DNA from: Nanobdellota archaeon
GTDB lineage: Archaea > Nanobdellota > Nanobdellia > Pacearchaeales > GW2011-AR1
DNA: 64,000 bases
Assembly (NCBI GenBank): GCA_018815925.1
Contig: JAHIWS010000011.1
Location: 51,753-115,752 of the forward strand
Direction of reading: 5' to 3'
Shown: in pieces, positions 1 through 64,000 of the stretch
How positions within the stretch are numbered: position 1 is the first letter of the stretch
How the letters are laid out: each line of letters opens with the position of its first letter
Position numbers and translations under genes: made by a program
Notes under the pieces: generated by a model
The model's database searches: none
Told to the model about the DNA's origin: nothing
The model's input: only the letters and a program-made list of their open reading frames with translations

Positions 1-3000
1 AGATGCATCCAAACTTCAGTGTCTAAACCAGCACAATCATGAGTGTGCCAATTTCCAGTAGTACCCCAATCAGAACTAAACTCGTCAGTTGCTCTCCAGT
101 CAAAAATCTGGTAATTGTTAGTGCTAGCAAGCCCCTTTATGATATAATTGACTCCATGAACATAATTATCCATTTTTATCCAGAATTCTATTGTTAAATC
201 TTCTGTTGTAAAGTCTAAAGAATCATCTGCATCAGCCCAGATTAATGAATCTCCAGATGCTGCTCCCTCCCAATCAAAAGCCCTACCTATTTTACCCCCA
301 ATATAATCTAAAGATGCTGATTTAGTAAGGTTGTGGATTCCTAATGAATCATTCAAATTTTGAAAATGCCAAACAGCTTCGTAGGTTTCTGCCCAAACAC
401 CAGCGATGTTTTCTCCTGATGAAGCACCAGAATTATCATAATATAAACAAATTTGATTATTACCAGCATTTATCGAAGGTATTTTAACCCAAACATGTGC
501 ATTTGTTCCTGTATAATTTTCTATTTCATAAGCTAACTCAGAACCTCCAGCATTACAAGCTCCACTAATAAACCTTAAATCATCATAATCTGTTTGCATT
601 TCAGAATCATAAGTTACATTAATATACACTGGGAAATTTGTTAAACTTCCAACACCAGTTATATTAATTTCTTTTCTTTTTTCCCATGACGGATTCCACC
701 AATTATCGGGGTCTAAACTAACATTGATTGTTCCACAATTTCCATTTCTACAAGTCACATTTAAAGTTACATTGAAAAATTCATTTTGTGTTGAATTGAT
801 GTTCCCTAAAGGGTAAATTAAATCTAAATCAATTGTTGGAGGAATAATAGTTAAGTTACTTGAGTTTCCCCAAATACTATAATTTGTTCCATCATATAAT
901 CTTAAACTACAAAACCAAGTATCTCCTCCACTTAGATTTCCTTTATCAAGAGCAGCATTAAATAAAATTGAGTTAGCATAACTGTTGTTGTAATCTATGT
1001 TTATACTTTCTATTGAATTGTTATACCATTTAACTGTAACATTCATTTTGTCTTCATCATTATCACTAAGAGTGTACGAACAATTTAAATTCGCAGAGGT
1101 TAAGTTTGATTTATCAGCTGAGATAATTGTTGGGTTTGGGGTGTTGGGGATAGTGTTTACAATTTGTATTATTGTTGAATTTTGTTTTGTTAGGCCATCT
1201 AAAAATGCATCATTTGGGGTTACTTGGCAAGTCCAATTTTCATTTCCAGATGTTTCATCAGAGATTATTGTTGAGTTTGTATTATTGTTGAGTCCATCTA
1301 TATAGAGTTGGTAAATTTGTGATGCTGAGAGAGTTTTATTCCAGATTCTTAAATTATCTATAGTTCCGTTCCAGTAATTAGTAGATTCCATTCTTCCAAT
1401 AAAGAAATCATTTGACTGGTCAAAAAACGGGCCTGATGGGATACTAGATGAGTCTGTTTGATTTAATTCACCATTAACATATAGTTTGTAAGAATTTCCA
1501 GCATCCATTACTAGAGCTAGGTGATACCAGGTATTGGTTGCAATAAAATTTCCTGTAACAACATAAGCAGAAGTTCCATCCACATAAGATCCAATTGTTT
1601 GTCCATTTCTGTAAAAGAGTAGATCTCCATTTCCTACTGTTCCTCCGTCATAATTTGTAAAAATGTATGGTCCTTCACTTGTTGTTCTTGTATTTATCCA
1701 AATTTCTATTGTGAAATTATAAGTGTTATTTAGTGAACTTGATTTGTTAACTAAAATATAATCATCGATTCCATCAAAAACATATGCTCCACCTGATTTA
1801 CCTGAAGAGGTCCATCGAGGAACGTTTGCAGCAACACCTCCTCCTAGGGTTCCGTTATTATTTAGGGTAGAGTAATCTCTAATAAGATTAGTAGTTGTTG
1901 AATCTTCATTTGTGTCAAGGGGCATATTTAAGAGTAAAATTGGAGTTTCATCTACTAACCAATTATAAATGTTTGTAACAGAATTTGAGTCTGCATCAGC
2001 TGTTGACTGGTTTAGACAAGTGAAATTTTGTGTTGATGTTGGAGATGAAGGAAAGAATATCGGGGCTGTTTGAGTTGGAGCTGTGTTTGAGGTTGGTAAA
2101 ATTAATAATTGTGTTAATGAGCTTGTTAAATTAACACTTGTTGAGTTTTCATCATAACCAGATTTGTTTCCAATAACATTATAGTTTGTAAAATAAACTC
2201 TTCCGTTTGAAGTTTCATTAAACTCTATTAAGGTAAACAAGGGGGTTAAACCATCTGCTCCTGTTGTTTTGTTTATTGCTGTTCCAAAAACATTTGTTAC
2301 ATTAACAACAGCAGATTCAAGAGCATCAAAGTTTTTATCAGTAACATTTATTCTAAGATAATAATAATTAAAAAAAGTTGCAGTTCCCAGAATCTGTGCA
2401 GTGGATTTATTAAAAGTTACATCATAAAAAATAATATTTGTTGCACTATTTGCAATTATAGTGGAATTAATTGTTTCACTTATAGTTGAATTATATATTT
2501 TTGAATTGTCTGATGTTCCTGCAAAATAAATTCCTTGAGTAGTGTCTGTGATATTCAAACCAGAACAGATGCTTTCTCGATTAATATAAAGAGCATAGTT
2601 TGTTGAAATATTAGATATTGTGTTATTTTTACAAGAAGTAATAGAAATATCATCTAAATAAATACCTCCATTGGTTGTGGAGGATAAATGTTGAATTATA
2701 TTATCCTCTATACCACTTCCTATTGACCCCAAGATATAAATTCCATCATCAGCACCATATGAAATTATATTTGAAATAATATTTAGATTGTTTGCATTGC
2801 TAGTAGATATGCTTTGTCCACTACTTGATTCTATTATGTTTGCTTTTATTGTTCCTTCATCTGAATCTGAAATTTGTATACCTATGTTTGTTTTATTTAT
2901 TATGTTTTCTTGTATTATTGAACTAGTTGAAGTTGATTGGATATTTATCCCTATAAACTCTATGTTTTTTATTATGTTTTTTGTTGTATTTAAAAATGAA

Positions 3001-6000
3001 GAAGCTGTGGTATAAATTGCTTCATAACTATTTTTTATTGTTGAATTATAAATTGTTAAATTATCTGAAGAATCTGAATATATAGCATCTCCTATTGTTC
3101 TTATAGATGCTTGACATCCTCCTGTTTCTCCATCTCCATCAATTCTTTTTGTTCCATTTATATTAGAAAAATCAGAATTCTTAATTGTATTATTATCAGA
3201 AGTTTTTAAATAAATCCCATACAATCCTCCATCATAACACCCACTAGCAAAAGTAGATTCTGTAAACATTTCTGTTATATTTAAATCCTCAACAACATTG
3301 TGATATGAATTAGTAAAATTTATTGCTACTGCAAAAACATCTCCAGAACTTATATCTGTTGTATTATATATTGTTGTATTTTCAATTTTAGAATTATTAG
3401 TATCAAAAAAATGTATTACTAAATTTGCATCTTCTATTCTACAATTTTTTATTGTTATTCCAGTTCTATGGTTTGAGTTTATTAAGGATGTTGAAGTTGG
3501 TCCTGAACCATATATAGTATATCCTGCACAGTCTAAAGTTCCATCATTTTGATTAAAGACATAACAATCACCAGAATTAGAAGTTAATGTAGTACTTGCT
3601 CCAATATTTAAACAATCAGTTACGAAGGTTTCATTTTGTTTTGTTAGGCCATCACCTGTTGCATCATTTGGGGTTACTTGGCAAGTCCAATTTTCATTTT
3701 CTGTTGTTTCTGAATGTTTTATTGTAGAGTATGAAATATTATTGAGCCCTTCTATATATAGTTGATGAATTTGTTGTTCTGATAAAGTTCTGTTCCAGAG
3801 CCTTACACCATCTATTGTTCCATTAAAGAAATTCCCTCCTCCATCCCGCATACTTCCAATACTGAAATTGTTTTGGTTGTCTAAAAAAGGTCCAGGAGAA
3901 ATATCTGTTTCATCTGTTTTATTTAATTTTCCATCAATATATATTTTGTAAGAATTTCCAGCATCTACTACTGCAATTATATGGGTCCAAGTATTTAATG
4001 TAAGAACATTAACTGTTTCAATATTATTTGCATTCTCTATGAAAAGACCTATATCATCATCGAGTTGATATAATAAAATATCTCCATGCCCTATTTCTCC
4101 TCCATAGAAATTTGAAAATAAATGTGGTTCTTCAGTTATATTTCTTGGATTTATCCACATTTCTATACTTAAATCTGTTAAATTAGTTAGGGAACTAGAC
4201 TTATCTAGGTGGATAAAATCATTAACTCCGTCAAAAACATATGCTCCTCCTATTTTTCCTTCAGAAGTCCATATAGGTTCACTTCCTGCTGTGCTATTTC
4301 CTAAAGTTCCATTATTGCCTAAACCTGAATAATCTCTAATTATGTCAGCAGTTGTTGAAGATTCGTTTGTATCAAATTGCATATTTATTAGTGTAATTGG
4401 GGTTTCATCTACTAACCAATTATAGATGTTTGTTACAGCATCTCCTTCTGTATCAGAAGTTGATTGGTTTACACATAATATATTGCTTGTTATAGTTGCA
4501 TTTGGGAGGGGGGTTACTGCAGGATTACTGTGGGTTGGGGCTGTGTTAGATGATAGTATAGTTAAACCACTTGAGTTTCCCCATCCAGAATAATCTGTTC
4601 CATCAAAAAGTCTAAGACTACAATTCCAAACATCTCCAACACTTAGATTTCCCTTATAAAGAGTTGCACTAAAGAAAGTTGCATTTGCATAACTATTATT
4701 GTAATTTATTGTTGAATCTAATATAGAATTATTATACCATCTTACAGTAACATTCATTTTATCCGCATTATCATCGCTTAAAATGTAAGAGCAATTTAAA
4801 TCACCAGAAGTTGTGTTTGTTGAGTCATTTGAAACAAGTGTTGGAGTTGGAAGATCTGGAGCAGCGTTTGATGAATAGGTGATTTCTAAATAAGGATCAT
4901 ATGTGGTTCCTGTGTATTGTTCTGAAGCCCACCAGTCAAGATTATTGCCTGCTACTGCAACTGAATCAGGATTTATTACAATAAAATCAATTGTGTCTCC
5001 CCATGTAAGGCTGTCAAGACTATTGTCTGCATTATCTCCTCGCAAAGTCCATATATACCAAGCATCAGCAGTTGTGCCTCCGACTACTCCTGTTTCATCT
5101 ACAATGGTTGCACTATAATCTCCACCAGCTGCTTTCCAGCTATGGGAACAATCATATTGGATCCACCCTGCGCCTGTTGTACATGCTCCACCACAACTTT
5201 CAGCGCCTTCTGTAAAAGATTGAACTAATTCATGAAGTTCATAATAACGAGTTGTAGCACTGCTACCTCCACTATATGTATTTACTGCATATCTATACAT
5301 GTTATAATCTATACTTGTAATTGTTCCTGATCCAGAACTTAGAGTCCATTCTAAAATAGGCCTGTAGTCATAACTAGTGTCTATTATTTTTCCAGCGAGC
5401 ATTTCTGAACACTGCCCATATGATTTGTAGTTGTCTGCTAATCTTTTTCTTATATAACTATCTTTATTATTAGCCGAACCAGTATCACTATCATCAACCA
5501 ATACTTGGGGATATTCTAATCCTTTTGGAATTTCTACAAATAATTTATTATCTATTACTCTAAAATCAGACCTTTTTATTAGAGATTCAATAATACAATC
5601 TTTGCAAATATTTTCCCGAGTTAATCCAGAGTCATCTTCTGGTTTTCCATTTATTATTCCATTAGGATAAAGTTGTAGCATTTCCTCTTCTGTAAGTTCA
5701 ATATTTGTTAGAGAAATTTCATTGTAAGGTCTTTTATCTTTGGAGAAAAGATAAGGTTTTTCAAAGAACCATATTTCATTTCCCTTTTCATCTACAACTT
5801 TTGCTTCTTGTTTGTCCTGACTTAAAATGATTTCAGCCCACTCTGGTAATTCAATATATAATTGAAGAGAATCATTTGGTTCTGAGTCAATAGTTATTTC
5901 TCCTGGAAGTGGTAAGTCAGGAATGTGATAATAATTGTTATTTTGAAAATAATTTATTGGGGATGCACTTTGAATTTGTATGCCTTCATCTTTATTTTTT

Positions 6001-7682
6001 TCAAATACAAGTGTATCTTGACCTCTTAGTTCTGGATTTTCTTTTAGATTTTCTTCTTCATAGATTTCTTTAAACATTTTAACAGAACTTCTTAGTTCAT
6101 CATCAAATGCACCTATCATTCCTATTTCATTAGTATTAAAAGTAATGTCTGTTCCGTTGTTTTTAAAAAGGATATCTAGTTTTTTCCAGCTTAGACAGCT
6201 TAGGTTATTTTCTGGATCTATTTCTTCACAAATTTTTAAATTATTTACAAATCCATATTTTGGAAGAGATATTTTTGTAGATTCTATGTTTTGTTTTTTA
6301 GAAAGAATAAGATCTGATTTTAGGCCTTTGATATTTAGTTGATTTCTTTTTATGAGGGTAAAATTTAGTTTTGTGAAATTTGAGATTGTTGTGTTTGTTG
6401 GAATTGTAATGTTAATTTCTGTAATATTTGTTGTTATGTTTTCTTCTGGAAGAGTTATATTTTCAACAGGTTCTGAGATTTCTTTTAATATTTTATATTT
6501 TATATTATCAATATTTATTTTTGAATTTTTAATTTCTATTTTTAAGGTGTAAGAGGTTTTGTTTAAATTTAAGTTAGAAATATTGCATGTTTCTTCACAA
6601 ATATCTTTAAAATTTATTGTTTTAGATTTTTCTTCTTTAGTGATATTCATGTTAGTTTCTTCCCCTTCTTCTAGAATATTTTCTTCTGGAATAGTGATAT
6701 TTGTTTCTGGCTTTGTGACATTAATTTCAGGTTCTGGTTCTTCTTTTATATTCGTTTCAATTCCCCCGGTAATATTTTCTTCTGGAATAGTGATGTTTGT
6801 TTTTGATTCTGTTAATTTTTCCTCTGTTTCAGAAGTAAGAGGCTCCTCTTCGGAAGGACTCGAATCTTCTTGTTGAGAAACCTCTTCTGAATTTATTTCT
6901 TCTGAACTTGATTCTTCTTCAGAAGAAGAAGGAGAATTCTCTTCGGAAGGACTCGAATCTTCTTGTTGAGAAACTCCTTCTTCACTTGTATCTTCTGAAT
7001 TTGATGGGCTTGAATCTGGAATATCCTCTACTGCTTTTCCGATAATTCCAAATAACCCTAATAATTTTTTGAAAAAACCAATATTTTCTGTATTTGCTAT
7101 TGCTTGACCTGTTATTCCTGCTGAAGTTTTTTTATTTTCTTTTAAGTTTTTGCTGTTTAGAATTAATAAATCATCTAAATAGATTTTAATCTGGCCTTTA
7201 TTTTCAAAAAAACCAGATAATTTTACAAAGTCAAGAGTTCCTGGGTTTTCAATTTGCCATTCATAGGTTGTTGATCCATTGAATTCTATATTAAAGTCTT
7301 GAGTAAATTCTTGTTGTTCAGTAAAAAAACCTACTATGATTGGTTGAATATAGAACATAGATGTTATTAAAATAATTATAAAAATAGCTGAGAAAAAAAG
7401 AACAGGTATTCTTCTTTTTAAGATTTCTTTTTTTTGTTTTTTTAAAAGTTCTTCACATTCTTTGGTATAATTACTATAGAAATCAATCCATTGTTTAAGG
7501 GTTTTGTTATCTGTTTTTTTATGGAGAATTTCTATGTATCTAGAATAAGGAATTTGTCTTTGAGTATATTTTTGATTAAGATTTTGAAAATAAGAAATTA
7601 ACTCTTTTTTCTTCTTCTGTGCAAAAGCTATTCTTTTTTGTAGTTCCACTGCTGTGGCTTTTGCTAGTCGAGTCCTTCCCAT
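1..7682 (-). CDS. Giant membrane-anchored surface protein, 3'-truncated by the window edge (>2,560 aa). Order: N-terminal cytoplasmic domain, TM anchor, acidic S/E/P linker with NITIPEENIT repeats, tentative DNRLRE-like beta-sandwich, Ig-like, LamG, parallel beta-helix, LamG, Ig-like, DUF2341, start of a third LamG
   Basis: Absent from the ORF track because it has no stop inside the window. The reverse-strand ATG at 7682-7680 opens a frame that I read without a stop down to position 3. The N-terminus MGRTRLAKATAVELQKRIAFAQKKKKELISYFQNLNQKYTQRQIPYSRYIEILHKK is about 91% identical to that of ORF 17474..22378. TM: IPVLFFSAIFIIILITSMFY (about 7340-7420). LamG motifs: GGAYVFDGVNDFIHL...WTHIIAVVDAGNSYKIYIDGK...GTIDGVRLWNRTLSEQQIHQLY (about 3750-4440), and a second copy at about 1290-1980. 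DUF2341-like: WWNPSWEKRKEINITG..LTNFPVYINV..DYDDLRFIS..LAYEIENY..HVWVKIPSI..ICLYYDN (about 420-715). NxT-rich beta-helix repeats at about 2050-3620. The + strand ORFs listed here are antisense shadows. Confidence 0.85.
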   Translation of the reverse strand, partial: MGRTRLAKATAVELQKRIAFAQKKKKELISYFQNLNQKYTQRQIPYSRYIEILHKKTDNKTLKQWIDFYSNYTKECEELLKKQKKEILKRRIPVLFFSAIFIIILITSMFYIQPIIVGFFTEQQEFTQDFNIEFNGSTTYEWQIENPGTLDFVKLSGFFENKGQIKIYLDDLLILNSKNLKENKKTSAGITGQAIANTENIGFFKKLLGLFGIIGKAVEDIPDSSPSNSEDTSEEGVSQQEDSSPSEENSPSSSEEESSSEEINSEEVSQQEDSSPSEEEPLTSETEEKLTESKTNITIPEENITGGIETNIKEEPEPEINVTKPETNITIPEENILEEGEETNMNITKEEKSKTINFKDICEETCNISNLNLNKTSYTLKIEIKNSKINIDNIKYKILKEISEPVENITLPEENITTNITEINITIPTNTTISNFTKLNFTLIKRNQLNIKGLKSDLILSKKQNIESTKISLPKYGFVNNLKICEEIDPENNLSCLSWKKLDILFKNNGTDITFNTNEIGMIGAFDDELRSSVKMFKEIYEEENLKENPELRGQDTLVFEKNKDEGIQIQSASPINYFQNNNYYHIPDLPLPGEITIDSEPNDSLQLYIELPEWAEIILSQDKQEAKVVDEKGNEIWFFEKPYLFSKDKRPYNEISLTNIELTEEEMLQLYPNGIINGKPEDDSGLTRENICKDCIIESLIKRSDFRVIDNKLFVEIPKGLEYPQVLVDDSDTGSANNKDSYIRKRLADNYKSYGQCSEMLAGKIIDTSYDYRPILEWTLSSGSGTITSIDYNMYRYAVNTYSGGSSATTRYYELHELVQSFTEGAESCGGACTTGAGWIQYDCSHSWKAAGGDYSATIVDETGVVGGTTADAWYIWTLRGDNADNSLDSLTWGDTIDFIVINPDSVAVAGNNLDWWASEQYTGTTYDPYLEITYSSNAAPDLPTPTLVSNDSTNTTSGDLNCSYILSDDNADKMNVTVRWYNNSILDSTINYNNSYANATFFSATLYKGNLSVGDVWNCSLRLFDGTDYSGWGNSSGLTILSSNTAPTHSNPAVTPLPNATITSNILCVNQSTSDTEGDAVTNIYNWLVDETPITLINMQFDTNESSTTADIIRDYSGLGNNGTLGNSTAGSEPIWTSEGKIGGAYVFDGVNDFIHLDKSSSLTNLTDLSIEMWINPRNITEEPHLFSNFYGGEIGHGDILLYQLDDDIGLFIENANNIETVNVLTLNTWTHIIAVVDAGNSYKIYIDGKLNKTDETDISPGPFLDNQNNFSIGSMRDGGGNFFNGTIDGVRLWNRTLSEQQIHQLYIEGLNNISYSTIKHSETTENENWTCQVTPNDATGDGLTKQNETFVTDCLNIGASTTLTSNSGDCYVFNQNDGTLDCAGYTIYGSGPTSTSLINSNHRTGITIKNCRIEDANLVIHFFDTNNSKIENTTIYNTTDISSGDVFAVAINFTNSYHNVVEDLNITEMFTESTFASGCYDGGLYGIYLKTSDNNTIKNSDFSNINGTKRIDGDGETGGCQASIRTIGDAIYSDSSDNLTIYNSTIKNSYEAIYTTASSFLNTTKNIIKNIEFIGINIQSTSTSSIIQENIINKTNIGIQISDSDEGTIKANIIESSSGQSISTSNANNLNIISNIISYGADDGIYILGSIGSGIEDNIIQHLSSTTNGGIYLDDISITSCKNNTISNISTNYALYINRESICSGLNITDTTQGIYFAGTSDNSKIYNSTISETINSTIIANSATNIIFYDVTFNKSTAQILGTATFFNYYYLRINVTDKNFDALESAVVNVTNVFGTAINKTTGADGLTPLFTLIEFNETSNGRVYFTNYNVIGNKSGYDENSTSVNLTSSLTQLLILPTSNTAPTQTAPIFFPSSPTSTQNFTCLNQSTADADSNSVTNIYNWLVDETPILLLNMPLDTNEDSTTTNLIRDYSTLNNNGTLGGGVAANVPRWTSSGKSGGAYVFDGIDDYILVNKSSSLNNTYNFTIEIWINTRTTSEGPYIFTNYDGGTVGNGDLLFYRNGQTIGSYVDGTSAYVVTGNFIATNTWYHLALVMDAGNSYKLYVNGELNQTDSSSIPSGPFFDQSNDFFIGRMESTNYWNGTIDNLRIWNKTLSASQIYQLYIDGLNNNTNSTIISDETSGNENWTCQVTPNDAFLDGLTKQNSTIIQIVNTIPNTPNPTIISADKSNLTSANLNCSYTLSDNDEDKMNVTVKWYNNSIESINIDYNNSYANSILFNAALDKGNLSGGDTWFCSLRLYDGTNYSIWGNSSNLTIIPPTIDLDLIYPLGNINSTQNEFFNVTLNVTCRNGNCGTINVSLDPDNWWNPSWEKRKEINITGVGSLTNFPVYINVTYDSEMQTDYDDLRFISGACNAGGSELAYEIENYTGTNAHVWVKIPSINAGNNQICLYYDNSGASSGENIAGVWAETYEAVWHFQNLNDSLGIHNLTKSASLDYIGGKIGRAFDWEGAASGDSLIWADADDSLDFTTEDLTIEFWIKMDNYVHGVNYIIKGLASTNNYQIFDWRATDEFSSDWGTTGNWHTHDCAGLDTEVWMH

Positions 7683-7706
7683 ACTTATTATATATGTATG
7701 ATATGT

Positions 7707-7714
7707 ATTATAAA
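7707..7714 (-). promoter_or_regulatory. TATA box (TTTATAAT on the - strand), 25 nt upstream of the giant-gene ATG; implies a leaderless or near-leaderless mRNA
   Basis: attataaa on the + strand at 7707-7714. The 17 nt between it and the ATG (acttattatatatgtat) recur upstream of the paralogous giant gene at 22378. Confidence 0.5.
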
Positions 7715-7859
7715 TCTTTGTATTCTTGTTAAAAATACTTATTATATGTGTATTAATTAGAGTGAGAAAAAAGGCTTATTTTTTAGGGGTTTTAAAAGAG
7801 AGGTTTAGGATTTATTAATAAAAAACTTTTAAATACAAGAATTCGTAGTAAGTATTGAT

Positions 7860-7932
7860 GCGGAGGTGGCACAGTGGTTACTGCAGTCGGTTGCAGCCCG
7901 ACTTTTCGTGAGTTCGAATCTCACCCTCCGCT
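7860..7932 (+). tRNA. tRNA-Cys (anticodon GCA), 73 nt, no intron
   Basis: Hand-folded cloverleaf. Acceptor GCGGAGG/CCTCCGC, D arm GCAC-AGTGGTTA-CTGC, anticodon arm GTCGG-TTGCAGC-CCGAC, variable TTTTC, T arm GTGAG-TTCGAAT-CTCAC, discriminator T. TATA-like cttttaaata lies about 25 nt upstream. Confidence 0.9.
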
Positions 7933-8080
7933 TTTTCAGAAAAGGTTTAATAAAAAATGAAAGATTTAGAAGTAGCTAAAAAAGAGAAAAAAGGATGGGT
8001 GTTTTTATCTGAGAAATCTATTAAAAATGTAAGAATAATAAAAAAGATGAAATGCTATGGAAAGACTACTTATAAAAAAT

Positions 8081-8866
8081 TTATTTACTAATTTTTTTCT
8101 TAAATCTTCTTTCGATTGCAAGTAAAATTCCTGCTGCAAAAATTACAAAAATAAAAACATAGGTAAATTTGCCATTTTTCATATAACTTAATAATCCTGT
8201 TTCAGAATCTTCATCAGGCCTTACTCCTCCTGTTACAGGACTTCTTTTAGAAGCAGTTTCATCTAAGACCCCTATTACTTTCCCTGTTCCTGTTAATTTA
8301 ACTTCTCCTTCTGTCAGGGTTGTTTTTCCATCACTTACCCTTATATTATAAATCCCTTCTGGTGCAACTAGTTTGTAAGAAACTGATTCTCCAATATTTA
8401 ATTTAGGGTATTTATTCCCGGTTGTATCACCTATTGTTATTTGGACTGTTTTAGTATATTGGGTGTTTCCAATATTTGTTATTATTAGAGTATCGTCTTT
8501 TAATTCAAAGCTTACTTCTTCTTTTATTTCTATATTAAAAAAACCATTTGCTTCTTGTCCTTGGTATTGTACAGTTATTGTTCCTTGTCCATAACTGGCT
8601 TTATTGCCTATTTCTATGCTAACAATTTCATTAGAATGAATTGTTTTTTCTAATTTAGTTCTTTTTTCGGCATCTTCAAGAATTACAAAAATCTCTTCGT
8701 TGATAGGATTGTTTGAAGAATCAAGTAGGGTTACTTTTAATGTTATGGGTTCTCCTGATTTAAAAATATCAGAGGTTGTTTCTATGTTTATTTTATAATC
8801 TTGGGCTATAATGAAGGGACTAATTAATGCAATACATAATAAAAAGAATATTAGTTTTTTTTTCAT
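8081..8866 (-). CDS. Secreted, C-terminally anchored beta-rich (Ig-like) surface protein
   Basis: Signal peptide MKKKLIFFLLCIALISPFIIAQ. C-terminal TM FTYVFIFVIFAAGILLAI followed by a basic tail ERRFKKKISK. No specific family recognised. Confidence 0.6.
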   Translation of the reverse strand: MKKKLIFFLLCIALISPFIIAQDYKINIETTSDIFKSGEPITLKVTLLDSSNNPINEEIFVILEDAEKRTKLEKTIHSNEIVSIEIGNKASYGQGTITVQYQGQEANGFFNIEIKEEVSFELKDDTLIITNIGNTQYTKTVQITIGDTTGNKYPKLNIGESVSYKLVAPEGIYNIRVSDGKTTLTEGEVKLTGTGKVIGVLDETASKRSPVTGGVRPDEDSETGLLSYMKNGKFTYVFIFVIFAAGILLAIERRFKKKISK

Positions 8867-8992
8867 ATTTTGTCTAATAAAGATAGATATTTAAAAGTTT
8901 TGTATTATTGTATTATATACTAGGAGATAATAAAGTTTAAATAAAAAATTAATGATTTTTTAAGTGAATAATACAATTGAAAGGAGGTAAAA

Positions 8993-10240
8993 ATGAATAA
9001 AAAATATCTTTTAATTTTTGGAATCTTTTTAGTTGTTTCGCTCTTAGTTTTTGTTTCAGCTGAATCTGTAATCGCTGATGATGATTTTGAGAGTAGTTGG
9101 AGCGGTGGGTCTGGATGGATTAATGGATGGTGGCATGAAGGAGATTCCAAAATTTTAACAAGTGATTTTCCTTACGAGGGAGACAATCATTTAAGATTAA
9201 GAAGAAGTAATGGTTATGTTGATAGGTCTGTTGATTTATCTAGTTATTCTGATGCAAAAATTGGATTTTGGGTCAAAATTAAAAGTTTTGAGAGAAATGA
9301 TTTTTTAGATTTTTTAGTTAGTTCAAATGGGATAGATTGGAGTGTGTTAAGAACATTTACTCCTGTTGATTCAGATAGTTTGTATCATTATTATGAGTTT
9401 GATTTGACTCAGTATGGATTAACAAGCAATTTTTATATAGCTATTGATGCTGAAATGAGTGGAAGTGGAGATTATTTTTATTTAGATGATTTGAAAATTA
9501 TTACTAGTGAAAATGTTACTCCTCCTGAGCCTCCTCAGCCCCCAATACAGCCTAGTTGGCATATACAATATAACCCCCTTCCAGATCCTATTGCTGATGT
9601 TGCTTACTGGAATTTTGATTTATTTGATGTTCCTAGTGAGACAATTCAGAATTTAAAAGATCAGGGTGTTAAAGTTATGTGTTATTTTTCAGCTGGAAGT
9701 TATGAAGATTGGAGAACTGATGCTTTAGAGTTTCCAAATGAGTGTATAGGAGCAAGTAATGGTTGGCCTGGAGAAAATTGGATAAACACAAGATGTTCTG
9801 AAGTTAGAGAGATAATGGCTAATAGGATAGATTTAGGAATTACAAAAGGATGCGATGGTTTTGATCCTGATAATATGGATGCATATGGTAATGGTGGAGC
9901 AGGATTTGGATTAACTGAAGAAGATGCTATTGATTACTATAATTTTTTAGCAGATTATGCACATAGTAATGGAGCAGAGATTGGTTTGAAAAATGCACTT
10001 ACAATTATAGATGATGTTTTAGTTAATATGGATTGGGCTGTAAATGAACAGTGTTTTAAATATAATGAGTGTTTTTATTTAGAACCTGTTATAGCAGTTG
10101 GAAAGCCTGTTTTTCAGGTAGAATATGGTGGAACATCAAGAGCAAATAAAGTTTGTTCTAGGGCAAATGAACTAGGATTCACAACCCTCATCAAGAAGAC
10201 CTCTCTTAATGCTTTTGAGATTTCTTGCTTGGATTGGTAA
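8993..10240 (+). CDS. Secreted glycoside hydrolase, GH114-like (endo-alpha-1,4-polygalactosaminidase family TIM barrel), with an N-terminal jelly-roll/CBM-like domain
   Basis: Strong SD AAGGAGGT 5 nt before the ATG, then a signal peptide. The C-terminal half carries the family pattern as I recall it: FDLFD..I..LK..GVKVMCYFSAGSYEDWRTD...GWPGENWINTRCSEVREIM..RID....KGCDGFDPDNMDAY.N...GFGLTEEDAIDYYNFLADYAHSNG..IGLKNA...DWAVNEQCFKYNEC. Confidence 0.7.
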   Translation: MNKKYLLIFGIFLVVSLLVFVSAESVIADDDFESSWSGGSGWINGWWHEGDSKILTSDFPYEGDNHLRLRRSNGYVDRSVDLSSYSDAKIGFWVKIKSFERNDFLDFLVSSNGIDWSVLRTFTPVDSDSLYHYYEFDLTQYGLTSNFYIAIDAEMSGSGDYFYLDDLKIITSENVTPPEPPQPPIQPSWHIQYNPLPDPIADVAYWNFDLFDVPSETIQNLKDQGVKVMCYFSAGSYEDWRTDALEFPNECIGASNGWPGENWINTRCSEVREIMANRIDLGITKGCDGFDPDNMDAYGNGGAGFGLTEEDAIDYYNFLADYAHSNGAEIGLKNALTIIDDVLVNMDWAVNEQCFKYNECFYLEPVIAVGKPVFQVEYGGTSRANKVCSRANELGFTTLIKKTSLNAFEISCLDW

Positions 10241-10386
10241 ATATAAATTTTTCTTTTTATTATTTTTTTAATTTTTATTTAGAGTTAATAATTATTTGGT
10301 TTTTTGCTTTTGTTTTATACATATCTTTATTTATATTTATGTATAAATATGTTTATTACATAAGAATACTTCTAATTATGGTAATA

Positions 10387-10394
10387 TTTATAAA
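10387..10394 (+). promoter_or_regulatory. TATA box (TTTATAAA), 24 nt upstream of the ATG at 10418
   Basis: The spacing matches the other TATA-to-start distances in this window (24-25 nt). Confidence 0.45.
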
Positions 10395-10417
10395 AGAGAT
10401 TTGCTTTGTTTTTTATT

Positions 10418-13400
10418 ATGGGGAAAAAGAAAAAGGTGACTCTTAGTTTAGAAGAGAAAGATTATTCTAAGTTTCAGAAGTATTGTGAAGAAAATGCAAT
10501 GAATTTTTCTAAAAAAATAGATTTACTGGTTAAGGATTTTTTGAAGAGTAAGAAATTGTTGGGTTTTCTTTTGGTATTTTTATTTTTATTTTTTGTTTCT
10601 GCATCAACTTTTGTTGATAATTCTCAAAGTGAATTTGATAATGGATATTATTTTAATACTTTTTATAACAATTCTGGTTTTATTCAGCTTAATTTGAGTG
10701 AAGGATTTATAAATGGAAGTTTTGAATCGCAAATTTTTGGCTCTGGGCTTTCTCAATGGGATAGTCTTTCTTGGGTGCAAAGTGGACCTTATGGAATTGA
10801 CCTCCCTGATAATAATAGTGTTGAAACGGAATTTGTGCAAGGAGCAGATATGACTGGAAATTTACTTTTATTGCATTTAGATGAAAGTTCTGGATCCCAA
10901 ACCTTTGTTGATTCTTCTGGTAATGAAAAATCTGTTTCTTGTTCTTCTACATCTTGTCCTGCTGCAGGTGTTTCTGGTTTATTTACAAGTGCCCTAAATT
11001 TTGATGGAAATAATGATAGGCTTTTGGAAGCAGACCCAACAACAATAACTCCAACAGATGAAATAACTTTTGAAGCATGGATTAAATGGGATGGAGAATC
11101 TGGTGAGAATAATGATCTTCAAAACATTATAACTAATGGTGAATGGGATCGTGCTTTAAGAATAACTGAGCCAGATCATTGGATTGGGGGAAGCCAGGTT
11201 CTTTCTGTTTTTCAAATTGGTGGAGGTGGAGCAACAGAACTTTATTCAAATACCAAAATATCAACAGGAATGTGGTATCATATTGCAACAACTTATGATG
11301 GTAGCGAGCTTGCAATTTATATTAATGGAAAAAAAGATGTAAATGTTTCTGAATCTGGAGCAATTGTTTCTCCTTGTTGTGGGACTTTTATTGGGGCTGA
11401 GGAAAATTCAGTTAGTAATTTTGATGGAGTTATTGATGAAGTAGCAATATACAACCGATCTTTAACTGAAGAAGAAATTATGGGACATTATAGAAGGGGT
11501 ATGGCTCGTTTAAATCTTAGTGTTAGATCCTGTGATGATTTTTCTTGTGATGTAGAGAGCTTTATAGATATTGAAGACACTTCTCCCCAGAATTTATTTA
11601 TTTTAAATAATAGTTATTTTCAATATAAGATAGAGTTTTTAACGTTAAATGAAAGTGTTAGCCCCGAAGTTTACAACGTAACAATCACTTATACTTCTTT
11701 GGACAGCGATCTTCCAACTATTTCTATTTTGTCTCCTGTTACTCAGAATTATACAGATACAAATATTTTAGTAAATATTAGTGCAATAGACCCTAATCTT
11801 GCTTCAGTCTGGTTTTATGATGGGAATACAAATACAACTTATATAATTCCCACTTATCACCTTTTTAGTGAAGGATTTAATACAATCACAGCATATGCAA
11901 ATGATACTTCTGGAAATTTGAATTCAACTAGTGTTAGTTTTTGGGTTGATAGTATTTTACCCCAAATTAATATAATAGCTCCTGTAAATTTAAATTACAG
12001 CAATGCAACAATTCTTGTAAATCTTAGTGCTAGTGATTTGAATTTAGATTCTATTTGGTGGAACAATGGAACAACAAACTTTAGTTATTCAAATCCTATT
12101 TATCACCTTTTTAGTGAAGGATTTAATACAATCACAGCATATGCAAATGATACTTCTGGAAATTTGAATTCAACTAGTGTTAGTTTTTGGGTTGATACAA
12201 CTGGCCCCTCTATAAATTTGATTAGCCCAGAATCTAAAACTTATGGACAGAATATAGAGCTACCTTTGGACTTTGTAGTAAGTGATTCAAATGGTGTGTC
12301 AAGTTGTTGGTATAATTTGAATAGTGGATATAATGTTAGTCTTTTAAATTGTCAGAATACAACTTTTGATGCTAGTGATGGAAATTACATCTTAAACTTT
12401 TTTTCAAATGATACTCTTGGAAATTTGAATAAAAAAAATGTTAGTTTTTCTGTTTCAACAGAGATAGCTGTTGTGTTGGTTTCTCCATTTGATTCAGAAT
12501 GGTTAAATTATCAAAATGTGGAGTTGAATTATACAGTTAGTACTTTGGCTGATATTTATAATTGTAGTTTATATGGAAATTGGGGTGGAGAGTGGCATTT
12601 GAATCAGACAAATTTAAGTGCAGTTAATCAAAGTGGGGGGATTAATTCCTTTAATGTTTTTTTGCCAGATGGTAATTATTTATGGAATATCTATTGTGAT
12701 GGGTTTTTTGATTCTTTTGCATTCAGCAATTTTACTTTGAATATTGATACACAAGAGCCAGTATTAAATATGTATTATCCTTTGAGTAATAATCTACTTA
12801 AGAGAAATGTTTCCCTTCTTTTGAATTTTACTATTTTTGATGATAATTTGGAAGAGTGTTGGTACACTTTAGATAATGGACAGACAAATATTAGTTTAGG
12901 GTGTAGTGAGGGAGATAATTATTACTACTTTAGTTATTTGACTGGAAATTTTAATCTTTCTGTTTATGCGAGTGATTTTGCCGGAAATAGTGCTGATACT
13001 ATAACAAGTAATTTAACAATAATGTATGATGGAATTTCCCCTAATGTTAGTTTATTAGATCCCCAGGGGGTTAAAACTAGTGCAAGTAATATTTTTTTAA
13101 ATTTTCTTGCAAGTGATAATGCTGATTTAAGAGAAGAAATGCTGTGTTGGTTTAGTGTTGTTTATGCATCTACAGGAGGTTCTGTCCCTGGACTAGAAAG
13201 TTTGTTTTTGAATAATTGCCAAGATACTATCTTTAATCTGATAGGAGATGGAAATTATATTTTAAATCTTGTTGTAAGGGACAAGACTGGGAATGCTGAA
13301 TTGCTTAACACTACTTTTTCAGTTTCTACAGGAACTTCAATTCCTCCTGGCGGGGGAAGTTCTGGTGGAGGAAGTTCTTCTGGTGGCAGTTTTGTTGTGT

Positions 13401-14281
13401 TAGGAAAAACAAAATTGGAAGTTGAAAGTTTATTTAATTCAATTTTATTTCCTGGAGACAATAAAAAAATTAGTTGGAATGTTAAAAATACTGGAACAAA
13501 TTTTCTTAATACTTGTAAATTTAAAGGAAATGGAGAATTTTCTTCTTGGATTTCTTCTTCTGAATCTTTAAGAAATCTTGCTGCAGGAGAAGAATATGAT
13601 TTTATTTTTGATTTGAATGTTCCTGACGATGTTGAAACTGGGTTATATAATCTTGAAATTAAATTAGATTGCAAGGAAATTAATAAAACCACAGGATTTG
13701 TAGTGGAAGTTGTAGATAAAGAAATAGGTTTTGAATTAATTAAAGTTGAAAGAGAGAAAAAAGATCAGATTAAAATTCTTTATTCATTACAAGAGCTTTC
13801 TAATTTAGATCAAAAAGTTGAACTTCAATTTTTATTATTTGGTTCTAATGGTGAAAAAGTAGCAGAACTTGAAGAATTTAAGGAATTACTTACAAATTCT
13901 GAACAAGAATTTGAATCTTTTATACTTATTGATAGTTTTCTTGAAGGAGAATTAAATTTATTAATTAATATAAATTCTGAAACTTATTCAGGTTTTGTTC
14001 AGGAAAATCTTGTTTTAGGTGCTCCAGCAACAGGTCTTCCTATTCTAGGAGATTTAGGAACAAGAGATAATATTGTTAGTGTTATTATGGTGGTTTTATT
14101 CTTGATTTTTGCTTTTTTTGTAGTTAGAAAAATTTTTGGACATAAAAAAGAAATTAAAAGAAGAAAAAGTGTCAAAGTAGTAAAGAAGGGGCAAGGAAGT
14201 AGAATTATTTTTATTAAGAAAAAAAAGAAAAAGGGTAAAATTTTTTCTATTAAAAGAAAAAAGAAAAAGTTTCCTCTTTAA
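10418..14281 (+). CDS. Giant bitopic surface protein (1,287 aa). Order: RHH-like N-terminus, signal-anchor TM, LamG domain, about 8 Ig-like adhesin repeats, G/S linker, CARDB/NEW3-like domain, C-terminal TM with a Lys-rich tail
   Basis: The track start at 10406 is a TTG; the first ATG is at 10418 (MGKKKKVTLSLEEKDYSKFQKYCEENAMNFSKKIDLLVKDFL). TM1: LLGFLLVFLFLFFVSAS. LamG: ALNFDGNNDRLL...ITFEAWIKW...WYHIATTYDGSELAIYINGK...FDGVIDEVAIYNRSLTEEEI. Repeats are of the type ISILSP..NYT..NILVN.SA.D.NL.S.W.....N......LFSEGFNTITAYANDTSGNLNSTSVSFWVD. TM2: IVSVIMVVLFLIFAFFVV. Confidence 0.85.
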   Translation: MGKKKKVTLSLEEKDYSKFQKYCEENAMNFSKKIDLLVKDFLKSKKLLGFLLVFLFLFFVSASTFVDNSQSEFDNGYYFNTFYNNSGFIQLNLSEGFINGSFESQIFGSGLSQWDSLSWVQSGPYGIDLPDNNSVETEFVQGADMTGNLLLLHLDESSGSQTFVDSSGNEKSVSCSSTSCPAAGVSGLFTSALNFDGNNDRLLEADPTTITPTDEITFEAWIKWDGESGENNDLQNIITNGEWDRALRITEPDHWIGGSQVLSVFQIGGGGATELYSNTKISTGMWYHIATTYDGSELAIYINGKKDVNVSESGAIVSPCCGTFIGAEENSVSNFDGVIDEVAIYNRSLTEEEIMGHYRRGMARLNLSVRSCDDFSCDVESFIDIEDTSPQNLFILNNSYFQYKIEFLTLNESVSPEVYNVTITYTSLDSDLPTISILSPVTQNYTDTNILVNISAIDPNLASVWFYDGNTNTTYIIPTYHLFSEGFNTITAYANDTSGNLNSTSVSFWVDSILPQINIIAPVNLNYSNATILVNLSASDLNLDSIWWNNGTTNFSYSNPIYHLFSEGFNTITAYANDTSGNLNSTSVSFWVDTTGPSINLISPESKTYGQNIELPLDFVVSDSNGVSSCWYNLNSGYNVSLLNCQNTTFDASDGNYILNFFSNDTLGNLNKKNVSFSVSTEIAVVLVSPFDSEWLNYQNVELNYTVSTLADIYNCSLYGNWGGEWHLNQTNLSAVNQSGGINSFNVFLPDGNYLWNIYCDGFFDSFAFSNFTLNIDTQEPVLNMYYPLSNNLLKRNVSLLLNFTIFDDNLEECWYTLDNGQTNISLGCSEGDNYYYFSYLTGNFNLSVYASDFAGNSADTITSNLTIMYDGISPNVSLLDPQGVKTSASNIFLNFLASDNADLREEMLCWFSVVYASTGGSVPGLESLFLNNCQDTIFNLIGDGNYILNLVVRDKTGNAELLNTTFSVSTGTSIPPGGGSSGGGSSSGGSFVVLGKTKLEVESLFNSILFPGDNKKISWNVKNTGTNFLNTCKFKGNGEFSSWISSSESLRNLAAGEEYDFIFDLNVPDDVETGLYNLEIKLDCKEINKTTGFVVEVVDKEIGFELIKVEREKKDQIKILYSLQELSNLDQKVELQFLLFGSNGEKVAELEEFKELLTNSEQEFESFILIDSFLEGELNLLININSETYSGFVQENLVLGAPATGLPILGDLGTRDNIVSVIMVVLFLIFAFFVVRKIFGHKKEIKRRKSVKVVKKGQGSRIIFIKKKKKKGKIFSIKRKKKKFPL
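11854..12197 (+). repeat. Two exact 98-nt direct copies (11854-11951 and 12100-12197), 246 nt apart, inside the adhesin repeat region
   Basis: Both copies read ttatcacctttttagtgaaggatttaatacaatcacagcatatgcaaatgatacttctggaaatttgaattcaactagtgttagtttttgggttgata. They encode (Y)HLFSEGFNTITAYANDTSGNLNSTSVSFWVD. Confidence 0.9.
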
Positions 14282-14284
14282 TTA

Positions 14285-14551
14285 TTATGCTTTTCTTATA
14301 TAACTAATTAATTTGTTTATATTGCCTCTTTCTGCTTTTTTCATTTCTTTTAATTTAACTAATTCTTGCAGTAATCTTTCTTGTTCTTCTTTATATCTTT
14401 GTGTCTTTTTTATATAATCTTTTTCTAATTTTTCCTTTTTTTTGTCAAGTTTTTTTATTTGATTTAGCTTTGTTTGTACTGCTTTAGTGTACCCTTTTGG
14501 AGTTTCTTTGTCTTTTGTTTTTTTAGCTTTCTTTGTTCTTTTTTTTGCCAT
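14285..14551 (-). CDS. Small Lys-rich coiled-coil protein (88 aa), function unknown
   Basis: MAKKRTKKAKKTKDKE... followed by heptad-like K/E-rich sequence. It is the last gene of the minus-strand surface-protein string. Confidence 0.5.
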   Translation of the reverse strand: MAKKRTKKAKKTKDKETPKGYTKAVQTKLNQIKKLDKKKEKLEKDYIKKTQRYKEEQERLLQELVKLKEMKKAERGNINKLISYIRKA

Positions 14552-14655
14552 TTTTATTTATTTTTTATAGAGTGAATTATTTTATTTAAACTTTTCTTTT
14601 TTCCTTTTTGTTTTTTATTTAGCTTTCCTAGTGTGGAATTATTTGAAGGAGTTTT

Positions 14656-15873
14656 TCATTTAAATGTTTTTTTCTTGTTTGTTTTTTTGAAAACTTTTCT
14701 TAATAAGACTAGTGTTGTTAATAGAAGAATAATAGCCAAAATGATTAGTCCGTAAATTATAATTTTTGCATTTTGCAAAATAAGGCAATTGTTATTTAGT
14801 TTAAATTCTTTTGTTGAACTTGCAATATCTCCATTATATTTTGCCCTCACATAAACAACATAACTTTCAGAGGGAATATTTGTTGGCAATCTTATTGTTT
14901 TTAATACTTCTAAACTTGTTTCAATTGCTTTTGTTTCTGATTCTTCAATTATTATATTTCCTTTTTTATCCATTATTAAATATTCTATTGTTGTGTCAAC
15001 TTTTTTTGTTTCTCCCAAATTAAATATTTCTACTTCAAAGAGAATTTCTTCTCCACAAGAAATCTCTCTGTATTTTTCAGGTATTGTTATTTCAACATCA
15101 AAAAAAGCTTTTTTTGATTCTACTTCTATTGTGAGGAGAATTTCTTTTGTTTGGTCTTGGTTATTTATGAAGATATTTCCTAGGTAAAGATTAGGAGGGG
15201 TTTCTTCTCTAGCTATAAAATCTATTGTTATTATTTTTTCTTTTTCAGGATTAAGTGTAAAACTTTTTTGGTCTATTTTAATAAATTCTTTAAGATTTGA
15301 GGAAAGAGTGAATGTTTGGGTTTTGGATTCTGTATTTTTTATTGTTATTTTTTGAGATTGTGTTTCCCCTTGTTTTAAAGAGATTTGTATTTTGTCTTTA
15401 TCTATTTCAAAATTTTTTATTGATTTTCCTGTCATTCTTCCTCCATCGCCTCCACTTGGTGGTGGAGAAGGTTGGACGGGAGTTTCTTCTGCACTGAGAT
15501 TAATAAAGAAGACCACATTTTTTGTTGATTCACCAAAAGAATTGTTTGCATATAGGTGTAGAATATGGCTTCCTTCAGAAGTATTGAAGTATATAGGTTT
15601 TGTTAATGTTGTGTTTGAAAAATTATTTAGATTATACCAAACATTATTTCCTGTAGTTGAATAATTTAATAAAATAGAAGTGTTTGTTGTATAGGTTGTA
15701 TTTTCTGGACTTAGAATTGTTAGGGCAGGAGGAGCATTTGTTACAATTATGTTCATTCTTACTTGATTTGTAGCCTTTCCTGTTATTGTTGCCCCTTCTT
15801 TGGCTTTAATTATAAAACTCATGCTAATTAAAATTAAGGAAAAAATTATTACAAAAAAAAACTTTTTTTTCAT
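14656..15873 (-). CDS. Anchored surface protein (405 aa): signal peptide, one adhesin Ig-like repeat, P/G linker, CARDB/NEW3-like domains, C-terminal TM with a basic tail
   Basis: MKKKFFFVIIFSLILISMSFII; ITGKATNQ motif; LTILSPENTTYTTNTSILLNYS..NVWYNLN...EGSHILHLYANNSFGESTKNVVFFINL resembles the repeats of the giant proteins. C-terminal TM: IIIYGLIILAIILLLTTLVLL-RKVFKK. Confidence 0.7.
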   Translation of the reverse strand: MKKKFFFVIIFSLILISMSFIIKAKEGATITGKATNQVRMNIIVTNAPPALTILSPENTTYTTNTSILLNYSTTGNNVWYNLNNFSNTTLTKPIYFNTSEGSHILHLYANNSFGESTKNVVFFINLSAEETPVQPSPPPSGGDGGRMTGKSIKNFEIDKDKIQISLKQGETQSQKITIKNTESKTQTFTLSSNLKEFIKIDQKSFTLNPEKEKIITIDFIAREETPPNLYLGNIFINNQDQTKEILLTIEVESKKAFFDVEITIPEKYREISCGEEILFEVEIFNLGETKKVDTTIEYLIMDKKGNIIIEESETKAIETSLEVLKTIRLPTNIPSESYVVYVRAKYNGDIASSTKEFKLNNNCLILQNAKIIIYGLIILAIILLLTTLVLLRKVFKKTNKKKTFK

Positions 15874-15893
15874 GAATTAGAGAAGATTAGACC

Positions 15894-16469
15894 TTATTTA
15901 AAATTTGTTGGTTTTTTATTTTTCTTTTTATAATAAAAGAAAGCTATCACTCCTATTGCTATTGCGATTCCTATGATTAATAAGATAATTTCTAATATTG
16001 AAGTTTTTTCTTCTGGAGCTAGTTGGGGTACAAATCCAGTTTCAGTTACTATGACATCAAATTTTTGTGCTATGCTACTTCCAAATCCAAGGCCTCCTGC
16101 TGAGTTTTTTGCTATTTCTGTGAAGACCACATTTACAGGGTAGATTGTTCCTATTTCTGCATCTTTTGGAATATTTATTTTTAGGTTTACTATTGTTTTG
16201 TCTCCTAGTGGAATAAGATATTCTTCTTCCCTATCTGTTATTTGAACTACTTCACTTCCAGAATTTATGTCTGCTCTTACTATTATCTCATTATCTCCTG
16301 CAAAATTTTGAAGTGTAAGAAATGCTTCTTTATTTTGTTCTGGGTAGACATACATAGGATTTTCATCGTAGTATGCTGATGAAATAGCAAATGCATTCAC
16401 AAAGCTTGGTAAAAAGAGGACTAATGTTATTGCTATAATTCCATATAATAGGTTTTTGTTTGACTTCAT
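15894..16469 (-). CDS. Anchored surface protein (191 aa), beta-rich ectodomain, C-terminal TM
   Basis: The track start at 16538 overlaps the upstream gene. The ATG at 16469 (MKSNKNLLYGIIAITLVLFLPSFVNA) lies 1 nt after the upstream stop. C-terminal TM: ILEIILLIIGIAIAIGVIAFFYY-KKKNKK. Confidence 0.7.
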   Translation of the reverse strand: MKSNKNLLYGIIAITLVLFLPSFVNAFAISSAYYDENPMYVYPEQNKEAFLTLQNFAGDNEIIVRADINSGSEVVQITDREEEYLIPLGDKTIVNLKINIPKDAEIGTIYPVNVVFTEIAKNSAGGLGFGSSIAQKFDVIVTETGFVPQLAPEEKTSILEIILLIIGIAIAIGVIAFFYYKKKNKKPTNFK

Positions 16470-16470
16470 T

Positions 16471-17436
16471 TTATGTAGTTTGTAATGTCCATGTTCCCCC
16501 ACTTTTAGTTGAATATGACTGACTTGAAATACTACCAATATTTATCACACAAAAATGTAGTTGTTCTTGTCCTGTTCCATCATTTATTGTGTAGTTTCCA
16601 TTAGGAAGTACAGAATCTGATATGTTTATGAATGTGTCATTGACCATGAAAGAATCTGCACACTCGTCTAGATTTGGAAATGTCCCTCCTGAACTCAATG
16701 CTACTGAGAAGTTTGCAGCCCAAATAACTTCTGTGGTTGTTGTTTCTCCTCTAAGGTCTGTTGCATTTAGACTTATGTTTGAAATACTTGATGCAGCAGA
16801 TGTTCCTATTTCTTTATTTCCTGTGTTGTTTAGTGTTATAGGATCATCGTTAGGTGTTTGGTTTATAGAGTTAGGACTTACAGTCCAGGTTAAATTTACA
16901 GGCCCCATCTGAAATCCAGTTGTTGATGCTATTGAAAAATTTGTAGAGCTGTTTGTTGCAAAGTTTGAGTTGTTGTCTCTGACATAAGCTATTATTCCCC
17001 AGCTTCCAGAAGCATCCCACCACCACATTGTAACATTACAAGTGAAGTTTGCCCCATTTCCTGACCAATCTCTGTTAACACAGGTTGAATTAAATCTTGT
17101 TTCTTCTGAACCTTTTGTGAAATTGATACCCGCTGTGGAATGATTTAAATTTTCTATTCCTGAAGCTAAATAGACTGAAAAATTAATAATTACTGTTGTT
17201 GCTAATGGTGCTGAATTAAAAGTAGCTGCTAGTGATTTGATTACTGCACTATTATTATAAACAATACGAATTTCTGGGGCTCCTACAGTAATGTTTATAC
17301 CAACTTGACTAACTGCTTTTCCTGTTATTGTTTTTTTTATATTATCAAAAAATCCTGCAGAAGTTATAGAGATTAATAATATTAAAAATATAATTGTTAC
17401 AAAAGATACTAATACTATTTTCCCCTTTTTTTTCAT
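16471..17436 (-). CDS. Secreted protein (321 aa) that is a free-standing paralog of the distal 'tip' domain of the 1,634-aa adhesin
   Basis: Signal peptide, then GFFDNIKKTITGKAV. Shared blocks with aa about 1180-1470 of ORF 17474..22378: TFNSAPLATTVIINFSVY, GSEETRFNSTC, ANFTCNVTMWWWDASGSWGI, NFSVALSSGGTFPNLDECA.SFM. Exact nucleotide blocks: 17174-17225 = 18600-18651 (52 nt) and 16997-17031 = 18420-18454 (35 nt). Confidence 0.8.
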   Translation of the reverse strand: MKKKGKIVLVSFVTIIFLILLISITSAGFFDNIKKTITGKAVSQVGINITVGAPEIRIVYNNSAVIKSLAATFNSAPLATTVIINFSVYLASGIENLNHSTAGINFTKGSEETRFNSTCVNRDWSGNGANFTCNVTMWWWDASGSWGIIAYVRDNNSNFATNSSTNFSIASTTGFQMGPVNLTWTVSPNSINQTPNDDPITLNNTGNKEIGTSAASSISNISLNATDLRGETTTTEVIWAANFSVALSSGGTFPNLDECADSFMVNDTFINISDSVLPNGNYTINDGTGQEQLHFCVINIGSISSQSYSTKSGGTWTLQTT

Positions 17437-17473
17437 TATAAACTTTAAGTTAATTTCTTTTATAAATATTTCT

Positions 17474-20400
17474 TTAGTTTATTTTATTTATTTTTTTCAT
17501 GGCTTTTGAGTAAATTGTCCAAATATTTCTTTGATCTCTGTTTAGTATTTTTGCAATTTCACCATAATTTAAATCTTGTTTTCTTAAATAAATAGTTAAT
17601 GATTCAAGAATTGTTAGTTTTCTATTTTTAAATATTGAGATTGGAATGAAAATATTTGATTTTTTAATTTTTAATGTTGCTTTTTGTTTTTGTTTTGATT
17701 TATTATAGGATGCCCAAATTGTTCTTTGATCTCTGTTTAGTAATTTAGCTATTTCAGAATAAGGTAGGTTTAGTTTTTCTTTTAAATATTTTGTTAGGGC
17801 TTCTAATGCTCCTAATTTGTTTATGAAGATTGTTCCTGGAACTGTTGGTTCTCCTATGATTTTGTTTTTGATTTTTTTCTTTTTTCTTCTAAAACTTATT
17901 GCTACGAGGAGTATTCTAATGGTCCAAACACCTTTTCCTTCTGTTGAGTAGGCTTGAGTAGAAATATCAGAAATGGCGTTTATACAAAAGTACAATTCTT
18001 CTTGAGCTGTTCCATCGTTTTTAGTGAAGTTTCCTTTTGGAAGTATTGCTCCTGTTACATTTACGAGTGTGAAATTACTCATAAAAGAGCCTGCACACTC
18101 ATCTAGGTTTGGAAATGTTCCTCCTGAACTTAATGCTACTGAGAAATTTTCTGCATATATAGCCTCAGTAAGATATGTTTCACCCCTTAGATTTGATGCA
18201 TTTATACTTATGTTTCCAGTGATATATCCTGATTGTTTGTTTCCTGTGTTGTTTATTATTATAGGGTCATTTTCAGATGTTTGGTTTATAGAGTTAGGAC
18301 TTACAATCCAAGACAAGTTTACAGGGCCTATCTCAAATCCTGTTATTGATGCAATTGAGAAATTTGTTGAAGTATTTGTTGCTTCATTTGTATTATTGTC
18401 TCTTATATATGCTTTAATTCCCCAGCTTCCAGAAGCATCCCACCACCACATTGTCACATTGCAAGTGAAATTTGCAGAGTTTTCTCCATTGTCTTCAAAT
18501 CTAGTGCATGTTGAATTAAATCTTGTTTCTTCACTACCCCTTATAAAACTTATATTTGCTGTGCTTCCGTTTAAATCACTTACCCCATTTGCATCATAAA
18601 CTGAAAAATTAATAATTACTGTTGTTGCTAATGGTGCTGAATTAAAAGTAGTGGCTAGGGTTTTCATCACTTCTGTGTTGTTGTAGACTTGTTGTATTTC
18701 TGGAGCAGAATCTCCTGTTATTGTGAAATTTATTGCTGTTCTTTTTTCATTTCCTGCAGAATCATTTGCCCAGAGTGTGAAATTGTGTTGATCATTTGCC
18801 CAGATTATTGTTGTGATGTTCTGGCCACAATTTATTGAAAAGTTTTTTAAGAAAGTGTCATTAGACCACCAGCAGTGTGCTAATCCTAAATTATCTGATA
18901 TAGTATAATTTACATCTGTTGTGTTTTTTGTGTAGTGGGTGTTGTTTAAAGGATATACAATTGCCAGACTAGGAGCTGTTAGATCAATTATAAATTTCAC
19001 TGAAGTTGCATTTATGTTTCCAGCAGAGTCATTATTCCAAATAGTTACATTGTGTCGTCCTTCTGGCCATATTAGGGTGGTTATGTTTGTCCCGCAAGCA
19101 ATTGTTTTATTTATCAAATAAGTATCATTACTATACCAACAAGAAATAGAATCAGCTCCTGCAGTATAGTTTATGTTTAATAGTGTATCTGTCCAGTTTG
19201 TGTTGTTTGTTGGAAAAGTAATTGTTATGTTTGGAGCTACTGTGTCTATTGTAAAAGTTATTGAACTGGAATTTTCATTACCTGCTGTATCATTACTCCA
19301 AATAGTTACACTATGAATTCCTTCACTCCAAGTTACTCCTGTTATATTTGTACTACAATTAGCTAGACTTGTATTTACAGAATATGAATCATTAGACCAC
19401 CAACAAGATTCTATTCCAGTTCCAGAATCACTTGTAGTATAATTTACATTTAGTTGGTTGTTGCTTGAATTTGTTGCATTTGTAGCTGGATATAAAATTG
19501 ATAAATCAGGTGGTGTGATGTCTTCTACAATTCCTGTTCCAAGGGTAATGTTTCCTTGTTCCATTGTAAACCATGCTGCAGGGTTGCTATTGTGGCTATC
19601 ACAATCATTTGCTCCATCTTGTTCACACTGTCTTACATCAGGAGTAGCTGTGTTAACATCTCTTGCCCAAGGAGATTTAGGGTCCTGGCCTCCACTATTA
19701 CCATTCATACTCACCATTAATCTTGGAGTGGTATAACTTGCAGTCCAAGTAATTGCCCCCCATGTGGGTCCATTTACAGATACAGACCCTGATTGGAAAT
19801 TTACTTGTTCAGAAAAATTAACATTAGCAACATCAATTGCTACCCAACCAATATTTTCGTTAGGCATCCCTGAGGTACATGCATCACCTGTTCCTTGATG
19901 AAAACAAGATTTGAAAATTGCTTGAGTGGTGGTAATACTGTATACCCAATTTCTTACAGCCATATTATTTTCTGTTTGGGTGTAGCTTTGGGACTGGACC
20001 CATACTAATGGAGCATTTGAAAATGTTTTTCCAAAGGTTAGAGTAGTAGCTGCATTATCTGTTGAATCAACAGTACCATTTCCTATTGCAATCCAACTTG
20101 GCAAATCTGCATCTCTGTCAAAAACAAAATAATGTACTGTTTCTTCAATAAATGTGGGATCACAAGTAGCAGCACCAGCATCTTGACAAAGAGTTATATT
20201 AAAATGTGTTGTATTTATCATGCTTATTGTAGGAATAATTTGATTTTCATCATCACCAGTACCATCCTCATTTTCTGTAACAGGACTTGCAATTACTATT
20301 GGGGGGGAAGAATAAGTATTTTTAAATTTTATTAAGTGCCATTCAAAATTAGAAATGTTTATTTCTCCTGTTTCTCCAAGAATTACATAAGCATCATTAT

Positions 20401-22378
20401 GTGCATAGGCTTTTACCCCTCCAAAATCAAATTCTAAATGGTGTTTTCCTTGAGTTAGGACTTTTGAGATTTCAAATCCCATTTGGTTTTCACAAGAATA
20501 ATTTGAAATAAATATAGAATTATTTATCCATTCATAATCTAATTTATCTGGACCACATTTTATTTCAAGGAATTTTAGTTCATTTTCTTCATTTTCATTA
20601 CTCCAAGTTGTTCCATTAATAATAGTGATTGTTAGATCTGCTTGTCCAATTGTTGTGAATTCAACTGTCCAGTTTCCACCAACAGTTGGATAAGATTGTA
20701 TATTTAAGATTATAATTTCTAGTTCATAAGTTTGATTAGATAAGTGAGGAACAATCCATTCAATATAATCAATTAATTCATTTGAATTATTATCAAATGT
20801 TTGTATTTGTACAGGCTCTTTTGAACCATTGATTATGTGGTAAAGATGAATTGCTTGTTTAGGAGTTTCTTTTAATAGTTGAGTTGAAGCTAAAATATTT
20901 GTATAGCCTAATTCATTTGGATCAGATATTGTTATTATTTTTCCATTAGGAGTTATTTCTTCAAATGATATTGGTCCAGGTGTTTTATATTCTATTTCAT
21001 ATTCTGTTGCATTTTCGTCAATTGTAATCTCTATTGCATCTGGTTGTTCTTCTGTAAGAATTGCTCTTCCTGTCAAGGCTCCCAAAATTCTTTTAAAAAA
21101 TCTTGTTATGAAATTTCCTGTTGGTTGGGTTTTACTAGAACTTATAACTGCTCCTGTGATTAGTGATCTGGAAGTTATGTCTTCTTCTTGTGTTTCTTTA
21201 ATTAATGTAGAAACTTCTTCTAATTGTTCACTTACTTCTCTTAGTTGTTCTTGTAGTTCTTCAAGTTGCTTTTGTAATTCTTCAATTTTTTCTGAATTTG
21301 TTGTTGAAATGTTTTCTCCTGTTATTTTAGAAGAAGGAGCTTCTTCTGTACCAAGCTCTTCGCTTGGGAGCTCATCTAGGCTTGGCTGAGCTGGAGAAGG
21401 GGTCAAGTCTTCTTCTGCTGAAGAAACTCCTGTGTTTTGTTCTGAATATATTTTTGTTAATTTTTTTATACTGATGTTTTGAGCATTTTTTGGAAGTTTG
21501 ATTTTGATTGCTTTTGGATCTTCTAAAGAAATTTTTTTTGTCCATTTAACTGGTTGGCCTAAAACAGCTTGATACTGGATTGTTTCAACAGAAGCATTTT
21601 CAATTTCTGTTGCATTGATTGTGGTATTATTTCTTGGAATAGTAATATTTGTTTCAGGAATTGTTATATTTTCAATTGGTTTTGTTATATTTTCCTCAGG
21701 AGGAATTGTTATATTTATTTCTGGTTCTTCCTCTGTTATATTTATTTCAATTTCTTTCTCTTCCTCAATTTCCTTTGTTATATTTTCTTCTGGAATAGTG
21801 ATATTTGTTTCTGGCTCTGGAAGAGGTTCCTCTATTTCTTCTGGTTCTTGAGAAGGGGTCAAGTCTTCTTCTGGTTCTATAGGAACCTCTTCTTCTAATT
21901 CTAGTTGAATATTTTCGGGTATTTCTTCTTCAATAATTTCTTCTGGTGGATCTTCCTGTTTTGGTTCAGGTTGTTCAACAGGAGCTTCAGGTTGTTTTTC
22001 AGCTACTTCTTCTTCAACAATAAATCCTGTATATTTTAAGTCTACATAATAAAGAGCTAAAACAAATAAACCAAGTAAAACAAAACTAAAAAGTATTGTG
22101 GTTATTTTGTTTTGAATTATTTTTGTTTTTTGTTTTTTTAGGAGTTGTTTACACTTTTTTATGTAAGAATTATAAAAGTCTACCCATTGCTTTATTGTTT
22201 TTCCATTTGTTTTTTTATGAAGAATTTCTATGTATCTAGAATAAGGAATTTGTCTTTGAGTATATTTTTGATTAAGATTTTGAAAATAAGAAATTAACTC
22301 TTTTTTCTTTTTTTCTGCGAAAGCTATTTTTTTTTGTAGTTCCACTGTTGTGGCTTTTGCTAATTGACCCCTTCCCAT
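17474..22378 (-). CDS. Giant surface protein (1,634 aa). Order: conserved N-terminal cytoplasmic domain, TM anchor, acidic E/P linker with NITIP repeats, coiled coil, beta-rich modules, 3 Ig-like adhesin repeats, tip domain, short hydrophobic/KKKK segment, two C-terminal HTH modules
   Basis: Single uninterrupted ORF. TM: ILFSFVLLGLFVLALYYV. Coiled coil: EELQKQLEELQEQLREVSEQLEEVS. Three repeats of about 72 aa (..ESCWWSNDSY..ITGVTWSEGIHSVTIWSNDTAGNENSSSITFTIDTVAP..). The last 128 aa hold two copies of L..LE.L..YL......L.Y.EIAK.LNRDQR.IW..Y.K. Confidence 0.85.
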   Translation of the reverse strand: MGRGQLAKATTVELQKKIAFAEKKKKELISYFQNLNQKYTQRQIPYSRYIEILHKKTNGKTIKQWVDFYNSYIKKCKQLLKKQKTKIIQNKITTILFSFVLLGLFVLALYYVDLKYTGFIVEEEVAEKQPEAPVEQPEPKQEDPPEEIIEEEIPENIQLELEEEVPIEPEEDLTPSQEPEEIEEPLPEPETNITIPEENITKEIEEEKEIEINITEEEPEINITIPPEENITKPIENITIPETNITIPRNNTTINATEIENASVETIQYQAVLGQPVKWTKKISLEDPKAIKIKLPKNAQNISIKKLTKIYSEQNTGVSSAEEDLTPSPAQPSLDELPSEELGTEEAPSSKITGENISTTNSEKIEELQKQLEELQEQLREVSEQLEEVSTLIKETQEEDITSRSLITGAVISSSKTQPTGNFITRFFKRILGALTGRAILTEEQPDAIEITIDENATEYEIEYKTPGPISFEEITPNGKIITISDPNELGYTNILASTQLLKETPKQAIHLYHIINGSKEPVQIQTFDNNSNELIDYIEWIVPHLSNQTYELEIIILNIQSYPTVGGNWTVEFTTIGQADLTITIINGTTWSNENEENELKFLEIKCGPDKLDYEWINNSIFISNYSCENQMGFEISKVLTQGKHHLEFDFGGVKAYAHNDAYVILGETGEINISNFEWHLIKFKNTYSSPPIVIASPVTENEDGTGDDENQIIPTISMINTTHFNITLCQDAGAATCDPTFIEETVHYFVFDRDADLPSWIAIGNGTVDSTDNAATTLTFGKTFSNAPLVWVQSQSYTQTENNMAVRNWVYSITTTQAIFKSCFHQGTGDACTSGMPNENIGWVAIDVANVNFSEQVNFQSGSVSVNGPTWGAITWTASYTTPRLMVSMNGNSGGQDPKSPWARDVNTATPDVRQCEQDGANDCDSHNSNPAAWFTMEQGNITLGTGIVEDITPPDLSILYPATNATNSSNNQLNVNYTTSDSGTGIESCWWSNDSYSVNTSLANCSTNITGVTWSEGIHSVTIWSNDTAGNENSSSITFTIDTVAPNITITFPTNNTNWTDTLLNINYTAGADSISCWYSNDTYLINKTIACGTNITTLIWPEGRHNVTIWNNDSAGNINATSVKFIIDLTAPSLAIVYPLNNTHYTKNTTDVNYTISDNLGLAHCWWSNDTFLKNFSINCGQNITTIIWANDQHNFTLWANDSAGNEKRTAINFTITGDSAPEIQQVYNNTEVMKTLATTFNSAPLATTVIINFSVYDANGVSDLNGSTANISFIRGSEETRFNSTCTRFEDNGENSANFTCNVTMWWWDASGSWGIKAYIRDNNTNEATNTSTNFSIASITGFEIGPVNLSWIVSPNSINQTSENDPIIINNTGNKQSGYITGNISINASNLRGETYLTEAIYAENFSVALSSGGTFPNLDECAGSFMSNFTLVNVTGAILPKGNFTKNDGTAQEELYFCINAISDISTQAYSTEGKGVWTIRILLVAISFRRKKKKIKNKIIGEPTVPGTIFINKLGALEALTKYLKEKLNLPYSEIAKLLNRDQRTIWASYNKSKQKQKATLKIKKSNIFIPISIFKNRKLTILESLTIYLRKQDLNYGEIAKILNRDQRNIWTIYSKAMKKINKIN

Positions 22379-22401
22379 TACTTATTATATATGTATATTT
22401 C

Positions 22402-22409
22402 CTTATAAA
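22402..22409 (-). promoter_or_regulatory. TATA box (TTTATAAG on the - strand), 24 nt upstream of the ATG at 22378
   Basis: cttataaa on the + strand at 22402-22409. The segment between the TATA and the ATG is shared with the paralogous promoter at 7683-7714. Confidence 0.5.
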
Positions 22410-22511
22410 TGTTACTTACCATATATGTAATCCTTTTGAGAAGGATTTTTGTAGTGTATATCAAAAGATTTATATAGTTTTGTAGTTTGTAATTATGAAT
22501 TGAGGTTTTAA

Positions 22512-24179
22512 ATGGCTTATATTGTTAAACAAAAAGTTCATGGGAAAGATTACTATTATCTTAGAAAGAGTGTGAGATCTGGGAATAAAGTTGTGAGTAA
22601 GTCAATTGCTTATTTAGGAAAAGATAAAGAACAGGCTGAGAAAAAAGCTAAAGAAATTTTAAATGTGAAAAAACAAAAACAAGAACAAAAGGGTTCTGAA
22701 ACTTTAGAAAAACCAAAATATGTTAAGATATCTATTGAAGAGTTGGCTAATTTTTGTAAAGCAAAAGGATTTGTGTTTAGAAGTTCTGATATTTATGGAG
22801 GATTTTCTGGTTTTTGGGATTTTGGTCCTTTGGGTGTAGAACTTTTTAAGAATATAAAAAGAGATTGGTGGGATTTTTTTGTATATCAAAAAGAAAATGT
22901 AGTTGGAATTGAGGCAAGTGTTATTTCTTCACCTATGGCTTGGAAAGCTTCAGGTCATATTACTAGTTTTAAAGATGTTGCTGTTATTTGTAAGAAGTGT
23001 GGGAAATCTACAAAATTAGAGATTAGTGAATTTGGAAAAATAAACTGTGATTGTGGGGGGGAATATGAAAAAATAGGGGAATTTAATTTACTTTTTAAGA
23101 CAAATGTCGGAGCTTTAGATACAGAAGAGGCTTATCTTAGGGGAGAGACAGCTCAGGCAATGTTTATGAATTTTAAATTGGTTTCTCAAACTTCAAGAAT
23201 GCAATTGCCTTTTGGTATTGCACAGGTTGGAAGATGTTTTAGAAATGAGATTGCTCCAAGAGATTTTTTATTTAGGAGCAGGGAGTTTAATATTGGTGAG
23301 CTAGAGTTTTTTATTTCTCCTGGAGAAAAAGAATGTAATTTGTTAAAGAAAAAACATTTGGATTTAAAAATAAAACTTTTAGATGCAGAAATGCAAAAAA
23401 GTGGAAAAATAGAGTTTAATGAAACAAATATTAAAAAAATGTTGGAAGAAAAAAGATTAGGAGAATGGCATGCTTATTGGTTAGCAGAACAGATTTTTTG
23501 GTTTAAGAGTCTTGGTTTAGAGAATATTAAGGTTAGGGAGCATATGGAAGATGAAAGGGCTTTTTATTCTTCTGCAACTTTTGATATTGATTATAATTAT
23601 AATTTTGGAAGCAAGGAAATCGCAGGAATTGCAAATAGAGGTCAGTATGATTTAGGCCAACATCAGACAGAAGCTAAAAAATCAATGGAAATTTTTGATG
23701 AGAAATCTGGAAAAAAAGTTTTGCCTAGGGTCATTGAACCTACTTTTGGTATGGAAAGAGTTTTTTTGGCTATTTTAACATCAGCTTATTCAAAAAATTC
23801 TAAAGGGGATGTTGTTTTGAGAATTCCTCCTAAGTTGGCTCCAATTAAAGCAGCTGTTTTTCCAATTGTGAAAAAACCTAAATTTGAAAAAATTGCAGAA
23901 AATATTGTCTCAGATTTAAGAAAAGAATATAATGTTGTTTATGATAGGTCTGGAAGTATAGGGAGAAGATACGCAAGAAACGATGAAATTGGAACTCCTT
24001 TTTGCATAACTATAGATGAAAGTTCTTTAGAAACAAAAGATGTTACTGTGAGGATTAGAGATACTACGGAGCAGGTTAGAATTAAGATAGATAAATTAAA
24101 AGAAGTTTTAAAAAAAATAATAGCTGGAGAAGATATCCTTAATTTTGGAAAGAAAATCAACACAAGAAAGAAAATTTGA
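22512..24179 (+). CDS. glyS: Glycyl-tRNA synthetase, archaeal/eukaryotic alpha2 type, with an N-terminal extension of about 70 aa
   Basis: KAKGFVFRSSDIYGGFSGFWDFGPLGVELFKNIKRDWW; RGETAQAMFMNF; FGIAQVGRCFRNEIAPRDFLFRSREFNIGELEFF; C-terminal anticodon-binding domain. Confidence 0.9.
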   Translation: MAYIVKQKVHGKDYYYLRKSVRSGNKVVSKSIAYLGKDKEQAEKKAKEILNVKKQKQEQKGSETLEKPKYVKISIEELANFCKAKGFVFRSSDIYGGFSGFWDFGPLGVELFKNIKRDWWDFFVYQKENVVGIEASVISSPMAWKASGHITSFKDVAVICKKCGKSTKLEISEFGKINCDCGGEYEKIGEFNLLFKTNVGALDTEEAYLRGETAQAMFMNFKLVSQTSRMQLPFGIAQVGRCFRNEIAPRDFLFRSREFNIGELEFFISPGEKECNLLKKKHLDLKIKLLDAEMQKSGKIEFNETNIKKMLEEKRLGEWHAYWLAEQIFWFKSLGLENIKVREHMEDERAFYSSATFDIDYNYNFGSKEIAGIANRGQYDLGQHQTEAKKSMEIFDEKSGKKVLPRVIEPTFGMERVFLAILTSAYSKNSKGDVVLRIPPKLAPIKAAVFPIVKKPKFEKIAENIVSDLRKEYNVVYDRSGSIGRRYARNDEIGTPFCITIDESSLETKDVTVRIRDTTEQVRIKIDKLKEVLKKIIAGEDILNFGKKINTRKKI

Positions 24180-24279
24180 TTTTTCTCGTCGGAAAATTAA
24201 AAAATTAATTTTTATTTTTGCAAAAAGTTTATAAATAAACTTTTCGTAATAAGATTAATTAAAAAAAGAGAGGTGAAAA

Positions 24280-24426
24280 ATGGCTAAAACTAAAACACCA
24301 AAACAGCTTGCAGTGAAAATAAAATCTCTTAAAAAACAAGTAGCAAGACTTGAAAAACAAAGGAAAAAAGCTGTTGCAAAGAAAAAACCAAAGAAAAAAG
24401 CTGCAAAGAAGAAAAAGAAAAGATAA
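24280..24426 (+). CDS. Small highly basic protein (48 aa), unknown function; not in the ORF track (<60 aa)
   Basis: SD GAGAGGTGA 5 nt before the ATG. Sequence: MAKTKTPKQLAVKIKSLKKQVARLEKQRKKAVAKKKPKKKAAKKKKKR. Confidence 0.4.
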   Translation: MAKTKTPKQLAVKIKSLKKQVARLEKQRKKAVAKKKPKKKAAKKKKKR

Positions 24427-24513
24427 TTAAGCTCAGTTTAATTTTTGTGTTATTTTAATTAGTTGTTACTTTATTTGAAAAGATTTTTAAACTTAAATTT
24501 TTTATTTGTTTAA

Positions 24514-24873
24514 ATGGAAACTTGTATATTTTGTAAGATGGTAACAGGACAAATCAATTCTGAAAAAATTTATGAGAATGAAAATTTTTTTTCTGTTTTT
24601 GATGCTGCCCCCCAAGTAGAAGGTCATGCATTAGTTATTAGTAAAAAGCATTTTAAAAATAGTTTAGATTTACCAAACACACTTTGCCCTGAACTTATGG
24701 ATGCTATTAAAAAAACAGCTTTGAAATTAATAGACAAGTATAAGGCTGATGGTTTTAATGTTATTAATAATAATTTTGCATCTGCTGGTCAGATTGTAAA
24801 TCATATTCATTTTCATATTCTCCCTAGAAAGACTGGTGATGGTTATAGTATTTTTGTGAAGAAGAAGAAGTGA
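24514..24873 (+). CDS. HIT-family (histidine triad) nucleotide hydrolase
   Basis: CIFC zinc motif at the N-terminus; histidine triad NHIHFHILPR. Confidence 0.85.
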   Translation: METCIFCKMVTGQINSEKIYENENFFSVFDAAPQVEGHALVISKKHFKNSLDLPNTLCPELMDAIKKTALKLIDKYKADGFNVINNNFASAGQIVNHIHFHILPRKTGDGYSIFVKKKK

Positions 24874-24936
24874 TATTAGGATTATTTAGTTTTTTACAAT
24901 AATAATAATTAAAAACTGAATGTTCTTTAAGATTTT

Positions 24937-25265
24937 ATGGGTATTGAAGAGAATTTTGAAGAAGCAGGAGGTTGTTTGTTTATGGGAGAGATTTCATCAG
25001 ATTTAAGGGAATTTTTGTTGGCTAAACAAAAAGGCATTCTTCTTAATAAAGATTACCCAGATTCAATAAAAAATCTTTAGATTTTTTAAATAGAATTGAA
25101 ATTTATCTTAAAGACTTAGATATTCTCCTCATATCAAATTCTAATATTCTTAATAATGCTAAAGAAAGATTTACAAACCAGTATTTTTTAGAAAGAAAAG
25201 ATCTGTTGCAAGAATTGAGAGTATCATTAACAAAACTAAAATTTGGATTACAAGTTATAGATTAA
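24937..25265 (+). pseudogene. ORF of about 108 codons split by a frame change at an A6 run. It could be a pseudogene, a sequencing indel or a -1 frameshift site
   Basis: Frame 0: MGIEENFEEAGGCLFMGEISSDLREFLLAKQKGILLNKDYPDSIKNL* (stop at 25078). After a -1 shift on ata-aaa-aat (25065-25073) the reading continues as ..DSIKKSLDFLNRIEIYLKDLDILLISNSNILNNAKERFTNQYFLERKDLLQELRVSLTKLKFGLQVID* (stop at 25263-25265). Confidence 0.4.
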
Positions 25266-25354
25266 GAAACAGGAATTTTTTTTGAATTTTTATAATGATT
25301 ATTCAAAATATCCTTTAGATAGAAATTTAGATTTAAGGGGTTATTATTAGAAAA

Positions 25355-25507
25355 TGTCTCTGAGGGGATTTTAACCCCCGACCTCAGCCTAACTCAGAAT
25401 GAACAAGTAACTCAACACTGAAATTTTCTATAAAGAAAATTTCGTGGATGAGCTTGAGCAAGTTCAAACTCATGAGAGCTGCGCTCTAAACCCTGAGCTA
25501 CAGAGAC
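25355..25507 (-). tRNA. tRNA with anticodon CAT (elongator Met or Ile2) carrying an 80-nt intron (25391-25470) at canonical position 37/38
   Basis: Hand fold. Acceptor GTCTCTG/CAGAGAC plus A, D arm GCTC-AGGGTTTA-GAGC, anticodon stem CAGCT/GGCTG, loop CTCATG|intron|A, variable AGGTC, T arm GGGGG-TTAAAAT-CCCCT (non-canonical A56). It is not initiator-like: G1-C72 and no GGG/CCC in the anticodon stem. TATA tttttaaata lies about 20-29 nt upstream. Confidence 0.75.
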
Positions 25508-25557
25508 TATTTTACAAAATATAAAGTATTTAAAAACTCTTCTTTCTTTTTTGAAAT

Positions 25558-25773
25558 ATGGGTTTAAATGAGAGTTTAATTTATGCACTTCCTCAAGAGT
25601 TGGTTGGAAAAGTTTCTGTTCTTCTTACAATTCTTCAGGCTCTTGGAGGAGTTATTATTCTTTATGTTATTTTTGGTGTAATAAGTTTGGTAATTAATAG
25701 GAAAAAGAATAAACAAATTGAGTTGATAAATAAAAATTTAGAAGAAATTAAGGTTTTATTGTATAAAAAATAA
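25558..25773 (+). CDS. Small single-TM membrane protein (71 aa)
   Basis: Hydrophobic span VSVLLTILQALGGVIILYVIFGVISLVI followed by a K-rich tail. Confidence 0.5.
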   Translation: MGLNESLIYALPQELVGKVSVLLTILQALGGVIILYVIFGVISLVINRKKNKQIELINKNLEEIKVLLYKK

Positions 25774-25959
25774 TTATTTCTTTTTTTCAAGTTTTTTTTG
25801 TTTTGCGAAATATCCTGCTATTTGATTTCTTATTTTTTTGTAAGGCATAGTGTTTCCTAATATTTTTTTGTTTTCTTCAAAGTTTTCATTAAATTCTATT
25901 CCTTTTTGCCCTAGCTCTTTTGCAGCCCTTCTAATCATCTTTGATTTTATTTTTCCCAT
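25774..25959 (-). CDS. rps17e: 30S ribosomal protein S17e (eS17)
   Basis: MGKIKSKMIRRAAKEL...FNENFEENKKIL......KKIRNQIAGYFAK matches the archaeal eS17 pattern and length. Confidence 0.8.
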   Translation of the reverse strand: MGKIKSKMIRRAAKELGQKGIEFNENFEENKKILGNTMPYKKIRNQIAGYFAKQKKLEKKK

Positions 25960-26133
25960 GATTATTGGTTAATTGTTTTATTTTTAAAGTTTGCTATTGG
26001 TGTAATAGGGATTCTTTTTATTATTAGAAATGTATTTGTTGGTATAATTAATAGGGAACTTTTTTAATTAGTGTTCATTTTTTTTATATATTAAAAAATA
26101 TGGCAAATTCTATTTTGGAGCAATCTATCTTTT

Positions 26134-27054
26134 TTATTCAATCTTTTCCAGACTATCTAGATCTTTTATTGCATCTATTAAATTTTGAGTTTTTTTTGCT
26201 GGTTCCCCTAAGCTCATAATTATATAAGGGAGAGAAATTTCTTGAGATTTTTTGTGAGATTTGAGGATGTCTGATTCAGATATTCTTTTTTTATTAAAAG
26301 CTGTTATCAAATATTCTTTTTTATTCTTTTTTATCTTTAGAAAAAGTTCGTTTTTGCTGAAACCTTCTATTCCAGCTATTTCAATATTTTTAGAATTTAG
26401 ATTTTCCTTTACTTTGTTAAAAAATTTGTCGTTTGTTTTTGAAGGTGCAACTTTTCTTTTGATTTGTTTCTTTGTTGGTTTTTCTTTTTGTAATTTTTCT
26501 TCTTTAATTTCTTCTTGTTCTTCTTTATCGAAAATATCTAAAGAATTTGGTTTTATTTGAATCGGACTTGTTATTGCTATTTTTTCAGGAATTTCAGGAA
26601 TTTCTTTTTTTGGTTGTTCAATTATTTGTTCTGGTTTAAATTCTATCTCAGGAATTTTAAAATATCTCCAGTAGACTTCAGATTCTTTTTCAAATGGAAC
26701 AGCAAAATCTTTAAGATATCTGAGAGCAACTCTTATTGCTGGTTCTTGGTCTTTATCCTTAAGAAATTTTTTTTCTTTAAGTAAAAGAAAAGCATCTTTT
26801 TCTTTACTTTTTAGATGTTGGGAAAAATTTTCTAGTTTGTGCTCTTGTTCTGGATTGAAATATAATGGTGATCCTCCTACTTTCATATGGCTTATTTTAA
26901 TATCTTTATCTGCTGCTAATTCTGATAAAAATGCACCTGCAAATAGAATACTTAGTCCTGTTTCTTTAGCAATATGGACAGGAAGACTTGGACCTCTAAA
27001 TTTTATTGTTGAAAGTATTTTTTCTTTTAGTTTAGCAGTATCTTGTTGGACCAT
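26134..27054 (-). CDS. Hypothetical protein with a probable N-terminal winged-helix domain and a K/E-rich middle region
   Basis: RGPSLPVHIAKETGLSILFAGAFLSELAADKDIKISHMKVGGSPLYF looks like a wH fold. No confident family assignment. Confidence 0.4.
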   Translation of the reverse strand: MVQQDTAKLKEKILSTIKFRGPSLPVHIAKETGLSILFAGAFLSELAADKDIKISHMKVGGSPLYFNPEQEHKLENFSQHLKSKEKDAFLLLKEKKFLKDKDQEPAIRVALRYLKDFAVPFEKESEVYWRYFKIPEIEFKPEQIIEQPKKEIPEIPEKIAITSPIQIKPNSLDIFDKEEQEEIKEEKLQKEKPTKKQIKRKVAPSKTNDKFFNKVKENLNSKNIEIAGIEGFSKNELFLKIKKNKKEYLITAFNKKRISESDILKSHKKSQEISLPYIIMSLGEPAKKTQNLIDAIKDLDSLEKIE

Positions 27055-27064
27055 ATGAAAACAA

Positions 27065-27136
27065 CCTCTCGGTTTTTTTTGATTTTCCCTTTTGTTGCAG
27101 AGGACGATTTTTTCAAATGCCTCTGATGAAAATCGT
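27065..27136 (-). promoter_or_regulatory. Structured 5' leader with interleaved complementary segments, including an anti-SD element
   Basis: On the - strand RNA: ACGAUUUU(27136-27129)-CAU-CAGAGG(27125-27120)-CAUUUGAA-AAAAUCGU(27111-27104)-CCUCUG(27103-27098)...27 nt...GAGAGG (SD, 27070-27065)-10 nt-AUG(27054). CCUCUG can pair either with CAGAGG or with the SD. Confidence 0.35.
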
Positions 27137-27184
27137 GAACTTTTTTAATTAATAGAATTAGAATTAGAGGTATTATAAATATTT

Positions 27185-27703
27185 TTATGGTTTAATCCAA
27201 CCTACTTCATAATAACTAACATCTTCTTCTTCATCAACAATTGCTAGGAGTAGTTTCTTTTTGGTTGAATGTGCAACTCTGTTTTTTGCACTGAATTCAT
27301 TCCATTTTATTGTTTTTGCTTCATGATCTACAAAAACAACCCATTTTGCATGAACTTTTCCTGGCCTTTGCCCCTTATTATATACTCTAAAATCTGCTCC
27401 GAATTTTAAAGCTGTTTTAACAATATATCCTCTTTCTCTTAAGTCTTTAAAAACAGGATATTTTATTTGTATTTTTTTGTCAATTCTTTTAATTTTATTT
27501 ATCAATTCTTGTTTTGATGTTTTTTTGTTTCTAGAAAATATTTCCATTTTGTTTTTTTCAACTAAAAATAAAGCTTCTGATAGTGTATAGTTTATTTTGT
27601 CTTCTTTAGGTTCTCCAAAACACGATTTTTTGTAAAGAGCATGAGCTTCGCTAGTATTGCTAGAGATAATTTCTCCCATAATCTGGGCTTGGATTTTTTC
27701 CAT
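27185..27703 (-). CDS. endA: tRNA-splicing endonuclease (EndA), short homotetramer-type subunit
   Basis: 172 aa. The C-terminal catalytic domain reads RERGYIVKTALKFGADFRVYNKGQRPGKVHAKWVVFV. This fits the two intron-containing tRNAs in the window. Confidence 0.8.
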   Translation of the reverse strand: MEKIQAQIMGEIISSNTSEAHALYKKSCFGEPKEDKINYTLSEALFLVEKNKMEIFSRNKKTSKQELINKIKRIDKKIQIKYPVFKDLRERGYIVKTALKFGADFRVYNKGQRPGKVHAKWVVFVDHEAKTIKWNEFSAKNRVAHSTKKKLLLAIVDEEEDVSYYEVGWIKP

Positions 27704-27755
27704 GATTTAGATAAGAGAAGGCAATATTTAAAAGTTTGGAAGTAATAAAAATAAG

Positions 27756-28097
27756 ATGAGATGGATTTTAAGATCAAAAATACATAGAGCCAGGGTCACA
27801 GATTCAAATTTAGGTTATATAGGCAGTATTACAATTGATGAAGATTTAATAAAAAGGGCTGGATTTTTGCCAGGAGAAAAGGTTTTAGTTGTAAGCAATA
27901 CATCTGGGGCTAGATTAGAAACTTATATTATTACTGGGGAGAAAAAATCTGGATTAATTTGTATGAATGGTGCAGCTTCTTATCTTATTAAAAAGGGAGA
28001 AGAAATAATTATAATGGGCTTTGAATTAAGTGATAAACCAATTAAAGCCAAAAATATTTTGGTGAACTCAAAAAATAAGTTTGTCAGATTTTTGTAG
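27756..28097 (+). CDS. panD: Aspartate 1-decarboxylase, pyruvoyl-dependent bacterial type (PanD)
   Basis: MRWILRSKIHRARVTDSNLGYIGSITIDEDL aligns with E. coli [32 protein letters not shown], including the Gly-Ser self-cleavage site. ETYII.G...G.I.MNGAA is also present. Confidence 0.85.
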   Translation: MRWILRSKIHRARVTDSNLGYIGSITIDEDLIKRAGFLPGEKVLVVSNTSGARLETYIITGEKKSGLICMNGAASYLIKKGEEIIIMGFELSDKPIKAKNILVNSKNKFVRFL

Positions 28098-28143
28098 TTT
28101 TTGTTTTAGCAAATAATATAAATATAGTTTTTATCTTAATTAT

Positions 28144-30588
28144 ATGAAATACCCTCATAAAGTTATAGAAAAAAAATGGCAAAAGAAATGGGAAGATGAG
28201 AAAGCTTTTGTAACTAAAGAAGTAAAAGGTAAAAAGAAATTTTATTGTTTAGATATGTTTCCATATCCTTCTGGAGAAGGTCTTCATATGGGGCATGCTT
28301 TTACTTTTTCACTAGGTGATATTTTTGCTAGATTTAAAAGACTTCAAGGTTTTAATGTTCTTTATCCTATTGGATATGATTCTTTAGGTCTTCCTGCAGA
28401 AAATGCAGCAATAAAAGTAGGAACTCATCCTTTAAAATATACTGAAAATTCTATTGCTAATTTTATAAAACAACAAAAAGCAATGGGGTGGAGTTATGAT
28501 TGGGCTAGAATGCTCAAAACTTCTGATTCTGAGTTTTATAAGTGGGATCAGTGGATATTTTTACAGATGCTAAAAAAAGGATTGGCTTATAGAAAAAAAG
28601 CTCCTGTTAATTGGTGTAAAAAATGTAAAACTGTTTTAGCTAATGAGCAAGTTGTTAATGGAAAATGTTGGAGACATGAAAATACCAGGATTGAAATAAA
28701 ACATCTTGAGCAATGGTATTTTAGGATAACAGATTATGCAGATGAATTGCTTTCTGGATTAGATAAATTAGACTGGCCTGAAAGATCAAAAAAATTACAG
28801 AGAAATTGGATAGGAAAATCATATGGAACAGAGATTTTGTTTGAGGTAAATAATGAAAAATGGCCAATATTTACAACTAGGCCAGATACTATCTATGGTG
28901 TAACCTTTATGGTTGTTTCTGCACAACATTCTAAGCTTTTTAACCTTGTGACTGAGAAACAAAAATCTATGGTTGAAAAGTTTTTGGAAAAAATAAAATC
29001 TGTTAGTGAAAAAGAAATACAGGGTTTAGAAAAAGAAGGTGTTTTTACAGGAGCGTATGCCATTAATCCATTAACAAAAGAACAAATTCCTATTTATGTT
29101 GGAAATTTTGTTTTAGCTGATTATGGTAGCGGGATGGTCATGGCTGTTCCTGCACATGATCAAAGAGATTATGATTTTGCTAAAAAGTATAAATTAAAAA
29201 TTAAAGAAGTAGTTTTTGGAGGAAACATTAGTCGGAGTGCATATATTGGTGAAGGTAGGCTAATTAATTCTGGTAAATTTGATGGGTTGCAGAATCAGAA
29301 GGCAAAAGAAAAAATTACAGAGTATTTGAAAAAACAAAAACTTGGAAGAAAAGTTGTTCAGTTTAAATTAAGGGATTGGTTAATAAGTAGGCAAAGGTAT
29401 TGGGGAACTCCAATTCCTATTGTTTATTGTGCTAAATGTGGAATAGTTGCTTTGACTGAAAAAGATTTACCTATTAAACTTCCTGAAAAAGTTAAGTTTG
29501 GAAAAGGAAATCCTTTAGAAACAGCAAAAATGTGGGTTAATGTTAAGTGTCCTAAATGTAGGTGTAAGGCTAGGAGGGAAACAGATACAATGGATACTTT
29601 TGTAAATTCTTCTTGGTATTATTTGAGATATACAGACCCTAAAAATGAGAAAGTTCTTTTTGATCCTAGGAAAGTGGGTTATTGGTGTCCTGTTGACCAG
29701 TATATTGGTGGGCCAGAGCATGTTACAGGGCATTTAATTTATTTTAGATTTTATACAAAATTTTTAAGAGATCTTGGAATTTTGAAATTTGATGAACCTG
29801 CTTTAAGATATTTTACCCAAGGAATTGTTCATGGTAAAGATGGAGATAAGATGAGTAAATCAAAGGGAAATGTTGTTGAGCCTTTTGATATGATAAAAAA
29901 ATATGGGGCAGATACTTTAAGACTTGCATTGGTTTCTTTTGCAAATCCTGATAAAGATACTAATTGGGATGAAAAAATAGTTGAAAGTAGTTATAATTTT
30001 TTGAATAATGTTTATGAATACTTTACAAAATTAAAACTAGGAAAAACAGATGCGAAAATTGAGTCAAAATTACACCAAACAATACAACAAGTAACACAAG
30101 ATGTTGAACAATTTAAACATAATTTAGCTATAATTAAAATAAGACAATTGTTTCAAAATTTTTATGATAAAAGAATCGATAAAGAAACTGCGCAAGAGTT
30201 TTTGAAAATGCTTTCTATTTATTGCCCATTTATTACAGAAGAGCTTTGGAGTAATTTTGGAAATACTGGTTTTATTTCTTTAAGTGATTGGCCTAAAGCT
30301 AATGTAAAAAAAATAAATATAAGATTTGAAAAAGAAGATTTAGCTAAAGATAAAATTGTTAATGATATCCTGAATATAATTAAAATTGTTGAGGCTAGGA
30401 AAGAAAAAAAATCCAAGGTTTATATTTATGTAATTCCAAATGAAAAAAATCTTTATGATGAATCAGAAATTAGTATTAGGATTCAAAAACCTGTAAAAGT
30501 ATTTGCTGTTAGTGATAAGAATAAGTACGACCCAACAAATAAATCTAAGAATACAAAACCCAATCGCCCTTCTATTTATTTAGAGTAA
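28144..30588 (+). CDS. leuS: Leucyl-tRNA synthetase, bacterial-type architecture
   Basis: FYCLDMFPYPSGEGLHMGHAF...NVLYPIGYDSLGLPAENAA...VNWCKKCKTVLANEQV...WPERSKKLQRNWIGKS is near-colinear with E. coli LeuS. KMSKS motif: KMSKSKGNVV. 814 aa. Confidence 0.9.
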   Translation: MKYPHKVIEKKWQKKWEDEKAFVTKEVKGKKKFYCLDMFPYPSGEGLHMGHAFTFSLGDIFARFKRLQGFNVLYPIGYDSLGLPAENAAIKVGTHPLKYTENSIANFIKQQKAMGWSYDWARMLKTSDSEFYKWDQWIFLQMLKKGLAYRKKAPVNWCKKCKTVLANEQVVNGKCWRHENTRIEIKHLEQWYFRITDYADELLSGLDKLDWPERSKKLQRNWIGKSYGTEILFEVNNEKWPIFTTRPDTIYGVTFMVVSAQHSKLFNLVTEKQKSMVEKFLEKIKSVSEKEIQGLEKEGVFTGAYAINPLTKEQIPIYVGNFVLADYGSGMVMAVPAHDQRDYDFAKKYKLKIKEVVFGGNISRSAYIGEGRLINSGKFDGLQNQKAKEKITEYLKKQKLGRKVVQFKLRDWLISRQRYWGTPIPIVYCAKCGIVALTEKDLPIKLPEKVKFGKGNPLETAKMWVNVKCPKCRCKARRETDTMDTFVNSSWYYLRYTDPKNEKVLFDPRKVGYWCPVDQYIGGPEHVTGHLIYFRFYTKFLRDLGILKFDEPALRYFTQGIVHGKDGDKMSKSKGNVVEPFDMIKKYGADTLRLALVSFANPDKDTNWDEKIVESSYNFLNNVYEYFTKLKLGKTDAKIESKLHQTIQQVTQDVEQFKHNLAIIKIRQLFQNFYDKRIDKETAQEFLKMLSIYCPFITEELWSNFGNTGFISLSDWPKANVKKINIRFEKEDLAKDKIVNDILNIIKIVEARKEKKSKVYIYVIPNEKNLYDESEISIRIQKPVKVFAVSDKNKYDPTNKSKNTKPNRPSIYLE

Positions 30589-30628
30589 ACACCATAATTA
30601 ATTTAAATAAGAAAATAGTTATATAAAT

Positions 30629-31081
30629 ATGAGTGATGGAGGAAAATGGATGTATGAAGAGGCAATATTATTTAAGAATAGTTTTCTTTGTTCTAATGTT
30701 AAAAGAATTTTTCTCATGAGAGATTTTTCTCATGAGAAAAATAAAGGTAGGTTAAGAAATTCAAGAAAAGTTTTAGATAATTTAATTGTTCTTGGACAAT
30801 CTTTAAAAAAAGGAAAATTTGATCTTAAGGATTTTATGAGGGAGGATAGTTTTTTGTATTTTTCTTTGTTAACAAAAATATTAAAGTCTAATCCAGAAAC
30901 ATATATTCAAGATTTGATTAGGGGAAGGGAAGTTATAACCCAGTTGTTAAATAATTCAAAATATATTGGTGAAGATGCATTAAATAAAACAGCAAATCTT
31001 TTTTTAGAATTACTTTTTTTAACTAATCAAGAATTAGATACTAGAAAGTTAGGAAGAATGTATCCATATGATTACCAATGA
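30629..31081 (+). CDS. Hypothetical protein (150 aa)
   Basis: Open frame only; no recognisable motif. Confidence 0.4.
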   Translation: MSDGGKWMYEEAILFKNSFLCSNVKRIFLMRDFSHEKNKGRLRNSRKVLDNLIVLGQSLKKGKFDLKDFMREDSFLYFSLLTKILKSNPETYIQDLIRGREVITQLLNNSKYIGEDALNKTANLFLELLFLTNQELDTRKLGRMYPYDYQ

Positions 31082-31202
31082 TTGTTTTAGAATAAAAAGT
31101 CTTAAAAACCTTGATTATTTACTACTTTTATTCAATAAAAGTAAATCAAAGATTTTCATTCATTCGTCTTTGATGAGCCAAATGAAAGGAGGTTGATAAG
31201 AA

Positions 31203-31583
31203 ATGACACCATTAGAAATTATTGCCTTTGTTTTGATAATTGTAGGTATAGTCAAGATTTTAGTGTTAGCTTTTAATCCTAAATCTTGGATGAATTTTGC
31301 TAAAGGAATTTGGAAAACTTCTGCTTTGGGAATAATTTATTTTGTTTTAGCAGCTCTTGTGTTTTATTACCTAATACAAGAACTAACAATTATCCAAATA
31401 TTGGCAGTCACAGCATTTGTAGCTCTTTTAATAGGTTTACAATTTGCTAGATATTCTAAAGAAACCATGACTTTTGTTCAAAAAATGATTAGGAATAAGA
31501 AAGATGTTTGGAGCAAGAATTGGCTATATATTTTGATATGGCTTATTTTAATGTTATGGGGGCTTAAAGAACTCTTTATGTAA
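31203..31583 (+). CDS. Hypothetical 4-TM membrane protein (126 aa)
   Basis: SD AAAGGAGGT upstream; four hydrophobic spans. Confidence 0.55.
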   Translation: MTPLEIIAFVLIIVGIVKILVLAFNPKSWMNFAKGIWKTSALGIIYFVLAALVFYYLIQELTIIQILAVTAFVALLIGLQFARYSKETMTFVQKMIRNKKDVWSKNWLYILIWLILMLWGLKELFM

Positions 31584-31617
31584 TTTTTTATTTTTATTTT
31601 TTATATTTTTTTAGTTT

Positions 31618-31995
31618 TTACTCTAAATATTTTTCTATATTTTTTTTCAGAGAAATTGTTTCTTTTTCAGATCCTAGTTGTTTTTTAATATAGGTAATTA
31701 TAACATTTGTTATGTCATAATTTAAATTGGGTAATTTAGAATCTTTTCTATCTCTTTCTAGTTGTTTTTTAATGGCTTCTGCAACTTCTTGTTCTGTTTC
31801 ATAAGGTCTTTCTTTTCTAATTCTTCTTGTCCACTCTAATTTTCCAGGAAGGTATATAATTGTTTTTGAATTATTATCTCCATAATGTATAGAAATGCTA
31901 TATTTTGTTTTATCTTCTTCTATTGTTTTTCGAATCGAAACTTTTGGGTTTTCTTTTGTTTTTTCTATTATTTTTCCCATAATACTCTGTTCCAT
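31618..31995 (-). CDS. Hypothetical protein (125 aa)
   Basis: Open frame only. Confidence 0.4.
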   Translation of the reverse strand: MEQSIMGKIIEKTKENPKVSIRKTIEEDKTKYSISIHYGDNNSKTIIYLPGKLEWTRRIRKERPYETEQEVAEAIKKQLERDRKDSKLPNLNYDITNVIITYIKKQLGSEKETISLKKNIEKYLE

Positions 31996-32036
31996 TTTTT
32001 ATAATAGGAAGATCTATTTTTAAGTTTTATTGTGCC

Positions 32037-33734
32037 TTAGGTTAACACAGCTTTTATCCTTCTTACTCCTTCAGATGAAGATTGTTCTTTTAGAATTTTA
32101 AATTTTCCTAGTTCACACGTATTTTTTACATGGGGCCCTGCACATATTTCTTTTGAGAAATCTTCAATACAATAAACATAAACTTTATCTTTGTATTTTT
32201 TATCAAATATCCCCAATGCTCCTTGTTTTTTAGCTTCTTGGGGTGACATTTCTTTTTTTATTATGTTACATGATTTTTTAATTTGATTGTTGACTAAATC
32301 TTCAATTTTTTTTAGTTCTTCTTGAGTTATTTTTCTTGGAAAAGAAAAATCAAGCCTTAATCTTTCTGCAGTTATATTCGATCCTCTTTGAATTATATTT
32401 TTGTTTTTTAGAACTTTTCTTAGGGCAGTTATTAAAAGATGTGTGGCTGTATGTAATCTTGTTGTTTTTTCAGAATCATCAGCTAATCCTGATTTAAAAC
32501 GTCCTTCTGTTGCAGTTCTAGAAATAATTTGGTGTCTAGAAACTTCTTTTTCAAATTCTTTTTTTGAGAATTTTATTTTATTTTTTTTACACTCTTCCTC
32601 AATCATCTCTATTGGAAATCCAAAGCTTTGATATAGCAAAAAAGAATCTTTTCCAGAAAGATTTTTTTTATTTTTAGTTAATTTTGAAAATCTATTTAAC
32701 CCTTTTTCTAGTGTTCTAAGAAATTTTTCTTCTTCTTTTTCAAGTTCTTGTAATATTTTGTTCTTGTTTTTTAATTCTGTATAATCCGAATATATTGAAA
32801 ATACTGGTTCTGCTATTTGTTTTGTGAAATTTTTTATTTTAAGTTTATTTCCATATCTTGTAGCCCTTCTAATTAATCTTCTTAAAACATATCCTTGTTC
32901 TGTATTAGAAGGAAGAATATTTTCTGCAAGAATAAATACAGAGGCTTTAATATGGTCTGCAATTATTCTCATAAATTTTGTGATTTCTTTATCTTTTCCA
33001 TAGGTTTTTTTGGATAATTTTTCTATTTGATTTATTAAAGGTTTCCAGATTTCTGTTAAATAATTGTCTTCAAAGTCATTTAATATTGCTAGAGTTCTTT
33101 CTACTCCCATTCCTGTATCTATATTTTTTTGTTTTGCTGGTATATAATTTCCTTTTGAATCTTTGTTATATTCCATAAAAACATCATTCCATATTTCAAC
33201 ATTATTTACAAACATTTCTGTGTCAGGTCCGCAAGGTCCTGTTTTTCCTGTAGGACCCCACCAGTTGTCTTTTTTTCCTAGAAATTTTATTTTTTTTATT
33301 CCCAAGGAATCCCATATATTTGCAGATTCTGTATCTTTTTTTGCATCTTTGTTTCCTTTAAAACAAGTAATTGAAATCTTGTTTTTTGAAATTTTAAGGA
33401 CTTTTGTTAAAAATTCAATACTGTATTCAATAGCTTGTTTTTTCCAGTAATCATTAAGGCTCCAGTTCCCAACCATTTCAAAAAAAGTATGATGATATTC
33501 ATCACCAACCTCTTCTATGTCTGTTGTCCTTATACATTTTTGAATATTAACAAGTCTTTTTCCTTGGGGGTGTGGTTGTCCTAAAAGATAAGGCACTAAA
33601 GGATGCATTCCTGCAGAAATAAATAATGCTGTTGGATCATTTTCAGGAATTAGAGATGAATTTGGAATCTCTTTATGTTTCTTTGATTTGAAAAATTTAA
33701 GATATTTTTCAATGAGTTCATTACGAGTTACCAT
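32037..33734 (-). CDS. alaS: Alanyl-tRNA synthetase, compact bacterial-type (565 aa; lacks the C-Ala domain and has a shortened editing region)
   Basis: SSLIPENDPTALFISAGMHPLVPYL, QKCIRTTDIEEVGD..HHTFFEMVGNWS, DTGMGVERT, YVLRRLIRRA. Editing-site metal ligands: HTATHLL and CAGPHV. Confidence 0.85.
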   Translation of the reverse strand: MVTRNELIEKYLKFFKSKKHKEIPNSSLIPENDPTALFISAGMHPLVPYLLGQPHPQGKRLVNIQKCIRTTDIEEVGDEYHHTFFEMVGNWSLNDYWKKQAIEYSIEFLTKVLKISKNKISITCFKGNKDAKKDTESANIWDSLGIKKIKFLGKKDNWWGPTGKTGPCGPDTEMFVNNVEIWNDVFMEYNKDSKGNYIPAKQKNIDTGMGVERTLAILNDFEDNYLTEIWKPLINQIEKLSKKTYGKDKEITKFMRIIADHIKASVFILAENILPSNTEQGYVLRRLIRRATRYGNKLKIKNFTKQIAEPVFSIYSDYTELKNKNKILQELEKEEEKFLRTLEKGLNRFSKLTKNKKNLSGKDSFLLYQSFGFPIEMIEEECKKNKIKFSKKEFEKEVSRHQIISRTATEGRFKSGLADDSEKTTRLHTATHLLITALRKVLKNKNIIQRGSNITAERLRLDFSFPRKITQEELKKIEDLVNNQIKKSCNIIKKEMSPQEAKKQGALGIFDKKYKDKVYVYCIEDFSKEICAGPHVKNTCELGKFKILKEQSSSEGVRRIKAVLT

Positions 33735-33785
33735 AATTTAATTTAAGAACAGAGATTTTAAAAATTGTTGGGTTTTGAGATTTAT

Positions 33786-34145
33786 TTATCTGCTTAATTC
33801 ACTAAGTTGGCTTTGGATATCTTGAAGTTGCCTTTCAAGATCTTCATCATATTCACTTTCTTTGATATCTACTTTTGTTTTAGTTTCTTGTTCATGTTCT
33901 TTTAATTTCCCACTTATCTTTAATTTTGGAAGATTTGCTTCTAGTTTTACCACTCCTGTTTTTATCTCACTTAATTTTCTATGTAATTTTGCTCTTAGAT
34001 TTAATTCTTCTAACCTATAGGCTTTATATTGTTTTATTGTTCTTGCTATTTTTAATAAACCCAATTCTATAAAGAGCATCCCTTTTTTGGAATCCATTCC
34101 TTCATCATATTCGAATTTTACATGAATAAGGTTTTTACTTTTCAT
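33786..34145 (-). CDS. Hypothetical coiled-coil protein (119 aa)
   Basis: Open frame 4 nt downstream of the preceding gene; heptad-rich sequence. Confidence 0.45.
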   Translation of the reverse strand: MKSKNLIHVKFEYDEGMDSKKGMLFIELGLLKIARTIKQYKAYRLEELNLRAKLHRKLSEIKTGVVKLEANLPKLKISGKLKEHEQETKTKVDIKESEYDEDLERQLQDIQSQLSELSR

Positions 34146-34149
34146 TTTC

Positions 34150-34749
34150 TTACTCTATTTTAGAAAAAATTTCTTGATCTACTTTTTCAATTTGATTTTT
34201 TATTGATTGCATCTCTTTTTCCCAATGTTCTAGTTCTTCCTCTTCTTTTATTTTTAATCCTTTTATATCTCTAAGCATCCTTTCTATTTCTGTAATTTTT
34301 CCTTTTGTTTTTTCAAAAATTTTTAGGGCTTCTTCAAACTTATCTAATCTTATAAAGAAAGGTTCAGGTCTTTGTGATCTTCTTATTTGTTGTAATTCTC
34401 TTCTTTCTGGAATTTCTTCTCTGAAAGGTTTTTGGAGAGGTTTTTGCATCATTTGTTCTTCGTTTTCATAATCTTCTTCATCAAGTGAATCAAACTCATC
34501 TGCATCAAAAACCTCTTCGTCCTCTTTTTTCCCAGTTACAGCTTCTTTAATAGTATTTTGTGAAAATTTATTCCCAATAGAACTAGGTGGGATGTTTGGT
34601 AATTTAAATTGTGATTTAGTTAAATCTCTTTTAGGTCCATTATCAAAATCAGGTAATTCTGGAAGTTCAGGTAATTCTGGAAGTTCAGGTAATTCTAAAG
34701 AGTTCATCCTTTTTTCTTCCTCTTTTTTCTTTTTATTAAATAACCCCAT
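34150..34749 (-). CDS. Hypothetical acidic coiled-coil protein with an (ELP)4 repeat
   Basis: The track start at 34782 is a GTG; the first ATG is at 34749 (MGLFNKKKKEEEKRMNSLELPELPELPELPELPDF...). The C-terminal part is coiled coil. Confidence 0.5.
   Translation of the reverse strand: MGLFNKKKKEEEKRMNSLELPELPELPELPELPDFDNGPKRDLTKSQFKLPNIPPSSIGNKFSQNTIKEAVTGKKEDEEVFDADEFDSLDEEDYENEEQMMQKPLQKPFREEIPERRELQQIRRSQRPEPFFIRLDKFEEALKIFEKTKGKITEIERMLRDIKGLKIKEEEELEHWEKEMQSIKNQIEKVDQEIFSKIE
34651..34696. repeat. 18-nt tandem repeat (aggtaattctggaagttc), about 2.5 copies, encoding the ELPELPELPELP tract
   Basis: Read directly from the sequence at 34651-34696. Confidence 0.85.
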
Positions 34750-34868
34750 TTTATTATAACTCTTTGGATATATATAAAACACAATATAGGTTTAAAAATG
34801 TTTATTTTTTTGAATTAAGAATAATTTCTAACCGAAAGGTATTTATTTGCATTCTTTTTAATATTTGG

Positions 34869-35690
34869 ATGTTAAAAGAATTTCTTAGAGAGTCAATATC
34901 TATTATCGTCGGAAAACAATCAGATGAATTAACTGATTTACTTAATAACAAAAAACATGTTAATGAGTTCATTCTTGCTAAAAAATTGGATATAACTATA
35001 AATCAAACTAGAAATCTTTTATATAAAATAGCAGATTATGGTTTAGTTTCTTCTATTAGAAAAAAAGATAAGAAAAAAGGTTGGTATACTTATTTTTGGA
35101 AGATTGAAAATATTAAAGTTCTAGAATTTTTAAGGGATATTTTAATGAAAAGAATAGATCAGTTAAATAATCAAATTAAGAGTAGAGAGACAAAGATTTT
35201 TTATATTTGTGAAAGATGCAATATAGAATTTAATGAAGAAAATGCATTGGCTTATGATTTTACTTGTAATGAATGTGGTAGTGTTTTTGTAGTTAAAGAT
35301 AATTCTAAAATACTTAAAGAATTGAGGAGAAATTTATCTAAATTTAAGAATCAACTAAAATTAGTGGAACTGGAAGTTGAGGTAGAACAAAGTCAAATCG
35401 AGAAAAAAAGAGTAAAAGAAGTTAGGAAAAAAGAAAAAGAAAAGAAGTCAAAATCTGCTGCAAAAAGGAAAAAGACTAAGTTTGAGAAGAAATTATCTGC
35501 TAAGGAGAAATTGCCTAAAGGGGAAGAAATAGTTAAGAAGATTGTCAAAAAGAATCCTAAAAAAAATGTTAAACATAAGAAGATAAAAAAACCAACTAAA
35601 AAGAAAATTATTAAAAAATCTAAATCTAAAAAAGATTTTCCTAAATTTGGTTTGACTCGTCTAAAAGCCAAATCAAAGAAAAGAGGATAA
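34869..35690 (+). CDS. tfe: Transcription factor E (TFE/TFIIE-alpha homolog) with a long Lys-rich C-terminal tail
   Basis: ATG at 34869 (MLKEFLRESISIIVG...); the track start is further upstream. Winged helix: EFILAKKLDITINQTRNLLYKIADYGLV...GWYTYFW. Zn ribbon: CERC...CNEC. Confidence 0.8.
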   Translation: MLKEFLRESISIIVGKQSDELTDLLNNKKHVNEFILAKKLDITINQTRNLLYKIADYGLVSSIRKKDKKKGWYTYFWKIENIKVLEFLRDILMKRIDQLNNQIKSRETKIFYICERCNIEFNEENALAYDFTCNECGSVFVVKDNSKILKELRRNLSKFKNQLKLVELEVEVEQSQIEKKRVKEVRKKEKEKKSKSAAKRKKTKFEKKLSAKEKLPKGEEIVKKIVKKNPKKNVKHKKIKKPTKKKIIKKSKSKKDFPKFGLTRLKAKSKKRG

Positions 35691-35698
35691 TTTTGAAA

Positions 35699-36388
35699 AT
35701 GTCTGGTATTTATAGAGTTTATCCAAAATCAAGAAGGAATTTTTTATCAGGGTTAAGTGTTAATACAAATATTATTTTACTTAATGTTGTTGCATATATT
35801 GTTTTTTCTCTTTTGCTTTATTTAGAAATACTTCCAATAGATTCTATTGCTATAAAACCTTCTAATATTTTGGGAGGAAAATTTCTTTGGACTTTTTTAA
35901 CAAGTATGTTTATGCATGCTGGATTAATACATCTTTTTGTAAATATGTTCTCTTTATTTTTTATTGGAGGTTTAGTTCAGAGAATTTTGGGGCCTAAAAG
36001 GTATTTGTATTTTTATTTAATAGCAGGCTTGTTTGCAGCTTTGTTTTTTGTTTTAGGAGGGGTTATTTTTCCAGAGGATTTTGAGGCTTATGCTGTTGGA
36101 GCTTCTGGAGCTTTATTTGGTTTAGTGGGTTTATTAGTACTTTTAACTCCTAATCTCCCTGTTTATCTTATGTTTATTCCAATTCCCATAAAAATGAAAT
36201 ATGCTGGTCCTGGAATTTTAATTGTTTTATGGTTAATTTCTCAAGCTCCAGTTGTTTTTGGAGGTCAAAGGATTTCAATTGGCAATACTGCTCATCTTGG
36301 TGGATTTGTAATTGGTTTAATTTATGGCCTTTATCTTAAAAGTCATTATAAAAATAAAATAAGGATGATTGGAAAACATTTTAGTTAA
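35699..36388 (+). CDS. Rhomboid-family intramembrane serine protease
   Basis: GASGALFG catalytic Ser motif and AHLGGF catalytic His motif; six or more TM spans. The track start at 35693 is a TTG; the ATG is at 35699. Confidence 0.85.
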   Translation: MSGIYRVYPKSRRNFLSGLSVNTNIILLNVVAYIVFSLLLYLEILPIDSIAIKPSNILGGKFLWTFLTSMFMHAGLIHLFVNMFSLFFIGGLVQRILGPKRYLYFYLIAGLFAALFFVLGGVIFPEDFEAYAVGASGALFGLVGLLVLLTPNLPVYLMFIPIPIKMKYAGPGILIVLWLISQAPVVFGGQRISIGNTAHLGGFVIGLIYGLYLKSHYKNKIRMIGKHFS

Positions 36389-36390
36389 TA

Positions 36391-37164
36391 ATGAATAATA
36401 AAAAAGTTAAAAGAAAAAATATAAATAAGAAATACCAAGAAAATTTTAGATTTAATATTTGGATTGGTTTATTTTTATTTTCATTTATTTTGTTGCTTAT
36501 TAATTTTATAGCACAAAATCTTATAAAGTCTGATTTTTTTCCTTTGTTCCTTGAATATTTGTTGTTTTTAATTATTTTATTTTCTAGTTATGTGTATTTT
36601 TGGAAATTAGGAAGACCTTTTTTTAAGAGTAAGGAATTTATTAAATCATCTAGAATTTTTATTTATATTATTGTAGGAGTCTTTGTTTTTTTTGCTTTGT
36701 TTGGATTCTTTGTTCCTGTTCCAGAAGCTATTGGAGAAAAAATATTGGATTTTCTTAAACAGATTTTAGATCAAACCAAAGATATGTCTTATTTAGAATT
36801 AACTAAATTCATTTTTTTTAATAATTTGCAAAGTAGTTTTTTTGGAATTATTTTTGGAATTTTTTCTATTGTTCTGGCTATTCTTAATGGACTTTTATTA
36901 GGTTTTGTTTCTTCAATAGGTGTAAATTCAGAAGGATTTTTTATTTTGTGGAGACTTTTTCCTCATGGAATTTTTGAGTTGCCTGCTGTTTTTATTGCAC
37001 TTGGATTGGGTTTGAGGTTAGGACTTTTTGTATTTAGTTCTAAGAAAAGATATTTTTTTAAAAATAATCTTTTTAATTCTTTAAGGGTTTTTTTATTTGT
37101 TATTTTACCTTTATTAGGGTTAGCAGCTTTTATTGAATCTACTCTTATTTTTTTGGTGGGATAA
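36391..37164 (+). CDS. SpoIIM/DUF95-family membrane protein
   Basis: FPHGIFELPAVFIALG signature; multi-TM. Confidence 0.65.
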   Translation: MNNKKVKRKNINKKYQENFRFNIWIGLFLFSFILLLINFIAQNLIKSDFFPLFLEYLLFLIILFSSYVYFWKLGRPFFKSKEFIKSSRIFIYIIVGVFVFFALFGFFVPVPEAIGEKILDFLKQILDQTKDMSYLELTKFIFFNNLQSSFFGIIFGIFSIVLAILNGLLLGFVSSIGVNSEGFFILWRLFPHGIFELPAVFIALGLGLRLGLFVFSSKKRYFFKNNLFNSLRVFLFVILPLLGLAAFIESTLIFLVG

Positions 37165-37227
37165 GTTAATTTTATATACTCTTTTTTCTTATTAAAAGCA
37201 TCAAATTAAATAAAAAAGGAGGTTAAG

Positions 37228-37410
37228 ATGTGGTATGAAAAAACAGCTTTAGTTTTGGCCGCTATTGGTGCTATTAATTGGGGTCTTACTGAATTAGGTT
37301 GGAATGCAGTTGGAGCTCTTATAGGAAGTTGGAGTATTACTTTAGCTACAATAATTTACTATTTGGTAGGACTTTGTGGTATCTATGCCTTGGTTAAGGT
37401 TTTTAAATAA
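37228..37410 (+). CDS. DUF378-family small membrane protein
   Basis: SD AAAGGAGGT; LVLAAIGAINWGL motif; 60 aa with 2 TM spans. Confidence 0.65.
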   Translation: MWYEKTALVLAAIGAINWGLTELGWNAVGALIGSWSITLATIIYYLVGLCGIYALVKVFK

Positions 37411-37433
37411 TCTTAAATAAAAAGGAGGTTGAA

Positions 37434-37565
37434 ATGGAAGCTTGGCAAAAATGGGTGATTGTTGTTGCAGGTATTGTAGCTTTGCTTAATCACTGGGTAA
37501 TGGGTTACTGGTTAGATGTAATTGGTGGTGTGGTAGCAGCAATAGTTGCTTTAGTATCTAAATAA
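37434..37565 (+). CDS. Small 2-TM membrane protein (43 aa); not in the ORF track
   Basis: SD AAAGGAGGT 5 nt before the ATG. Sequence: MEAWQKWVIVVAGIVALLNHWVMGYWLDVIGGVVAAIVALVSK. Confidence 0.5.
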   Translation: MEAWQKWVIVVAGIVALLNHWVMGYWLDVIGGVVAAIVALVSK

Positions 37566-37634
37566 ACCTAAATTTATTTTTTTATATTTTATCTTTTTAA
37601 TTTGTATAATTTTTCTAGTAAGATTTTTTAGCTT

Positions 37635-37850
37635 TTAATCTTTTAAATCACTTATTCCTAGCATTATTAACAGAAGTCCAATCATAATTACAAACCAAAA
37701 TATTCCTCCTTTTAGGAATGTCCATGCTGCACTTAGGAAATTAAAATTTTTTCCAAAGAGGACCCATGAGTACATTGAGGAATACCATGCAATTAGGATA
37801 GCTCCTATTAAGAGGATTAGTCCCAATAAAAGTTCAGCCCATTTGTTCAT
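37635..37850 (-). CDS. Small 2-TM membrane protein (71 aa)
   Basis: Hydrophobic spans LLLGLILLIGAILIAWY and GGIFWFVIMIGLLLIMLGI. Confidence 0.5.
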   Translation of the reverse strand: MNKWAELLLGLILLIGAILIAWYSSMYSWVLFGKNFNFLSAAWTFLKGGIFWFVIMIGLLLIMLGISDLKD

Positions 37851-37943
37851 TGTATTCTTTTTTGTTCTCTTTCATTTAAAAAGATTTTTGTTCCTGAGTG
37901 TATATTACAAAATGTTTAAAAACAGGGTTTTTTATGTTTTTTA

Positions 37944-38936
37944 ATGAAAGAATCCGAGAAAATATCAAGAGAAGCTAGTTTGAAAAAATCAGAAGAAATT
38001 TTTGGAATCAATATAAAAGGTTATGATTTTAATAAGGGAGTTGATTATAATAAAATTCTTGATAGTTATTTGTCTACTGGTTTTCAGGCTAGTCATTTTG
38101 CAAAGGCAGTCGAAGTTATTAATAAGATGATTAAAGAAAAAGTCACAGTTTTTTTAGGTTGTAGTTCAAATCTTATAACTTCAGGAATTAGAGATGTTAT
38201 AAAATATTTGGCTGAACATAAGAAGATTGATGTTTTTGTTACAACAGCTGGGGGAATTGAAGAAGATATAATAAAATGTTTGGGAAGTTTTAAATTAGGA
38301 AAATTTTCTGACTCTGGAGAATTATTAAGAGAAAAAGGGGTTAATAGGACAGGAAATATCTTAATTCCCAATTCACGTTATGTAAAATATGAGGCTTTTT
38401 TAAACCCTATTTTAAAAAGAATTTATCAAGAACAAAAACAAACAGGAAAAATAATTTCTGTTTCAGAATTTGTTAAATTGTTGGGAAAAGAGATAAATAA
38501 TGAAGAGAGCATCCTATATTGGTGTTATAAAAATAATATTGATGTTTATTGTCCTGCAATTACTGATGGGAGTATTGGAGATATGATTCATTTTTTTATG
38601 TATGAACACCCTGATTTTAAAATAGATATTGTTTTTGATATACATAAACTTAATGAGTATAGTATTACAAGAGAAAAAACTGGAATGATTCTTTTGGGAA
38701 GTGGAATTATGAAACACCATATTTGTAATGCTAATTTAATGAGAAATGGAGCAGATTATGCTGTTTATATAAATACAGGAGAAGAATGGGATGGTGCTGA
38801 TTCAAATGCAAGACCTGATGAAGCTGTTTCTTGGGGGAAAATGAAAGGCAAAGGAGAAGCAATAAAAGTTTTTGGAGACGCTACTATTTTGTTTCCTTTA
38901 ATTGTTGCTAAATGTTTTGTTGAGAAAAGCTCTTAA
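37944..38936 (+). CDS. dys: Deoxyhypusine synthase
   Basis: VFVTTAGGIEEDIIK, AITDGSIGD, and GADSNARPDEAVSWGK near the C-terminus. Confidence 0.85.
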   Translation: MKESEKISREASLKKSEEIFGINIKGYDFNKGVDYNKILDSYLSTGFQASHFAKAVEVINKMIKEKVTVFLGCSSNLITSGIRDVIKYLAEHKKIDVFVTTAGGIEEDIIKCLGSFKLGKFSDSGELLREKGVNRTGNILIPNSRYVKYEAFLNPILKRIYQEQKQTGKIISVSEFVKLLGKEINNEESILYWCYKNNIDVYCPAITDGSIGDMIHFFMYEHPDFKIDIVFDIHKLNEYSITREKTGMILLGSGIMKHHICNANLMRNGADYAVYINTGEEWDGADSNARPDEAVSWGKMKGKGEAIKVFGDATILFPLIVAKCFVEKSS

Positions 38937-38958
38937 AGTCTTGTGTTTTTTCTTTTGT

Positions 38959-39999
38959 ATGTTAACTGATAAACAAATTAAAGAAATTAAGTTACATCTT
39001 GAAAAAGCTCAGAATCCTCTTTTTCTTTTTGATAATGATCCTGATGGGCTTTGTAGTTTTCTTTTATTGCAAAGATATATTGAAAGGGGAAAAGGATTTC
39101 CAATTAAATCTTTTCCTGAATTAAAGGCAGATTACATAAGAAAAATAAATGAATTGAATGCTGATTATGTTTTTATCTTGGATAAACCAGTAATTGAAAA
39201 AGAGTTTTGGGAAGAAATTCATAAAATAAATATACCTGTTGTTTGGATTGACCACCATGGAATTCAAGGAGAAACACCTGATTTTGTTAGTTATTATGAT
39301 CCTGTTTTAAATAATCCTTCTACTAATGAACCTGTTACTGCTCTTTGTTACCAAATAACTCAAAGAAAAAAAGATATTTGGTTAGCTGTTATTGGTTGTA
39401 TTTCAGATGCTTTTTTACCTGATTTTTATAAAGATTTTCAAGAAAAATATCCTGATTTAGCTGTTGATGCTAAAAAACCTTTCGATGTTTTATATAAGTC
39501 TGAAATAGGGAGGCTTGGAAAAATAATGGGTAATGGACTTAAAGATAAAACAACTAATGTTATTGCGATGTTGAAATTTTTAATGAAAGTTAAAAACCCT
39601 TATGAAGCTCTTGAAGAAACTTCTCAAAATTATTTAATGCATAAAAGGTTTAACGAAGTGGAACAGAAATATCAGAATATTTTGGAGAAAGCAAAAAAAG
39701 TAGCAGAGTCTTCTGAAAAAATTTTATTTTTTAAATATGCAGGTGATTTAAGTATGAGTGGAGAATTGTCTAATGAGTTGAGATATAATTTTCCAGATAA
39801 GATTATTGTTGTTGCTCATATTAAACCAGATAAAGTTAATCTTTCTATAAGGGGTAAAAAAATAAGGGAAAAATATTTGAAAATTATCAAGAGTATTGAG
39901 AGTGCAAGAGGGGGAGGTCATGAAGATGCTGTTGGTGGGCAAATGAGTTTTGGAGATCTTGAAAAATTTAGAAAAAAGTTTGAGGAGGAGTTTGGTTAG
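38959..39999 (+). CDS. DHH/DHHA1-family phosphoesterase (RecJ/NrnA-like)
   Basis: ATG at 38959 (MLTDKQIKE). DHH motifs: FDNDPDG and WIDHHG. DHHA1 motif: GGGHEDAVGG. Confidence 0.7.
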   Translation: MLTDKQIKEIKLHLEKAQNPLFLFDNDPDGLCSFLLLQRYIERGKGFPIKSFPELKADYIRKINELNADYVFILDKPVIEKEFWEEIHKINIPVVWIDHHGIQGETPDFVSYYDPVLNNPSTNEPVTALCYQITQRKKDIWLAVIGCISDAFLPDFYKDFQEKYPDLAVDAKKPFDVLYKSEIGRLGKIMGNGLKDKTTNVIAMLKFLMKVKNPYEALEETSQNYLMHKRFNEVEQKYQNILEKAKKVAESSEKILFFKYAGDLSMSGELSNELRYNFPDKIIVVAHIKPDKVNLSIRGKKIREKYLKIIKSIESARGGGHEDAVGGQMSFGDLEKFRKKFEEEFG

Positions 40000-40203
40000 T
40001 AGGATTTTTAAAGTTTTAATTATTCTTTAATGTATGGAATTTGTTGAAGGGGTAATATACGGGGGGATTTGTATTACAATGGGTGTTGTTTATGTTTTTG
40101 CTGAGAAAGGAATAGATTATCTTTTTGGAAAGAATAAACCCCTTTATTTTAGTAGTGAAAATATTAATAATTTTAGAAAATCTTTATTAGAAAAAAAAGT
40201 AAA

Positions 40204-41652
40204 TCAATAACTTTTCCCGACATATACCCAATAATCAGCTGGCTGATTTGTTGTTATGCATTTTTTTCCTTTAATAGGTGGTTGTTTTAAGGGCATGTTA
40301 AGTGTTTTTGCTCCTTTGAATTTTTCCTGAAGTAATTCTTCTGCTTTTGTAGAATTTTTTAAAGGAACTAAGACTAATTTTTGTTTTTGTAATTTATTTA
40401 AAGTATCTTTTAAATTATCTGATTTATCTAAGGCATTTTTTAGTAATTTATTTGCCTTGTTGAATAGATTATTTTGGATTTCTTTTAGAGTTAAATCTAT
40501 TTGTTTTTGTAAGTTAGTTATTTTGGTAATCTTTTTTTCAGAAGTATCTCTTCTTATTATTACTGCTTGTTTGCTTTTTAGGTCTTTTGGACCTATTTCA
40601 ATTCTTATTGGTATTCCTTTGAGTTCCCACTCATGAAATTTAAAACCAGGGGTAACTTCTGATCTGTCGTCGAGAATAGGATCATATTTAGATAATTGTT
40701 TAAATATTTTTTTTGATTGGTCTAGAATTTTTTTGTCTTTTTCAGAACTAATTGGAACAATTACTATCTTATTTTGGGCTACTTGAGGAGGTAGTACAAC
40801 ACCTTTATTGTCAGAATGAAGAGCAAACATGACTCCCAACATTCTTGTGGAAATTGCCCATGTATTTTGCCACACATATTCTTCTTTTTCATCTTTTGTT
40901 TTGAATTTAATATTATAGGCTTTTGCAAAGTTTTGCCCATCATGATGAAAATCAGGTCCTTGTATTGCTTTTCCATTTGGCAAATAACTTTCTATCGTTA
41001 AAGTGTATTCTGCTCCTGCAAATTTTTCTTTATCTGTTTTTTTACCTATTATGCCTGGAATTGCTAAATAATCCTCTAGAATTTCTTTGTATATATTTAT
41101 GATTTGTATAGCTTCTTTTTCTGCTTCTTGTTTTGTTGCAAAAGCTGTATGTCCTTCATTAAATACAAATTCTCTTGTTCTGAAAAATGGAATAGGGTGT
41201 TTGAATTCCCATCTTACAACATTACTCCATTGATTGTATTTTAAAGGAAGATCTCTCCAAGATCTAATCCATTTTGAATAAGATTCATACATTATTGCTT
41301 CTGAAGTTGGTCTTATTGCTAACCTTTCTTGAAGTTTTGTATTTCCTGCTTGAGTAACCCATGCAACCTCAGGACTAAAACCTTTCACATGCTCTTGTTC
41401 TTTTTTAAGAAGAGATTCTGGGATAAATAATGGAAAATAAACATTTTTTACATTTATTTTTTTAAGTCTTTTGTCTACTTCATCTCTTATTTTTTCCCAA
41501 ATTTGCCATGCAGTAGGTCTAAATACAATACACCCTGATACAGAAGTATAGCCTGCTAATTCTGCCTTTAATATTAATTGTTGATACCACTCTGAAAAAT
41601 TTTCTTCTTTTTTTGCTGTGAGACCTTCATTAGATTTCTTGTTTTCTGTCAT
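40204..41652 (-). CDS. proS: Prolyl-tRNA synthetase, archaeal/eukaryotic type
   Basis: FSEWYQQLILKAEL, RPTSEAIMYESYSKWIRSWRDLPLKYNQWSNVVRWE, and a C-terminal Zn-binding-type domain ending in Y. Confidence 0.9.
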   Translation of the reverse strand: MTENKKSNEGLTAKKEENFSEWYQQLILKAELAGYTSVSGCIVFRPTAWQIWEKIRDEVDKRLKKINVKNVYFPLFIPESLLKKEQEHVKGFSPEVAWVTQAGNTKLQERLAIRPTSEAIMYESYSKWIRSWRDLPLKYNQWSNVVRWEFKHPIPFFRTREFVFNEGHTAFATKQEAEKEAIQIINIYKEILEDYLAIPGIIGKKTDKEKFAGAEYTLTIESYLPNGKAIQGPDFHHDGQNFAKAYNIKFKTKDEKEEYVWQNTWAISTRMLGVMFALHSDNKGVVLPPQVAQNKIVIVPISSEKDKKILDQSKKIFKQLSKYDPILDDRSEVTPGFKFHEWELKGIPIRIEIGPKDLKSKQAVIIRRDTSEKKITKITNLQKQIDLTLKEIQNNLFNKANKLLKNALDKSDNLKDTLNKLQKQKLVLVPLKNSTKAEELLQEKFKGAKTLNMPLKQPPIKGKKCITTNQPADYWVYVGKSY

Positions 41653-41731
41653 GTTTGGTAAAAGAATAAAAGGTATTTAAGATTAACTCTGTTTTAGTAA
41701 TTTTTATAAAGATAGAAATATTTTTATTTTT

Positions 41732-42046
41732 ATGGGGAAGATGATTAAGTTTGATGATGTTAAATATGTAAGGGAAAAATTGAAAAATGGAGAGTTTGTT
41801 ATATCTAATAGAAATATTTATGATATGTCTTTGGGAGGAAATTTACACATATTATATCGAGATTGTTATCCAAAATCTGTTTATGATAGAAATGTTCCTG
41901 GAGAAAATAAGTTTAACCACGTATTGCCTTGTGGTTATTTATGGGGAAACACTCTTAGTGGATTTTGTTGTATAGAATTTATTGATAATAAAAATATTCT
42001 TATTAAAGTTTCTCAATTAGTAATGGAAGAATTTTTAGACTTATAA
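41732..42046 (+). CDS. Hypothetical protein (104 aa)
   Basis: Open frame only. Confidence 0.4.
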   Translation: MGKMIKFDDVKYVREKLKNGEFVISNRNIYDMSLGGNLHILYRDCYPKSVYDRNVPGENKFNHVLPCGYLWGNTLSGFCCIEFIDNKNILIKVSQLVMEEFLDL

Positions 42047-42060
42047 TCTTGGATATACTT

Positions 42061-42924
42061 TTACACTAAAGTTTCGTTTAAAACATTTAAAGCAATTTTA
42101 TTTACACTTTCTTTTATATAATTGCTTTCAAGTGCAAATCCAAGACTTTCACCTGTTCCTATTTTAAAATTATTAATTCCTATGACTCTTCCTTGTTTAT
42201 CTATTAAAGGACCTCCTGAATTTCCAGGATTTAAAGCAGCATCTGTTTGAATATATGCTTCTATTTGACTTGGTCCTGGTCTATGAACCCCAGAGACAAT
42301 TCCTTCTGTTACTGAAAATTGTAATCCTAATGGATTCCCTATTGCTATTACTTTTTCTCCTATTTGAATATTGTTTGAATTTCCTAATTTTAATTCATCA
42401 TAATCTTCTCCAAATATTCTTAGTAAAGCTATATCTAGGTCTCCATCATAACCAATAAAAGTTGCGTCGTGTACTTTTTGTTCAGAGGTAAATGCTTGAA
42501 CTTGTCTTCCCCCTACTAAAACGTGTGCATTTGTTACAATATATCCATCATCTGAAATTAAAAATCCTGTTCCTTGTCCAACATCTGTTCTTATTGTTAC
42601 AACACCTTTGATTACCTCTTCAATTATTCCTGAGAAATCTTCTCCTGCTGAGGCTTTTAAAGTATCCATTTCATGGCCAATTGAACCTAATTTTAAATCT
42701 AAGGTATTTACTGTTTCTTCTAATGTTGTTTTAGTTTGAATAAGATTTGTAGTTAGAGTATTTATGTTGCTTTGTGTGTCTGTTATTTTTTGATTTAAAG
42801 AATTGTATTGAATATTTTGTTTTATGAACATTGAATACATAAATATTCCACTAGTGATCATGTAAAGAATTACTATACTACTGAAGCTTCCAATTATCCA
42901 CTTATGGTGTTTTTTTAATCGCAT
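42061..42924 (-). CDS. Membrane-anchored HtrA/DegP-like trypsin-fold serine protease without a PDZ domain
   Basis: N-terminal TM, then coiled coil. Catalytic triad contexts: TNAHV, DLDIALLRI, GNSGGPLID. Confidence 0.8.
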   Translation of the reverse strand: MRLKKHHKWIIGSFSSIVILYMITSGIFMYSMFIKQNIQYNSLNQKITDTQSNINTLTTNLIQTKTTLEETVNTLDLKLGSIGHEMDTLKASAGEDFSGIIEEVIKGVVTIRTDVGQGTGFLISDDGYIVTNAHVLVGGRQVQAFTSEQKVHDATFIGYDGDLDIALLRIFGEDYDELKLGNSNNIQIGEKVIAIGNPLGLQFSVTEGIVSGVHRPGPSQIEAYIQTDAALNPGNSGGPLIDKQGRVIGINNFKIGTGESLGFALESNYIKESVNKIALNVLNETLV

Positions 42925-42992
42925 TTTTTTAATATATATTTTAAAATACCAAGATATAAAAATGATTTGGTTTTTATATTCTTATAACAAAA

Positions 42993-43064
42993 AGGCTCGT
43001 CGTTCAATGGATAGGATTTTCGGTTTCGGCCCGATAGATGGGGGTTCGAATCCCCCCGAGCCTA
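42993..43064 (+). tRNA. tRNA-Arg (anticodon TCG), 72 nt, no intron
   Basis: Hand fold. Acceptor AGGCTCG/CGAGCCT plus A, D arm GTTC-AATGGATA-GGAT (two G-U pairs), anticodon arm TTCGG-TTTCGGC-CCGAT (27-43 mismatch), 4-nt variable loop, T arm GGGGG-TTCGAAT-CCCCC. Confidence 0.75.
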
Positions 43065-43169
43065 TGGGTGTGAATTTTAATTCGCGCACATTGACGGAAT
43101 CTTTGATTTCAGTCTTTGTAGGACATAGGTAAAATCGTGCTACTTTCGATGCGAGTCGCTTAGAAGAAA

Positions 43170-44435
43170 ATGAAGAATAAAGCAGTTCCAGGAGATTTTG
43201 TAGAAATTCATCTAGATAAAATCATTTATGAAGGAACACTTTTAGAAAGTCCTGAAGATGAAAAAGCCATTGTATTGTTAAAACTAGGAACAGGTTATAA
43301 TATTGGTTTTAATAAAAAAGATATTTGTGAGATAAAACTTTTAGAAAGAAGTGAAGAAGAAAAAGAAGAGATTAAAATAAAAGTTGAGAAGAATAAACCA
43401 AATATTGCTATGATTATTACTGGGGGCACTATTGCTTCAAAATTTGATTCTAAAAAAGGGGGAGTTAGTCCTTTGAATTCTTCTGAGGATTTATTTAAGT
43501 TTTATCCAGAAATATTTAAGATAGCTAATGTTTCTAGAGTGGAAGTTCCTTTTATGAAGTTTTCTAATGATATGGATTTTAAGGATTGGCAAAAATTAGC
43601 TAAGATTTCTGAGAAATTGTTAAATGATTCAAATATTAAAGGTATAATAATTACACATGGAACAGATACTTTACATTATACTTCTGCTGCTCTTAGTTTC
43701 TTTTTAGGTAAAGTTAGTAAACCAGTTGTTTTAACTTATTCTCAGAGAAGTATTGATAGGGCGAGTAGTGATGCTAATCTTAATCTTCAGTGTGCTGCTT
43801 TAGCTGCTATTTCAAATATTGCAGAAGTTATGCTGGTGGGCCATGCTTCTTCAAATGATAATTTTTGTTATGCAATGCCTGGAACTAAAGTTAGAAAATT
43901 ACATAGTTCAAAAAGAGATGCTTTTAAAGTTATAAATTCAAAACCTTTTGCTAAAATTTATTCTGATAAAATTGAAATTCTTGAAAAACATAATCTAAGA
44001 AGTAAAGGAAAAGTTAAAGGTGATTTTAATTTTGAAGAGAAAGTTGGTTTAATTAAATTTTATCCTGGACAAGATCCAGATATTTTAGATTATTACATAA
44101 AAAAAGGATATAAAGGAATAGTTATTGAATTTTTGGGATTAGGTCAAATTGCAGGTAAAGGAGCTAGATTGTCTTGGCTAAATAAGTTAAAAGAAGTTCA
44201 GAAAAAGGGTTTGGTGGTTTGTGCTGCTGCTCAGACAATATACGGTAGGCTTAATCCTATGGTTTATAGTGATGGTAGGGAATTTTTGAAAACAGGAATT
44301 ATTTATTTAAGGGATATGTTGGCTGAGACAGCTTATGTAAAATTAGGTTGGGTGTTGGGTCATCCTAAATGGAATGTTAAAGAAAAAATGCTTGAGAATG
44401 TAAGCAGGGAATTTAGTGATAGGTTGGAAAAATGA
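43170..44435 (+). CDS. gatD: Glu-tRNA(Gln) amidotransferase subunit D
   Basis: Asparaginase-like motifs ITGGTIAS and THGTDTL, plus the GatD-specific N-terminal domain. 421 aa. Confidence 0.85.
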   Translation: MKNKAVPGDFVEIHLDKIIYEGTLLESPEDEKAIVLLKLGTGYNIGFNKKDICEIKLLERSEEEKEEIKIKVEKNKPNIAMIITGGTIASKFDSKKGGVSPLNSSEDLFKFYPEIFKIANVSRVEVPFMKFSNDMDFKDWQKLAKISEKLLNDSNIKGIIITHGTDTLHYTSAALSFFLGKVSKPVVLTYSQRSIDRASSDANLNLQCAALAAISNIAEVMLVGHASSNDNFCYAMPGTKVRKLHSSKRDAFKVINSKPFAKIYSDKIEILEKHNLRSKGKVKGDFNFEEKVGLIKFYPGQDPDILDYYIKKGYKGIVIEFLGLGQIAGKGARLSWLNKLKEVQKKGLVVCAAAQTIYGRLNPMVYSDGREFLKTGIIYLRDMLAETAYVKLGWVLGHPKWNVKEKMLENVSREFSDRLEK

Positions 44436-44833
44436 AAAAATCTTATTTAATTTTAATTAGCATTGTTGTTTTAATAATATTAGTTTTATTTATTAGGTTT
44501 TTTATTGGAGGAAGTGAAGATTCTTGGATAAAAGATAAAAGAGGAGTTTGGATAAAGCATGGCGTTCCTTCTGATATACCTTATTATGTATTAATTCAGC
44601 AAAAAATTGTTGATGAGGCTATAAAATTGTATGAAGATAAAAAGAGTAGAGGTACTGAATTTAATAGTCAGTGTCTTGGAATTGTTGATAATTATGCAAT
44701 TGATATTGTTCATATTCCTAGGATAGCGGAGGATGATTTAGTTGAGAATCAGTGTGAGGATTATAGGAGTGGACAGGTTAGTAATTTTATTGAATTAGAT
44801 AAAGATGGAGATGTTGTGAAAATTAAGGATTAA
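44432..44833 (+). CDS. Hypothetical N-terminally anchored protein (133 aa)
   Basis: ATGA start/stop overlap with gatD. TM: LILISIVVLIILVLFIRFFI. Confidence 0.5.
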   Translation: MKKSYLILISIVVLIILVLFIRFFIGGSEDSWIKDKRGVWIKHGVPSDIPYYVLIQQKIVDEAIKLYEDKKSRGTEFNSQCLGIVDNYAIDIVHIPRIAEDDLVENQCEDYRSGQVSNFIELDKDGDVVKIKD

Positions 44834-44850
44834 TTGTTTTCTTTTGGGAA

Positions 44851-45258
44851 TTATTTCTTAAAATGTTTTTGTAACATTTTTTTTATTTCTTGGATTTCTC
44901 TTTCTGCTTTTTTGTTAATTCTATAATCATATTCTGCTTTAAGTCTGTCTCTTTGAGCTTGTCTATTTTGACTCATTAAAATAATTGGGGCTTGTAAGGC
45001 AGCCAAACATGATAATAAAAGATTTAGTAATATAAAAGGATAAGGATCCCATGTATTTATCCAGGCATATATGTTGATAGTCATCCATATAAAGATGAAT
45101 ATTAAAAAACTTATTATAAATATCCAACTACCTGCCCATTTAGTAATCCAATCTGCTGCTCTTTGTCCTACATCCTTCTTGAGTTTAAAAAGAGGGTGAT
45201 TTATTTGAAATTTTGGCCTTTTCACAATTTCTTTTTTAATTTTTACCTCTTTTTTCAT
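44851..45258 (-). CDS. DUF1003-family membrane protein
   Basis: WDPYPFILLNLLLSCLAALQAPIILMSQNRQAQRDRLKAEYDYRINKKAEREI. Confidence 0.7.
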   Translation of the reverse strand: MKKEVKIKKEIVKRPKFQINHPLFKLKKDVGQRAADWITKWAGSWIFIISFLIFIFIWMTINIYAWINTWDPYPFILLNLLLSCLAALQAPIILMSQNRQAQRDRLKAEYDYRINKKAEREIQEIKKMLQKHFKK

Positions 45259-45307
45259 TTCTTAAAGAATTAAAAGAATATTATAAAGGTTATTGATCTT
45301 TTTTGAG

Positions 45308-46237
45308 ATGAATTGTAACTATAAAGAAGTAACAAATAGGAAGATTTTTAAGGGAGAAAAGATTGTGTTTTTTATGAGTTTAGATATAGTAGTTACTTCA
45401 GAAAATATAGGGTCAAATCCTGGAGGAAGATGTTTAGTGAAAACTCATCTAAAGCGTGTTTCTGAAGAAAGCTATATTAAATATTGTAATAGAACTCAAA
45501 CCCCCCCTTCTTTTTCTTTTTCATCCCAAAGACAACCTATTTATGAAGCAATGTTTTTAGAAATGGCAAAAATGTTAGGATTAGTTGTTCCAGAATATGC
45601 TGTTATTTTAAACCCACAAGGAAAGCATGTTAATTTTATTTATGAACCAGAAAAAAACCAAAAGGTAAAAAAATTAAATTCTAATAACCATTCTTATTTT
45701 TTATCAAGATTGATTGATCATATAATTGATGAAAATCATCCTAAACTAAGAGGAGTTATGGCTGATGAAAAGATTTATAGAGATTTATTAAATATAGGTA
45801 ATGTTTCAGACAGGCCAGATAATTATACTTTAGTTGATATTAAGGGTAAGGAACCTTTTGTTTTATATATAGATTTTGGATGTGGTTTTGTTGATGCGCA
45901 TGAGGGTATTTTAACTATTAGGCCAAGTCTTATTAGACAAATGAGTAAATTAGAAAATGGAAAAGCTTTAAAGAATCTTAAAAAAAGATTAGGAAAAATT
46001 AATTTAAAAATAGATAGAGGGACAATAATCAATTTATTTGATTTTGGAGAACGTATTCCTGGATGCTGTAAAATTAATGTTCTTGATGCATCTAACCCTC
46101 ATTTTTTTAAATCTATGCCTGTAAACTCTCTTTTATCTAAAAGAGAATTAGATGATTTAAGTAAATTATATTTTATTACTAATAGTACTTTTTTAAAAAA
46201 TTATAAAGGTGATGAGAGATTGTTTAAGAAAAAATAA
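45308..46237 (+). CDS. Hypothetical protein with a PI3K/PI4K-like (atypical kinase) catalytic-loop signature
   Basis: LLNIGNVSDRPDNYTLVDIKGKEPFVLYIDFGCGF resembles G.GDRH..N(12-15)IDFG. IGSNPGGRCLVK may be a G-loop. The start is uncertain: ATG at 45308 or 45374 (the track start at 45293 is a TTG). Confidence 0.4.
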   Translation: MNCNYKEVTNRKIFKGEKIVFFMSLDIVVTSENIGSNPGGRCLVKTHLKRVSEESYIKYCNRTQTPPSFSFSSQRQPIYEAMFLEMAKMLGLVVPEYAVILNPQGKHVNFIYEPEKNQKVKKLNSNNHSYFLSRLIDHIIDENHPKLRGVMADEKIYRDLLNIGNVSDRPDNYTLVDIKGKEPFVLYIDFGCGFVDAHEGILTIRPSLIRQMSKLENGKALKNLKKRLGKINLKIDRGTIINLFDFGERIPGCCKINVLDASNPHFFKSMPVNSLLSKRELDDLSKLYFITNSTFLKNYKGDERLFKKK

Positions 46238-46272
46238 GCAAATTTTATTAACTCCTTCTTCTTTTTCTTTTT

Positions 46273-47706
46273 ATGTTAGATTACAAAGAATTGGGTTTTA
46301 AATCTGGTTTAGAAATACATCAACAATTAGATAGTCATAAACTTTTTTGTAATTGCCCTTTTTTGTTAAGGCAAGATGAGCCTGATTTTGAAATTTCTAG
46401 AAGATTACATGCTGTTGCTGGTGAAAAAGGAGAAATTGATGTTGCTACAAGTCATGAGGCTAGTTTGAATAAAGAGTTTGTTTATCAAGGATATGATACA
46501 ACTTGTTTAGTTGAACTTGATGAAGAGCCACCTCATTTAATTAATCAAGAAGCTTTGAAAATTGCACTTCACATTTCTTTATTACTTAATTGTAAAATAA
46601 TTCCTATTTCACAGATTATGAGAAAAACAGTTATTGATGGAAGTAATACTTCTGGATTTCAGAGAACTGTTATGATTTCAAGAGATGGTTATGTTGAAAC
46701 TAGTAATGGAAAAGTTGGAATTAATTTTATTTTATTAGAAGAAGATGCTGCAAGAATTATTAAAGATGGGGGAAGTAAAAAAATTTATAGACTTGATAGA
46801 TTAGGTGGGCCAATGGTTGAAGTTGTGACTGCTCCTGATATTGTTGATTCTGAACATGCTAAAGAAACAGCATTAAAGATTGGAGAGATATTAAGGAGTT
46901 GTAAAGTAAAAAGAGGAATTGGAACAATTAGGCAAGATATTAATATTTCTATAAAAGGGCATGAAAGAGCTGAGATTAAGGGTTTTCAAGATCCTAAAGT
47001 TTTTGTTGAAGTTGTTGAAAAAGAAGTTCAAAGACAATCAGGGAATTTGCAGAATAAGAAAAAATCTAAACCAGAAGTAAGAGGAGCAAATCCTGATAAT
47101 ACTACTACATTTTTAAGACCCTTACCAGGAAGTGCAAGAATGTATCCTGAAACAGATTTACCTTTGTTAAAGATTTCAAAACAAATGATTGATGAAGCTA
47201 AAAAAACTCTTCCTAAACTTAGAGAAGAATTAGAAAAAGAATTAAGAAAACAAGGTCTTAATGAAGAATATATTAAATTGTTGTTTAAATTAAATAAGGT
47301 GAATGGGTATAAAGAAGCATATTATAATTTACCTAAACCTAATTTAATTGCTAATTTACTTTTGGTTTTTCCAAAAGACCTTGCTAAGAAAAAAAAGTTA
47401 GATGTGAAAGATGTCTCTGAAATTATTGATGAATATATATTAGGGGTAATTAATTTTGTTAATAAGAAAAGAATTAAAGAAGAAGATATGAAACAGGTCT
47501 TTGAGAATTTAGTTGATGGAAAATCTCTTGAAGATTCAATAAAAATTGAAAGAGTTGATGTTTCTGATATTGAAGAAAAAATCCATAATATAATTAAGTC
47601 TAAGCCTGGATTAAGTGCTAATGCGTATATGGGTTTAGTTATGAAGGAATTTCAAGGAAAGGTTGATGGTAAAGAAGTAATGACAATAATTAAAAAGTAT
47701 ATTTAA
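46273..47706 (+). CDS. gatE: Glu-tRNA(Gln) amidotransferase subunit E (short form, 477 aa)
   Basis: GFKSGLEIHQQLDSHKLFCNC, TCLVELDEEPPH, and ARMYPETDLP (GatE-type rather than the GatB YRYFPEPDL). Confidence 0.75.
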   Translation: MLDYKELGFKSGLEIHQQLDSHKLFCNCPFLLRQDEPDFEISRRLHAVAGEKGEIDVATSHEASLNKEFVYQGYDTTCLVELDEEPPHLINQEALKIALHISLLLNCKIIPISQIMRKTVIDGSNTSGFQRTVMISRDGYVETSNGKVGINFILLEEDAARIIKDGGSKKIYRLDRLGGPMVEVVTAPDIVDSEHAKETALKIGEILRSCKVKRGIGTIRQDINISIKGHERAEIKGFQDPKVFVEVVEKEVQRQSGNLQNKKKSKPEVRGANPDNTTTFLRPLPGSARMYPETDLPLLKISKQMIDEAKKTLPKLREELEKELRKQGLNEEYIKLLFKLNKVNGYKEAYYNLPKPNLIANLLLVFPKDLAKKKKLDVKDVSEIIDEYILGVINFVNKKRIKEEDMKQVFENLVDGKSLEDSIKIERVDVSDIEEKIHNIIKSKPGLSANAYMGLVMKEFQGKVDGKEVMTIIKKYI

Positions 47707-47717
47707 TTTTATATTTT

Positions 47718-48998
47718 ATGAAACGAACTTATATTAAAGATCTTGAATTAGGAAAAGAAATTTTGCTTAGATGTTGGGTTTTTGAAATTAGAGGTTTATC
47801 TAAGCTCAAGTTTTTGTTACTAAGGGATTCTACTGGAATTGTTCAAGGAATTGTTAAAGATAAAGGATTAATTGGACAGATTTCTAATTTAAGTTTAGAA
47901 AGTGTTGTTCAGATTAAAGGTAAAGTTAAAAAAGCTAATGTTAAGGCTGGGTTGGCTAGACATGACATTGAGGTTGAAGTTAGTGATTTGAAGATTTTAA
48001 ATAAGGCTGAAAAGCTTCCAATTCATGTTAATGAAAAAGCTGTTAGTTCTGAATTACCCTCTAGATTAGATAATAGGTGTCTTGATATTAGAAAACCATG
48101 TGTTAAGGCTATATTTAAGGTTCAATCAGTGATTGTTAATTCTTTTAGAGAGTATTTTTATAAAAATAAGTTTATGGAAATTCAACCTCCTGGAATAATT
48201 GCTACTTCAACAGAAGGAGGAACAGATTTATTTGAAGTAAAGTATTTTGATAAAAAAGCTTATCTTGCTCAAAGTCCTCAATTATATAAACAGCTTGTAG
48301 CTATAAGTTGGGAAAAAGTTTTTTCTACTAATACTATTTGGAGAGCTGAAAAACATGATACTTCTAAACATATTAATGAGATAAGGCAGATGGATATTGA
48401 GTGTGCTTTTGAAGATGATATTGATATTATGAAACATTTAGAAAGTGTTGTGAAATTTATAGTTAGGAAAGTTATTGAGGGGTGTTCAGAAGAATTAAAG
48501 CTTTTAAAATTAGATTTAAAGACCCCCAAAGCTAAGTATTTGACTTATAGAGAAGCTATTGATTTACTTTCTAAAAAAGGTTTTAAAATAAAATATGGTG
48601 ATGACTTTGAACCAGAAGCAGAAAGAAAATTATGCAGTATGTTTCCAAATACAATTGTTTTTACATATGAGTGGCCTATCGAACTTAAACCATTTTACAT
48701 TTGGCCTAAAGATGAGAAGAATGGAATTTCAGGGGGATTTGATGTTCTTTATGGAGGAGTTGAGATTTCATCAGGAGGACAAAGAGTTCATATTCCTGAT
48801 GTTTTAATTAAGATGCTTAAGATGAAGAAACTAAATCCAGAAGATTTTAAATGGTATATTGATGCTTTTAGATATGGAGCACCAATGCATTCTGGTTGGA
48901 GTATTGGTTTAGAGAGATTAACTCAAGCCATGCTTGGTTTAGATAATATAAGAGAGTGCACTTTGTTTCCTAGAGATAGGAAAAGGTTGAGTCCTTAA
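47718..48998 (+). CDS. aspS: Aspartyl-tRNA synthetase, archaeal type
   Basis: N-terminal OB domain. Class II motifs: FRAEKHDTSKHINEIRQMDIECAF, GGVEISSGGQRVH, GWSIGLERL. 426 aa. Confidence 0.85.
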   Translation: MKRTYIKDLELGKEILLRCWVFEIRGLSKLKFLLLRDSTGIVQGIVKDKGLIGQISNLSLESVVQIKGKVKKANVKAGLARHDIEVEVSDLKILNKAEKLPIHVNEKAVSSELPSRLDNRCLDIRKPCVKAIFKVQSVIVNSFREYFYKNKFMEIQPPGIIATSTEGGTDLFEVKYFDKKAYLAQSPQLYKQLVAISWEKVFSTNTIWRAEKHDTSKHINEIRQMDIECAFEDDIDIMKHLESVVKFIVRKVIEGCSEELKLLKLDLKTPKAKYLTYREAIDLLSKKGFKIKYGDDFEPEAERKLCSMFPNTIVFTYEWPIELKPFYIWPKDEKNGISGGFDVLYGGVEISSGGQRVHIPDVLIKMLKMKKLNPEDFKWYIDAFRYGAPMHSGWSIGLERLTQAMLGLDNIRECTLFPRDRKRLSP

Positions 48999-48999
48999 A

Positions 49000-49272
49000 A
49001 TGTGGGTTACGATTCTTTTATCTTTTCTTTATGCAGGAACAGGAATTGTGGCAACTATTGGTTATTTCCCTACAATTAAGGATTTGATTAGGGGCAAGAA
49101 AAGTGCTAATATTTCTTCTTATGTAATTTGGACTTCTTGCGCACTTATTGTTTTCCTTTATTCATTAATTGTTATTTCAGATTTATTATTGGCAATTGTT
49201 ACAGGGCTTAATTTTTTATCTTGCGCAGTTATTTTGTTTTTAGCTATTAGGTTAGAATTAATTAAAAAATAA
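49000..49272 (+). CDS. 3-TM small membrane protein, PQ-loop/semiSWEET-like
   Basis: 90 aa with three hydrophobic spans. GYFPTIKDLIRGKK.ANISS is at the position of the PQ motif. It starts 1 nt after the aspS stop. Confidence 0.4.
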   Translation: MWVTILLSFLYAGTGIVATIGYFPTIKDLIRGKKSANISSYVIWTSCALIVFLYSLIVISDLLLAIVTGLNFLSCAVILFLAIRLELIKK

Positions 49273-49401
49273 AATTTTTTGATAATGATTTTTAAAAATC
49301 CTAATAAACTCTTTTTTTTATTATGAAAGCTATTAACAATTTTTCTAGCAATAGCAATAATTAAAAATACATGTTTCTTTTTTAATTTGAAATTATATAT
49401 C

Positions 49402-50700
49402 ATGAAAACAAAATTTATATCGATTAGTGATGCAATGCAGAAAGGTCGCGGTAAAGTAGCTGTGCGAGGATGGATTCATCGTGAAAGAGGTAGTAATAAA
49501 ATGAGGTTTATTATTCTTAGAGATGTTAGTGATATTATTCAGATTGTTATTAAAAAAGAGAAGTTTGGGTCTCAGTGGGATGAAATTGATAAATTGCAAG
49601 TAGAGGCTAGTCTTGAAATTGAAGGAGATATTAAACCTGATAAAAGGGCTATAACTGGTTATGAAATTGATGCAGATAAAGTTGTTATAGTTGGAACTAG
49701 TGATGAATTTCCTATTCAGAAAGATCTTAGTGAAGAGTTGCTTGGAGATAGAAGACATTTATGGTTAAGGAGTAGGAAGATGGTTTCTATTATGAAGATA
49801 AGGAGTACTGTTATTGGGGCTTTACATGAATATTTTAGAAGTAAGAAATTTTATGAGTTTCAGTCTCCAATTATTATTCCTGGTGGGGCAGAAGAAGGCC
49901 CAACAATGTTTGAAATTGATTATTTTAAAAAGAAAATGTATCTTTGTCAGACTTGGCAATTATATGCAGAAGCTGCTATGTATGGGCTAGAAAAAATTTA
50001 TTGTGTTGCTCCTAGTTTTAGAGCTGAGAAATCTAAAACTTCTAGACATTTAACTGAATATTGGCATACTGAAATGGAAGTTGCTTGGGCTGATTTAGAT
50101 AAATTAATGGATTATGCAGAAGAAATGACTAGGTTTGTTGTTAAAAAAGTTCTTGAAGAACATAAAAAAGAATTAGAGTTTTTAGGAAGGGATTGGAAAA
50201 AGTTAATTCCTTCTACTAAAAAGAAATTTCCTAGAATTACTTATGATGAAGCACTTAAAATTTTAAAACAAAAGAAAAAAATGAGTGTTGTTTGGGGTAA
50301 GGATTTGAGAACAATAGAAGAAGAAAAATTAATGGAAAGCTATGATACTCCTGTTTTTGTTCATCATTATCCTAAAGAAGTTATGGCTTTTTATAAACCA
50401 AGAGATAAGGATAGTCCTAAGACCGCTAGATGTTTTGATATGTTAGGTCCTGAAGCTCATGGAGAACTAATTGGAGGAAGTGAAAGAGATACTGATATTA
50501 AAGAATTAAAAAAGAGTTTGAAAGCCAAAGGAGAGAAACTAGAAGATTATTCATATTATTTTGATATACATAGCTATGGTCCAATTCCACATGGAGGATA
50601 TGGTCTTGGAACAGAACGTTTAATTAAGTGGATTTGCGGTCTTGACACAATTAAAGATGCAATTGGTTTTCCTAGGACAATGAGTAGGTGTAGGCCTTGA
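49402..50700 (+). CDS. asnS: Asparaginyl-tRNA synthetase
   Basis: ATG at 49402 (MKTKFISISDA); the track start is a TTG. Motifs: FRAEKSKTSRHLTEYWHTEMEVAW, GGSERD, HGGYGLGTERL. Confidence 0.85.
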   Translation: MKTKFISISDAMQKGRGKVAVRGWIHRERGSNKMRFIILRDVSDIIQIVIKKEKFGSQWDEIDKLQVEASLEIEGDIKPDKRAITGYEIDADKVVIVGTSDEFPIQKDLSEELLGDRRHLWLRSRKMVSIMKIRSTVIGALHEYFRSKKFYEFQSPIIIPGGAEEGPTMFEIDYFKKKMYLCQTWQLYAEAAMYGLEKIYCVAPSFRAEKSKTSRHLTEYWHTEMEVAWADLDKLMDYAEEMTRFVVKKVLEEHKKELEFLGRDWKKLIPSTKKKFPRITYDEALKILKQKKKMSVVWGKDLRTIEEEKLMESYDTPVFVHHYPKEVMAFYKPRDKDSPKTARCFDMLGPEAHGELIGGSERDTDIKELKKSLKAKGEKLEDYSYYFDIHSYGPIPHGGYGLGTERLIKWICGLDTIKDAIGFPRTMSRCRP

Positions 50701-50763
50701 TTGTTACTTCTTTAAAGTGGTTAGGGTGGTAAGGTTTATAAATCCTTTTTTATATAGTTTTTT

Positions 50764-51642
50764 ATGATAAAGAAAGTATTTGTTGCTTCAGATATTCATG
50801 ATGATATAGAGGCCTTGGTGAAGTTTACAGATTATGCTCAAGCTCAACATGCTGATGGAATGTGGGTTTTAGGAGATTTTAGTCTTAAACCTTATACAGT
50901 TGAGGCTCTTGAGGAGGTTTTAGAGAGTAAAGATATTGGAAAATTTATAGAGGCTAAGGAAAAAACTAATTTGGAAATTTTAGCACAGATGAAAGGTGTT
51001 TTAGATAATTCTGGATTAGAGTATAGGGTTATTCCTGGAAATTATGATCCTGATATTTTGAGTGTTTTTGGTGGGAGAGATTTACATAAAAAAACATCCA
51101 TGTTTGGTGACGCAAAAATAGTTGGTTATGGTGGGGCAGATGCATTTCCTCAACATATAGCATTACTTAACCAAATAAATGAAATAGTTCCTTTTGACCA
51201 TAATGAACTTTATACACTTCTTAAGAAAGAAAAACCACAAATTGTTTTAACTCATAATCCTCCTCAACAATTTTGTGATGATATGTTTAATGGACAAAAT
51301 GTTGGAACTCCTGCAACTACTAAATATATTATGGAAAATAATCCAAAATTAGTTTGCGGTGGACATATTCATGAAGCTGGTCCTAATGGAAACAATCCTA
51401 GTGGGGTAAAAAGCATAGCCAAATATAGTAATACAATTATAGTAAATCCGGGAAATTTAGGAAGGTTTGAATTGTTACACTTTCCTTCGTTAGAAACTAA
51501 TATGAAATTTGATTATGGAACTTTTTCAGAATTACATCTTGATACTGATAGTTCTGTAAAAAAAATTAAAAATTATTCTTTAAAATCTCCTGAAAGAAAA
51601 ATTGGAAAAATTGAAAAGATTTCAGAGGTAGTTTTTCCTTAA
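50764..51642 (+). CDS. Calcineurin-like metallophosphoesterase
   Basis: Motifs DIHDD, GDFS, GNYD, THNPP, GGHIHE. Confidence 0.7.
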   Translation: MIKKVFVASDIHDDIEALVKFTDYAQAQHADGMWVLGDFSLKPYTVEALEEVLESKDIGKFIEAKEKTNLEILAQMKGVLDNSGLEYRVIPGNYDPDILSVFGGRDLHKKTSMFGDAKIVGYGGADAFPQHIALLNQINEIVPFDHNELYTLLKKEKPQIVLTHNPPQQFCDDMFNGQNVGTPATTKYIMENNPKLVCGGHIHEAGPNGNNPSGVKSIAKYSNTIIVNPGNLGRFELLHFPSLETNMKFDYGTFSELHLDTDSSVKKIKNYSLKSPERKIGKIEKISEVVFP

Positions 51643-51672
51643 CTTTTTAAATTAGGTTTATTTAATTCTTAT

Positions 51673-52473
51673 ATGAAAATCTTAGTTATAGGAGATCCGC
51701 ATGGTTTTTATAGATATAAGAAATTTATTTTTAAAGATGTGGATTTAATTCTGGTTACAGGAGATTTAGGTGTAGCAACAGTTGCTAGGAAATGGCATTT
51801 TGATAATATTAAAAGGAAACAAAAAGGTTTGCTAGAATTGGAAAAAGATTCAAAATTTATTAAGAAAGTTCATATGGAAATTCATGATTCAACATTGAAA
51901 GTCGTGAGGATTTTATCTAAATATGCTCCTACTTATTCTCTTCAAGGGAATGTTGAAATTCTTACAATATCTCAAGTAAAAGAAGATAAGAAAAAATATG
52001 GATTTAAAATTCCTATTACAAGAGAGGTGATTGATAAGATGAAAAATTTTCATTTAGCAAAAAATATTATTAGGAATATTGATGGTTTAAGAATTGGTTT
52101 TTTAGAGTATTTTATTGATACTAGTTGGGTAAGGGATTTTAGTCCTGGAGATTATGGAAAAAAGATGAAGGGAGCAATGGAGGAAACTAGTAATGCAAAG
52201 AAAATTTTAAAGAGATTTGGAAAAGTTGATATTCTTGTTTGCCATCAACCTCCTTATGGAATTTTAGATAAGGTTGGTAAAAAATATAATCCCCCTAAAA
52301 AATGGATTGGGCTCCATGCTGGGAGTAAAACAATTTTAGATTATATAAAAAAATACCAACCAAAATATGTTTTGTGTGGGCATATTCATGAGGCAAAGGG
52401 TAGGGAGAATATAGGTAAGACGACAGTAATTAATGCAGGGTGTTGTGGGAATTATGTTGTTTTGGATATATGA
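51673..52473 (+). CDS. Calcineurin-like metallophosphoesterase (tandem paralog)
   Basis: Motifs GDPHG, TGDLG, QGNVE, CHQPPYG, CGHIHEA. Confidence 0.7.
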   Translation: MKILVIGDPHGFYRYKKFIFKDVDLILVTGDLGVATVARKWHFDNIKRKQKGLLELEKDSKFIKKVHMEIHDSTLKVVRILSKYAPTYSLQGNVEILTISQVKEDKKKYGFKIPITREVIDKMKNFHLAKNIIRNIDGLRIGFLEYFIDTSWVRDFSPGDYGKKMKGAMEETSNAKKILKRFGKVDILVCHQPPYGILDKVGKKYNPPKKWIGLHAGSKTILDYIKKYQPKYVLCGHIHEAKGRENIGKTTVINAGCCGNYVVLDI

Positions 52474-52519
52474 ATTCTCTTACCACAAAATTTATAAATT
52501 ATAAATTATAACTTTTTAT

Positions 52520-52741
52520 ATGAAAACTATAGCACTTAAAGATAGAACATTTAATCTAATAAAGGATTTAAAAGAAAAACATAAAATGAAATCTTTTGAT
52601 AAGTTGATAATTGATTTAATTGTAAAAGAAGAGAAGGTTCCAAAAATAGAAGAAATGTTTGGTATCTTAAAGGGAAAAACAAAAGGTTTTACAAGAAAAG
52701 ATAGGGAAGAGATTTGGGGAGATCCTAATAGGGATTTTTAG
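52520..52741 (+). CDS. vapB: VapB-like antitoxin (RHH-type pattern)
   Basis: 73 aa, ending 1 nt before the PIN gene. KTIALKDRTFNLIKDLKEKHKMKSFDKLIIDLI fits a strand-helix-helix pattern. Confidence 0.6.
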   Translation: MKTIALKDRTFNLIKDLKEKHKMKSFDKLIIDLIVKEEKVPKIEEMFGILKGKTKGFTRKDREEIWGDPNRDF

Positions 52742-52742
52742 A

Positions 52743-53120
52743 ATGAAAATAATTTTTGATACTTTTGCTTGGATAGAGTTTTTTGAAGGAACAAAAAAAG
52801 GAAAAATTGTTAAAGATTTTTTGTGTGAAAATGAAATTATAACCCCCTTAATTGTTTTTCTAGAGCTTAGTTATAAGGCTGACAAGGAGCATTGGAATTT
52901 TAGAGAAATAGTGAATTATATTAAGCATAATTCAGAGATTATTGGTATGAATGAAAATTTTATTTTTTCTTTTGGAAAATTGTATAATAAAGTTAAGAAA
53001 AATATTAGAGGAATTAGCATCGTTGATGTTGTTCTTTTACATACTGCTATGCTTAAGAATGCAAAAGTTTTAACAGGAGATAAACATTTTAAGGGGTTTA
53101 AAGAAGCCATGATTTTGTAA
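52743..53120 (+). CDS. vapC: PIN-domain toxin VapC
   Basis: MKIIFDTFAWIEFF (first acidic residue), E at LELSYK, D at SIVDVVLLHTA, LTGDKHF. Confidence 0.8.
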   Translation: MKIIFDTFAWIEFFEGTKKGKIVKDFLCENEIITPLIVFLELSYKADKEHWNFREIVNYIKHNSEIIGMNENFIFSFGKLYNKVKKNIRGISIVDVVLLHTAMLKNAKVLTGDKHFKGFKEAMIL

Positions 53121-53217
53121 TCAGTTTAGGTATTTTAATTTCTTTATTTAAATCATTTGTTATTAATTTATAGTCTGAGGAGATTATGTTGTTATTTGTG
53201 TTTAGGTAAGGCGAATT

Positions 53218-53457
53218 TTAATGTCTTTTTTTAGGAGTAGGTATTGCACAATCAGAACAAATTACTGCGAATTTTTTTGTTAGAGGGTCTTTAACAAATT
53301 TATATAGGTAAGGTCTTAATGTTTTTTTACATTTTATGCATCTTTTATCTTGATTTATTAGGGCTTGTTTTCTTTCAGAATGATGTATTTTTATATCTCT
53401 AAGAGGTTTTGATTTTAATGCTTTTAAGTATGTTGTTGGTTTAAAAATATCTTCCAT
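53218..53457 (-). CDS. Small zinc-ribbon protein (79 aa)
   Basis: CIKC...(22 aa)...CSDC. Confidence 0.45.
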   Translation of the reverse strand: MEDIFKPTTYLKALKSKPLRDIKIHHSERKQALINQDKRCIKCKKTLRPYLYKFVKDPLTKKFAVICSDCAIPTPKKRH

Positions 53458-53585
53458 TTTAATCCTATCTTTATCTGTTTTCTCTTTAAAAAGTTTTTCT
53501 TTATGTTTTTGTCCCTAATTGGTGTGGAGATAGGTTTAAAAACTATAAATATAGATAAATTCATTTAAAATTGGAGGAAATTTAA

Positions 53586-53663
53586 ATGCCTGAAGACGAA
53601 TACGATGAAGATGAAGAGTCTGAAGACGAAGAAGATGAAGACTTTGAAGATGATGAAGATTAA
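53586..53663 (+). CDS. Candidate 25-aa poly-acidic micro-protein
   Basis: SD GGAGG 8 nt before the ATG. Sequence: MPEDEYDEDEESEDEEDEDFEDDED*. Confidence 0.3.
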   Translation: MPEDEYDEDEESEDEEDEDFEDDED

Positions 53664-53703
53664 TTACAATCTTCTTTAAAAATATCTTTTTTATCTATAT
53701 TTT

Positions 53704-53889
53704 ATGAGATATAGTTATATTGAGAAACTTGTTAGGTTAGTTGAGGAATCTGATGTTTCTGAAGTTTATATAAGGGGTTGGACTTATGAAATAACCCTTA
53801 GGAAAAACAACAAAGAAATTGAGAAGAATGAAAAATATAGTTTTTTAGAAAAAGCTATTGAAGGGTTTAGCAAGTTGAATGTTAAGTAA
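53704..53889 (+). CDS. Hypothetical small protein (61 aa)
   Basis: Open frame. IEKLVRLVEESDVSEVYI weakly recalls the N-terminal segment of BCCP, but there is no biotinyl domain. Confidence 0.35.
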   Translation: MRYSYIEKLVRLVEESDVSEVYIRGWTYEITLRKNNKEIEKNEKYSFLEKAIEGFSKLNVK

Positions 53890-53930
53890 AATAAATAAAT
53901 ACTTAAAAAATAAGCAGACTTATTTTTTAA

Positions 53931-54512
53931 ATGCAATTTTATGTTATTTCTGGTGGACCTGGAACAGGCAAAACAAAACTTCTTGGAGAATTAGAAAAAA
54001 ATCTTGATTATATAGGTGGAATAGATTATTTTATTTTAAAAGAAGCTGCTAGAAATGTTGCTGGTTCTGATCCAAGATTTGTTGGAAAATCAATAAAAGA
54101 AATAAATATGAGTTATTTTCAACCTGCTGTTTTTGAACACCAAAAAAGAGATTTAGAAATAATGAAAAATAAATTATCTTTTGATATTGTTTTTTCAGAA
54201 AGAAGTTTTGGAGATACTTTGGCCTATATGAAAATTTATGAAATTCCAATACACAGAAAACATATTGGTTATTTTAGAAATAATGAGTTTTCTAAGGTTT
54301 TTATTTTAGATTATCCTAAAAAATATAAGCAAGATGAATTAAGGCAAGAATCTAAAGAAGAAGCAAGGATAATTCATGAGGAGATAATTAAGGTTTATAA
54401 TCAATTTGAATTTAAACCTATTTTTGTTCCTCTTTTTTCAGATATTGAAAAAGATTCTCTTGAAAAGAGAAGTGGTTTTATATTAAATCAGATAGGAATT
54501 TTTAAAAACTAG
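53931..54512 (+). CDS. P-loop ATPase of the AAA_28/COG3911 (NadR-kinase-like) type
   Basis: Walker A ISGGPGTGKT; FSERSFGDTLAY; YKQDELRQES..EARIIHEEI. Confidence 0.6.
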   Translation: MQFYVISGGPGTGKTKLLGELEKNLDYIGGIDYFILKEAARNVAGSDPRFVGKSIKEINMSYFQPAVFEHQKRDLEIMKNKLSFDIVFSERSFGDTLAYMKIYEIPIHRKHIGYFRNNEFSKVFILDYPKKYKQDELRQESKEEARIIHEEIIKVYNQFEFKPIFVPLFSDIEKDSLEKRSGFILNQIGIFKN

Positions 54513-54529
54513 GTACTTTTTGTTTTAAA

Positions 54530-54946
54530 ATGGTAAAATTTATTGTTGCGTCTGGACCAGTAATTATTGAAGATGGAAAATTATTGGTTGATAAGGATAA
54601 TAAAGATGATTTTTATAAGATTCCTGGTGGAACTGTTGAAGTGGGAGATAGTTTAGTTGATAGTTGTAAAAGAGAGTTTAAAGAAGAAGTTAATGGAGAG
54701 GTTGAGATTATTAGACCTCTAAACCCTATGGTTATTTATAAAAACCCTCAAACTGATGAAGAGATGACAATTGTTTTGATTCATTATCTTGGAAAATTAC
54801 TTAATAAAGAAGATTTAAAACCACTTGAATCTATTAGGGAAATACTTTGGTTAGATATTAATGAGATTAAGGAAGGCAAGCATAATGTTGCTCCAAATAT
54901 TAAATTTTTAATTGAAAAAGGAGATATCAAGACAAAAAATTGTTAG
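54530..54946 (+). CDS. NUDIX hydrolase
   Basis: Nudix box GGTVEVGDSLVDSCKREFKEEVNG. Confidence 0.8.
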   Translation: MVKFIVASGPVIIEDGKLLVDKDNKDDFYKIPGGTVEVGDSLVDSCKREFKEEVNGEVEIIRPLNPMVIYKNPQTDEEMTIVLIHYLGKLLNKEDLKPLESIREILWLDINEIKEGKHNVAPNIKFLIEKGDIKTKNC

Positions 54947-54983
54947 CAATTTTTGGCTGAATTTTTTGCAAGCAAAAAACACA

Positions 54984-55649
54984 ATGAAGATAGGAGACGT
55001 AGAGCTGAAATGGTTAGGGCATGCTGGATTTGTGATTAAGAATTCAAAAATAATTTATATTGACCCTTATTTAATTAAAGAACAAGAGGATAAAGCAGAT
55101 ATAATTCTTATTACTCATGGCCACTATGATCATTGCAGTTTTGAAGATATTAGAAAAATAGTTAAAAATGGAACTAAAATTTTTGTTACAGCTGATGCAC
55201 AGAGTAAAGTTGTTCGATTTAATGTTCCTGTTGAGATTGAGGTTGTAGAAGCTAATCAGGAAATTGATTTAGGGGATGTTAAGATTTCAACAGTTAGTTC
55301 TTATAATTTGGATAAGTCTTTCCATCCTAAAGAAGAAGGATGGATTGGTTATTTAGTTAAAATGAATAAAGTCATTATTTATCATGCAGGAGATACCGAT
55401 ATTATTCCTGAAATGCAAAAACTTACTGGTTTTAAACAATCAGGAAAAAAATTTATTGCTTTACTTCCTGTTGGGGGAAGATATACTATGAGTGCAGAAG
55501 AAGCCATAGAAGCTGTTAAAAAAATTAAACCTTCTTTAGCAATACCTATGCATTGGGGGAGTATTGTTGGAAGTGAGGAGGATGCTAAAGAATTTGTTGA
55601 AGGTTGTAAAGAAGCAGGCATAAATGCTGAAATTTTAGAGAAGGAGTAA
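54984..55649 (+). CDS. Metallo-beta-lactamase-fold hydrolase (UPF0173-like)
   Basis: ATG at 54984 (MKIGDVELKWLGHAGFVI). ITHGHYDHC motif. Confidence 0.7.
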   Translation: MKIGDVELKWLGHAGFVIKNSKIIYIDPYLIKEQEDKADIILITHGHYDHCSFEDIRKIVKNGTKIFVTADAQSKVVRFNVPVEIEVVEANQEIDLGDVKISTVSSYNLDKSFHPKEEGWIGYLVKMNKVIIYHAGDTDIIPEMQKLTGFKQSGKKFIALLPVGGRYTMSAEEAIEAVKKIKPSLAIPMHWGSIVGSEEDAKEFVEGCKEAGINAEILEKE

Positions 55650-55650
55650 A

Positions 55651-56154
55651 ATGAAAATTGGAATAATTGGACCTAGTAATATAGAATTTTTAATTGAGAT
55701 AAATCCTTATGCTGATGATATAATTAATAAATTATCTAAGGTTATTGTGGATTTTGGATATGAAATTGTTGTAACCCCTGATAAAGGTTCTGTTTCTGAA
55801 TTATTTGTTCAAAATTATTTAGATAAAGGAGGCAAAAAAGTATTTGAGATTGTTCCTTTAGACGATAAAGAATTTGGTTATGATTGGCTTAATGTTTCTC
55901 TAGGAGAAAATATTAATTGTGGAACTTGGAGAAACCAACCAGAAAAATTAAATGAAGAGTGTGATGTTTTGTTATGTGTAGGTTATTCTGTAGGAGTATT
56001 TGCAGAGATAGCATATGCTAAGTGGTTTAAGCCAAAAAAAGTTTATATTATTAAAGACTTAGTTAGTGGGGAATTACCTAGGGAAATTAATAAGAGGTTG
56101 GATATTGAATCTATTTCTTTTGGAGAATTTTCATCTAAGATTCAAAATGTCTAA
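55651..56154 (+). CDS. LOG/SLOG-like Rossmann-fold protein (TIGR00725-like)
   Basis: MKIGIIGPS..., ...VVTPDKGSVSE..., CDVLLCVGYSVGVFAEIAYA. The layout matches the family, but the GG.G motif is degenerate. Confidence 0.35.
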   Translation: MKIGIIGPSNIEFLIEINPYADDIINKLSKVIVDFGYEIVVTPDKGSVSELFVQNYLDKGGKKVFEIVPLDDKEFGYDWLNVSLGENINCGTWRNQPEKLNEECDVLLCVGYSVGVFAEIAYAKWFKPKKVYIIKDLVSGELPREINKRLDIESISFGEFSSKIQNV

Positions 56155-56704
56155 AGAAATTTTCCAAAAACAAAAAGAATTTGTTCTTTTTAAAGTTGAT
56201 AAGTCATCTAAGGGTCATTATGATAAGAAAATAATTACATTATGTGAGAAAATTAATAAAAAAGATAATTATTATACAACATCTTCTTGTAGTGGAAGGG
56301 TTGTTATTATTAAGGATAAAAAGAAGAAGGAGAAAGGTGTGTTTGTTTTTGTTAGTCATGATTTGGTTGGAGTTAAAGAGTTGAAAAAAGTTTTAGAAGA
56401 TAAGGATGAGAATTTGAAATTCAAACAGGAGCCTTGTATTCTTCATGTTGCTTGTAGAGACTTAGAAAATGCTTTAGAATTATTGAAGAAAGCTCAGTTA
56501 GCTGGATGGAAACGAAGTGGTGTTATTTCTAGTAAAGGAAAATTTGTTTGTGAGTTATTAAGCACAGAGAAATTAGAATTACCTTTTGCTCAAAAAGGGA
56601 AATTACTTTTTGATAGTACTTATTTAGAGATTTTAATTAAAAAAGCTAATGAAAATTTGAAAAAGACCTGGTTGAAGATTGAGATGTTGGGGAAGTTAAT
56701 TTAA
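56147..56704 (+). CDS. taw3: tRNA wybutosine-synthesizing protein 3 homolog (Taw3/TYW3)
   Basis: ATG at 56147, overlapping the upstream stop by 8 nt. DKSSKGHYDKKIITLCEKIN....YYTTSSCSGRVVII. Confidence 0.7.
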   Translation: MSKEIFQKQKEFVLFKVDKSSKGHYDKKIITLCEKINKKDNYYTTSSCSGRVVIIKDKKKKEKGVFVFVSHDLVGVKELKKVLEDKDENLKFKQEPCILHVACRDLENALELLKKAQLAGWKRSGVISSKGKFVCELLSTEKLELPFAQKGKLLFDSTYLEILIKKANENLKKTWLKIEMLGKLI

Positions 56705-56729
56705 TAAACAATATTTTCTTTTTTTTATT

Positions 56730-57197
56730 ATGTATCCTCAAACTCATTTTTTATTTTCATGGCTTGTTGGTTTGATATTTGTTAAATTAGGGTTTTTTAA
56801 TTATAAAATAGCTTTGTTTGTAGGTTTGATTGGGTTGTTTGTTGATATTGATCATTATATTAAATTTGTTTTTAGTAAGGGAGATTTTAATCTAAAAGAT
56901 GCTTTTAATAGAATGGCTAGAGGAGTTTTTAGTGGAAGAAGCTTTATACACCACTGGATAGGTTTTGTGATAATAACTTTGATTGTTGTTTTCTTGTACC
57001 TTTTTAATAAGAATTTATTTTGGATCTTGAGTCTGGGATATTATAGCCATATATTTTTAGATTATGCACACTTGAATGTCTTGAAAATCAAAGGTAAGCT
57101 AATTATCAAGGAGTTTGGTTTTGTAGAGAAAGTAGATAAATTTGAGATTTTATTTGATATTTTTCTAGTTATAGGTGTTGTTTTGTTTATTTTATAA
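56730..57197 (+). CDS. Membrane-bound metal-dependent hydrolase (DUF457/YdjM-like)
   Basis: HFLFSW, DIDHY, HHW and SHIFLDYAH motifs within TM helices. Confidence 0.55.
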   Translation: MYPQTHFLFSWLVGLIFVKLGFFNYKIALFVGLIGLFVDIDHYIKFVFSKGDFNLKDAFNRMARGVFSGRSFIHHWIGFVIITLIVVFLYLFNKNLFWILSLGYYSHIFLDYAHLNVLKIKGKLIIKEFGFVEKVDKFEILFDIFLVIGVVLFIL

Positions 57198-57458
57198 TTT
57201 TCAAAAATCACCAAAATTTATTTAAATAGAATACTCTCATATTTGTTTTATAATATTAATTATTTGCGGTAGTTAATATTATTTTGTATGTAATAAGAGG
57301 TGATTTCCTCTTTTGTTTCTAACAATAATAGTTGGAAGTGGGTGGAGTATTTAAATATTTCGCCATGTCAATAAGTGATAAAGACTTCTAACTGACAGAC
57401 AATCTTTGATTGTTGTGTCGCATGCGATACAAATGTAAGGAGGTAGAATATAAAAAAA
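57198..57458 (+). promoter_or_regulatory. 261-nt ftsZ upstream region containing several palindromes and hairpins
   Basis: Inverted repeat ATAATATTAA(57250-59)/TTAATATTAT(57273-82); GAGG-6 nt-CCTC (57297-57310); CAATC-TTT-GATTG (57400-12); palindrome TCGCATGCGA (57418-27); SD GGAGG (57439-43). Confidence 0.4.
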
Positions 57459-58538
57459 ATGGTGTTAGATTTTGCAAAAGAGGCAATAGAAAATAGCGAT
57501 ACCCATAGTATTAATTTTGATGAACTAAGAGCTGGAAAAGCTAATATAAAAGTTCTTGGTATTGGTGGATGTGGATGTAATATGGTTACTTGGCTTTTTA
57601 ATAAAGGAATTAATGGAGCTACAGTTTATGCTACTAATACTGATGCATTGCATCTTTCTGTGACTAAAGCAGATGAAAAAGTCCTTATTGGTAAGGAACT
57701 TACTAGAGGATTAGGTGCAGGAGGAAGACCTCAAACAGGAAGAGAAGCAGCAAAAGAAGCTTTAGTTGATCTTAAAAAAGCTGTTAGTGGTGCTGATATG
57801 GTTTTTGTTTTAGCCGGTATGGGTGGAGGAACCGGAACAGGAGGAGCTCCTGTAGTTGCTCAAATTGCTAAAGAATCTGGTGCAGTGGTTATTGGTGTGG
57901 TAACAATGCCCTTTGAAGCAGAAAGAGCGAGAATTGACAAAGCTGAATTTGGATTACAAGAATTAAGAGAAGTAACTGATACTTGTATTGTTTTGGATAA
58001 TAATAGGCTTGTTGATATTGCTGGACAACTTCCTATTGAACAGGCTTTTGCTGTTGCAAATGAGTTAGTAAGTACAATGGTAAAAGGGATTGTTGAAACA
58101 ATTACTCTTCCAAGTTTGATTAATTTGGATTATGCAGATGTTTCAGCAATAATGAAAAATGGGGGAGTTGCTGTTATAGGTATTGGAGAAGCAGATACAC
58201 AAGATCGTGTTTTAGAAGCTGTTAAGCAAGCCCTTACTCATCCTCTACTTGATGTGGATTATCAAGGTGCTACTGGAGCTTTAATACATATAACTTGTGG
58301 ACCTGATTTAAAATTAGAGGAATTTGATGTAATTGGTAGATCTGTGTCAGAGAATCTTAGTCCAGATGCACAAGTTATAATTGGGGCTAGAATTAGCAAA
58401 GAGTTTGTTGGAAAAGTAAGAGTCATTACTATTATGACTGGAGTTAGGAGTCCTTATGTGTTGGGAAGAGATCTTGAAGAACAGGCTCTTCCAGCTTCTA
58501 GAGAAATTTCTGATTTGGGAATAGAGGTTTGGAGATAA
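57459..58538 (+). CDS. ftsZ: Cell division GTPase FtsZ
   Basis: GIGGCGCNMV, tubulin signature GMGGGTGTGGAPVVA, and NLDYADV (T7 loop). Confidence 0.9.
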   Translation: MVLDFAKEAIENSDTHSINFDELRAGKANIKVLGIGGCGCNMVTWLFNKGINGATVYATNTDALHLSVTKADEKVLIGKELTRGLGAGGRPQTGREAAKEALVDLKKAVSGADMVFVLAGMGGGTGTGGAPVVAQIAKESGAVVIGVVTMPFEAERARIDKAEFGLQELREVTDTCIVLDNNRLVDIAGQLPIEQAFAVANELVSTMVKGIVETITLPSLINLDYADVSAIMKNGGVAVIGIGEADTQDRVLEAVKQALTHPLLDVDYQGATGALIHITCGPDLKLEEFDVIGRSVSENLSPDAQVIIGARISKEFVGKVRVITIMTGVRSPYVLGRDLEEQALPASREISDLGIEVWR

Positions 58539-58622
58539 ATTTTTTATGTTTGCCCCAGAATTATTTTCTGGGGTTTTTATTTTTTTAAAAAGACTTATAA
58601 ATTATATTTTCTTTAAATTTTT

Positions 58623-59057
58623 ATGAAATATAAGTTGAAGAGGTTTGGCGTTTTAAAAGCAGCTTTGTTTTTGGCTTTGTGGGGTTTTTTTATAGGTTTG
58701 TTTATGACTCTAGTTACAGGAATTATTTATTCTGTTATGTTCTCTTCTGTTTCTCTTTCTGGTCCTCCTGCAGATACTCAACCTTCTTTTATTACTGGTG
58801 ATTCTATAGTAGATATTGTTTTCCCAAACTATTTTAGTTGGTCAAATTTATTATGGTTTCCTTTTGTTTATGCAATTTTATTTTTTGCGTTAGGGTTTAT
58901 TTTTACTCTGATAATAAATTTAATTTTAAAAATAATTAAAGGATTTGATCTTGAGTTAGAAGAAACAGGACAAGTTTTTCAACAACAAAACATACAAAAA
59001 CCACAAATTTCACAAGTTAAAAAAATAACTATTCCTACTCTTCCAAATAGATCTTGA
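58623..59057 (+). CDS. Hypothetical 3-TM membrane protein (144 aa)
   Basis: Hydrophobic spans; no recognisable family. Confidence 0.45.
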   Translation: MKYKLKRFGVLKAALFLALWGFFIGLFMTLVTGIIYSVMFSSVSLSGPPADTQPSFITGDSIVDIVFPNYFSWSNLLWFPFVYAILFFALGFIFTLIINLILKIIKGFDLELEETGQVFQQQNIQKPQISQVKKITIPTLPNRS

Positions 59058-59061
59058 TGAT

Positions 59062-59616
59062 TTAAACTTCTAATGTTTTAGGAGGTTTCATCTTTTTTTG
59101 ATTATATTTGTCAAAATAAAGAATATTGTCTAAGTCTATTTTTCTTTTTGGTTTTAATTTTTCAGCACTATAACCAACTGGAAATATGGCTTCAATATTT
59201 ATTTCTGGAGGTATTTTAAGGGCTTCTTTTACCAAGTAATCAACAAAATATCCTATCCAACATGTTGCAAGGCCTTTTTCCTCAATTTTTAATAAAAAGT
59301 TTTGTACTGCTGCCCCTGCTTGTTGTTTTAAATATGATTTTCCTCTTTCACCATAGAGATTAAGAGTTCTTGTAGTATTTGAGCACACTGCTACAACATA
59401 AGAAGTTTGGGCAATAAATTGCTGTTGGGCAGCGTCTGCAAGTTTTTGAATTGTTTCTTTGTCTTTAATCAGAATGAACTTTACAGAATAATTGTTTCCT
59501 GCCATGGGAGCAAATCTAGCAGAGTTAATACATTCTATAATGTCTTTCCAATCAGGTGCTTTTTGTTTGAATTTTCTGGTGCTATGCCTTTTTTGAATTG
59601 CTTTATCTAATTCCAT
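59062..59616 (-). CDS. Nitroreductase-family protein
   Basis: The track start at 59706 would overlap the tRNA-Asn. The ATG at 59616 gives MELDKAIQKRHSTRKFK...FAPMAGNNYS, the typical family N-terminus. Confidence 0.75.
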   Translation of the reverse strand: MELDKAIQKRHSTRKFKQKAPDWKDIIECINSARFAPMAGNNYSVKFILIKDKETIQKLADAAQQQFIAQTSYVVAVCSNTTRTLNLYGERGKSYLKQQAGAAVQNFLLKIEEKGLATCWIGYFVDYLVKEALKIPPEINIEAIFPVGYSAEKLKPKRKIDLDNILYFDKYNQKKMKPPKTLEV

Positions 59617-59656
59617 AGAAAAACAAAGTAGAAAGGTTATAAAAATGTTTTTGAAA

Positions 59657-59785
59657 CGTCCCGAGCTGGATTTGAACCAGCGACCTATCGGTTCCTGCAG
59701 AATCAAAAGATTCTATAGTAAGTTTGTAAACCAAAGTTCTTAATCTTAACAGCCGATCGCTCTAACCGGACTGAGCTATCGGGAC
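59657..59785 (-). tRNA. tRNA-Asn (anticodon GTT) with a 54-nt intron (59693-59746) at position 37/38
   Basis: Hand fold. Acceptor GTCCCGA/TCGGGAC plus G, D arm GCTC-AGTCCGGTTA-GAGC, anticodon stem ATCGG/CCGAT, loop CTGTTA|intron|A, variable AGGTC, T arm GCTGG-TTCAAAT-CCAGC. TATA TTTAAATA (59809-59816) lies 24 nt upstream. Confidence 0.85.
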
Positions 59786-59821
59786 ATAATTTTTTTAGTA
59801 GAAATTGTTATTTAAAGCTTG

Positions 59822-59924
59822 TTATTCCTTCAACCCTGTGCAATCCATAGACATATGTCAGTAGCTTCTACACTGTGCAATCCATAGACATATGTCAGTA
59901 GCTTCTACATTATTCCTTCAACCC
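59822..59924. repeat. A-B-B-A repeat: 15-nt direct repeat ttattccttcaaccc (59822-36 and 59910-24) flanking two tandem 36/37-nt units (59837-59909)
   Basis: Unit: tgtgcaatccatagacatatgtcagtagcttctaca(c). Each unit contains the 10-bp palindrome GACATATGTC (59850-59 and 59887-96). The right-hand 15-mer is the true 3' end (GLKE*) of the KH-domain gene. Confidence 0.9.
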
Positions 59925-60410
59925 CAAATCAATAATAGGTTTGGGTTGATGTTTTTCTAAGCGGGAATAAATATTAGATTGTTTTGTTCCTTGTATTAAA
60001 GAGATAATTGCTTCTTGAGCATTTTTTATATATTCAGGATTTCCTATTATTCCCACTTCATTATCTTTTAACTCGAAATAGCATCTTGTGAGATTACAGA
60101 GGGTTTTCAGAGTTTTCCCTTTTGTTCCTATTATTCTTGCTCTTATTCTTTTAAGATCATGTCTTTTTGTGTGATTTTTTATATTAATAATTTCAAATAT
60201 AAGATCCTCTTTTTTAATTAGGATTGCAGTTATAAAAGGAAAACCAAGGTTCAAGGCATCAATTACTTTTTCTGCAATGTATTCATCTTCAGGATTTCCA
60301 GAAATATGAACTTCTTTTCCCCTATTAGTTATTTTTATTTTTAGTTCTTCTTCTAATCTTTTTTTATTTTTTAGAATTCTTGGAAGTTTTTTTGATAAGA
60401 TTGTTTTCAT
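59910..60410 (-). CDS. KH-domain RNA-binding protein (archaeal Dim2/Pno1-like)
   Basis: RIRARIIGTKGKTLKTLCNLTRCYFEL (GXXG loop); two KH-like halves. aIF-1A is nearby, as in many archaea. Confidence 0.65.
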   Translation of the reverse strand: MKTILSKKLPRILKNKKRLEEELKIKITNRGKEVHISGNPEDEYIAEKVIDALNLGFPFITAILIKKEDLIFEIINIKNHTKRHDLKRIRARIIGTKGKTLKTLCNLTRCYFELKDNEVGIIGNPEYIKNAQEAIISLIQGTKQSNIYSRLEKHQPKPIIDLGLKE

Positions 60411-60670
60411 TTTCTTATTTTTTTATATATAAGAATTAAAATTAACGAAATAATATATGTAATTATAAAGAATATTAAAAAGATTAATATAATTTTACCA
60501 TTATTTTGGGTTTTTATTATTTCAATAATTATTGAGTATAGAGAATACCACATCTTAAAACAGGGTGGGCTAAATGGACAGATTGTTTGTTTATAAAAAG
60601 GAATAAATAATAAAATTATAGTTATTATAATTTTTGCAATTGTTGGTTTGATGAATTCTTTAATTTTCAT
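60407..60670 (-). CDS. Small membrane protein (87 aa)
   Basis: Three hydrophobic spans; 4-nt overlap with the downstream gene. Confidence 0.45.
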   Translation of the reverse strand: MKIKEFIKPTIAKIIITIILLFIPFYKQTICPFSPPCFKMWYSLYSIIIEIIKTQNNGKIILIFLIFFIITYIISLILILIYKKIRK

Positions 60671-60671
60671 T

Positions 60672-61013
60672 TCAAAAATCGGTTTTTTCTGTTTTTAGGT
60701 AACCTTTGTTTTTAAGCCATTCAATTTGATTTGGACGGTATTTAAATAGAACATCTCCTTTGTTATTATCAAGTTCCCAAGGTTGGATTATGACTATATC
60801 ATTTGGTCTTAACCATAATTTTCTTTTTAATCTTCCAGGAACTCTGCAATTTCTATTTTTTTTATCTAGGCAATTCACACTCATTTTATTCCCCCCATAT
60901 CTTTGTTCAATAATTCCTATTACTTCTTTTCCTCTTGGAAGTCTTACTCTTATTGGCTTGTTTTCTTGTTCTTGAGGTTTTTCCGCATTTATGTCTTTAA
61001 ATTCTTCTGCCAT
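60672..61013 (-). CDS. eif1a: Translation initiation factor aIF-1A
   Basis: IRVRLPRGKEVIGIIEQRYGGNKMSVNCLDKKNRNCRVPGRLKRKLWLRPNDIVIIQPWE. Confidence 0.9.
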   Translation of the reverse strand: MAEEFKDINAEKPQEQENKPIRVRLPRGKEVIGIIEQRYGGNKMSVNCLDKKNRNCRVPGRLKRKLWLRPNDIVIIQPWELDNNKGDVLFKYRPNQIEWLKNKGYLKTEKTDF

Positions 61014-61047
61014 ATTTATTGTAGAAATAGAGTGTTTATAAAATTAT

Positions 61048-61344
61048 TCACACTAAAATTAATGTAAAGGGTATTCCTGCGATTTTTCCTATTGAATTTT
61101 CTGTTATTATTCCTGCTTGAAGAGCTGTTTGAATTGATTTTTCTCCAACTATATTAAAAGTAGCATCTTCTGCATTAAATTCTTTCATAATTTTTATGGC
61201 TTCTTCTTGTGTTTGTTTATTTCCACCATAAAAATTTTCTTTTAAATCAAGCTGAAATTTTCCTTCTTCAAATTTTTGACCCAATAATTCAACATCACAA
61301 ATAGCAATGACATCTCTATAGGTTTTGTGGATTTTTATATACAT
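61048..61344 (-). CDS. DUF424-family protein
   Basis: MYIKIHKTYRDVIAICDVELLGQKFEEGKFQLDL..FYGG; 98 aa. Confidence 0.6.
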   Translation of the reverse strand: MYIKIHKTYRDVIAICDVELLGQKFEEGKFQLDLKENFYGGNKQTQEEAIKIMKEFNAEDATFNIVGEKSIQTALQAGIITENSIGKIAGIPFTLILV

Positions 61345-61434
61345 AAAAATTAAAGATATGCTTTGTTTATAAAAATTTGCCTGCTAATAAGTATAATTTA
61401 ATAACTATAAAATTAATAAAAAATAAAAATTTAA

Positions 61435-61629
61435 TTAGAAGTTTTTCTTTGCTTCGCCAGCTTTTATTGCTTTTTCTGCATTATCTTTTGACATCATAGC
61501 ACACATCTTTGTTCCGCATGATTTACATGCTCCTTTTGCCATGTATCCACCCCTTGCAGTTTGGCCTATTGTTGCGTCTTTCATTTCTTGTCCTTTTTTC
61601 TTACACTTTACACAATATCCTTTCACCAT
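61435..61629 (-). CDS. Small zinc-ribbon protein (DUF5679-like)
   Basis: GYCVKCKKK...GACKSCGTKM; 64 aa. Confidence 0.5.
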   Translation of the reverse strand: MVKGYCVKCKKKGQEMKDATIGQTARGGYMAKGACKSCGTKMCAMMSKDNAEKAIKAGEAKKNF

Positions 61630-61705
61630 TTTTTTGTCTCCTTATTTAATTAGATAAATCCTTAAGGATTTTTTGTTTTATAAAGATATCTGAGAAGTAC
61701 CCAGA

Positions 61706-61747
61706 CTAAATTTTTGATCTTATTGGATGCTTTGCCCCACAAGCTAA
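61706..61747 (-). pseudogene. Relic duplicate of the last 13 codons plus stop of the aIF-2beta gene
   Basis: On the - strand: tta gct tgt ggg gca aag cat cca ata aga tca aaa att tag = LACGAKHPIRSKI*. The gene ends LACGAKHSVRSKI*. The 20-nt core tgctttgccccacaagctaa is identical at 61728-47 and 61812-31. An in-frame TAA lies just upstream of the relic. Confidence 0.8.
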
Positions 61748-61789
61748 GCTGAAATTTTAAGGAACTAAATTCCGCAAAAACTCGTGTTG

Positions 61790-62197
61790 CTATATCTTGC
61801 TTCTTACTGAGTGCTTTGCCCCACAAGCTAAACAATGAATAAACAATAATCTATCTTGTTTTTTTAGTTCTGTGTCGGGTTTTCCACACTCTTTACACAA
61901 AACAAATTCTTTAACATAAGCAATTATTTTTTCATTTATTTTTGAACTAGGAATTTTATTATTTAGAACTAATCTATCTCCTTCAACATGACCAGATGTA
62001 GCTAGTTCTCTATTTAGGAATTTTTGAAGGTGTTCTGGTTTTCTTCTTATATGAGATACTATTTGAAAAAAATTAGTGAGAATTGTTTTTTTACCTTCAA
62101 AATGACCCTTTATCTGGGGAATTTCAAATCTACTATTAGAAGAATCAATTTGTTTTACTTTTTCATATGCTGAATCTAAGAGGGTTTCGTATGTCAC
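61790..62197 (-). CDS. eif2b: Translation initiation factor aIF-2 beta subunit
   Basis: C-terminal Zn ribbon CKECGKPDT....CLACGA; 135 aa. Confidence 0.85.
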   Translation of the reverse strand: MTYETLLDSAYEKVKQIDSSNSRFEIPQIKGHFEGKKTILTNFFQIVSHIRRKPEHLQKFLNRELATSGHVEGDRLVLNNKIPSSKINEKIIAYVKEFVLCKECGKPDTELKKQDRLLFIHCLACGAKHSVRSKI

Positions 62198-62247
62198 GAA
62201 AAAGAAAATTTGAAAGGGTTTATAAATGTTTTATCTTTAGTATATTT

Positions 62248-62793
62248 ATGAACTTAAAAGATATTGTTTTAGCCATCGCAATAATTATTTTAACAATATT
62301 TGTGACTTTTTATGGAATAAACACTATTTTCCCTAAATTCCAATATGAGGATTTTTGTGAGGAGTTTAAGACTGCTGAAATAATTGATACACAAGTTAGG
62401 TGTGAAGAATTAGGTGGAAAATGGGGTTCTTATGAAGTCCCTAGGCCTGTTATTGAAGGTGAGATGGCATTGACTGGTTATTGTGACAGAGATTATACTT
62501 GCAGACAAGATTTAGAAGAAGCAAATGAAATAAGATCAAAGTATGTGTTTTTTATTGCTTTGCCTCTTGGAATTATAATAATTTTATTAGGGATGTTTGC
62601 TTTTGGTCTTGAGGCTATTGGAGTTGGAATTATGGGGGGAGGAGTTGGAACACTTGTATATGGTTCTGGAGCATTTTGGCCTTATACAAAAAACTGGGCT
62701 AGATTTTTGATTTCTTTAGTTGGTTTAGTAGTTTTGATATGCTTGGTATATTATTTTAATAAGAGAGGATTTGGGAAGAAGAGGAAGAAGTAA
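62248..62793 (+). CDS. Hypothetical membrane protein with a Cys-containing extracytoplasmic loop
   Basis: ATG at 62248 (MNLKDIVLAIAIIILTIFVTFYG). Three further TM spans and a KKRKK tail. Confidence 0.5.
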   Translation: MNLKDIVLAIAIIILTIFVTFYGINTIFPKFQYEDFCEEFKTAEIIDTQVRCEELGGKWGSYEVPRPVIEGEMALTGYCDRDYTCRQDLEEANEIRSKYVFFIALPLGIIIILLGMFAFGLEAIGVGIMGGGVGTLVYGSGAFWPYTKNWARFLISLVGLVVLICLVYYFNKRGFGKKRKK

Positions 62794-63003
62794 TCGGGTT
62801 TAGTATAATAATTTTTAAAAAGTAATTTTGGCATTGTTTTTAATAACAGAATGTAATAGAAAGAATGTATTCTTTATACCAAAAAACCAAATTATTTTCC
62901 AGAGATAAAAGTTGATGAAGATTATAAAGAAAAAGTTTGTTGTACTGATGTTTCTAATAAATGTGTTTTTCAGGAGCTTTTTATAACACAAGAAATTTTA
63001 AAT

Positions 63004-63201
63004 TTGACAGCAAAAATTGCTAAAGATGAGTTAGAGAGTAATATAGGATTAAGAAGGAAAATTAAAATTTTGGGTAAAGTTTTGAAAGAGGAAGAGCAAA
63101 AGAGTTATGATTTTAAACAAGATGCAGAACAAGCTAGAAGAAATCATGTAGAAGATTTTGAAAAAAGGAAGTTTGCAGCAATTAGTGGTTATTTAGATTA
63201 A
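63004..63201 (+). CDS. Hypothetical small protein (TTG start only)
   Basis: Open frame; no in-frame ATG. Weak support. Confidence 0.25.
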   Translation: MTAKIAKDELESNIGLRRKIKILGKVLKEEEQKSYDFKQDAEQARRNHVEDFEKRKFAAISGYLD

Positions 63202-63220
63202 TTCTTAAGAAGAAGTTAAA

Positions 63221-63853
63221 TCAGCCCAAATATCTCACCTTACCAGGTCGAGGTTCGAAGATTATGCCTTCTTCAAGGAGTTTTTGAATTTCTTGATTGA
63301 TTATTGTTGGGGAGATTTCTCTTAAATTCATGATTATTTTTTCTATTTCAATTCCTCCTGCTTCTTCAGCATTTTTTATTGTTCCTAGAAGTTTGTCTTT
63401 GACAGCAATTATCTGGTCTTTTCCTAAGGGGTCTGAATTTTTTTCTTTTTCTTTTTCAATTTCTAATTTTCTTATAAGAAGATATTTTGTATCTTGTTCT
63501 TTTACTATCTCTGGATTTATATATAATTCATTATTCCAGTATCTTAAAACACCTATAACAACCACTGTTAATCCTTGAGTTATGTATTTGAATTTATCTA
63601 CATCATCACCAAATACTTTTAATCTTATTTGTCCTGACCCATCATCAAGCATAAAAAAAGAGTATTTTTTATCTCCTTCACTTTCAAATTTATCTACTAT
63701 GTTTCCTATAATATTAACTCTTATTATTTTTTTATTTCCTAATTCTACAAAAGAAAATCTTTCCCCATCTAATATTGGTTTTCCTATTAAAATATCACCT
63801 ATTCTTAATTTATATGCAATATGACGTTTGTATTGTTGTTCATCTGGAGTCAT
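63221..63853 (-). CDS. OB-fold protein with a C-terminal winged helix; RPA2 (RPA32)/Stn1-like ssDNA-binding protein
   Basis: SD GGAGG 12 nt upstream. OB core: VNIIGNIVDKFE....YSFFMLDDGSGQIRLKVFGD......GLTVVVIGVLRYWNNELYINPE. C-terminal wH: INQEIQKLLEEGIIFEPRPGKVRYL. Confidence 0.5.
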   Translation of the reverse strand: MTPDEQQYKRHIAYKLRIGDILIGKPILDGERFSFVELGNKKIIRVNIIGNIVDKFESEGDKKYSFFMLDDGSGQIRLKVFGDDVDKFKYITQGLTVVVIGVLRYWNNELYINPEIVKEQDTKYLLIRKLEIEKEKEKNSDPLGKDQIIAVKDKLLGTIKNAEEAGGIEIEKIIMNLREISPTIINQEIQKLLEEGIIFEPRPGKVRYLG

Positions 63854-64000
63854 TATAAAGGCAACCTCCTGGTTTTCTTTATCAAACTTTCCTTTGAATT
63901 AGGGGTCAAGCCTGATTGAAAATAAAATTAGAAGAGCTTTATAAGTTTTTATGAGTTTTTTATCACATCCTTTGGACATACCCTCTTCTTGGTTTGAATA

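What the first reader, a model, noticed from the sequence alone, without database searches (positions are those of the whole stretch)
10418..10610. RHH-like module immediately before the signal anchor of a 1,287-aa adhesin
The first 40 aa are MGKKKKVTLSLEEKDYSKFQKYCEENAMNFSKKIDLLVKDFLKSKK. They have the strand-helix-turn-helix layout of ribbon-helix-helix (CopG/MetJ/antitoxin) domains:
- a basic N-terminus;
- an alternating beta-strand VTLSL;
- helix A;
- an N/G-x-S turn;
- helix B.

They align position by position with the VapB-like antitoxin in this same window (KTIALKDRTFNLIKDLKEKHKMKSFDKLIIDLI).

The module is followed directly by a TM helix (LLGFLLVFLFLFFVSAS) and about 1,200 aa of LamG and Ig-like ectodomain. 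A second TM and a Lys-rich tail sit at the C-terminus.

This is a second giant surface protein in the island with a putative DNA-binding fold on the cytoplasmic face. The third and fourth examples (giant genes at 7682 and 22378) have a conserved 85-aa cytoplasmic head. Its segment IPYSRYIEILHKKTNGKTIKQWVDFYNSY weakly resembles the HTH unit LPYSEIAKLLNRDQRTIWASYNKS.
Basis: partly seen in the sequence, partly recalled or inferred. Interest (0 to 1): 0.65.

Follow-up and report, generated by a model that had tools for sequence, protein, structure and literature searches.

The report
DNA-binding module fused to adhesin signal peptide
A giant surface protein of a tiny groundwater archaeon starts with a small, well-conserved DNA-binding (ribbon-helix-helix) repressor module joined directly to its export signal, a fusion that recurs in dozens of related genomes and suggests that making or exporting the adhesin is wired to gene control.

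Summary
ORF 10418-14281 (1,287 aa) begins with a 46-aa module that matches Arc-like/RHH repressor families (PHROG E 3.7e-5; relatives to 1.7e-9). It runs without a stop into a hydrophobic segment, a LamG/Ig-like ectodomain, a C-terminal TM and a Lys-rich tail. Two independent metagenome runs reproduce the junction exactly.

The module is normally a standalone 44-65-aa protein, the first gene of small operons in DPANN archaea. Its stop often overlaps the start of a secreted or membrane protein gene. In 16 of 75 species-level genomes, and 37 distinct proteins overall, it is fused as in the window. There it is the best-conserved part of the protein.

A palindrome, TAYTTCYATRGAARTA, lies just upstream of these genes' TATA boxes (48 sites near, 4 in 702 kb elsewhere). 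It covaries with the beta-strand sequence, which argues for an autoregulator.

The "signal anchor" looks like a cleavable Sec signal peptide, so the RHH is probably its extended n-region. Cleavage or release is inferred, not shown.

Weak points:
- AlphaFold gave no confident ribbon.
- The window's own operator is degenerate.
- There are no RNA or protein data.

I found no prior description.

The parts
10367..10386 (.). Degenerate or split copy of the family's operator-like palindrome: TACTTC (10367-10372) followed by TAATTATGGTAATA. It equals the consensus TAYTTCYATRGAARTA with a 4-nt insertion and one mismatch.
   Evidence: Sequence. The consensus and its enrichment come from relatives. No canonical copy (<=2 mismatches) lies in the window's upstream region.
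10387..10395 (+). TATA-like box TTTATAAAA. Its first T is 31 nt upstream of ATG 10418, which predicts a leaderless or near-leaderless mRNA.
   Evidence: TTTAWA starts 29-31 nt before the module's ATG in 34 of 74 family loci and in 12 of 17 fused ones. Random positions show no such peak.
10418..10555 (+). RHH (Arc/CopG-like, DUF6364-related) module, aa 1-46. Predicted layout: basic N-terminus, strand KKVTLSL, helix A, turn with invariant S31, helix B, Lys-rich end (KSKK) that doubles as the signal-peptide n-region.
   Evidence: family matches. (S31 invariant; C23 and E35 >=90% in 90 sequences). (best-conserved segment).
10556..10606 (+). Signal-peptide h- and c-regions, aa 47-63 (LLGFLLVFLFLFFV + SAS). 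Predicted signal peptidase I site after S63 (SAS|TF).
   Evidence: The uncharged run has a median of 18 aa in 37 fused proteins and 17 aa in the ordinary signal peptides of split partners (p 0.68). An A/G/S at -1 and a polar Q/N break are common. Cleavage itself is inferred.
10607..14071 (+). Ectodomain, aa 64-1218: LamG-type jelly roll (aa 198-354), several Ig-like repeats, CARDB/NEW3-like domain (aa ~1000-1084), Gly/Ser linker, 40 N-x-S/T sequons.
   Evidence: Laminin_G_3 9.8e-23; Big_13 3e-6; weaker Ig-like hits..
14072..14125 (+). C-terminal transmembrane helix, aa 1219-1236 (IVSVIMVVLFLIFAFFVV).
   Evidence: The same feature is seen in fused relatives.
14126..14281 (+). Cytoplasmic Lys/Arg-rich tail (51 aa, 25 K/R) and stop codon.

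Best explanation
The first 46 codons encode a functional ribbon-helix-helix DNA-binding module. It belongs to a DPANN-wide family of small autoregulators.

**Normal and fused arrangements.** In most genomes the module is a separate first cistron whose stop overlaps the start of the next gene. That next gene is very often a secreted or membrane protein. In the window, and in many relatives, the two cistrons are one ORF. The regulator's Lys-rich C-terminus serves as the positively charged n-region of the adhesin's Sec signal peptide.

**Proposed sequence of events (inferred):**
1. A leaderless mRNA is translated from ATG 10418.
2. The RHH emerges first and stays in the cytoplasm.
3. The h-region (aa 47-60) targets the chain to the Sec translocon.
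4. Signal peptidase cuts after SAS63.
5. The ~1,220-aa glycoprotein stays anchored by its C-terminal helix.
6. A 63-aa RHH-plus-h-region fragment is left on the inner face of the membrane.
7. The RHH pairs with a second copy, either while tethered or after normal signal-peptide clearance. It then binds operator repeats next to the TATA box of its own promoter. Synthesis or export of the giant protein therefore feeds back on its transcription, one regulator per adhesin.

**Shown:** family membership, recurrence and conservation of the fusion, operator-like motif at family level, and signal-peptide-like features.

**Inferred:** dimerisation, DNA binding, cleavage, release, and the sign of regulation.
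For: **RHH identity**
- PHROG 'Arc-like repressor' families match 52 and 45 of 56 family members. The window scores E 3.7e-5 over residues 4-46.
- Pfam DUF6364 matches 53 of 56 members. The remaining weak hits are RHH families: RepB-RCR_reg, CcdA, ParG, RHH_9, RHH_1 and RelB.
- NCBIfam hits are RHH proteins.
- The best PDB match is the archaeal-virus RHH regulator SvtR, 2kel.
- Natural tandem two-module proteins exist.

**Regulator behaviour**
- The palindrome TAYTTCYATRGAARTA (<=2 mismatches) occurs 48 times within 160 nt upstream of module genes, against 4 times in 702 kb elsewhere.
- Its centre lies 40-90 nt before the ATG, abutting the TATA box.
- It covaries with the strand sequence. KVTLS-type modules have the palindrome in 33 of 52 loci and the ATATR-N5-ATATR repeat in 0 of 52. 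TVALS-type modules have the palindrome in 0 of 14 and the repeat in 12 of 15.

**The fusion is real and selected**
- Contigs from two runs are identical across the junction.
- 22 of the 154 family proteins examined (the 150 listed by the representative search plus the first hits) are fused.
- 16 of 75 GTDB species loci are fused.
- There are 37 distinct fused proteins with three different ectodomain heads.
- The module is the most conserved segment: 67-78% identity against 41-55% overall in orthologues, and 84% against 34% for L008.

**Split-gene links**
- The downstream gene overlaps the module's stop by 4-20 nt and carries a signal peptide or TM in about half of split loci. These include adhesins of the same family, L042 and L057.

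**Signal-peptide nature and start codon**
- Searches support the signal-peptide reading.
- One search supports ATG 10418 as the start.
Against: - AlphaFold2 gave low-confidence models. The window's residues 1-76 scored pLDDT 66 and the tandem protein scored 56. Helices A and B appeared in the tandem model, but no beta-ribbon did. Foldseek found nothing.
- The window sequence is below Pfam's curated cut-off for DUF6364 (18.8 against 27.3 bits). PDB matches are marginal (E 0.017-0.025).
- The window's own promoter has only a split, degenerate palindrome.
- No transcript or protein data exist. Cleavage, release and DNA binding are all untested.
- Some fused loci have an SD-like motif plus ATG at the junction (L026, L017). 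The window has TTG-TTG there, so an unfused adhesin made from an internal start cannot be excluded.
- Genomes can carry standalone paralogues that might do the regulating.
Confidence: 0.5

Rival explanations
1. Uncleaved signal-anchor. The protein is a permanent transmembrane transcription regulator of the ToxR/CadC type. Its N-terminal RHH binds DNA from the membrane, and contacts made by the giant ectodomain (for example with a host cell) control RHH pairing and so transcription.
For: - The layout is DBD, hydrophobic segment, large extracellular part.
- Transmembrane transcription regulators are reported as widespread in bacteria and archaea (PMC10269533).
- An RHH needs dimerisation, which an ectodomain could control.
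- Some fused proteins have long uncharged runs of 24-28 aa.
Against: - Hydrophobic-segment lengths are indistinguishable from the ordinary signal peptides of unfused partners.
- Most fused proteins keep a polar break and a small residue at -1 and -3.
- The segment is positionally equivalent to the cleaved signal peptide in split relatives.
- The protein already has a C-terminal anchor.
Confidence: 0.2
2. Evolutionary read-through with no special mechanism. Stop-codon loss between two tightly coupled cistrons happens easily. The fused RHH is either inert, or the adhesin is mostly made from an internal start. Regulation is carried out by standalone paralogues.
For: - Split and fused forms coexist among close relatives.
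- Junction SD+ATG or TTG codons occur in some loci.
- Several genomes carry two or more module genes.
Against: - There are 37 distinct fused proteins across at least 16 species-level genomes.
- Most have no Met at the junction.
- The fused module is the best-conserved part of the protein.
- Fused genes keep the operator motif in 10 of 16 loci at <=2 mismatches and 14 of 16 at <=3.
Confidence: 0.12
3. An export-related role rather than DNA binding. The folded N-terminal extension would modulate targeting or translocation of a very large substrate, like the extended signal peptide region of large autotransporters. Alternatively it would act as a docking or chaperone element.
For: - The module is associated with very large secreted proteins and placed directly before the h-region.
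- This comparison rests on my own knowledge of extended signal peptides and was not tested.
Against: - The same module is also the first gene before cytoplasmic genes, such as restriction-modification-like genes.
- It matches repressor families.
- It has gene-specific upstream repeats that covary with the strand sequence.
Confidence: 0.08
4. Not an RHH at all: a compositionally biased, Lys-rich n-region that resembles RHH by chance.
For: - There is no confident beta-ribbon in the AlphaFold models.
- Single-sequence Pfam and PDB hits are marginal.
Against: - The profile finds 428 homologues, 94 of them at E<=1e-10.
- Hits to RHH families are consistent across three libraries.
- Standalone 45-aa versions have the size of CopG (the CopG size is from my own knowledge).
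- Serine 31 at the helix-B N-terminus is invariant.
Confidence: 0.03

Closest known systems
Small RHH repressors (Arc/Mnt of phage P22, CopG/RepA of plasmids, archaeal-virus SvtR and E73, pRN1 ORF56)
   Same: - About 45-aa size.
- Basic N-terminus, alternating strand, two helices, and a Ser at the start of helix B.
- First gene of the operon it presumably controls.
- Palindromic or tandem repeats next to the promoter.
- Sequence-profile matches.
   Different: - In the window it is not a free protein. It is translated as the first 46 residues of a 1,287-aa exported glycoprotein.
- Family-specific signature (KKVTLS...YCEENA...LSKKIE) with a near-invariant Cys.
Transmembrane transcription regulators (ToxR, CadC, TcpP; surveyed in PMC10269533)
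   Same: - N-terminal cytoplasmic DNA-binding domain, one hydrophobic segment, then an extracytoplasmic part.
- Meets the operational definition of a DBD plus a TM region.
   Different: - The DBD is an RHH, not a winged HTH. RHH is not mentioned in the main text of that survey.
- The hydrophobic segment looks like a cleavable signal peptide.
- The outside part is a >1,100-aa adhesin-like array with its own C-terminal anchor, not a compact sensor domain.
Functional long signal peptides (MMTV Rem/Env 98-aa signal peptide, PMC8725593; signal-peptidase-released iRhom2 N-terminus, PMC7618786)
   Same: An extended N-terminal region ahead of the h-region carries a nucleic-acid or gene-regulatory function that would be set free by signal peptidase.
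   Different: - Those are eukaryotic or retroviral ER systems with experimental proof.
- Here the host is an archaeon, the module is an RHH, and cleavage or release is only inferred.
RHH antitoxins of type II toxin-antitoxin pairs (VapB, RelB, CcdA; for example the VapB/VapC pair at 52508-53120 in this window)
   Same: RHH-like or related small DNA-binding first gene, overlapping the next gene. Weak profile hits to CcdA, RelB and BrnA.
   Different: - The downstream partner is a surface or membrane protein, or other non-toxin gene. No toxin family is present.
- There is no C-terminal toxin-binding extension.
- Similarity to the window's VapB is weak.

Membership tests
Ribbon-helix-helix (Arc/MetJ/CopG) superfamily | Significant sequence-profile match to RHH families | tested here: met
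   - PHROG 3180 'Arc-like repressor': E 3.7e-5 for the window (residues 4-46 on profile 5-47 of 50). 52 of 56 relatives match, best 1.7e-9.
- The remaining Pfam and NCBIfam hits are RHH families.
- The top PDB hit is SvtR, E 0.017.
Ribbon-helix-helix (Arc/MetJ/CopG) superfamily | Strand-helix-turn-helix fold, with the strand pairing in an obligate dimer to form the DNA-reading ribbon | tested here: inconclusive
   - AlphaFold2 monomer of residues 1-76: pLDDT 66, no strand.
- Natural tandem protein P0006: helices at the expected A and B positions in both halves, but pLDDT 56 and no strand.
- Foldseek gave nothing.
- No multimer prediction was available.
Ribbon-helix-helix (Arc/MetJ/CopG) superfamily | Sequence-specific binding to repeated half-sites near the regulated promoter | tested here: inconclusive
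   - At family level, a palindrome is about 660-fold enriched upstream of module genes and covaries with strand sequence.
- The window's own copy is degenerate.
Pfam PF19891 (DUF6364) | Score above Pfam's gathering threshold (27.3 bits) | tested here: not met
   The window scores 17.5-18.8 bits. 53 of 56 relatives hit the family at E<=1, best 1.9e-7. The window protein is therefore a divergent relative, not a curated member.
Class-1 Sec signal peptide (signal peptidase I substrate) | Positively charged n-region, h-region of about 7-15 hydrophobic residues, c-region with small residues at -3 and -1 | tested here: met
   - The window reads KSKK / LLGFLLVFLFLFFV / SAS|T.
- 30 of 37 fused proteins have a -3/-1 motif.
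- Uncharged run lengths equal those of ordinary signal peptides of split partners.
Class-1 Sec signal peptide (signal peptidase I substrate) | Short n-region (a few residues) and actual cleavage | not testable with these tools
   The n-region here is 46 aa and folded, which is atypical. Cleavage needs N-terminal sequencing or proteomics.
Transmembrane transcription regulators (ToxR-like one-component systems) | DNA-binding domain and at least one membrane-spanning segment in one polypeptide | tested here: met
   This meets the operational definition used in PMC10269533.
Transmembrane transcription regulators (ToxR-like one-component systems) | Stable membrane anchoring of the DBD and signal-dependent DNA binding from the membrane | not testable with these tools
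   The segment looks cleavable. There are no functional data.
Type II toxin-antitoxin antitoxin | Adjacent cognate toxin gene | tested here: not met
   In the window the module is fused to a LamG/Ig surface protein. In split loci the neighbours are secreted or membrane proteins, or RM-like genes. No toxin family was seen, though neighbours were classed only from their N-terminal sequences.

The most novel reading that the evidence does not exclude
A prokaryotic signal peptide that is itself a transcription factor. The RHH autoregulator is encoded as the n-region of the adhesin's cleavable Sec signal peptide. Each successful export event, through signal peptidase and then signal-peptide clearance, would deliver one repressor subunit to the cytoplasm. 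Transcription of a very costly surface protein would then be metered by export rather than by synthesis. This would be an archaeal counterpart of the functional MMTV signal peptide.
Probability: 0.3. Interest if true: 0.85.

Novelty: new variant of a known kind. Interest (0 to 1): 0.68.

Why it matters
DPANN archaea depend on contact with host cells, and their giant, fast-evolving surface proteins are the prime candidates for that contact. How these proteins are regulated is essentially unknown.

This work provides three things:
- A conserved regulator family.
- A predicted operator, TAYTTCYATRGAARTA.
- A physical link between regulator and adhesin, either a fused polypeptide or an overlapping cistron. 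That link turns the regulation question into testable experiments.

If the RHH is released from the signal peptide, it would be a new way of coupling secretion to transcription in prokaryotes. If it stays tethered, it adds RHH domains and adhesin-sized ectodomains to the transmembrane transcription regulators.

The work also assigns a likely function, promoter-proximal autoregulator, to the uncharacterised DUF6364-like proteins.

Tried and rejected
- **AlphaFold2, monomer.** Residues 1-76 with a 56-sequence alignment gave a low-confidence model with one long helix and no strand.
- **AlphaFold2, tandem protein.** The natural tandem protein P0006 was used as a stand-in for a dimer. The model was low-confidence, and the Foldseek PDB search gave no meaningful hit.
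- **PDB sequence searches.** Single-sequence and profile searches gave only marginal hits. A recurrent spurious match to a glycogen-synthase fusion partner was ignored.
- **Locus scan with the wide alignment.** The search for related loci failed because no block was conserved enough. It worked with the narrow alignment.
- **RNA runs.** A search for runs to map the transcription start found none.
- **Closest relative P0001.** It lies on a chimeric 650-nt contig with AT-rich and GC-rich halves, so its divergent tail is uninformative.
- **First direct-repeat pattern.** ATATR-N6-ATATR was mis-spaced and found nothing. The corrected N5 spacing did.
- **Literature.** I found no paper on DUF6364 and none on RHH-signal-peptide fusions in DPANN. 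The library is incomplete, so this does not prove the fusion is new.
- **Rejected readings.** Assembly error, TA antitoxin and an HTH in the 91-aa head of the neighbouring giant genes.
Full report
**1. What is in the window**

The window is AT-rich (29% G+C) and archaeal. Two tRNA genes with long introns are found by Rfam but not by ARAGORN. Public runs that hold the region are groundwater metagenomes.

The frame opened by ATG 10418 runs 1,287 codons to the stop at 14279-14281. Its parts are:
- residues 47-63, LLGFLLVFLFLFFVSAS;
- an ectodomain with a Laminin_G_3 domain (9.8e-23), Ig-like repeats, a CARDB/NEW3-like domain and 40 N-glycosylation sequons;
- a C-terminal TM helix (aa 1219-1236);
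- a 51-aa tail with 25 Lys/Arg.

T-tracts follow the upstream GH114 gene. A TATA-like box, TTTATAAAA, lies at 10387-10395.

Contigs assembled independently from two runs (different samples and studies) are identical to the window over 10200-11200, with no indels, at depth 14 and 17. The in-frame junction is therefore real DNA.

**2. Is the N-terminus an RHH?**

On its own, the 46-aa segment gives only sub-threshold Pfam hits: DUF6364 at E 0.0057 and the RHH part of ParG at E 0.01.

Homologues settle the question.
- A word-based search found five standalone 45-64-aa proteins with the signature MGKKKVTLS...YCEENA...LSKKIE.
- A profile of these, run against 1.84 billion representatives, found 428 proteins at E<=1e-3 and 94 at E<=1e-10.
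- Of 56 members scanned individually, 53 hit DUF6364 (best 1.9e-7). The other recurrent hits are RHH families: RepB-RCR_reg, CcdA, ParG, RHH_9, BrnA, RHH_1, RHH_5, RelB and others.
- In PHROGs, 52 and 45 of the 56 hit two 'Arc-like repressor' families. The window segment itself scores E 3.7e-5 end to end.
- NCBIfam hits are RHH proteins: PRK11675, RelB/DinJ, RepA and ORF56.
- The best PDB match of the profile is SvtR (2kel), an RHH regulator of an archaeal virus (E 0.017-0.025). E73 (4aai) comes next in one search.
- Ser31, at the start of helix B, is invariant in 90 sequences.
- Natural proteins with two modules in tandem exist (P0006, P0007, P0075), as expected for a domain that works as a dimer.

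Structure prediction did not help. The monomer model (pLDDT 66) and the tandem model (pLDDT 56) show helices where A and B should be, but no strand. Foldseek found nothing.

I rate RHH identity as well supported by sequence and unconfirmed by structure.

**3. The family behaves like an autoregulator**

In 75 archaeal loci from GTDB species representatives (Woesearchaeota, Pacearchaeota, Nanoarchaeota and a few others), the module gene is the first gene after a promoter.
- A TTTAWA box starts 29-31 nt before its ATG in 34 of 74 cases and in 12 of 17 fused ones. The window's distance is 31 nt, and random positions show no peak.
- For an archaeal promoter, this geometry puts the transcription start at or next to the ATG. 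That points to a leaderless mRNA, which supports ATG 10418 as the start (inference).

Directly upstream of the TATA box lies a 16-nt palindrome, TAYTTCYATRGAARTA.
- With <=2 mismatches it occurs 48 times in the 160 nt before module genes (12.8 kb in total), against 4 times in the remaining 702 kb of the same loci.
- Its centres lie 40-90 nt before the ATG.
- The motif tracks the predicted DNA-reading strand. Modules with K-V-T-L-S have the palindrome in 33 of 52 loci and never the repeat ATATR-N5-ATATR. Modules with K-T-V-A-L-S have that direct repeat between the TATA box and the ATG in 12 of 15 loci and never the palindrome.

This covariation is what an RHH that reads DNA through its strand would produce.

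In the window itself the motif is present only as TACTTC-TAAT-TATGGTAATA (10367-10386). That is the consensus with a 4-nt insertion and one mismatch, so the window's own operator is degenerate.

**4. The fusion recurs and is under selection**

Of the 154 family proteins examined (the 150 best representatives plus the first hits), 22 continue from the module into a hydrophobic segment and an ectodomain. Ten of them are 1,007-1,465 aa long.

Of the 75 GTDB loci, 16 are fused, with tails of about 1,000-1,870 aa where complete. Every one starts at the module's Met. Together these give 37 distinct fused proteins with three different ectodomain heads.

In unfused loci, the next gene overlaps the module's stop by 4-20 nt. 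In about half of them it starts with a signal peptide or TM segment. These include adhesins of the same family as the window's (L042, 1,422 aa; L057, 1,804 aa) and a recurrent 255-316-aa protein with DSDLDGIxD repeats. Other partners are cytoplasmic, for example RM-like genes.

The module is the best-conserved part of the fused proteins.

| Relative | Module identity | Comparison |
|---|---|---|
| P0062 | 67% | 55% overall |
| P0051 | 78% | 41% overall |
| P0022 | 72% | 32% overall |
| L008 | 84% | 34% for the rest of the protein |

Fused genes keep the palindrome in 10 of 16 loci at <=2 mismatches and in 14 of 16 at <=3. Most fused junctions have no Met. A few have an SD-like motif plus ATG, and the window has TTG-TTG. 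An additional internal start therefore cannot be excluded.

**5. Anchor or signal peptide?**

After a 0-10-residue Lys-rich linker, the fused proteins have three features:
- 12-16 strongly hydrophobic residues;
- often a polar Q/N break;
- a small residue at -3 and -1 (for example VSAS|T, FGSA|V, VNA|A, VFA|D) in 30 of 37 cases.

The uncharged run has a median of 18 aa, the same as the ordinary signal peptides of the split partners (median 17, p 0.68). The mature ends line up as well. The window's ...SAS|TFVDNSQSEFDNG compares with split L042's ...AFA|SQFIDDTQSEFDSG.

The segment therefore looks like a cleavable Sec signal peptide whose n-region has been extended by a folded 46-aa domain. Cleavage is an inference.

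**6. Mechanism proposed**

- The RHH is translated first and remains cytoplasmic.
- The h-region drives export.
- Signal peptidase separates the adhesin, which stays held by its C-terminal helix, from a 63-aa RHH-plus-h-region fragment.
- The RHH dimerises and acts on operator repeats at its own promoter, either while tethered or after routine clearance of the signal peptide.
- This gives the same one-to-one coupling as the overlapping two-gene form, which would explain why the two forms interconvert.

The main rival is a permanently anchored, ToxR-like transmembrane regulator. Lesser rivals are a neutral read-through, an export-related role, and 'not an RHH'.

**7. Comparison with what is known**

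Transmembrane transcription regulators are documented as widespread in bacteria and archaea, mostly with HTH domains. The main text of that survey does not mention RHH (PMC10269533).

Functional long signal peptides are known in eukaryotic and retroviral systems: MMTV (PMC8725593) and iRhom2 (PMC7618786), both found.

I found no paper on DUF6364 and no description of RHH-signal-peptide fusions in DPANN archaea. The searchable library is incomplete.

**8.

- The VapB-like protein at 52508 is real: VAPB_antitox at E 3e-4, followed by a PIN protein at 5.6e-12. Its similarity to the module is weak (E 0.014 pairwise).
- The two giant genes ending at 7682 and 22378 do share a nearly identical ~90-aa head. 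That head has no HTH family hit, and its similarity to the HTH tail is not significant.
- The C-terminal tail of the 22378 gene does contain two Sigma70_r4-like HTH repeats above Pfam's threshold (31.1 against 25.7 bits). The wider idea that giant surface proteins here carry cytoplasmic DNA-binding modules therefore has a second, independent example.

**Verdict**

I rate it a new variant of a known kind, with interest 0.68.

Noticed in passing
window 17474-22378 (- strand), C-terminal ~125 aa (about 17474-17860): The 1,634-aa surface protein ends with a TM helix and a cytoplasmic tail carrying two repeats of a Sigma70 region-4-like HTH. Scanned alone, the tail scores 31.1 bits on PF08281, above the 25.7 cut-off. 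This is a second giant surface protein with a DNA-binding-type module on the cytoplasmic side, here at the C-terminus.
   Followed up: partly
window 22109-22378 (-) and 7410-7682 (-): Two giant genes share a nearly identical ~90-aa N-terminal cytoplasmic head (MGRGQLAKATTVELQKKIAFA...) ahead of a TM segment. No Pfam HTH hit was found, and the function is unknown.
   Followed up: partly
window 52508-53120 (+): A VapB-like antitoxin (PF02697, E 3e-4) is followed by a PIN-domain VapC (5.6e-12). This is an ordinary type II TA pair.
   Followed up: yes
window 25355-25507 (-) and 59657-59785 (-): Two tRNA genes of 153 and 129 nt are detected by Rfam but missed by ARAGORN. They are presumably intron-containing archaeal tRNAs.
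   Followed up: no
module residue 23 (window 10484-10486) and family alignment A4: A single Cys in helix A (YCEEN) is conserved in >=90% of 90 family members. That is unusual for a small cytoplasmic RHH, and its role is unknown (metal, redox or packing).
   Followed up: no
proteins P0006, P0007, P0075 (metagenomic): These natural proteins have two modules in tandem (88-108 aa) and are probably single-chain RHH pseudo-dimers.
   Followed up: partly
loci L048, L055, L062, L063, L065, L066, L070, L073, L076-L079: A sub-family with the strand K-T-V/F-A-L-S has the direct repeat ATATR-N5-ATATR between the TATA box and the ATG. It often precedes cytoplasmic genes, some of which look like restriction-modification subunits. 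These may be controller-like regulators.
   Followed up: partly
loci L006, L039, L041, L043, L049, L058, L059, L061: A recurrent partner of the standalone module is a 255-316-aa protein with a signal peptide, DSDLDGIxD (thrombospondin-type-3-like) repeats, a TM and a basic tail.
   Followed up: no
window 8993-10240 (+): The GH114 glycoside hydrolase (2e-75) has an ordinary signal peptide. By eye, its N-terminal DDDFESSWSGGSGW segment resembles the 'DDFECGGFSCGSGW' and 'DGFESG' heads of the fused adhesins.
   Followed up: no
window 10345/10463, run X2: One low-depth contig (2.8x against 17x) joins 10345 to 10463, skipping 117 nt that hold the TATA box and the first 15 codons. This is probably a graph artefact in AT-rich sequence, but it could be a minor deletion variant.
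   Followed up: no
locus L001 (ERZ23498987 scaffold_387232): This 650-nt contig switches from AT-rich archaeal sequence to GC-rich sequence inside the module gene. It is probably a chimeric assembly, and the 57-aa protein called on it (P0001) has an artefactual tail.
   Followed up: yes

What the first reader, a model, noticed from the sequence alone, without database searches (positions are those of the whole stretch)
17474..17915. Two HTH modules fused in frame to the C-terminus of a 1,634-aa surface adhesin
The tip domain of the giant protein ends at ..EGKGVWTIR. This is the point where its free-standing paralog (16471..17436) terminates (..GGTWTLQTT*).

The giant ORF instead continues without a stop:
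- a short hydrophobic stretch with a poly-Lys stop-transfer-like segment (ILLVAISFRRKKKKIKNK);
- then two copies of an HTH-like unit of about 50 aa: IFINKLGALEALTKYLKEKLNLPYSEIAKLLNRDQRTIWASYNKS and IFIPISIFKNRKLTILESLTIYLRKQDLNYGEIAKILNRDQRNIWTIYSKA.

The pattern (helix EIAKLL, turn NRD, recognition helix QRTIW..Y) resembles sigma-70 region 4 / LuxR-type HTHs. No ATG, GTG or TTG lies between the KKKK segment and the first unit, so a separate downstream gene is not supported.

If the hydrophobic segment spans the membrane, both termini would be cytoplasmic and about 1,380 aa would be outside. That gives a giant ectodomain physically coupled to DNA-binding modules. This would suit a membrane-tethered transcription factor, or contact sensing with proteolytic release. 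Rhomboid and HtrA-like proteases exist elsewhere in the window, but I see no direct link to them.

The hydrophobic stretch is only about 13 residues and includes an Arg, so the topology is uncertain.
Basis: partly seen in the sequence, partly recalled or inferred. Interest (0 to 1): 0.75.

Follow-up and report, generated by a model that had tools for sequence, protein, structure and literature searches.

The report
Giant surface protein with DNA-binding tail
A 1,634-residue surface protein of a tiny DPANN archaeon really does end in two DNA-binding modules, the same fusion recurs in dozens of related genomes, and a conserved DNA motif at these genes' own promoters suggests the protein controls its own synthesis from the membrane.

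Summary
ORF 17474..22378(-) runs without a stop from a beta-sandwich domain through ILLVAISF-RRKKKKIKNK into two sigma-70-region-4/LuxR-like HTH units (AlphaFold pLDDT >90).

It is not an assembly artefact. In 56 of 80 related DPANN genome loci the tandem HTH is the in-frame C-terminus of a giant ORF (1,200 to over 2,900 aa), with the same junction, the same ~90-aa basic N-terminal domain plus TM helix, and the same downstream genes. In 17 loci it is a stand-alone signal-less gene heading a surface-protein operon.

New finding: a 17-nt motif, TACAYAYATARTAAGTA, flanks the TATA box of HTH-encoding genes.
- The window has 4 copies against 0.01 expected, all at two giant-gene promoters.
- In the related loci, 95 of 99 copies lie at starts of HTH-encoding ORFs.
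- A recognition-helix residue (Asn or Thr) covaries with motif position 4 (35/0 against 0/8).

Best reading: a two-pass transmembrane transcription regulator that autoregulates, probably by repression. The ectodomain is glycosylation-sequon-rich and acidic; both tails are basic and sequon-poor.

Unproven: the very short second membrane segment (median 9 uncharged residues), DNA binding itself, any proteolytic release and any host-contact sensing. No description was found in the literature searched.

The parts
17474..22378 (-). Giant ORF (1,634 aa) that ends in the tandem HTH
   Evidence: It is listed as its own cluster representative, P0272.
22106..22378 (-). Conserved basic N-terminal domain (aa 1-91), MGRGQLAKATTVELQKKIAFAEKKKK..KQWVDFYNSYIKKC, predicted cytoplasmic
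   Evidence: It is conserved in about 21 complete giants. Net charge is +18 with 0 sequons. No Pfam or PDB relative was found.
22043..22105 (-). First transmembrane helix / signal anchor (aa 92-112), followed by the YTGFIVEEE motif
   Evidence: Kyte-Doolittle 19-residue score is 2.45. The TM plus TGFxVQE pattern is conserved.
17915..22042 (-). Ectodomain (aa 113-1488): acidic linker, H-type-lectin-like domain, Ig-like repeats
   Evidence: Pfam finds Big_13, H_lectin and Big_7. There are 74 N-x-S/T sequons against 27 expected, and net charge is -124.
17915..18745 (-).
   Evidence: 65% identity to the product of 16471..17436. AlphaFold shows a beta-rich fold whose last strand is TIRI. Foldseek finds only weak matches to macroglobulin-like beta-sandwich domains of complement C3/C4.
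17891..17914 (-). Short hydrophobic segment ILLVAISF (aa 1489-1496), candidate stop-transfer / second membrane span
   Evidence: The pattern W-x-I-[RK] + 8-15 uncharged residues + poly-K/R is conserved in 46 loci, median 9. In some family members the segment reaches TM-like hydrophobicity, KD19 up to 2.16. pLDDT is below 50.
17861..17890 (-). Polybasic cluster RRKKKKIKNK (aa 1497-1506)
   Evidence: It follows the positive-inside pattern.
17681..17842 (-). HTH unit 1 (VPGTIFINKLGALEALTKYLKEKLNLPYSEIAKLLNRDQRTIWASYNKSKQKQK)
17477..17653 (-). HTH unit 2 (IFIPISIFKNRKLTILESLTIYLRKQDLNYGEIAKILNRDQRNIWTIYSKAMKKINKIN)
   Evidence: The Asn in RNIW covaries with the operator base.
22379..22395 (-). Operator-like site O2, TACATATATAATAAGTA, abutting the ATG, between the TATA box and the presumed leaderless start
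22402..22409 (-). TATA box TTTATAAG, centred about 27 nt upstream of the ATG
   Evidence: The same arrangement is seen in 24 other giant promoters.
22413..22429 (-). Operator-like site O1, TACATATATGGTAAGTA, just upstream of the TATA box
3..7682 (-). Second giant paralog (at least 2,560 aa, runs off the window) with the same N-terminal domain. Its C-terminus is not visible.
   Evidence: Its best match is the L034 giant, which carries the HTH tail.
7682..7752 (-). Promoter of the second giant: two perfect motif copies (7682..7698 and 7736..7752) flanking TATA TTTATAAT (7707..7714)
14656..17473 (-). Conserved downstream genes: 321-aa free paralog (16471..17436, own BRE/TATA in the 37-nt spacer 17437..17473), 214-aa (15894..16538) and 405-aa (14656..15873) membrane-anchored surface proteins
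   Evidence: The same gene order occurs in about 50 loci. The spacer promoters are shown.

Best explanation
The gene encodes a two-pass transmembrane transcription regulator that is specific to DPANN archaea.

**Proposed topology**
- A basic ~90-aa N-terminal domain stays in the cytoplasm.
- A normal TM helix exports a ~1,380-aa glycosylated, acidic, lectin/Ig-rich ectodomain.
- A very short hydrophobic stop-transfer segment plus a poly-Lys/Arg cluster brings the chain back in.
- The two sigma-region-4-like HTH units therefore sit in the cytoplasm.

**Proposed action**
- The two covalently linked HTH units act as a single-chain pseudo-dimer.
- They recognise the asymmetric 17-bp site TACAYAYATARTAAGTA. 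This site occurs in phased copies on both sides of the TATA box of the protein's own gene and of its paralog's gene.
- One copy lies between the TATA box and the leaderless start. Occupancy there should block RNA polymerase recruitment, giving negative autoregulation that couples transcription to the number or state of surface-protein molecules in the membrane.

**What is shown and what is inferred**
- Shown: the fusion, the fold, the family-wide architecture, the motif, its specificity for HTH-encoding genes, and the residue-base covariation.
- Inferred: the topology, DNA binding by this protein, the direction of regulation, and whether the ectodomain modulates it.
For: **The fusion is real and conserved**
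- The fusion is in frame here.
- It is in frame in 56 of 80 genome loci.
- 36 of the top 150 cluster representatives are 1,000-5,919 aa with the HTH at the extreme C-terminus.

**The fold is an HTH**
- Pfam Sigma70_r4_2 scores above its cut-off on the tail.
- AlphaFold pLDDT exceeds 90 over both units.
- Single units superpose at under 1 A on sigma region 4, LuxR-type and EnfR HTHs.

**Topology**
- Sequons: 74 observed against 27 expected in the ectodomain, 0 in the N-terminal domain, 1 against 1.3 expected in the tail.
- Net charge: +18 (N-terminal domain), -124 (ectodomain), +8 (junction), +17 (tail).
- Over 43 fused ORFs the sequon ratio is 2.24 in the ectodomain and 0.90 in the tail.
- Stand-alone relatives have no TM segment or signal peptide.
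- The junction pattern is conserved in 46 loci. It reaches canonical hydrophobicity in some members.
- Translocons insert polyleucine segments of 9-10 residues (PMC4796907).

**Operator**
- The window has 4 sites with at most 1 mismatch against 0.01 expected, all at the two giant promoters.
- 95 of 99 sites in 902 kb lie in the 1.4% of search space around starts of HTH-encoding ORFs, both fused and stand-alone.
- Spacings between adjacent sites cluster at 21-22, 30-34, 41-43 and 51-54 nt.
- Unit-2 RNIW goes with TACA-type sites (35 to 0) and RTIW with TACTTACA (8 to 0).

**Promoter geometry**
- The TATA box is centred about 27 nt from the ATG, and O2 lies at -17..-1.
Against: - The second hydrophobic segment has only 8 uncharged residues here (median 9 across loci).
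- Its Kyte-Doolittle 19-residue score is 0.9-1.5. True anchors of neighbouring proteins score about 3.0.
- AlphaFold predicts no helix for it and treats WTIRI as the last beta-strand of the preceding domain.
- No DNA-binding experiment or co-folding was possible.
- The covariation has not been corrected for phylogeny.
- The transcription start site is inferred from the TATA position only.
- The direction of regulation (repression or activation) is inferred from site position alone.
- Nothing shows that the ectodomain influences the HTH.
Confidence: 0.65

Rival explanations
1. Regulated release. The same architecture applies, but the HTH tail acts only after proteolytic cleavage at or near the short hydrophobic segment, by rhomboid, a site-2-type or another protease. 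This would resemble Notch, SREBP or anti-sigma cascades, and the freed tandem HTH would then regulate the promoter.
For: - The hydrophobic segment is short and often ends in a helix-breaking Pro (..LIP-RRKK), as in intramembrane-protease substrates.
- Free-standing versions of the same tandem HTH exist and are evidently functional as soluble proteins.
- A rhomboid gene is present in the window.
Against: - No protease gene is syntenic with the locus in other genomes.
- The rhomboid is 13 kb away among housekeeping genes.
- No cleavage motif has been identified.
- In a cell a few hundred nm across, a tethered factor can reach DNA without release. Transmembrane regulators that act from the membrane are widespread (PMC10269533).
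Confidence: 0.2
2. Extracellular tail. The short hydrophobic plus polybasic stretch does not span the membrane, so the HTH units are displayed outside. There they would bind extracellular or host DNA, or the polycationic stretch would act on the host membrane. The promoter motif would then be read only by stand-alone paralogs.
For: - The segment fails standard TM criteria, and AlphaFold predicts no helix.
- Polycationic stretches can bind membranes.
Against: - The tail is sequon-poor and basic like the N-terminal cytoplasmic domain, unlike the ectodomain.
- Homologous stand-alone proteins lack signal peptides.
- The operator motif sits at the promoters of the fused genes themselves, and its variant tracks the fused protein's own recognition helix.
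- P0019 joins the start of the N-terminal (cytoplasmic) motif directly to the HTH without any TM segment.
Confidence: 0.08
3. Artefact or accidental fusion. A lost stop codon, a frameshift in the A-rich poly-Lys tract or a mis-assembly joined a surface-protein gene to a separate downstream regulator gene.
For: - The junction is encoded by A-rich runs (AGAAGAAAAAAGAAAAAAATC).
- Stand-alone versions of the regulator exist.
Against: - The in-frame fusion, with the same junction pattern, recurs in 56 independent species-level genomes at 40-64% identity.
- It also recurs in many metagenome proteins.
- No start codon is available for a separate gene.
Confidence: 0.02

Closest known systems
Transmembrane transcription regulators (ToxR, CadC, TcpP in bacteria; ArnR/ArnR1 in Sulfolobus)
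   Same: - One polypeptide carries a DNA-binding HTH in the cytoplasm and a sensor part outside.
[quoted passage not shown]
- ArnR also controls surface structures.
   Different: - The DNA-binding part here is at the C-terminus, after a second and unusually short membrane segment.
- It consists of two sigma-region-4-like HTH units in tandem, not a winged helix.
- The ectodomain is a ~1,380-aa adhesin-like array.
- The apparent target is the gene's own promoter.
- DPANN are not mentioned in the survey paper.
ECF sigma / anti-sigma pairs and RsgI-SigI of Clostridium thermocellum
   Same: - The HTH is of the sigma-region-4 type.
- In the stand-alone form the regulator gene overlaps the next gene by 4-14 nt, and that gene encodes a membrane or surface protein with a large extracytoplasmic part.
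- A motif in the regulator's own promoter suggests autoregulation.
- RsgI proteins couple extracellular carbohydrate-binding modules to a cytoplasmic regulator (stated from my own knowledge).
   Different: - There is no sigma region 2 and no bacterial-type RNA polymerase in archaea.
- No recognisable anti-sigma domain is present. The N-terminal domain has no Pfam or PDB relative, and hhalign to the operon partners matched only the TM segment.
- Here the regulator is covalently fused to the membrane protein.
Tfx / EnfR family of archaeal regulators
   Same: - They are the closest characterised archaeal proteins with this HTH type.
- EnfR (PDB 8hno) superposes at 0.5 A over 46 residues with 33% identity.
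- EnfR is a repressor that binds a pseudo-palindrome in a promoter (PMC10570040).
   Different: - NCBIfam Tfx scores 16.9 bits against a cut-off of 60.25, and EnfR 15.7 against 260.
- There is no Tfx C-terminal domain.
- Tfx/EnfR proteins have a single HTH and form homodimers. Here two HTH units sit in one chain.
Bipartite two-HTH monomers (MarA/SoxS/Rob of the AraC family; paired/Tc3 domains)
   Same: Two HTH modules in one polypeptide read an asymmetric site of ~17-20 bp in a fixed orientation relative to the promoter. This is an analogy from my own knowledge. Tc3 appears among the weak Foldseek matches.
   Different: - The folds and families are unrelated; there is no AraC-type Pfam hit.
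- Here the two units are clear duplicates of each other (55-59% identity).

Membership tests
Sigma-70 region 4 / LuxR-type HTH fold (Pfam PF08281 and relatives) | Sequence match above the curated threshold | tested here: met
   The tail alone scores 30.5 bits against a cut-off of 25.7. In the context of the whole 1,634-aa protein the score is 20.4 bits, below the cut-off.
Sigma-70 region 4 / LuxR-type HTH fold (Pfam PF08281 and relatives) | Three-helix HTH fold superposable on region 4 | tested here: met
   AlphaFold pLDDT exceeds 90. Foldseek gives 5fgm at 0.6 A over 42 residues, 2h27 at 2.1 A over 49 and 5vxn at 0.6 A over 44, each with probability about 1.0. E-values are above 0.1 because the domain is short.
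Bacterial sigma-70 / ECF sigma factors | Region 2 (core-binding, -10 recognition) together with region 4 | tested here: not met
   No region 2 match appears in Pfam or NCBIfam. TIGR02937 scores 24.1 bits against a cut-off of 42.9 and covers only the C-terminal ~40 model positions. This protein is not a sigma factor.
Tfx / EnfR family | Score above the family cut-off, and the family's C-terminal domain | tested here: not met
   TIGR00721 scores 16.9 against 60.25, and NF053597 scores 15.7 against 260.
Transmembrane transcription regulators (operational class of PMC10269533) | A DNA-binding domain in the same polypeptide as at least one predicted TM region | tested here: met
   HTH units. TM1 (aa 92-112) has a Kyte-Doolittle 19-residue score of 2.45.
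Transmembrane transcription regulators (operational class of PMC10269533) | DNA-binding domain located on the cytoplasmic side | tested here: inconclusive
   Composition and homolog evidence favour a cytoplasmic tail. The second span is too short for standard predictors, and AlphaFold predicts no helix.
Transmembrane transcription regulators (operational class of PMC10269533) | Binds and regulates a target promoter | not testable with these tools
   Only indirect evidence is available: motif specificity, phased spacing and residue-base covariation.
Regulated-intramembrane-proteolysis substrates (Notch/SREBP/RsiV type) | Signal-dependent cleavage that releases the cytoplasmic domain | not testable with these tools
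   No syntenic protease was found. A rhomboid gene is present elsewhere in the window.

The most novel reading that the evidence does not exclude
The giant protein is a self-contained contact or tension sensor of an episymbiotic archaeon.
- Both ends of the huge extracellular loop are anchored in the membrane.
- The conserved N-terminal cytoplasmic domain holds the C-terminal tandem HTH inactive, or active, within the same molecule. This would be a single-chain equivalent of an anti-sigma/sigma pair.
- Engagement of the ectodomain with a host cell changes that interaction, or triggers cleavage at the minimal membrane segment.
- Host attachment would thereby be wired directly to transcription of the attachment genes.
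Probability: 0.2. Interest if true: 0.92.

Novelty: new variant of a known kind. Interest (0 to 1): 0.8.

Why it matters
DPANN archaea are thought to live attached to hosts. Their giant surface proteins are the main candidates for that contact, but nothing is known about how these proteins are regulated or whether they signal.

This analysis found a large, previously undescribed family: about 2,000 sequence clusters at E <= 1e-10. In this family such proteins are hard-wired to a DNA-binding module, and a precise candidate operator sits at their own promoters.

That gives three directly testable handles:
- a binding assay with a 127-aa tail and a 50-bp DNA fragment;
- a one-residue/one-base specificity swap;
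- a topology test of an unusually short membrane segment.

It also reinterprets proteins that automatic annotation calls 'sigma-24 family' in archaea, which have no sigma-dependent polymerase.

Tried and rejected
- **Frameshift or slippage at the A-rich poly-Lys tract.** The other frames stop within about 12 codons. The in-frame fusion is conserved across genomes, so this was rejected as an artefact. Programmed slippage was not tested further.
- **Internal start giving a separate HTH protein.** There is no ATG, GTG or TTG in the window's junction and no conserved Met in the family.
- **Sequence search of solved structures with the tail profile.** Nothing significant was found.
- **N-terminal domain.** It has no Pfam or PDB relative. 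hhalign against the membrane protein encoded after a stand-alone HTH gene matched only the TM + (T/S)G(F/Y) motif, with probability 46%. An anti-sigma-like relationship therefore remains an idea, not a result.
- **Fold search of the beta-sandwich domain.** It gave only weak matches to macroglobulin-like domains of complement C3/C4.
- **Literature.** Four searches aimed at prior descriptions found none of this fusion or motif. Two related items turned up:
  - Castelle et al. 2021 mention 'sigma-70' families in Woesearchaeota without anti-sigma factors. These may be the same proteins, but I could not confirm that.
  - The class 'transmembrane transcription regulators' is established.
- **Link to the window's rhomboid and trypsin-like genes.** The genes are confirmed, but there is no synteny with the locus.
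- **Motif in other promoters.** The motif is absent from the promoters of the other surface-protein genes in the window.
Full report
**1. The observation**

The window has 29% G+C. ORF 17474..22378 on the minus strand is a single 1,634-aa reading frame, and the other two frames across the junction are full of stops.

After ..EGKGVWTIR the frame continues through ILLVAISF, RRKKKKIKNK and IIGEPTVPGT into two ~50-aa units. These units are 55-59% identical to each other and occur nowhere else in the window. Codons 1503-1522 contain no ATG, GTG or TTG.

The 321-aa protein encoded just downstream (16471..17436) is 65% identical to residues ~1212-1488. Its alignment stops at WTLQ against WTIR.

**2. 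The tail is an HTH pair**

- On the tail alone, Pfam Sigma70_r4_2 scores 30.5 bits (cut-off 25.7), with weaker HTH_38, HTH_23 and Sigma70_r4 hits.
- NCBIfam gives only sub-threshold hits to ECF sigma, Tfx and EnfR models. All of these cover just the HTH.
- AlphaFold2 on a 23-sequence alignment gives pLDDT 85.7 overall and above 90 over both units. Each unit is a short strand (IPxSIF) plus three helices.
- Single units superpose on SigR region 4 (0.6 A over 42 residues), SigE region 4 bound to DNA, RcsB (0.6 A over 44, 34% identity) and the archaeal repressor EnfR (0.5 A over 46, 33% identity).
- There is no sigma region 2, so the protein is not a sigma factor.

**3. The fusion is a conserved architecture**

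*Metagenome proteins.* A search with the last 128 aa found 67 proteins, those with a source name labelled Nanoarchaeota or Pacearchaeota, and most covering both units. Several contig-edge fragments show the same junction. P0003, for example, reads ..QAYSTSQEGAWTIRIMLAVLAVKGASKLKRKKKKKRKIIGELTIP...

*Genome loci.* A scan of one genome per species found 174 relatives, of which 80 loci were fetched. Nearly all carry Pacearchaeota, Woesearchaeota, Nanoarchaeota or unclassified-archaeon labels; a handful of MAGs are labelled otherwise.
- In 56 loci the tandem HTH is the C-terminus of a giant ORF of 1,200 to over 2,900 aa.
- In 17 loci it is a stand-alone gene of 157-214 aa.
- 7 loci are cut too short to tell.

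*Representative clusters.* An exhaustive profile search of 1.84 billion representatives found 2,247 clusters at E <= 1e-3, of which 2,076 reach E <= 1e-10. Of the best 150, 36 are 1,000-5,919 aa with the HTH at the extreme C-terminus.

*Junction.* The pattern is conserved..YST..G.W-x-I-[RK], then 8-15 uncharged residues (median 9; 46 loci), then 5-10 Lys/Arg. After that comes either the HTH directly (as here) or one or two helical 'LKEEYSLNKKE' linker repeats.

*N-terminus.* Complete giants share a ~90-aa basic N-terminal domain (MGRTRLAKA..ISY..Y.E..K..GKT..EW..YY..YI..C), a normal TM helix and a TGFxVQE motif. This domain has no Pfam or PDB relative.

*Gene order.* The order giant-HTH, 321-aa paralog, 214-aa protein, 405-aa protein recurs in about 50 loci. 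An assembly artefact is excluded.

**4. Stand-alone relatives**

- They have no signal peptide or TM segment.
- They overlap the next gene by 4-14 nt (up to 65 nt).
- The next gene encodes a giant surface protein (2,213-2,378 aa) or smaller membrane or secreted proteins.

The module is therefore always tied to surface-protein genes, whether fused or free.

**5. A conserved operator-like motif (new)**

*Discovery.* Printing the upstream DNA of the complete giants revealed TACAYAYATARTAAGTA in at least two direct copies flanking a TATA box.

*In the window.*
- O1 is 22413..22429, the TATA box TTTATAAG is 22402..22409, and O2 is 22379..22395, abutting the ATG.
- The TATA centre lies about 27 nt from the ATG. 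The transcript is therefore probably leaderless and O2 covers -17..-1. This is an inference.
- With at most 1 mismatch the window holds 4 sites against 0.01 expected.
- The other two sites, 7682..7698 and 7736..7752, flank the TATA box of a second giant gene. That gene starts at 7682(-) and runs off the window. Its best match is the L034 giant, which has the HTH tail.

*In the related loci.*
- In 902 kb, 95 of 99 sites with at most 2 mismatches lie within -300..+200 of the start of an HTH-encoding ORF, fused or stand-alone. That zone is 1.4% of the search space.
- Two of the four exceptions are perfect copies at a contig end.
- 86 unique sites give the matrix aTACA[TC]A[CT]ATA[AG]TAAGTA.
- Spacings between adjacent sites cluster at 21-22, 30-34, 41-43 and 51-54 nt, roughly whole helical turns.

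*Covariation.*
- Proteins whose unit-2 recognition helix reads R-N-I-W have TACA-type sites (35 to 0).
- Those reading R-T-I-W have TACTTACA (8 to 0).
- Fisher's exact test gives 7e-9, not corrected for phylogeny.

*Other genes.* No other surface-protein gene in the window carries the motif.

The simplest reading is that the tandem HTH binds this site in its own promoter.

**6. Topology**

*For a cytoplasmic tail.*
- Sequon counts and net charge by region in this protein:

| Region | N-x-S/T sequons, observed / expected | Net charge |
|---|---|---|
| N-terminal domain | 0 / 0.5 | +18 |
| Ectodomain | 74 / 27 | -124 |
| Junction | 0 / 0 | +8 |
| Tail | 1 / 1.3 | +17 |

- Over 43 fused ORFs the sequon ratio is 2.24 in the ectodomain and 0.90 in the tail.
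- The stand-alone relatives are cytoplasmic.
- P0019 joins the start of the N-terminal motif directly to the HTH without any TM segment.
- The autoregulatory motif itself requires the HTH to reach DNA.

*Against.*
- The segment has only 8 uncharged residues here.
- Its Kyte-Doolittle 19-residue score is 0.9-1.5, against about 3.0 for the true anchors of the neighbouring proteins.
- AlphaFold makes TIRI the last strand of the preceding domain and leaves AISFRRKKKKI disordered.

*Mitigating.*
- In other family members the W-to-basic stretch is 12-18 residues and reaches a KD19 score of 1.6-2.2.
- Translocons insert polyleucine segments of 9-10 residues (PMC4796907).

I rate an in-out-in topology at about 0.75.

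**7. Mechanism**

*Best-supported.* This is a transmembrane transcription regulator whose two linked HTH units read an asymmetric 17-bp operator on both sides of the TATA box of its own gene and of a paralogous giant gene. Occupancy of the site between TATA and the start most likely represses transcription. That inference rests on how archaeal repressors bound downstream of TATA generally act. The result would be feedback between surface-protein load and transcription.

*Open questions.* Whether the tail acts while tethered or after cleavage, and whether the ectodomain or the N-terminal domain modulates it, is unknown. The rhomboid (35693..36388) and trypsin-like (42061..42924) genes exist but are not syntenic with the locus elsewhere.

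**8. Comparison with known systems and novelty**

- Transmembrane transcription regulators are an established, widespread class in bacteria and archaea (PMC10269533; ArnR, PMC6396743).
- This family differs in five ways: a C-terminal tandem sigma-region-4-like DNA-binding part, a minimal second span, a giant adhesin-like ectodomain, apparent self-targeting, and restriction to DPANN.
- It resembles ECF sigma/anti-sigma logic in gene order and autoregulation but fails the membership tests (no region 2, no anti-sigma domain).
- Castelle et al. 2021 noted 'sigma-70' families in Woesearchaeota with no anti-sigma partner. These may be the same proteins, which would then be reinterpreted here. That link is unconfirmed.
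- No paper in the searchable library describes the fusion or the motif.

**Verdict.** The feature is real, it is a new variant of a known kind, and it is of high interest.

Noticed in passing
window 3..7682 (-), promoter 7682..7752: A second giant surface-protein gene of at least 2,560 aa runs off the window start. It has LamG, beta-helix, pentaxin-like and DUF2341 domains, the same N-terminal cytoplasmic domain, and two perfect copies of the 17-nt motif flanking its TATA box. Its C-terminus is not visible. Its best match elsewhere (the L034 giant) carries the HTH tail.
   Followed up: partly
window 22440..22490 (intergenic, between the giant gene and the divergent gene at 22512..24179): There is a second conserved module, ACTAC-N-TATAAATCTTTTG-N-CACTAC: two CACTAC boxes flanking a second TATA-like element. 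It recurs upstream of giants in at least 7 other loci. The divergent class II aminoacyl-tRNA synthetase gene is syntenic with the giant gene in about 14 loci. This may be the operator or promoter of the divergent gene. It remains unexplained.
   Followed up: partly
window 10418..10567 (+), N-terminus of the 1,291-aa LamG/Ig surface protein at 10406..14281: The cytoplasmic N-terminus (MGKKKKVTLSLEEKDYSKFQKYCEENAMNFSKKIDLLVKDFL), which precedes the TM helix, looks like a ribbon-helix-helix. It gives weak sub-threshold hits to ParG (E 0.01, 16.4 bits against a cut-off of 21.4) and DUF6364. It may be a second surface protein coupled to a DNA-binding module.
   Followed up: partly
window 17437..17473 and the equivalent spacers in about 40 loci: The free 321-aa paralog has its own strong BRE/TATA (AGAAATATTTATAAAAG) in the 37-nt spacer right after the giant's stop codon. 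The element GAAATNTTTAWAAA is conserved at this position across loci. It carries no copy of the 17-nt motif.
   Followed up: partly
L051, L059, L063; proteins P0001, P0002, P0004, P0186, P0187: Some family members carry three or four HTH units instead of two. Many others have one or two helical 'L..A..LI.ELKEEYSLNKKE' repeats between the polybasic cluster and the first HTH. The window protein lacks these repeats.
   Followed up: no
window 16471..17436 and giant residues ~113-120; p321-like genes in the loci: A conserved motif follows the N-terminal hydrophobic segment of the secreted partners (SAGFF..I.K.ITGKA) and of the giants (TGFxVQE). It may be a shared processing or anchoring signal. Its meaning is unknown.
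   Followed up: no
window 35693..36388 (+) and 42061..42924 (-): A rhomboid protease gene and a trypsin/HtrA-like peptidase gene without a detected PDZ domain are confirmed by Pfam. Both lie among tRNA-synthetase and other housekeeping genes, with no conserved linkage to the giant locus.
   Followed up: yes
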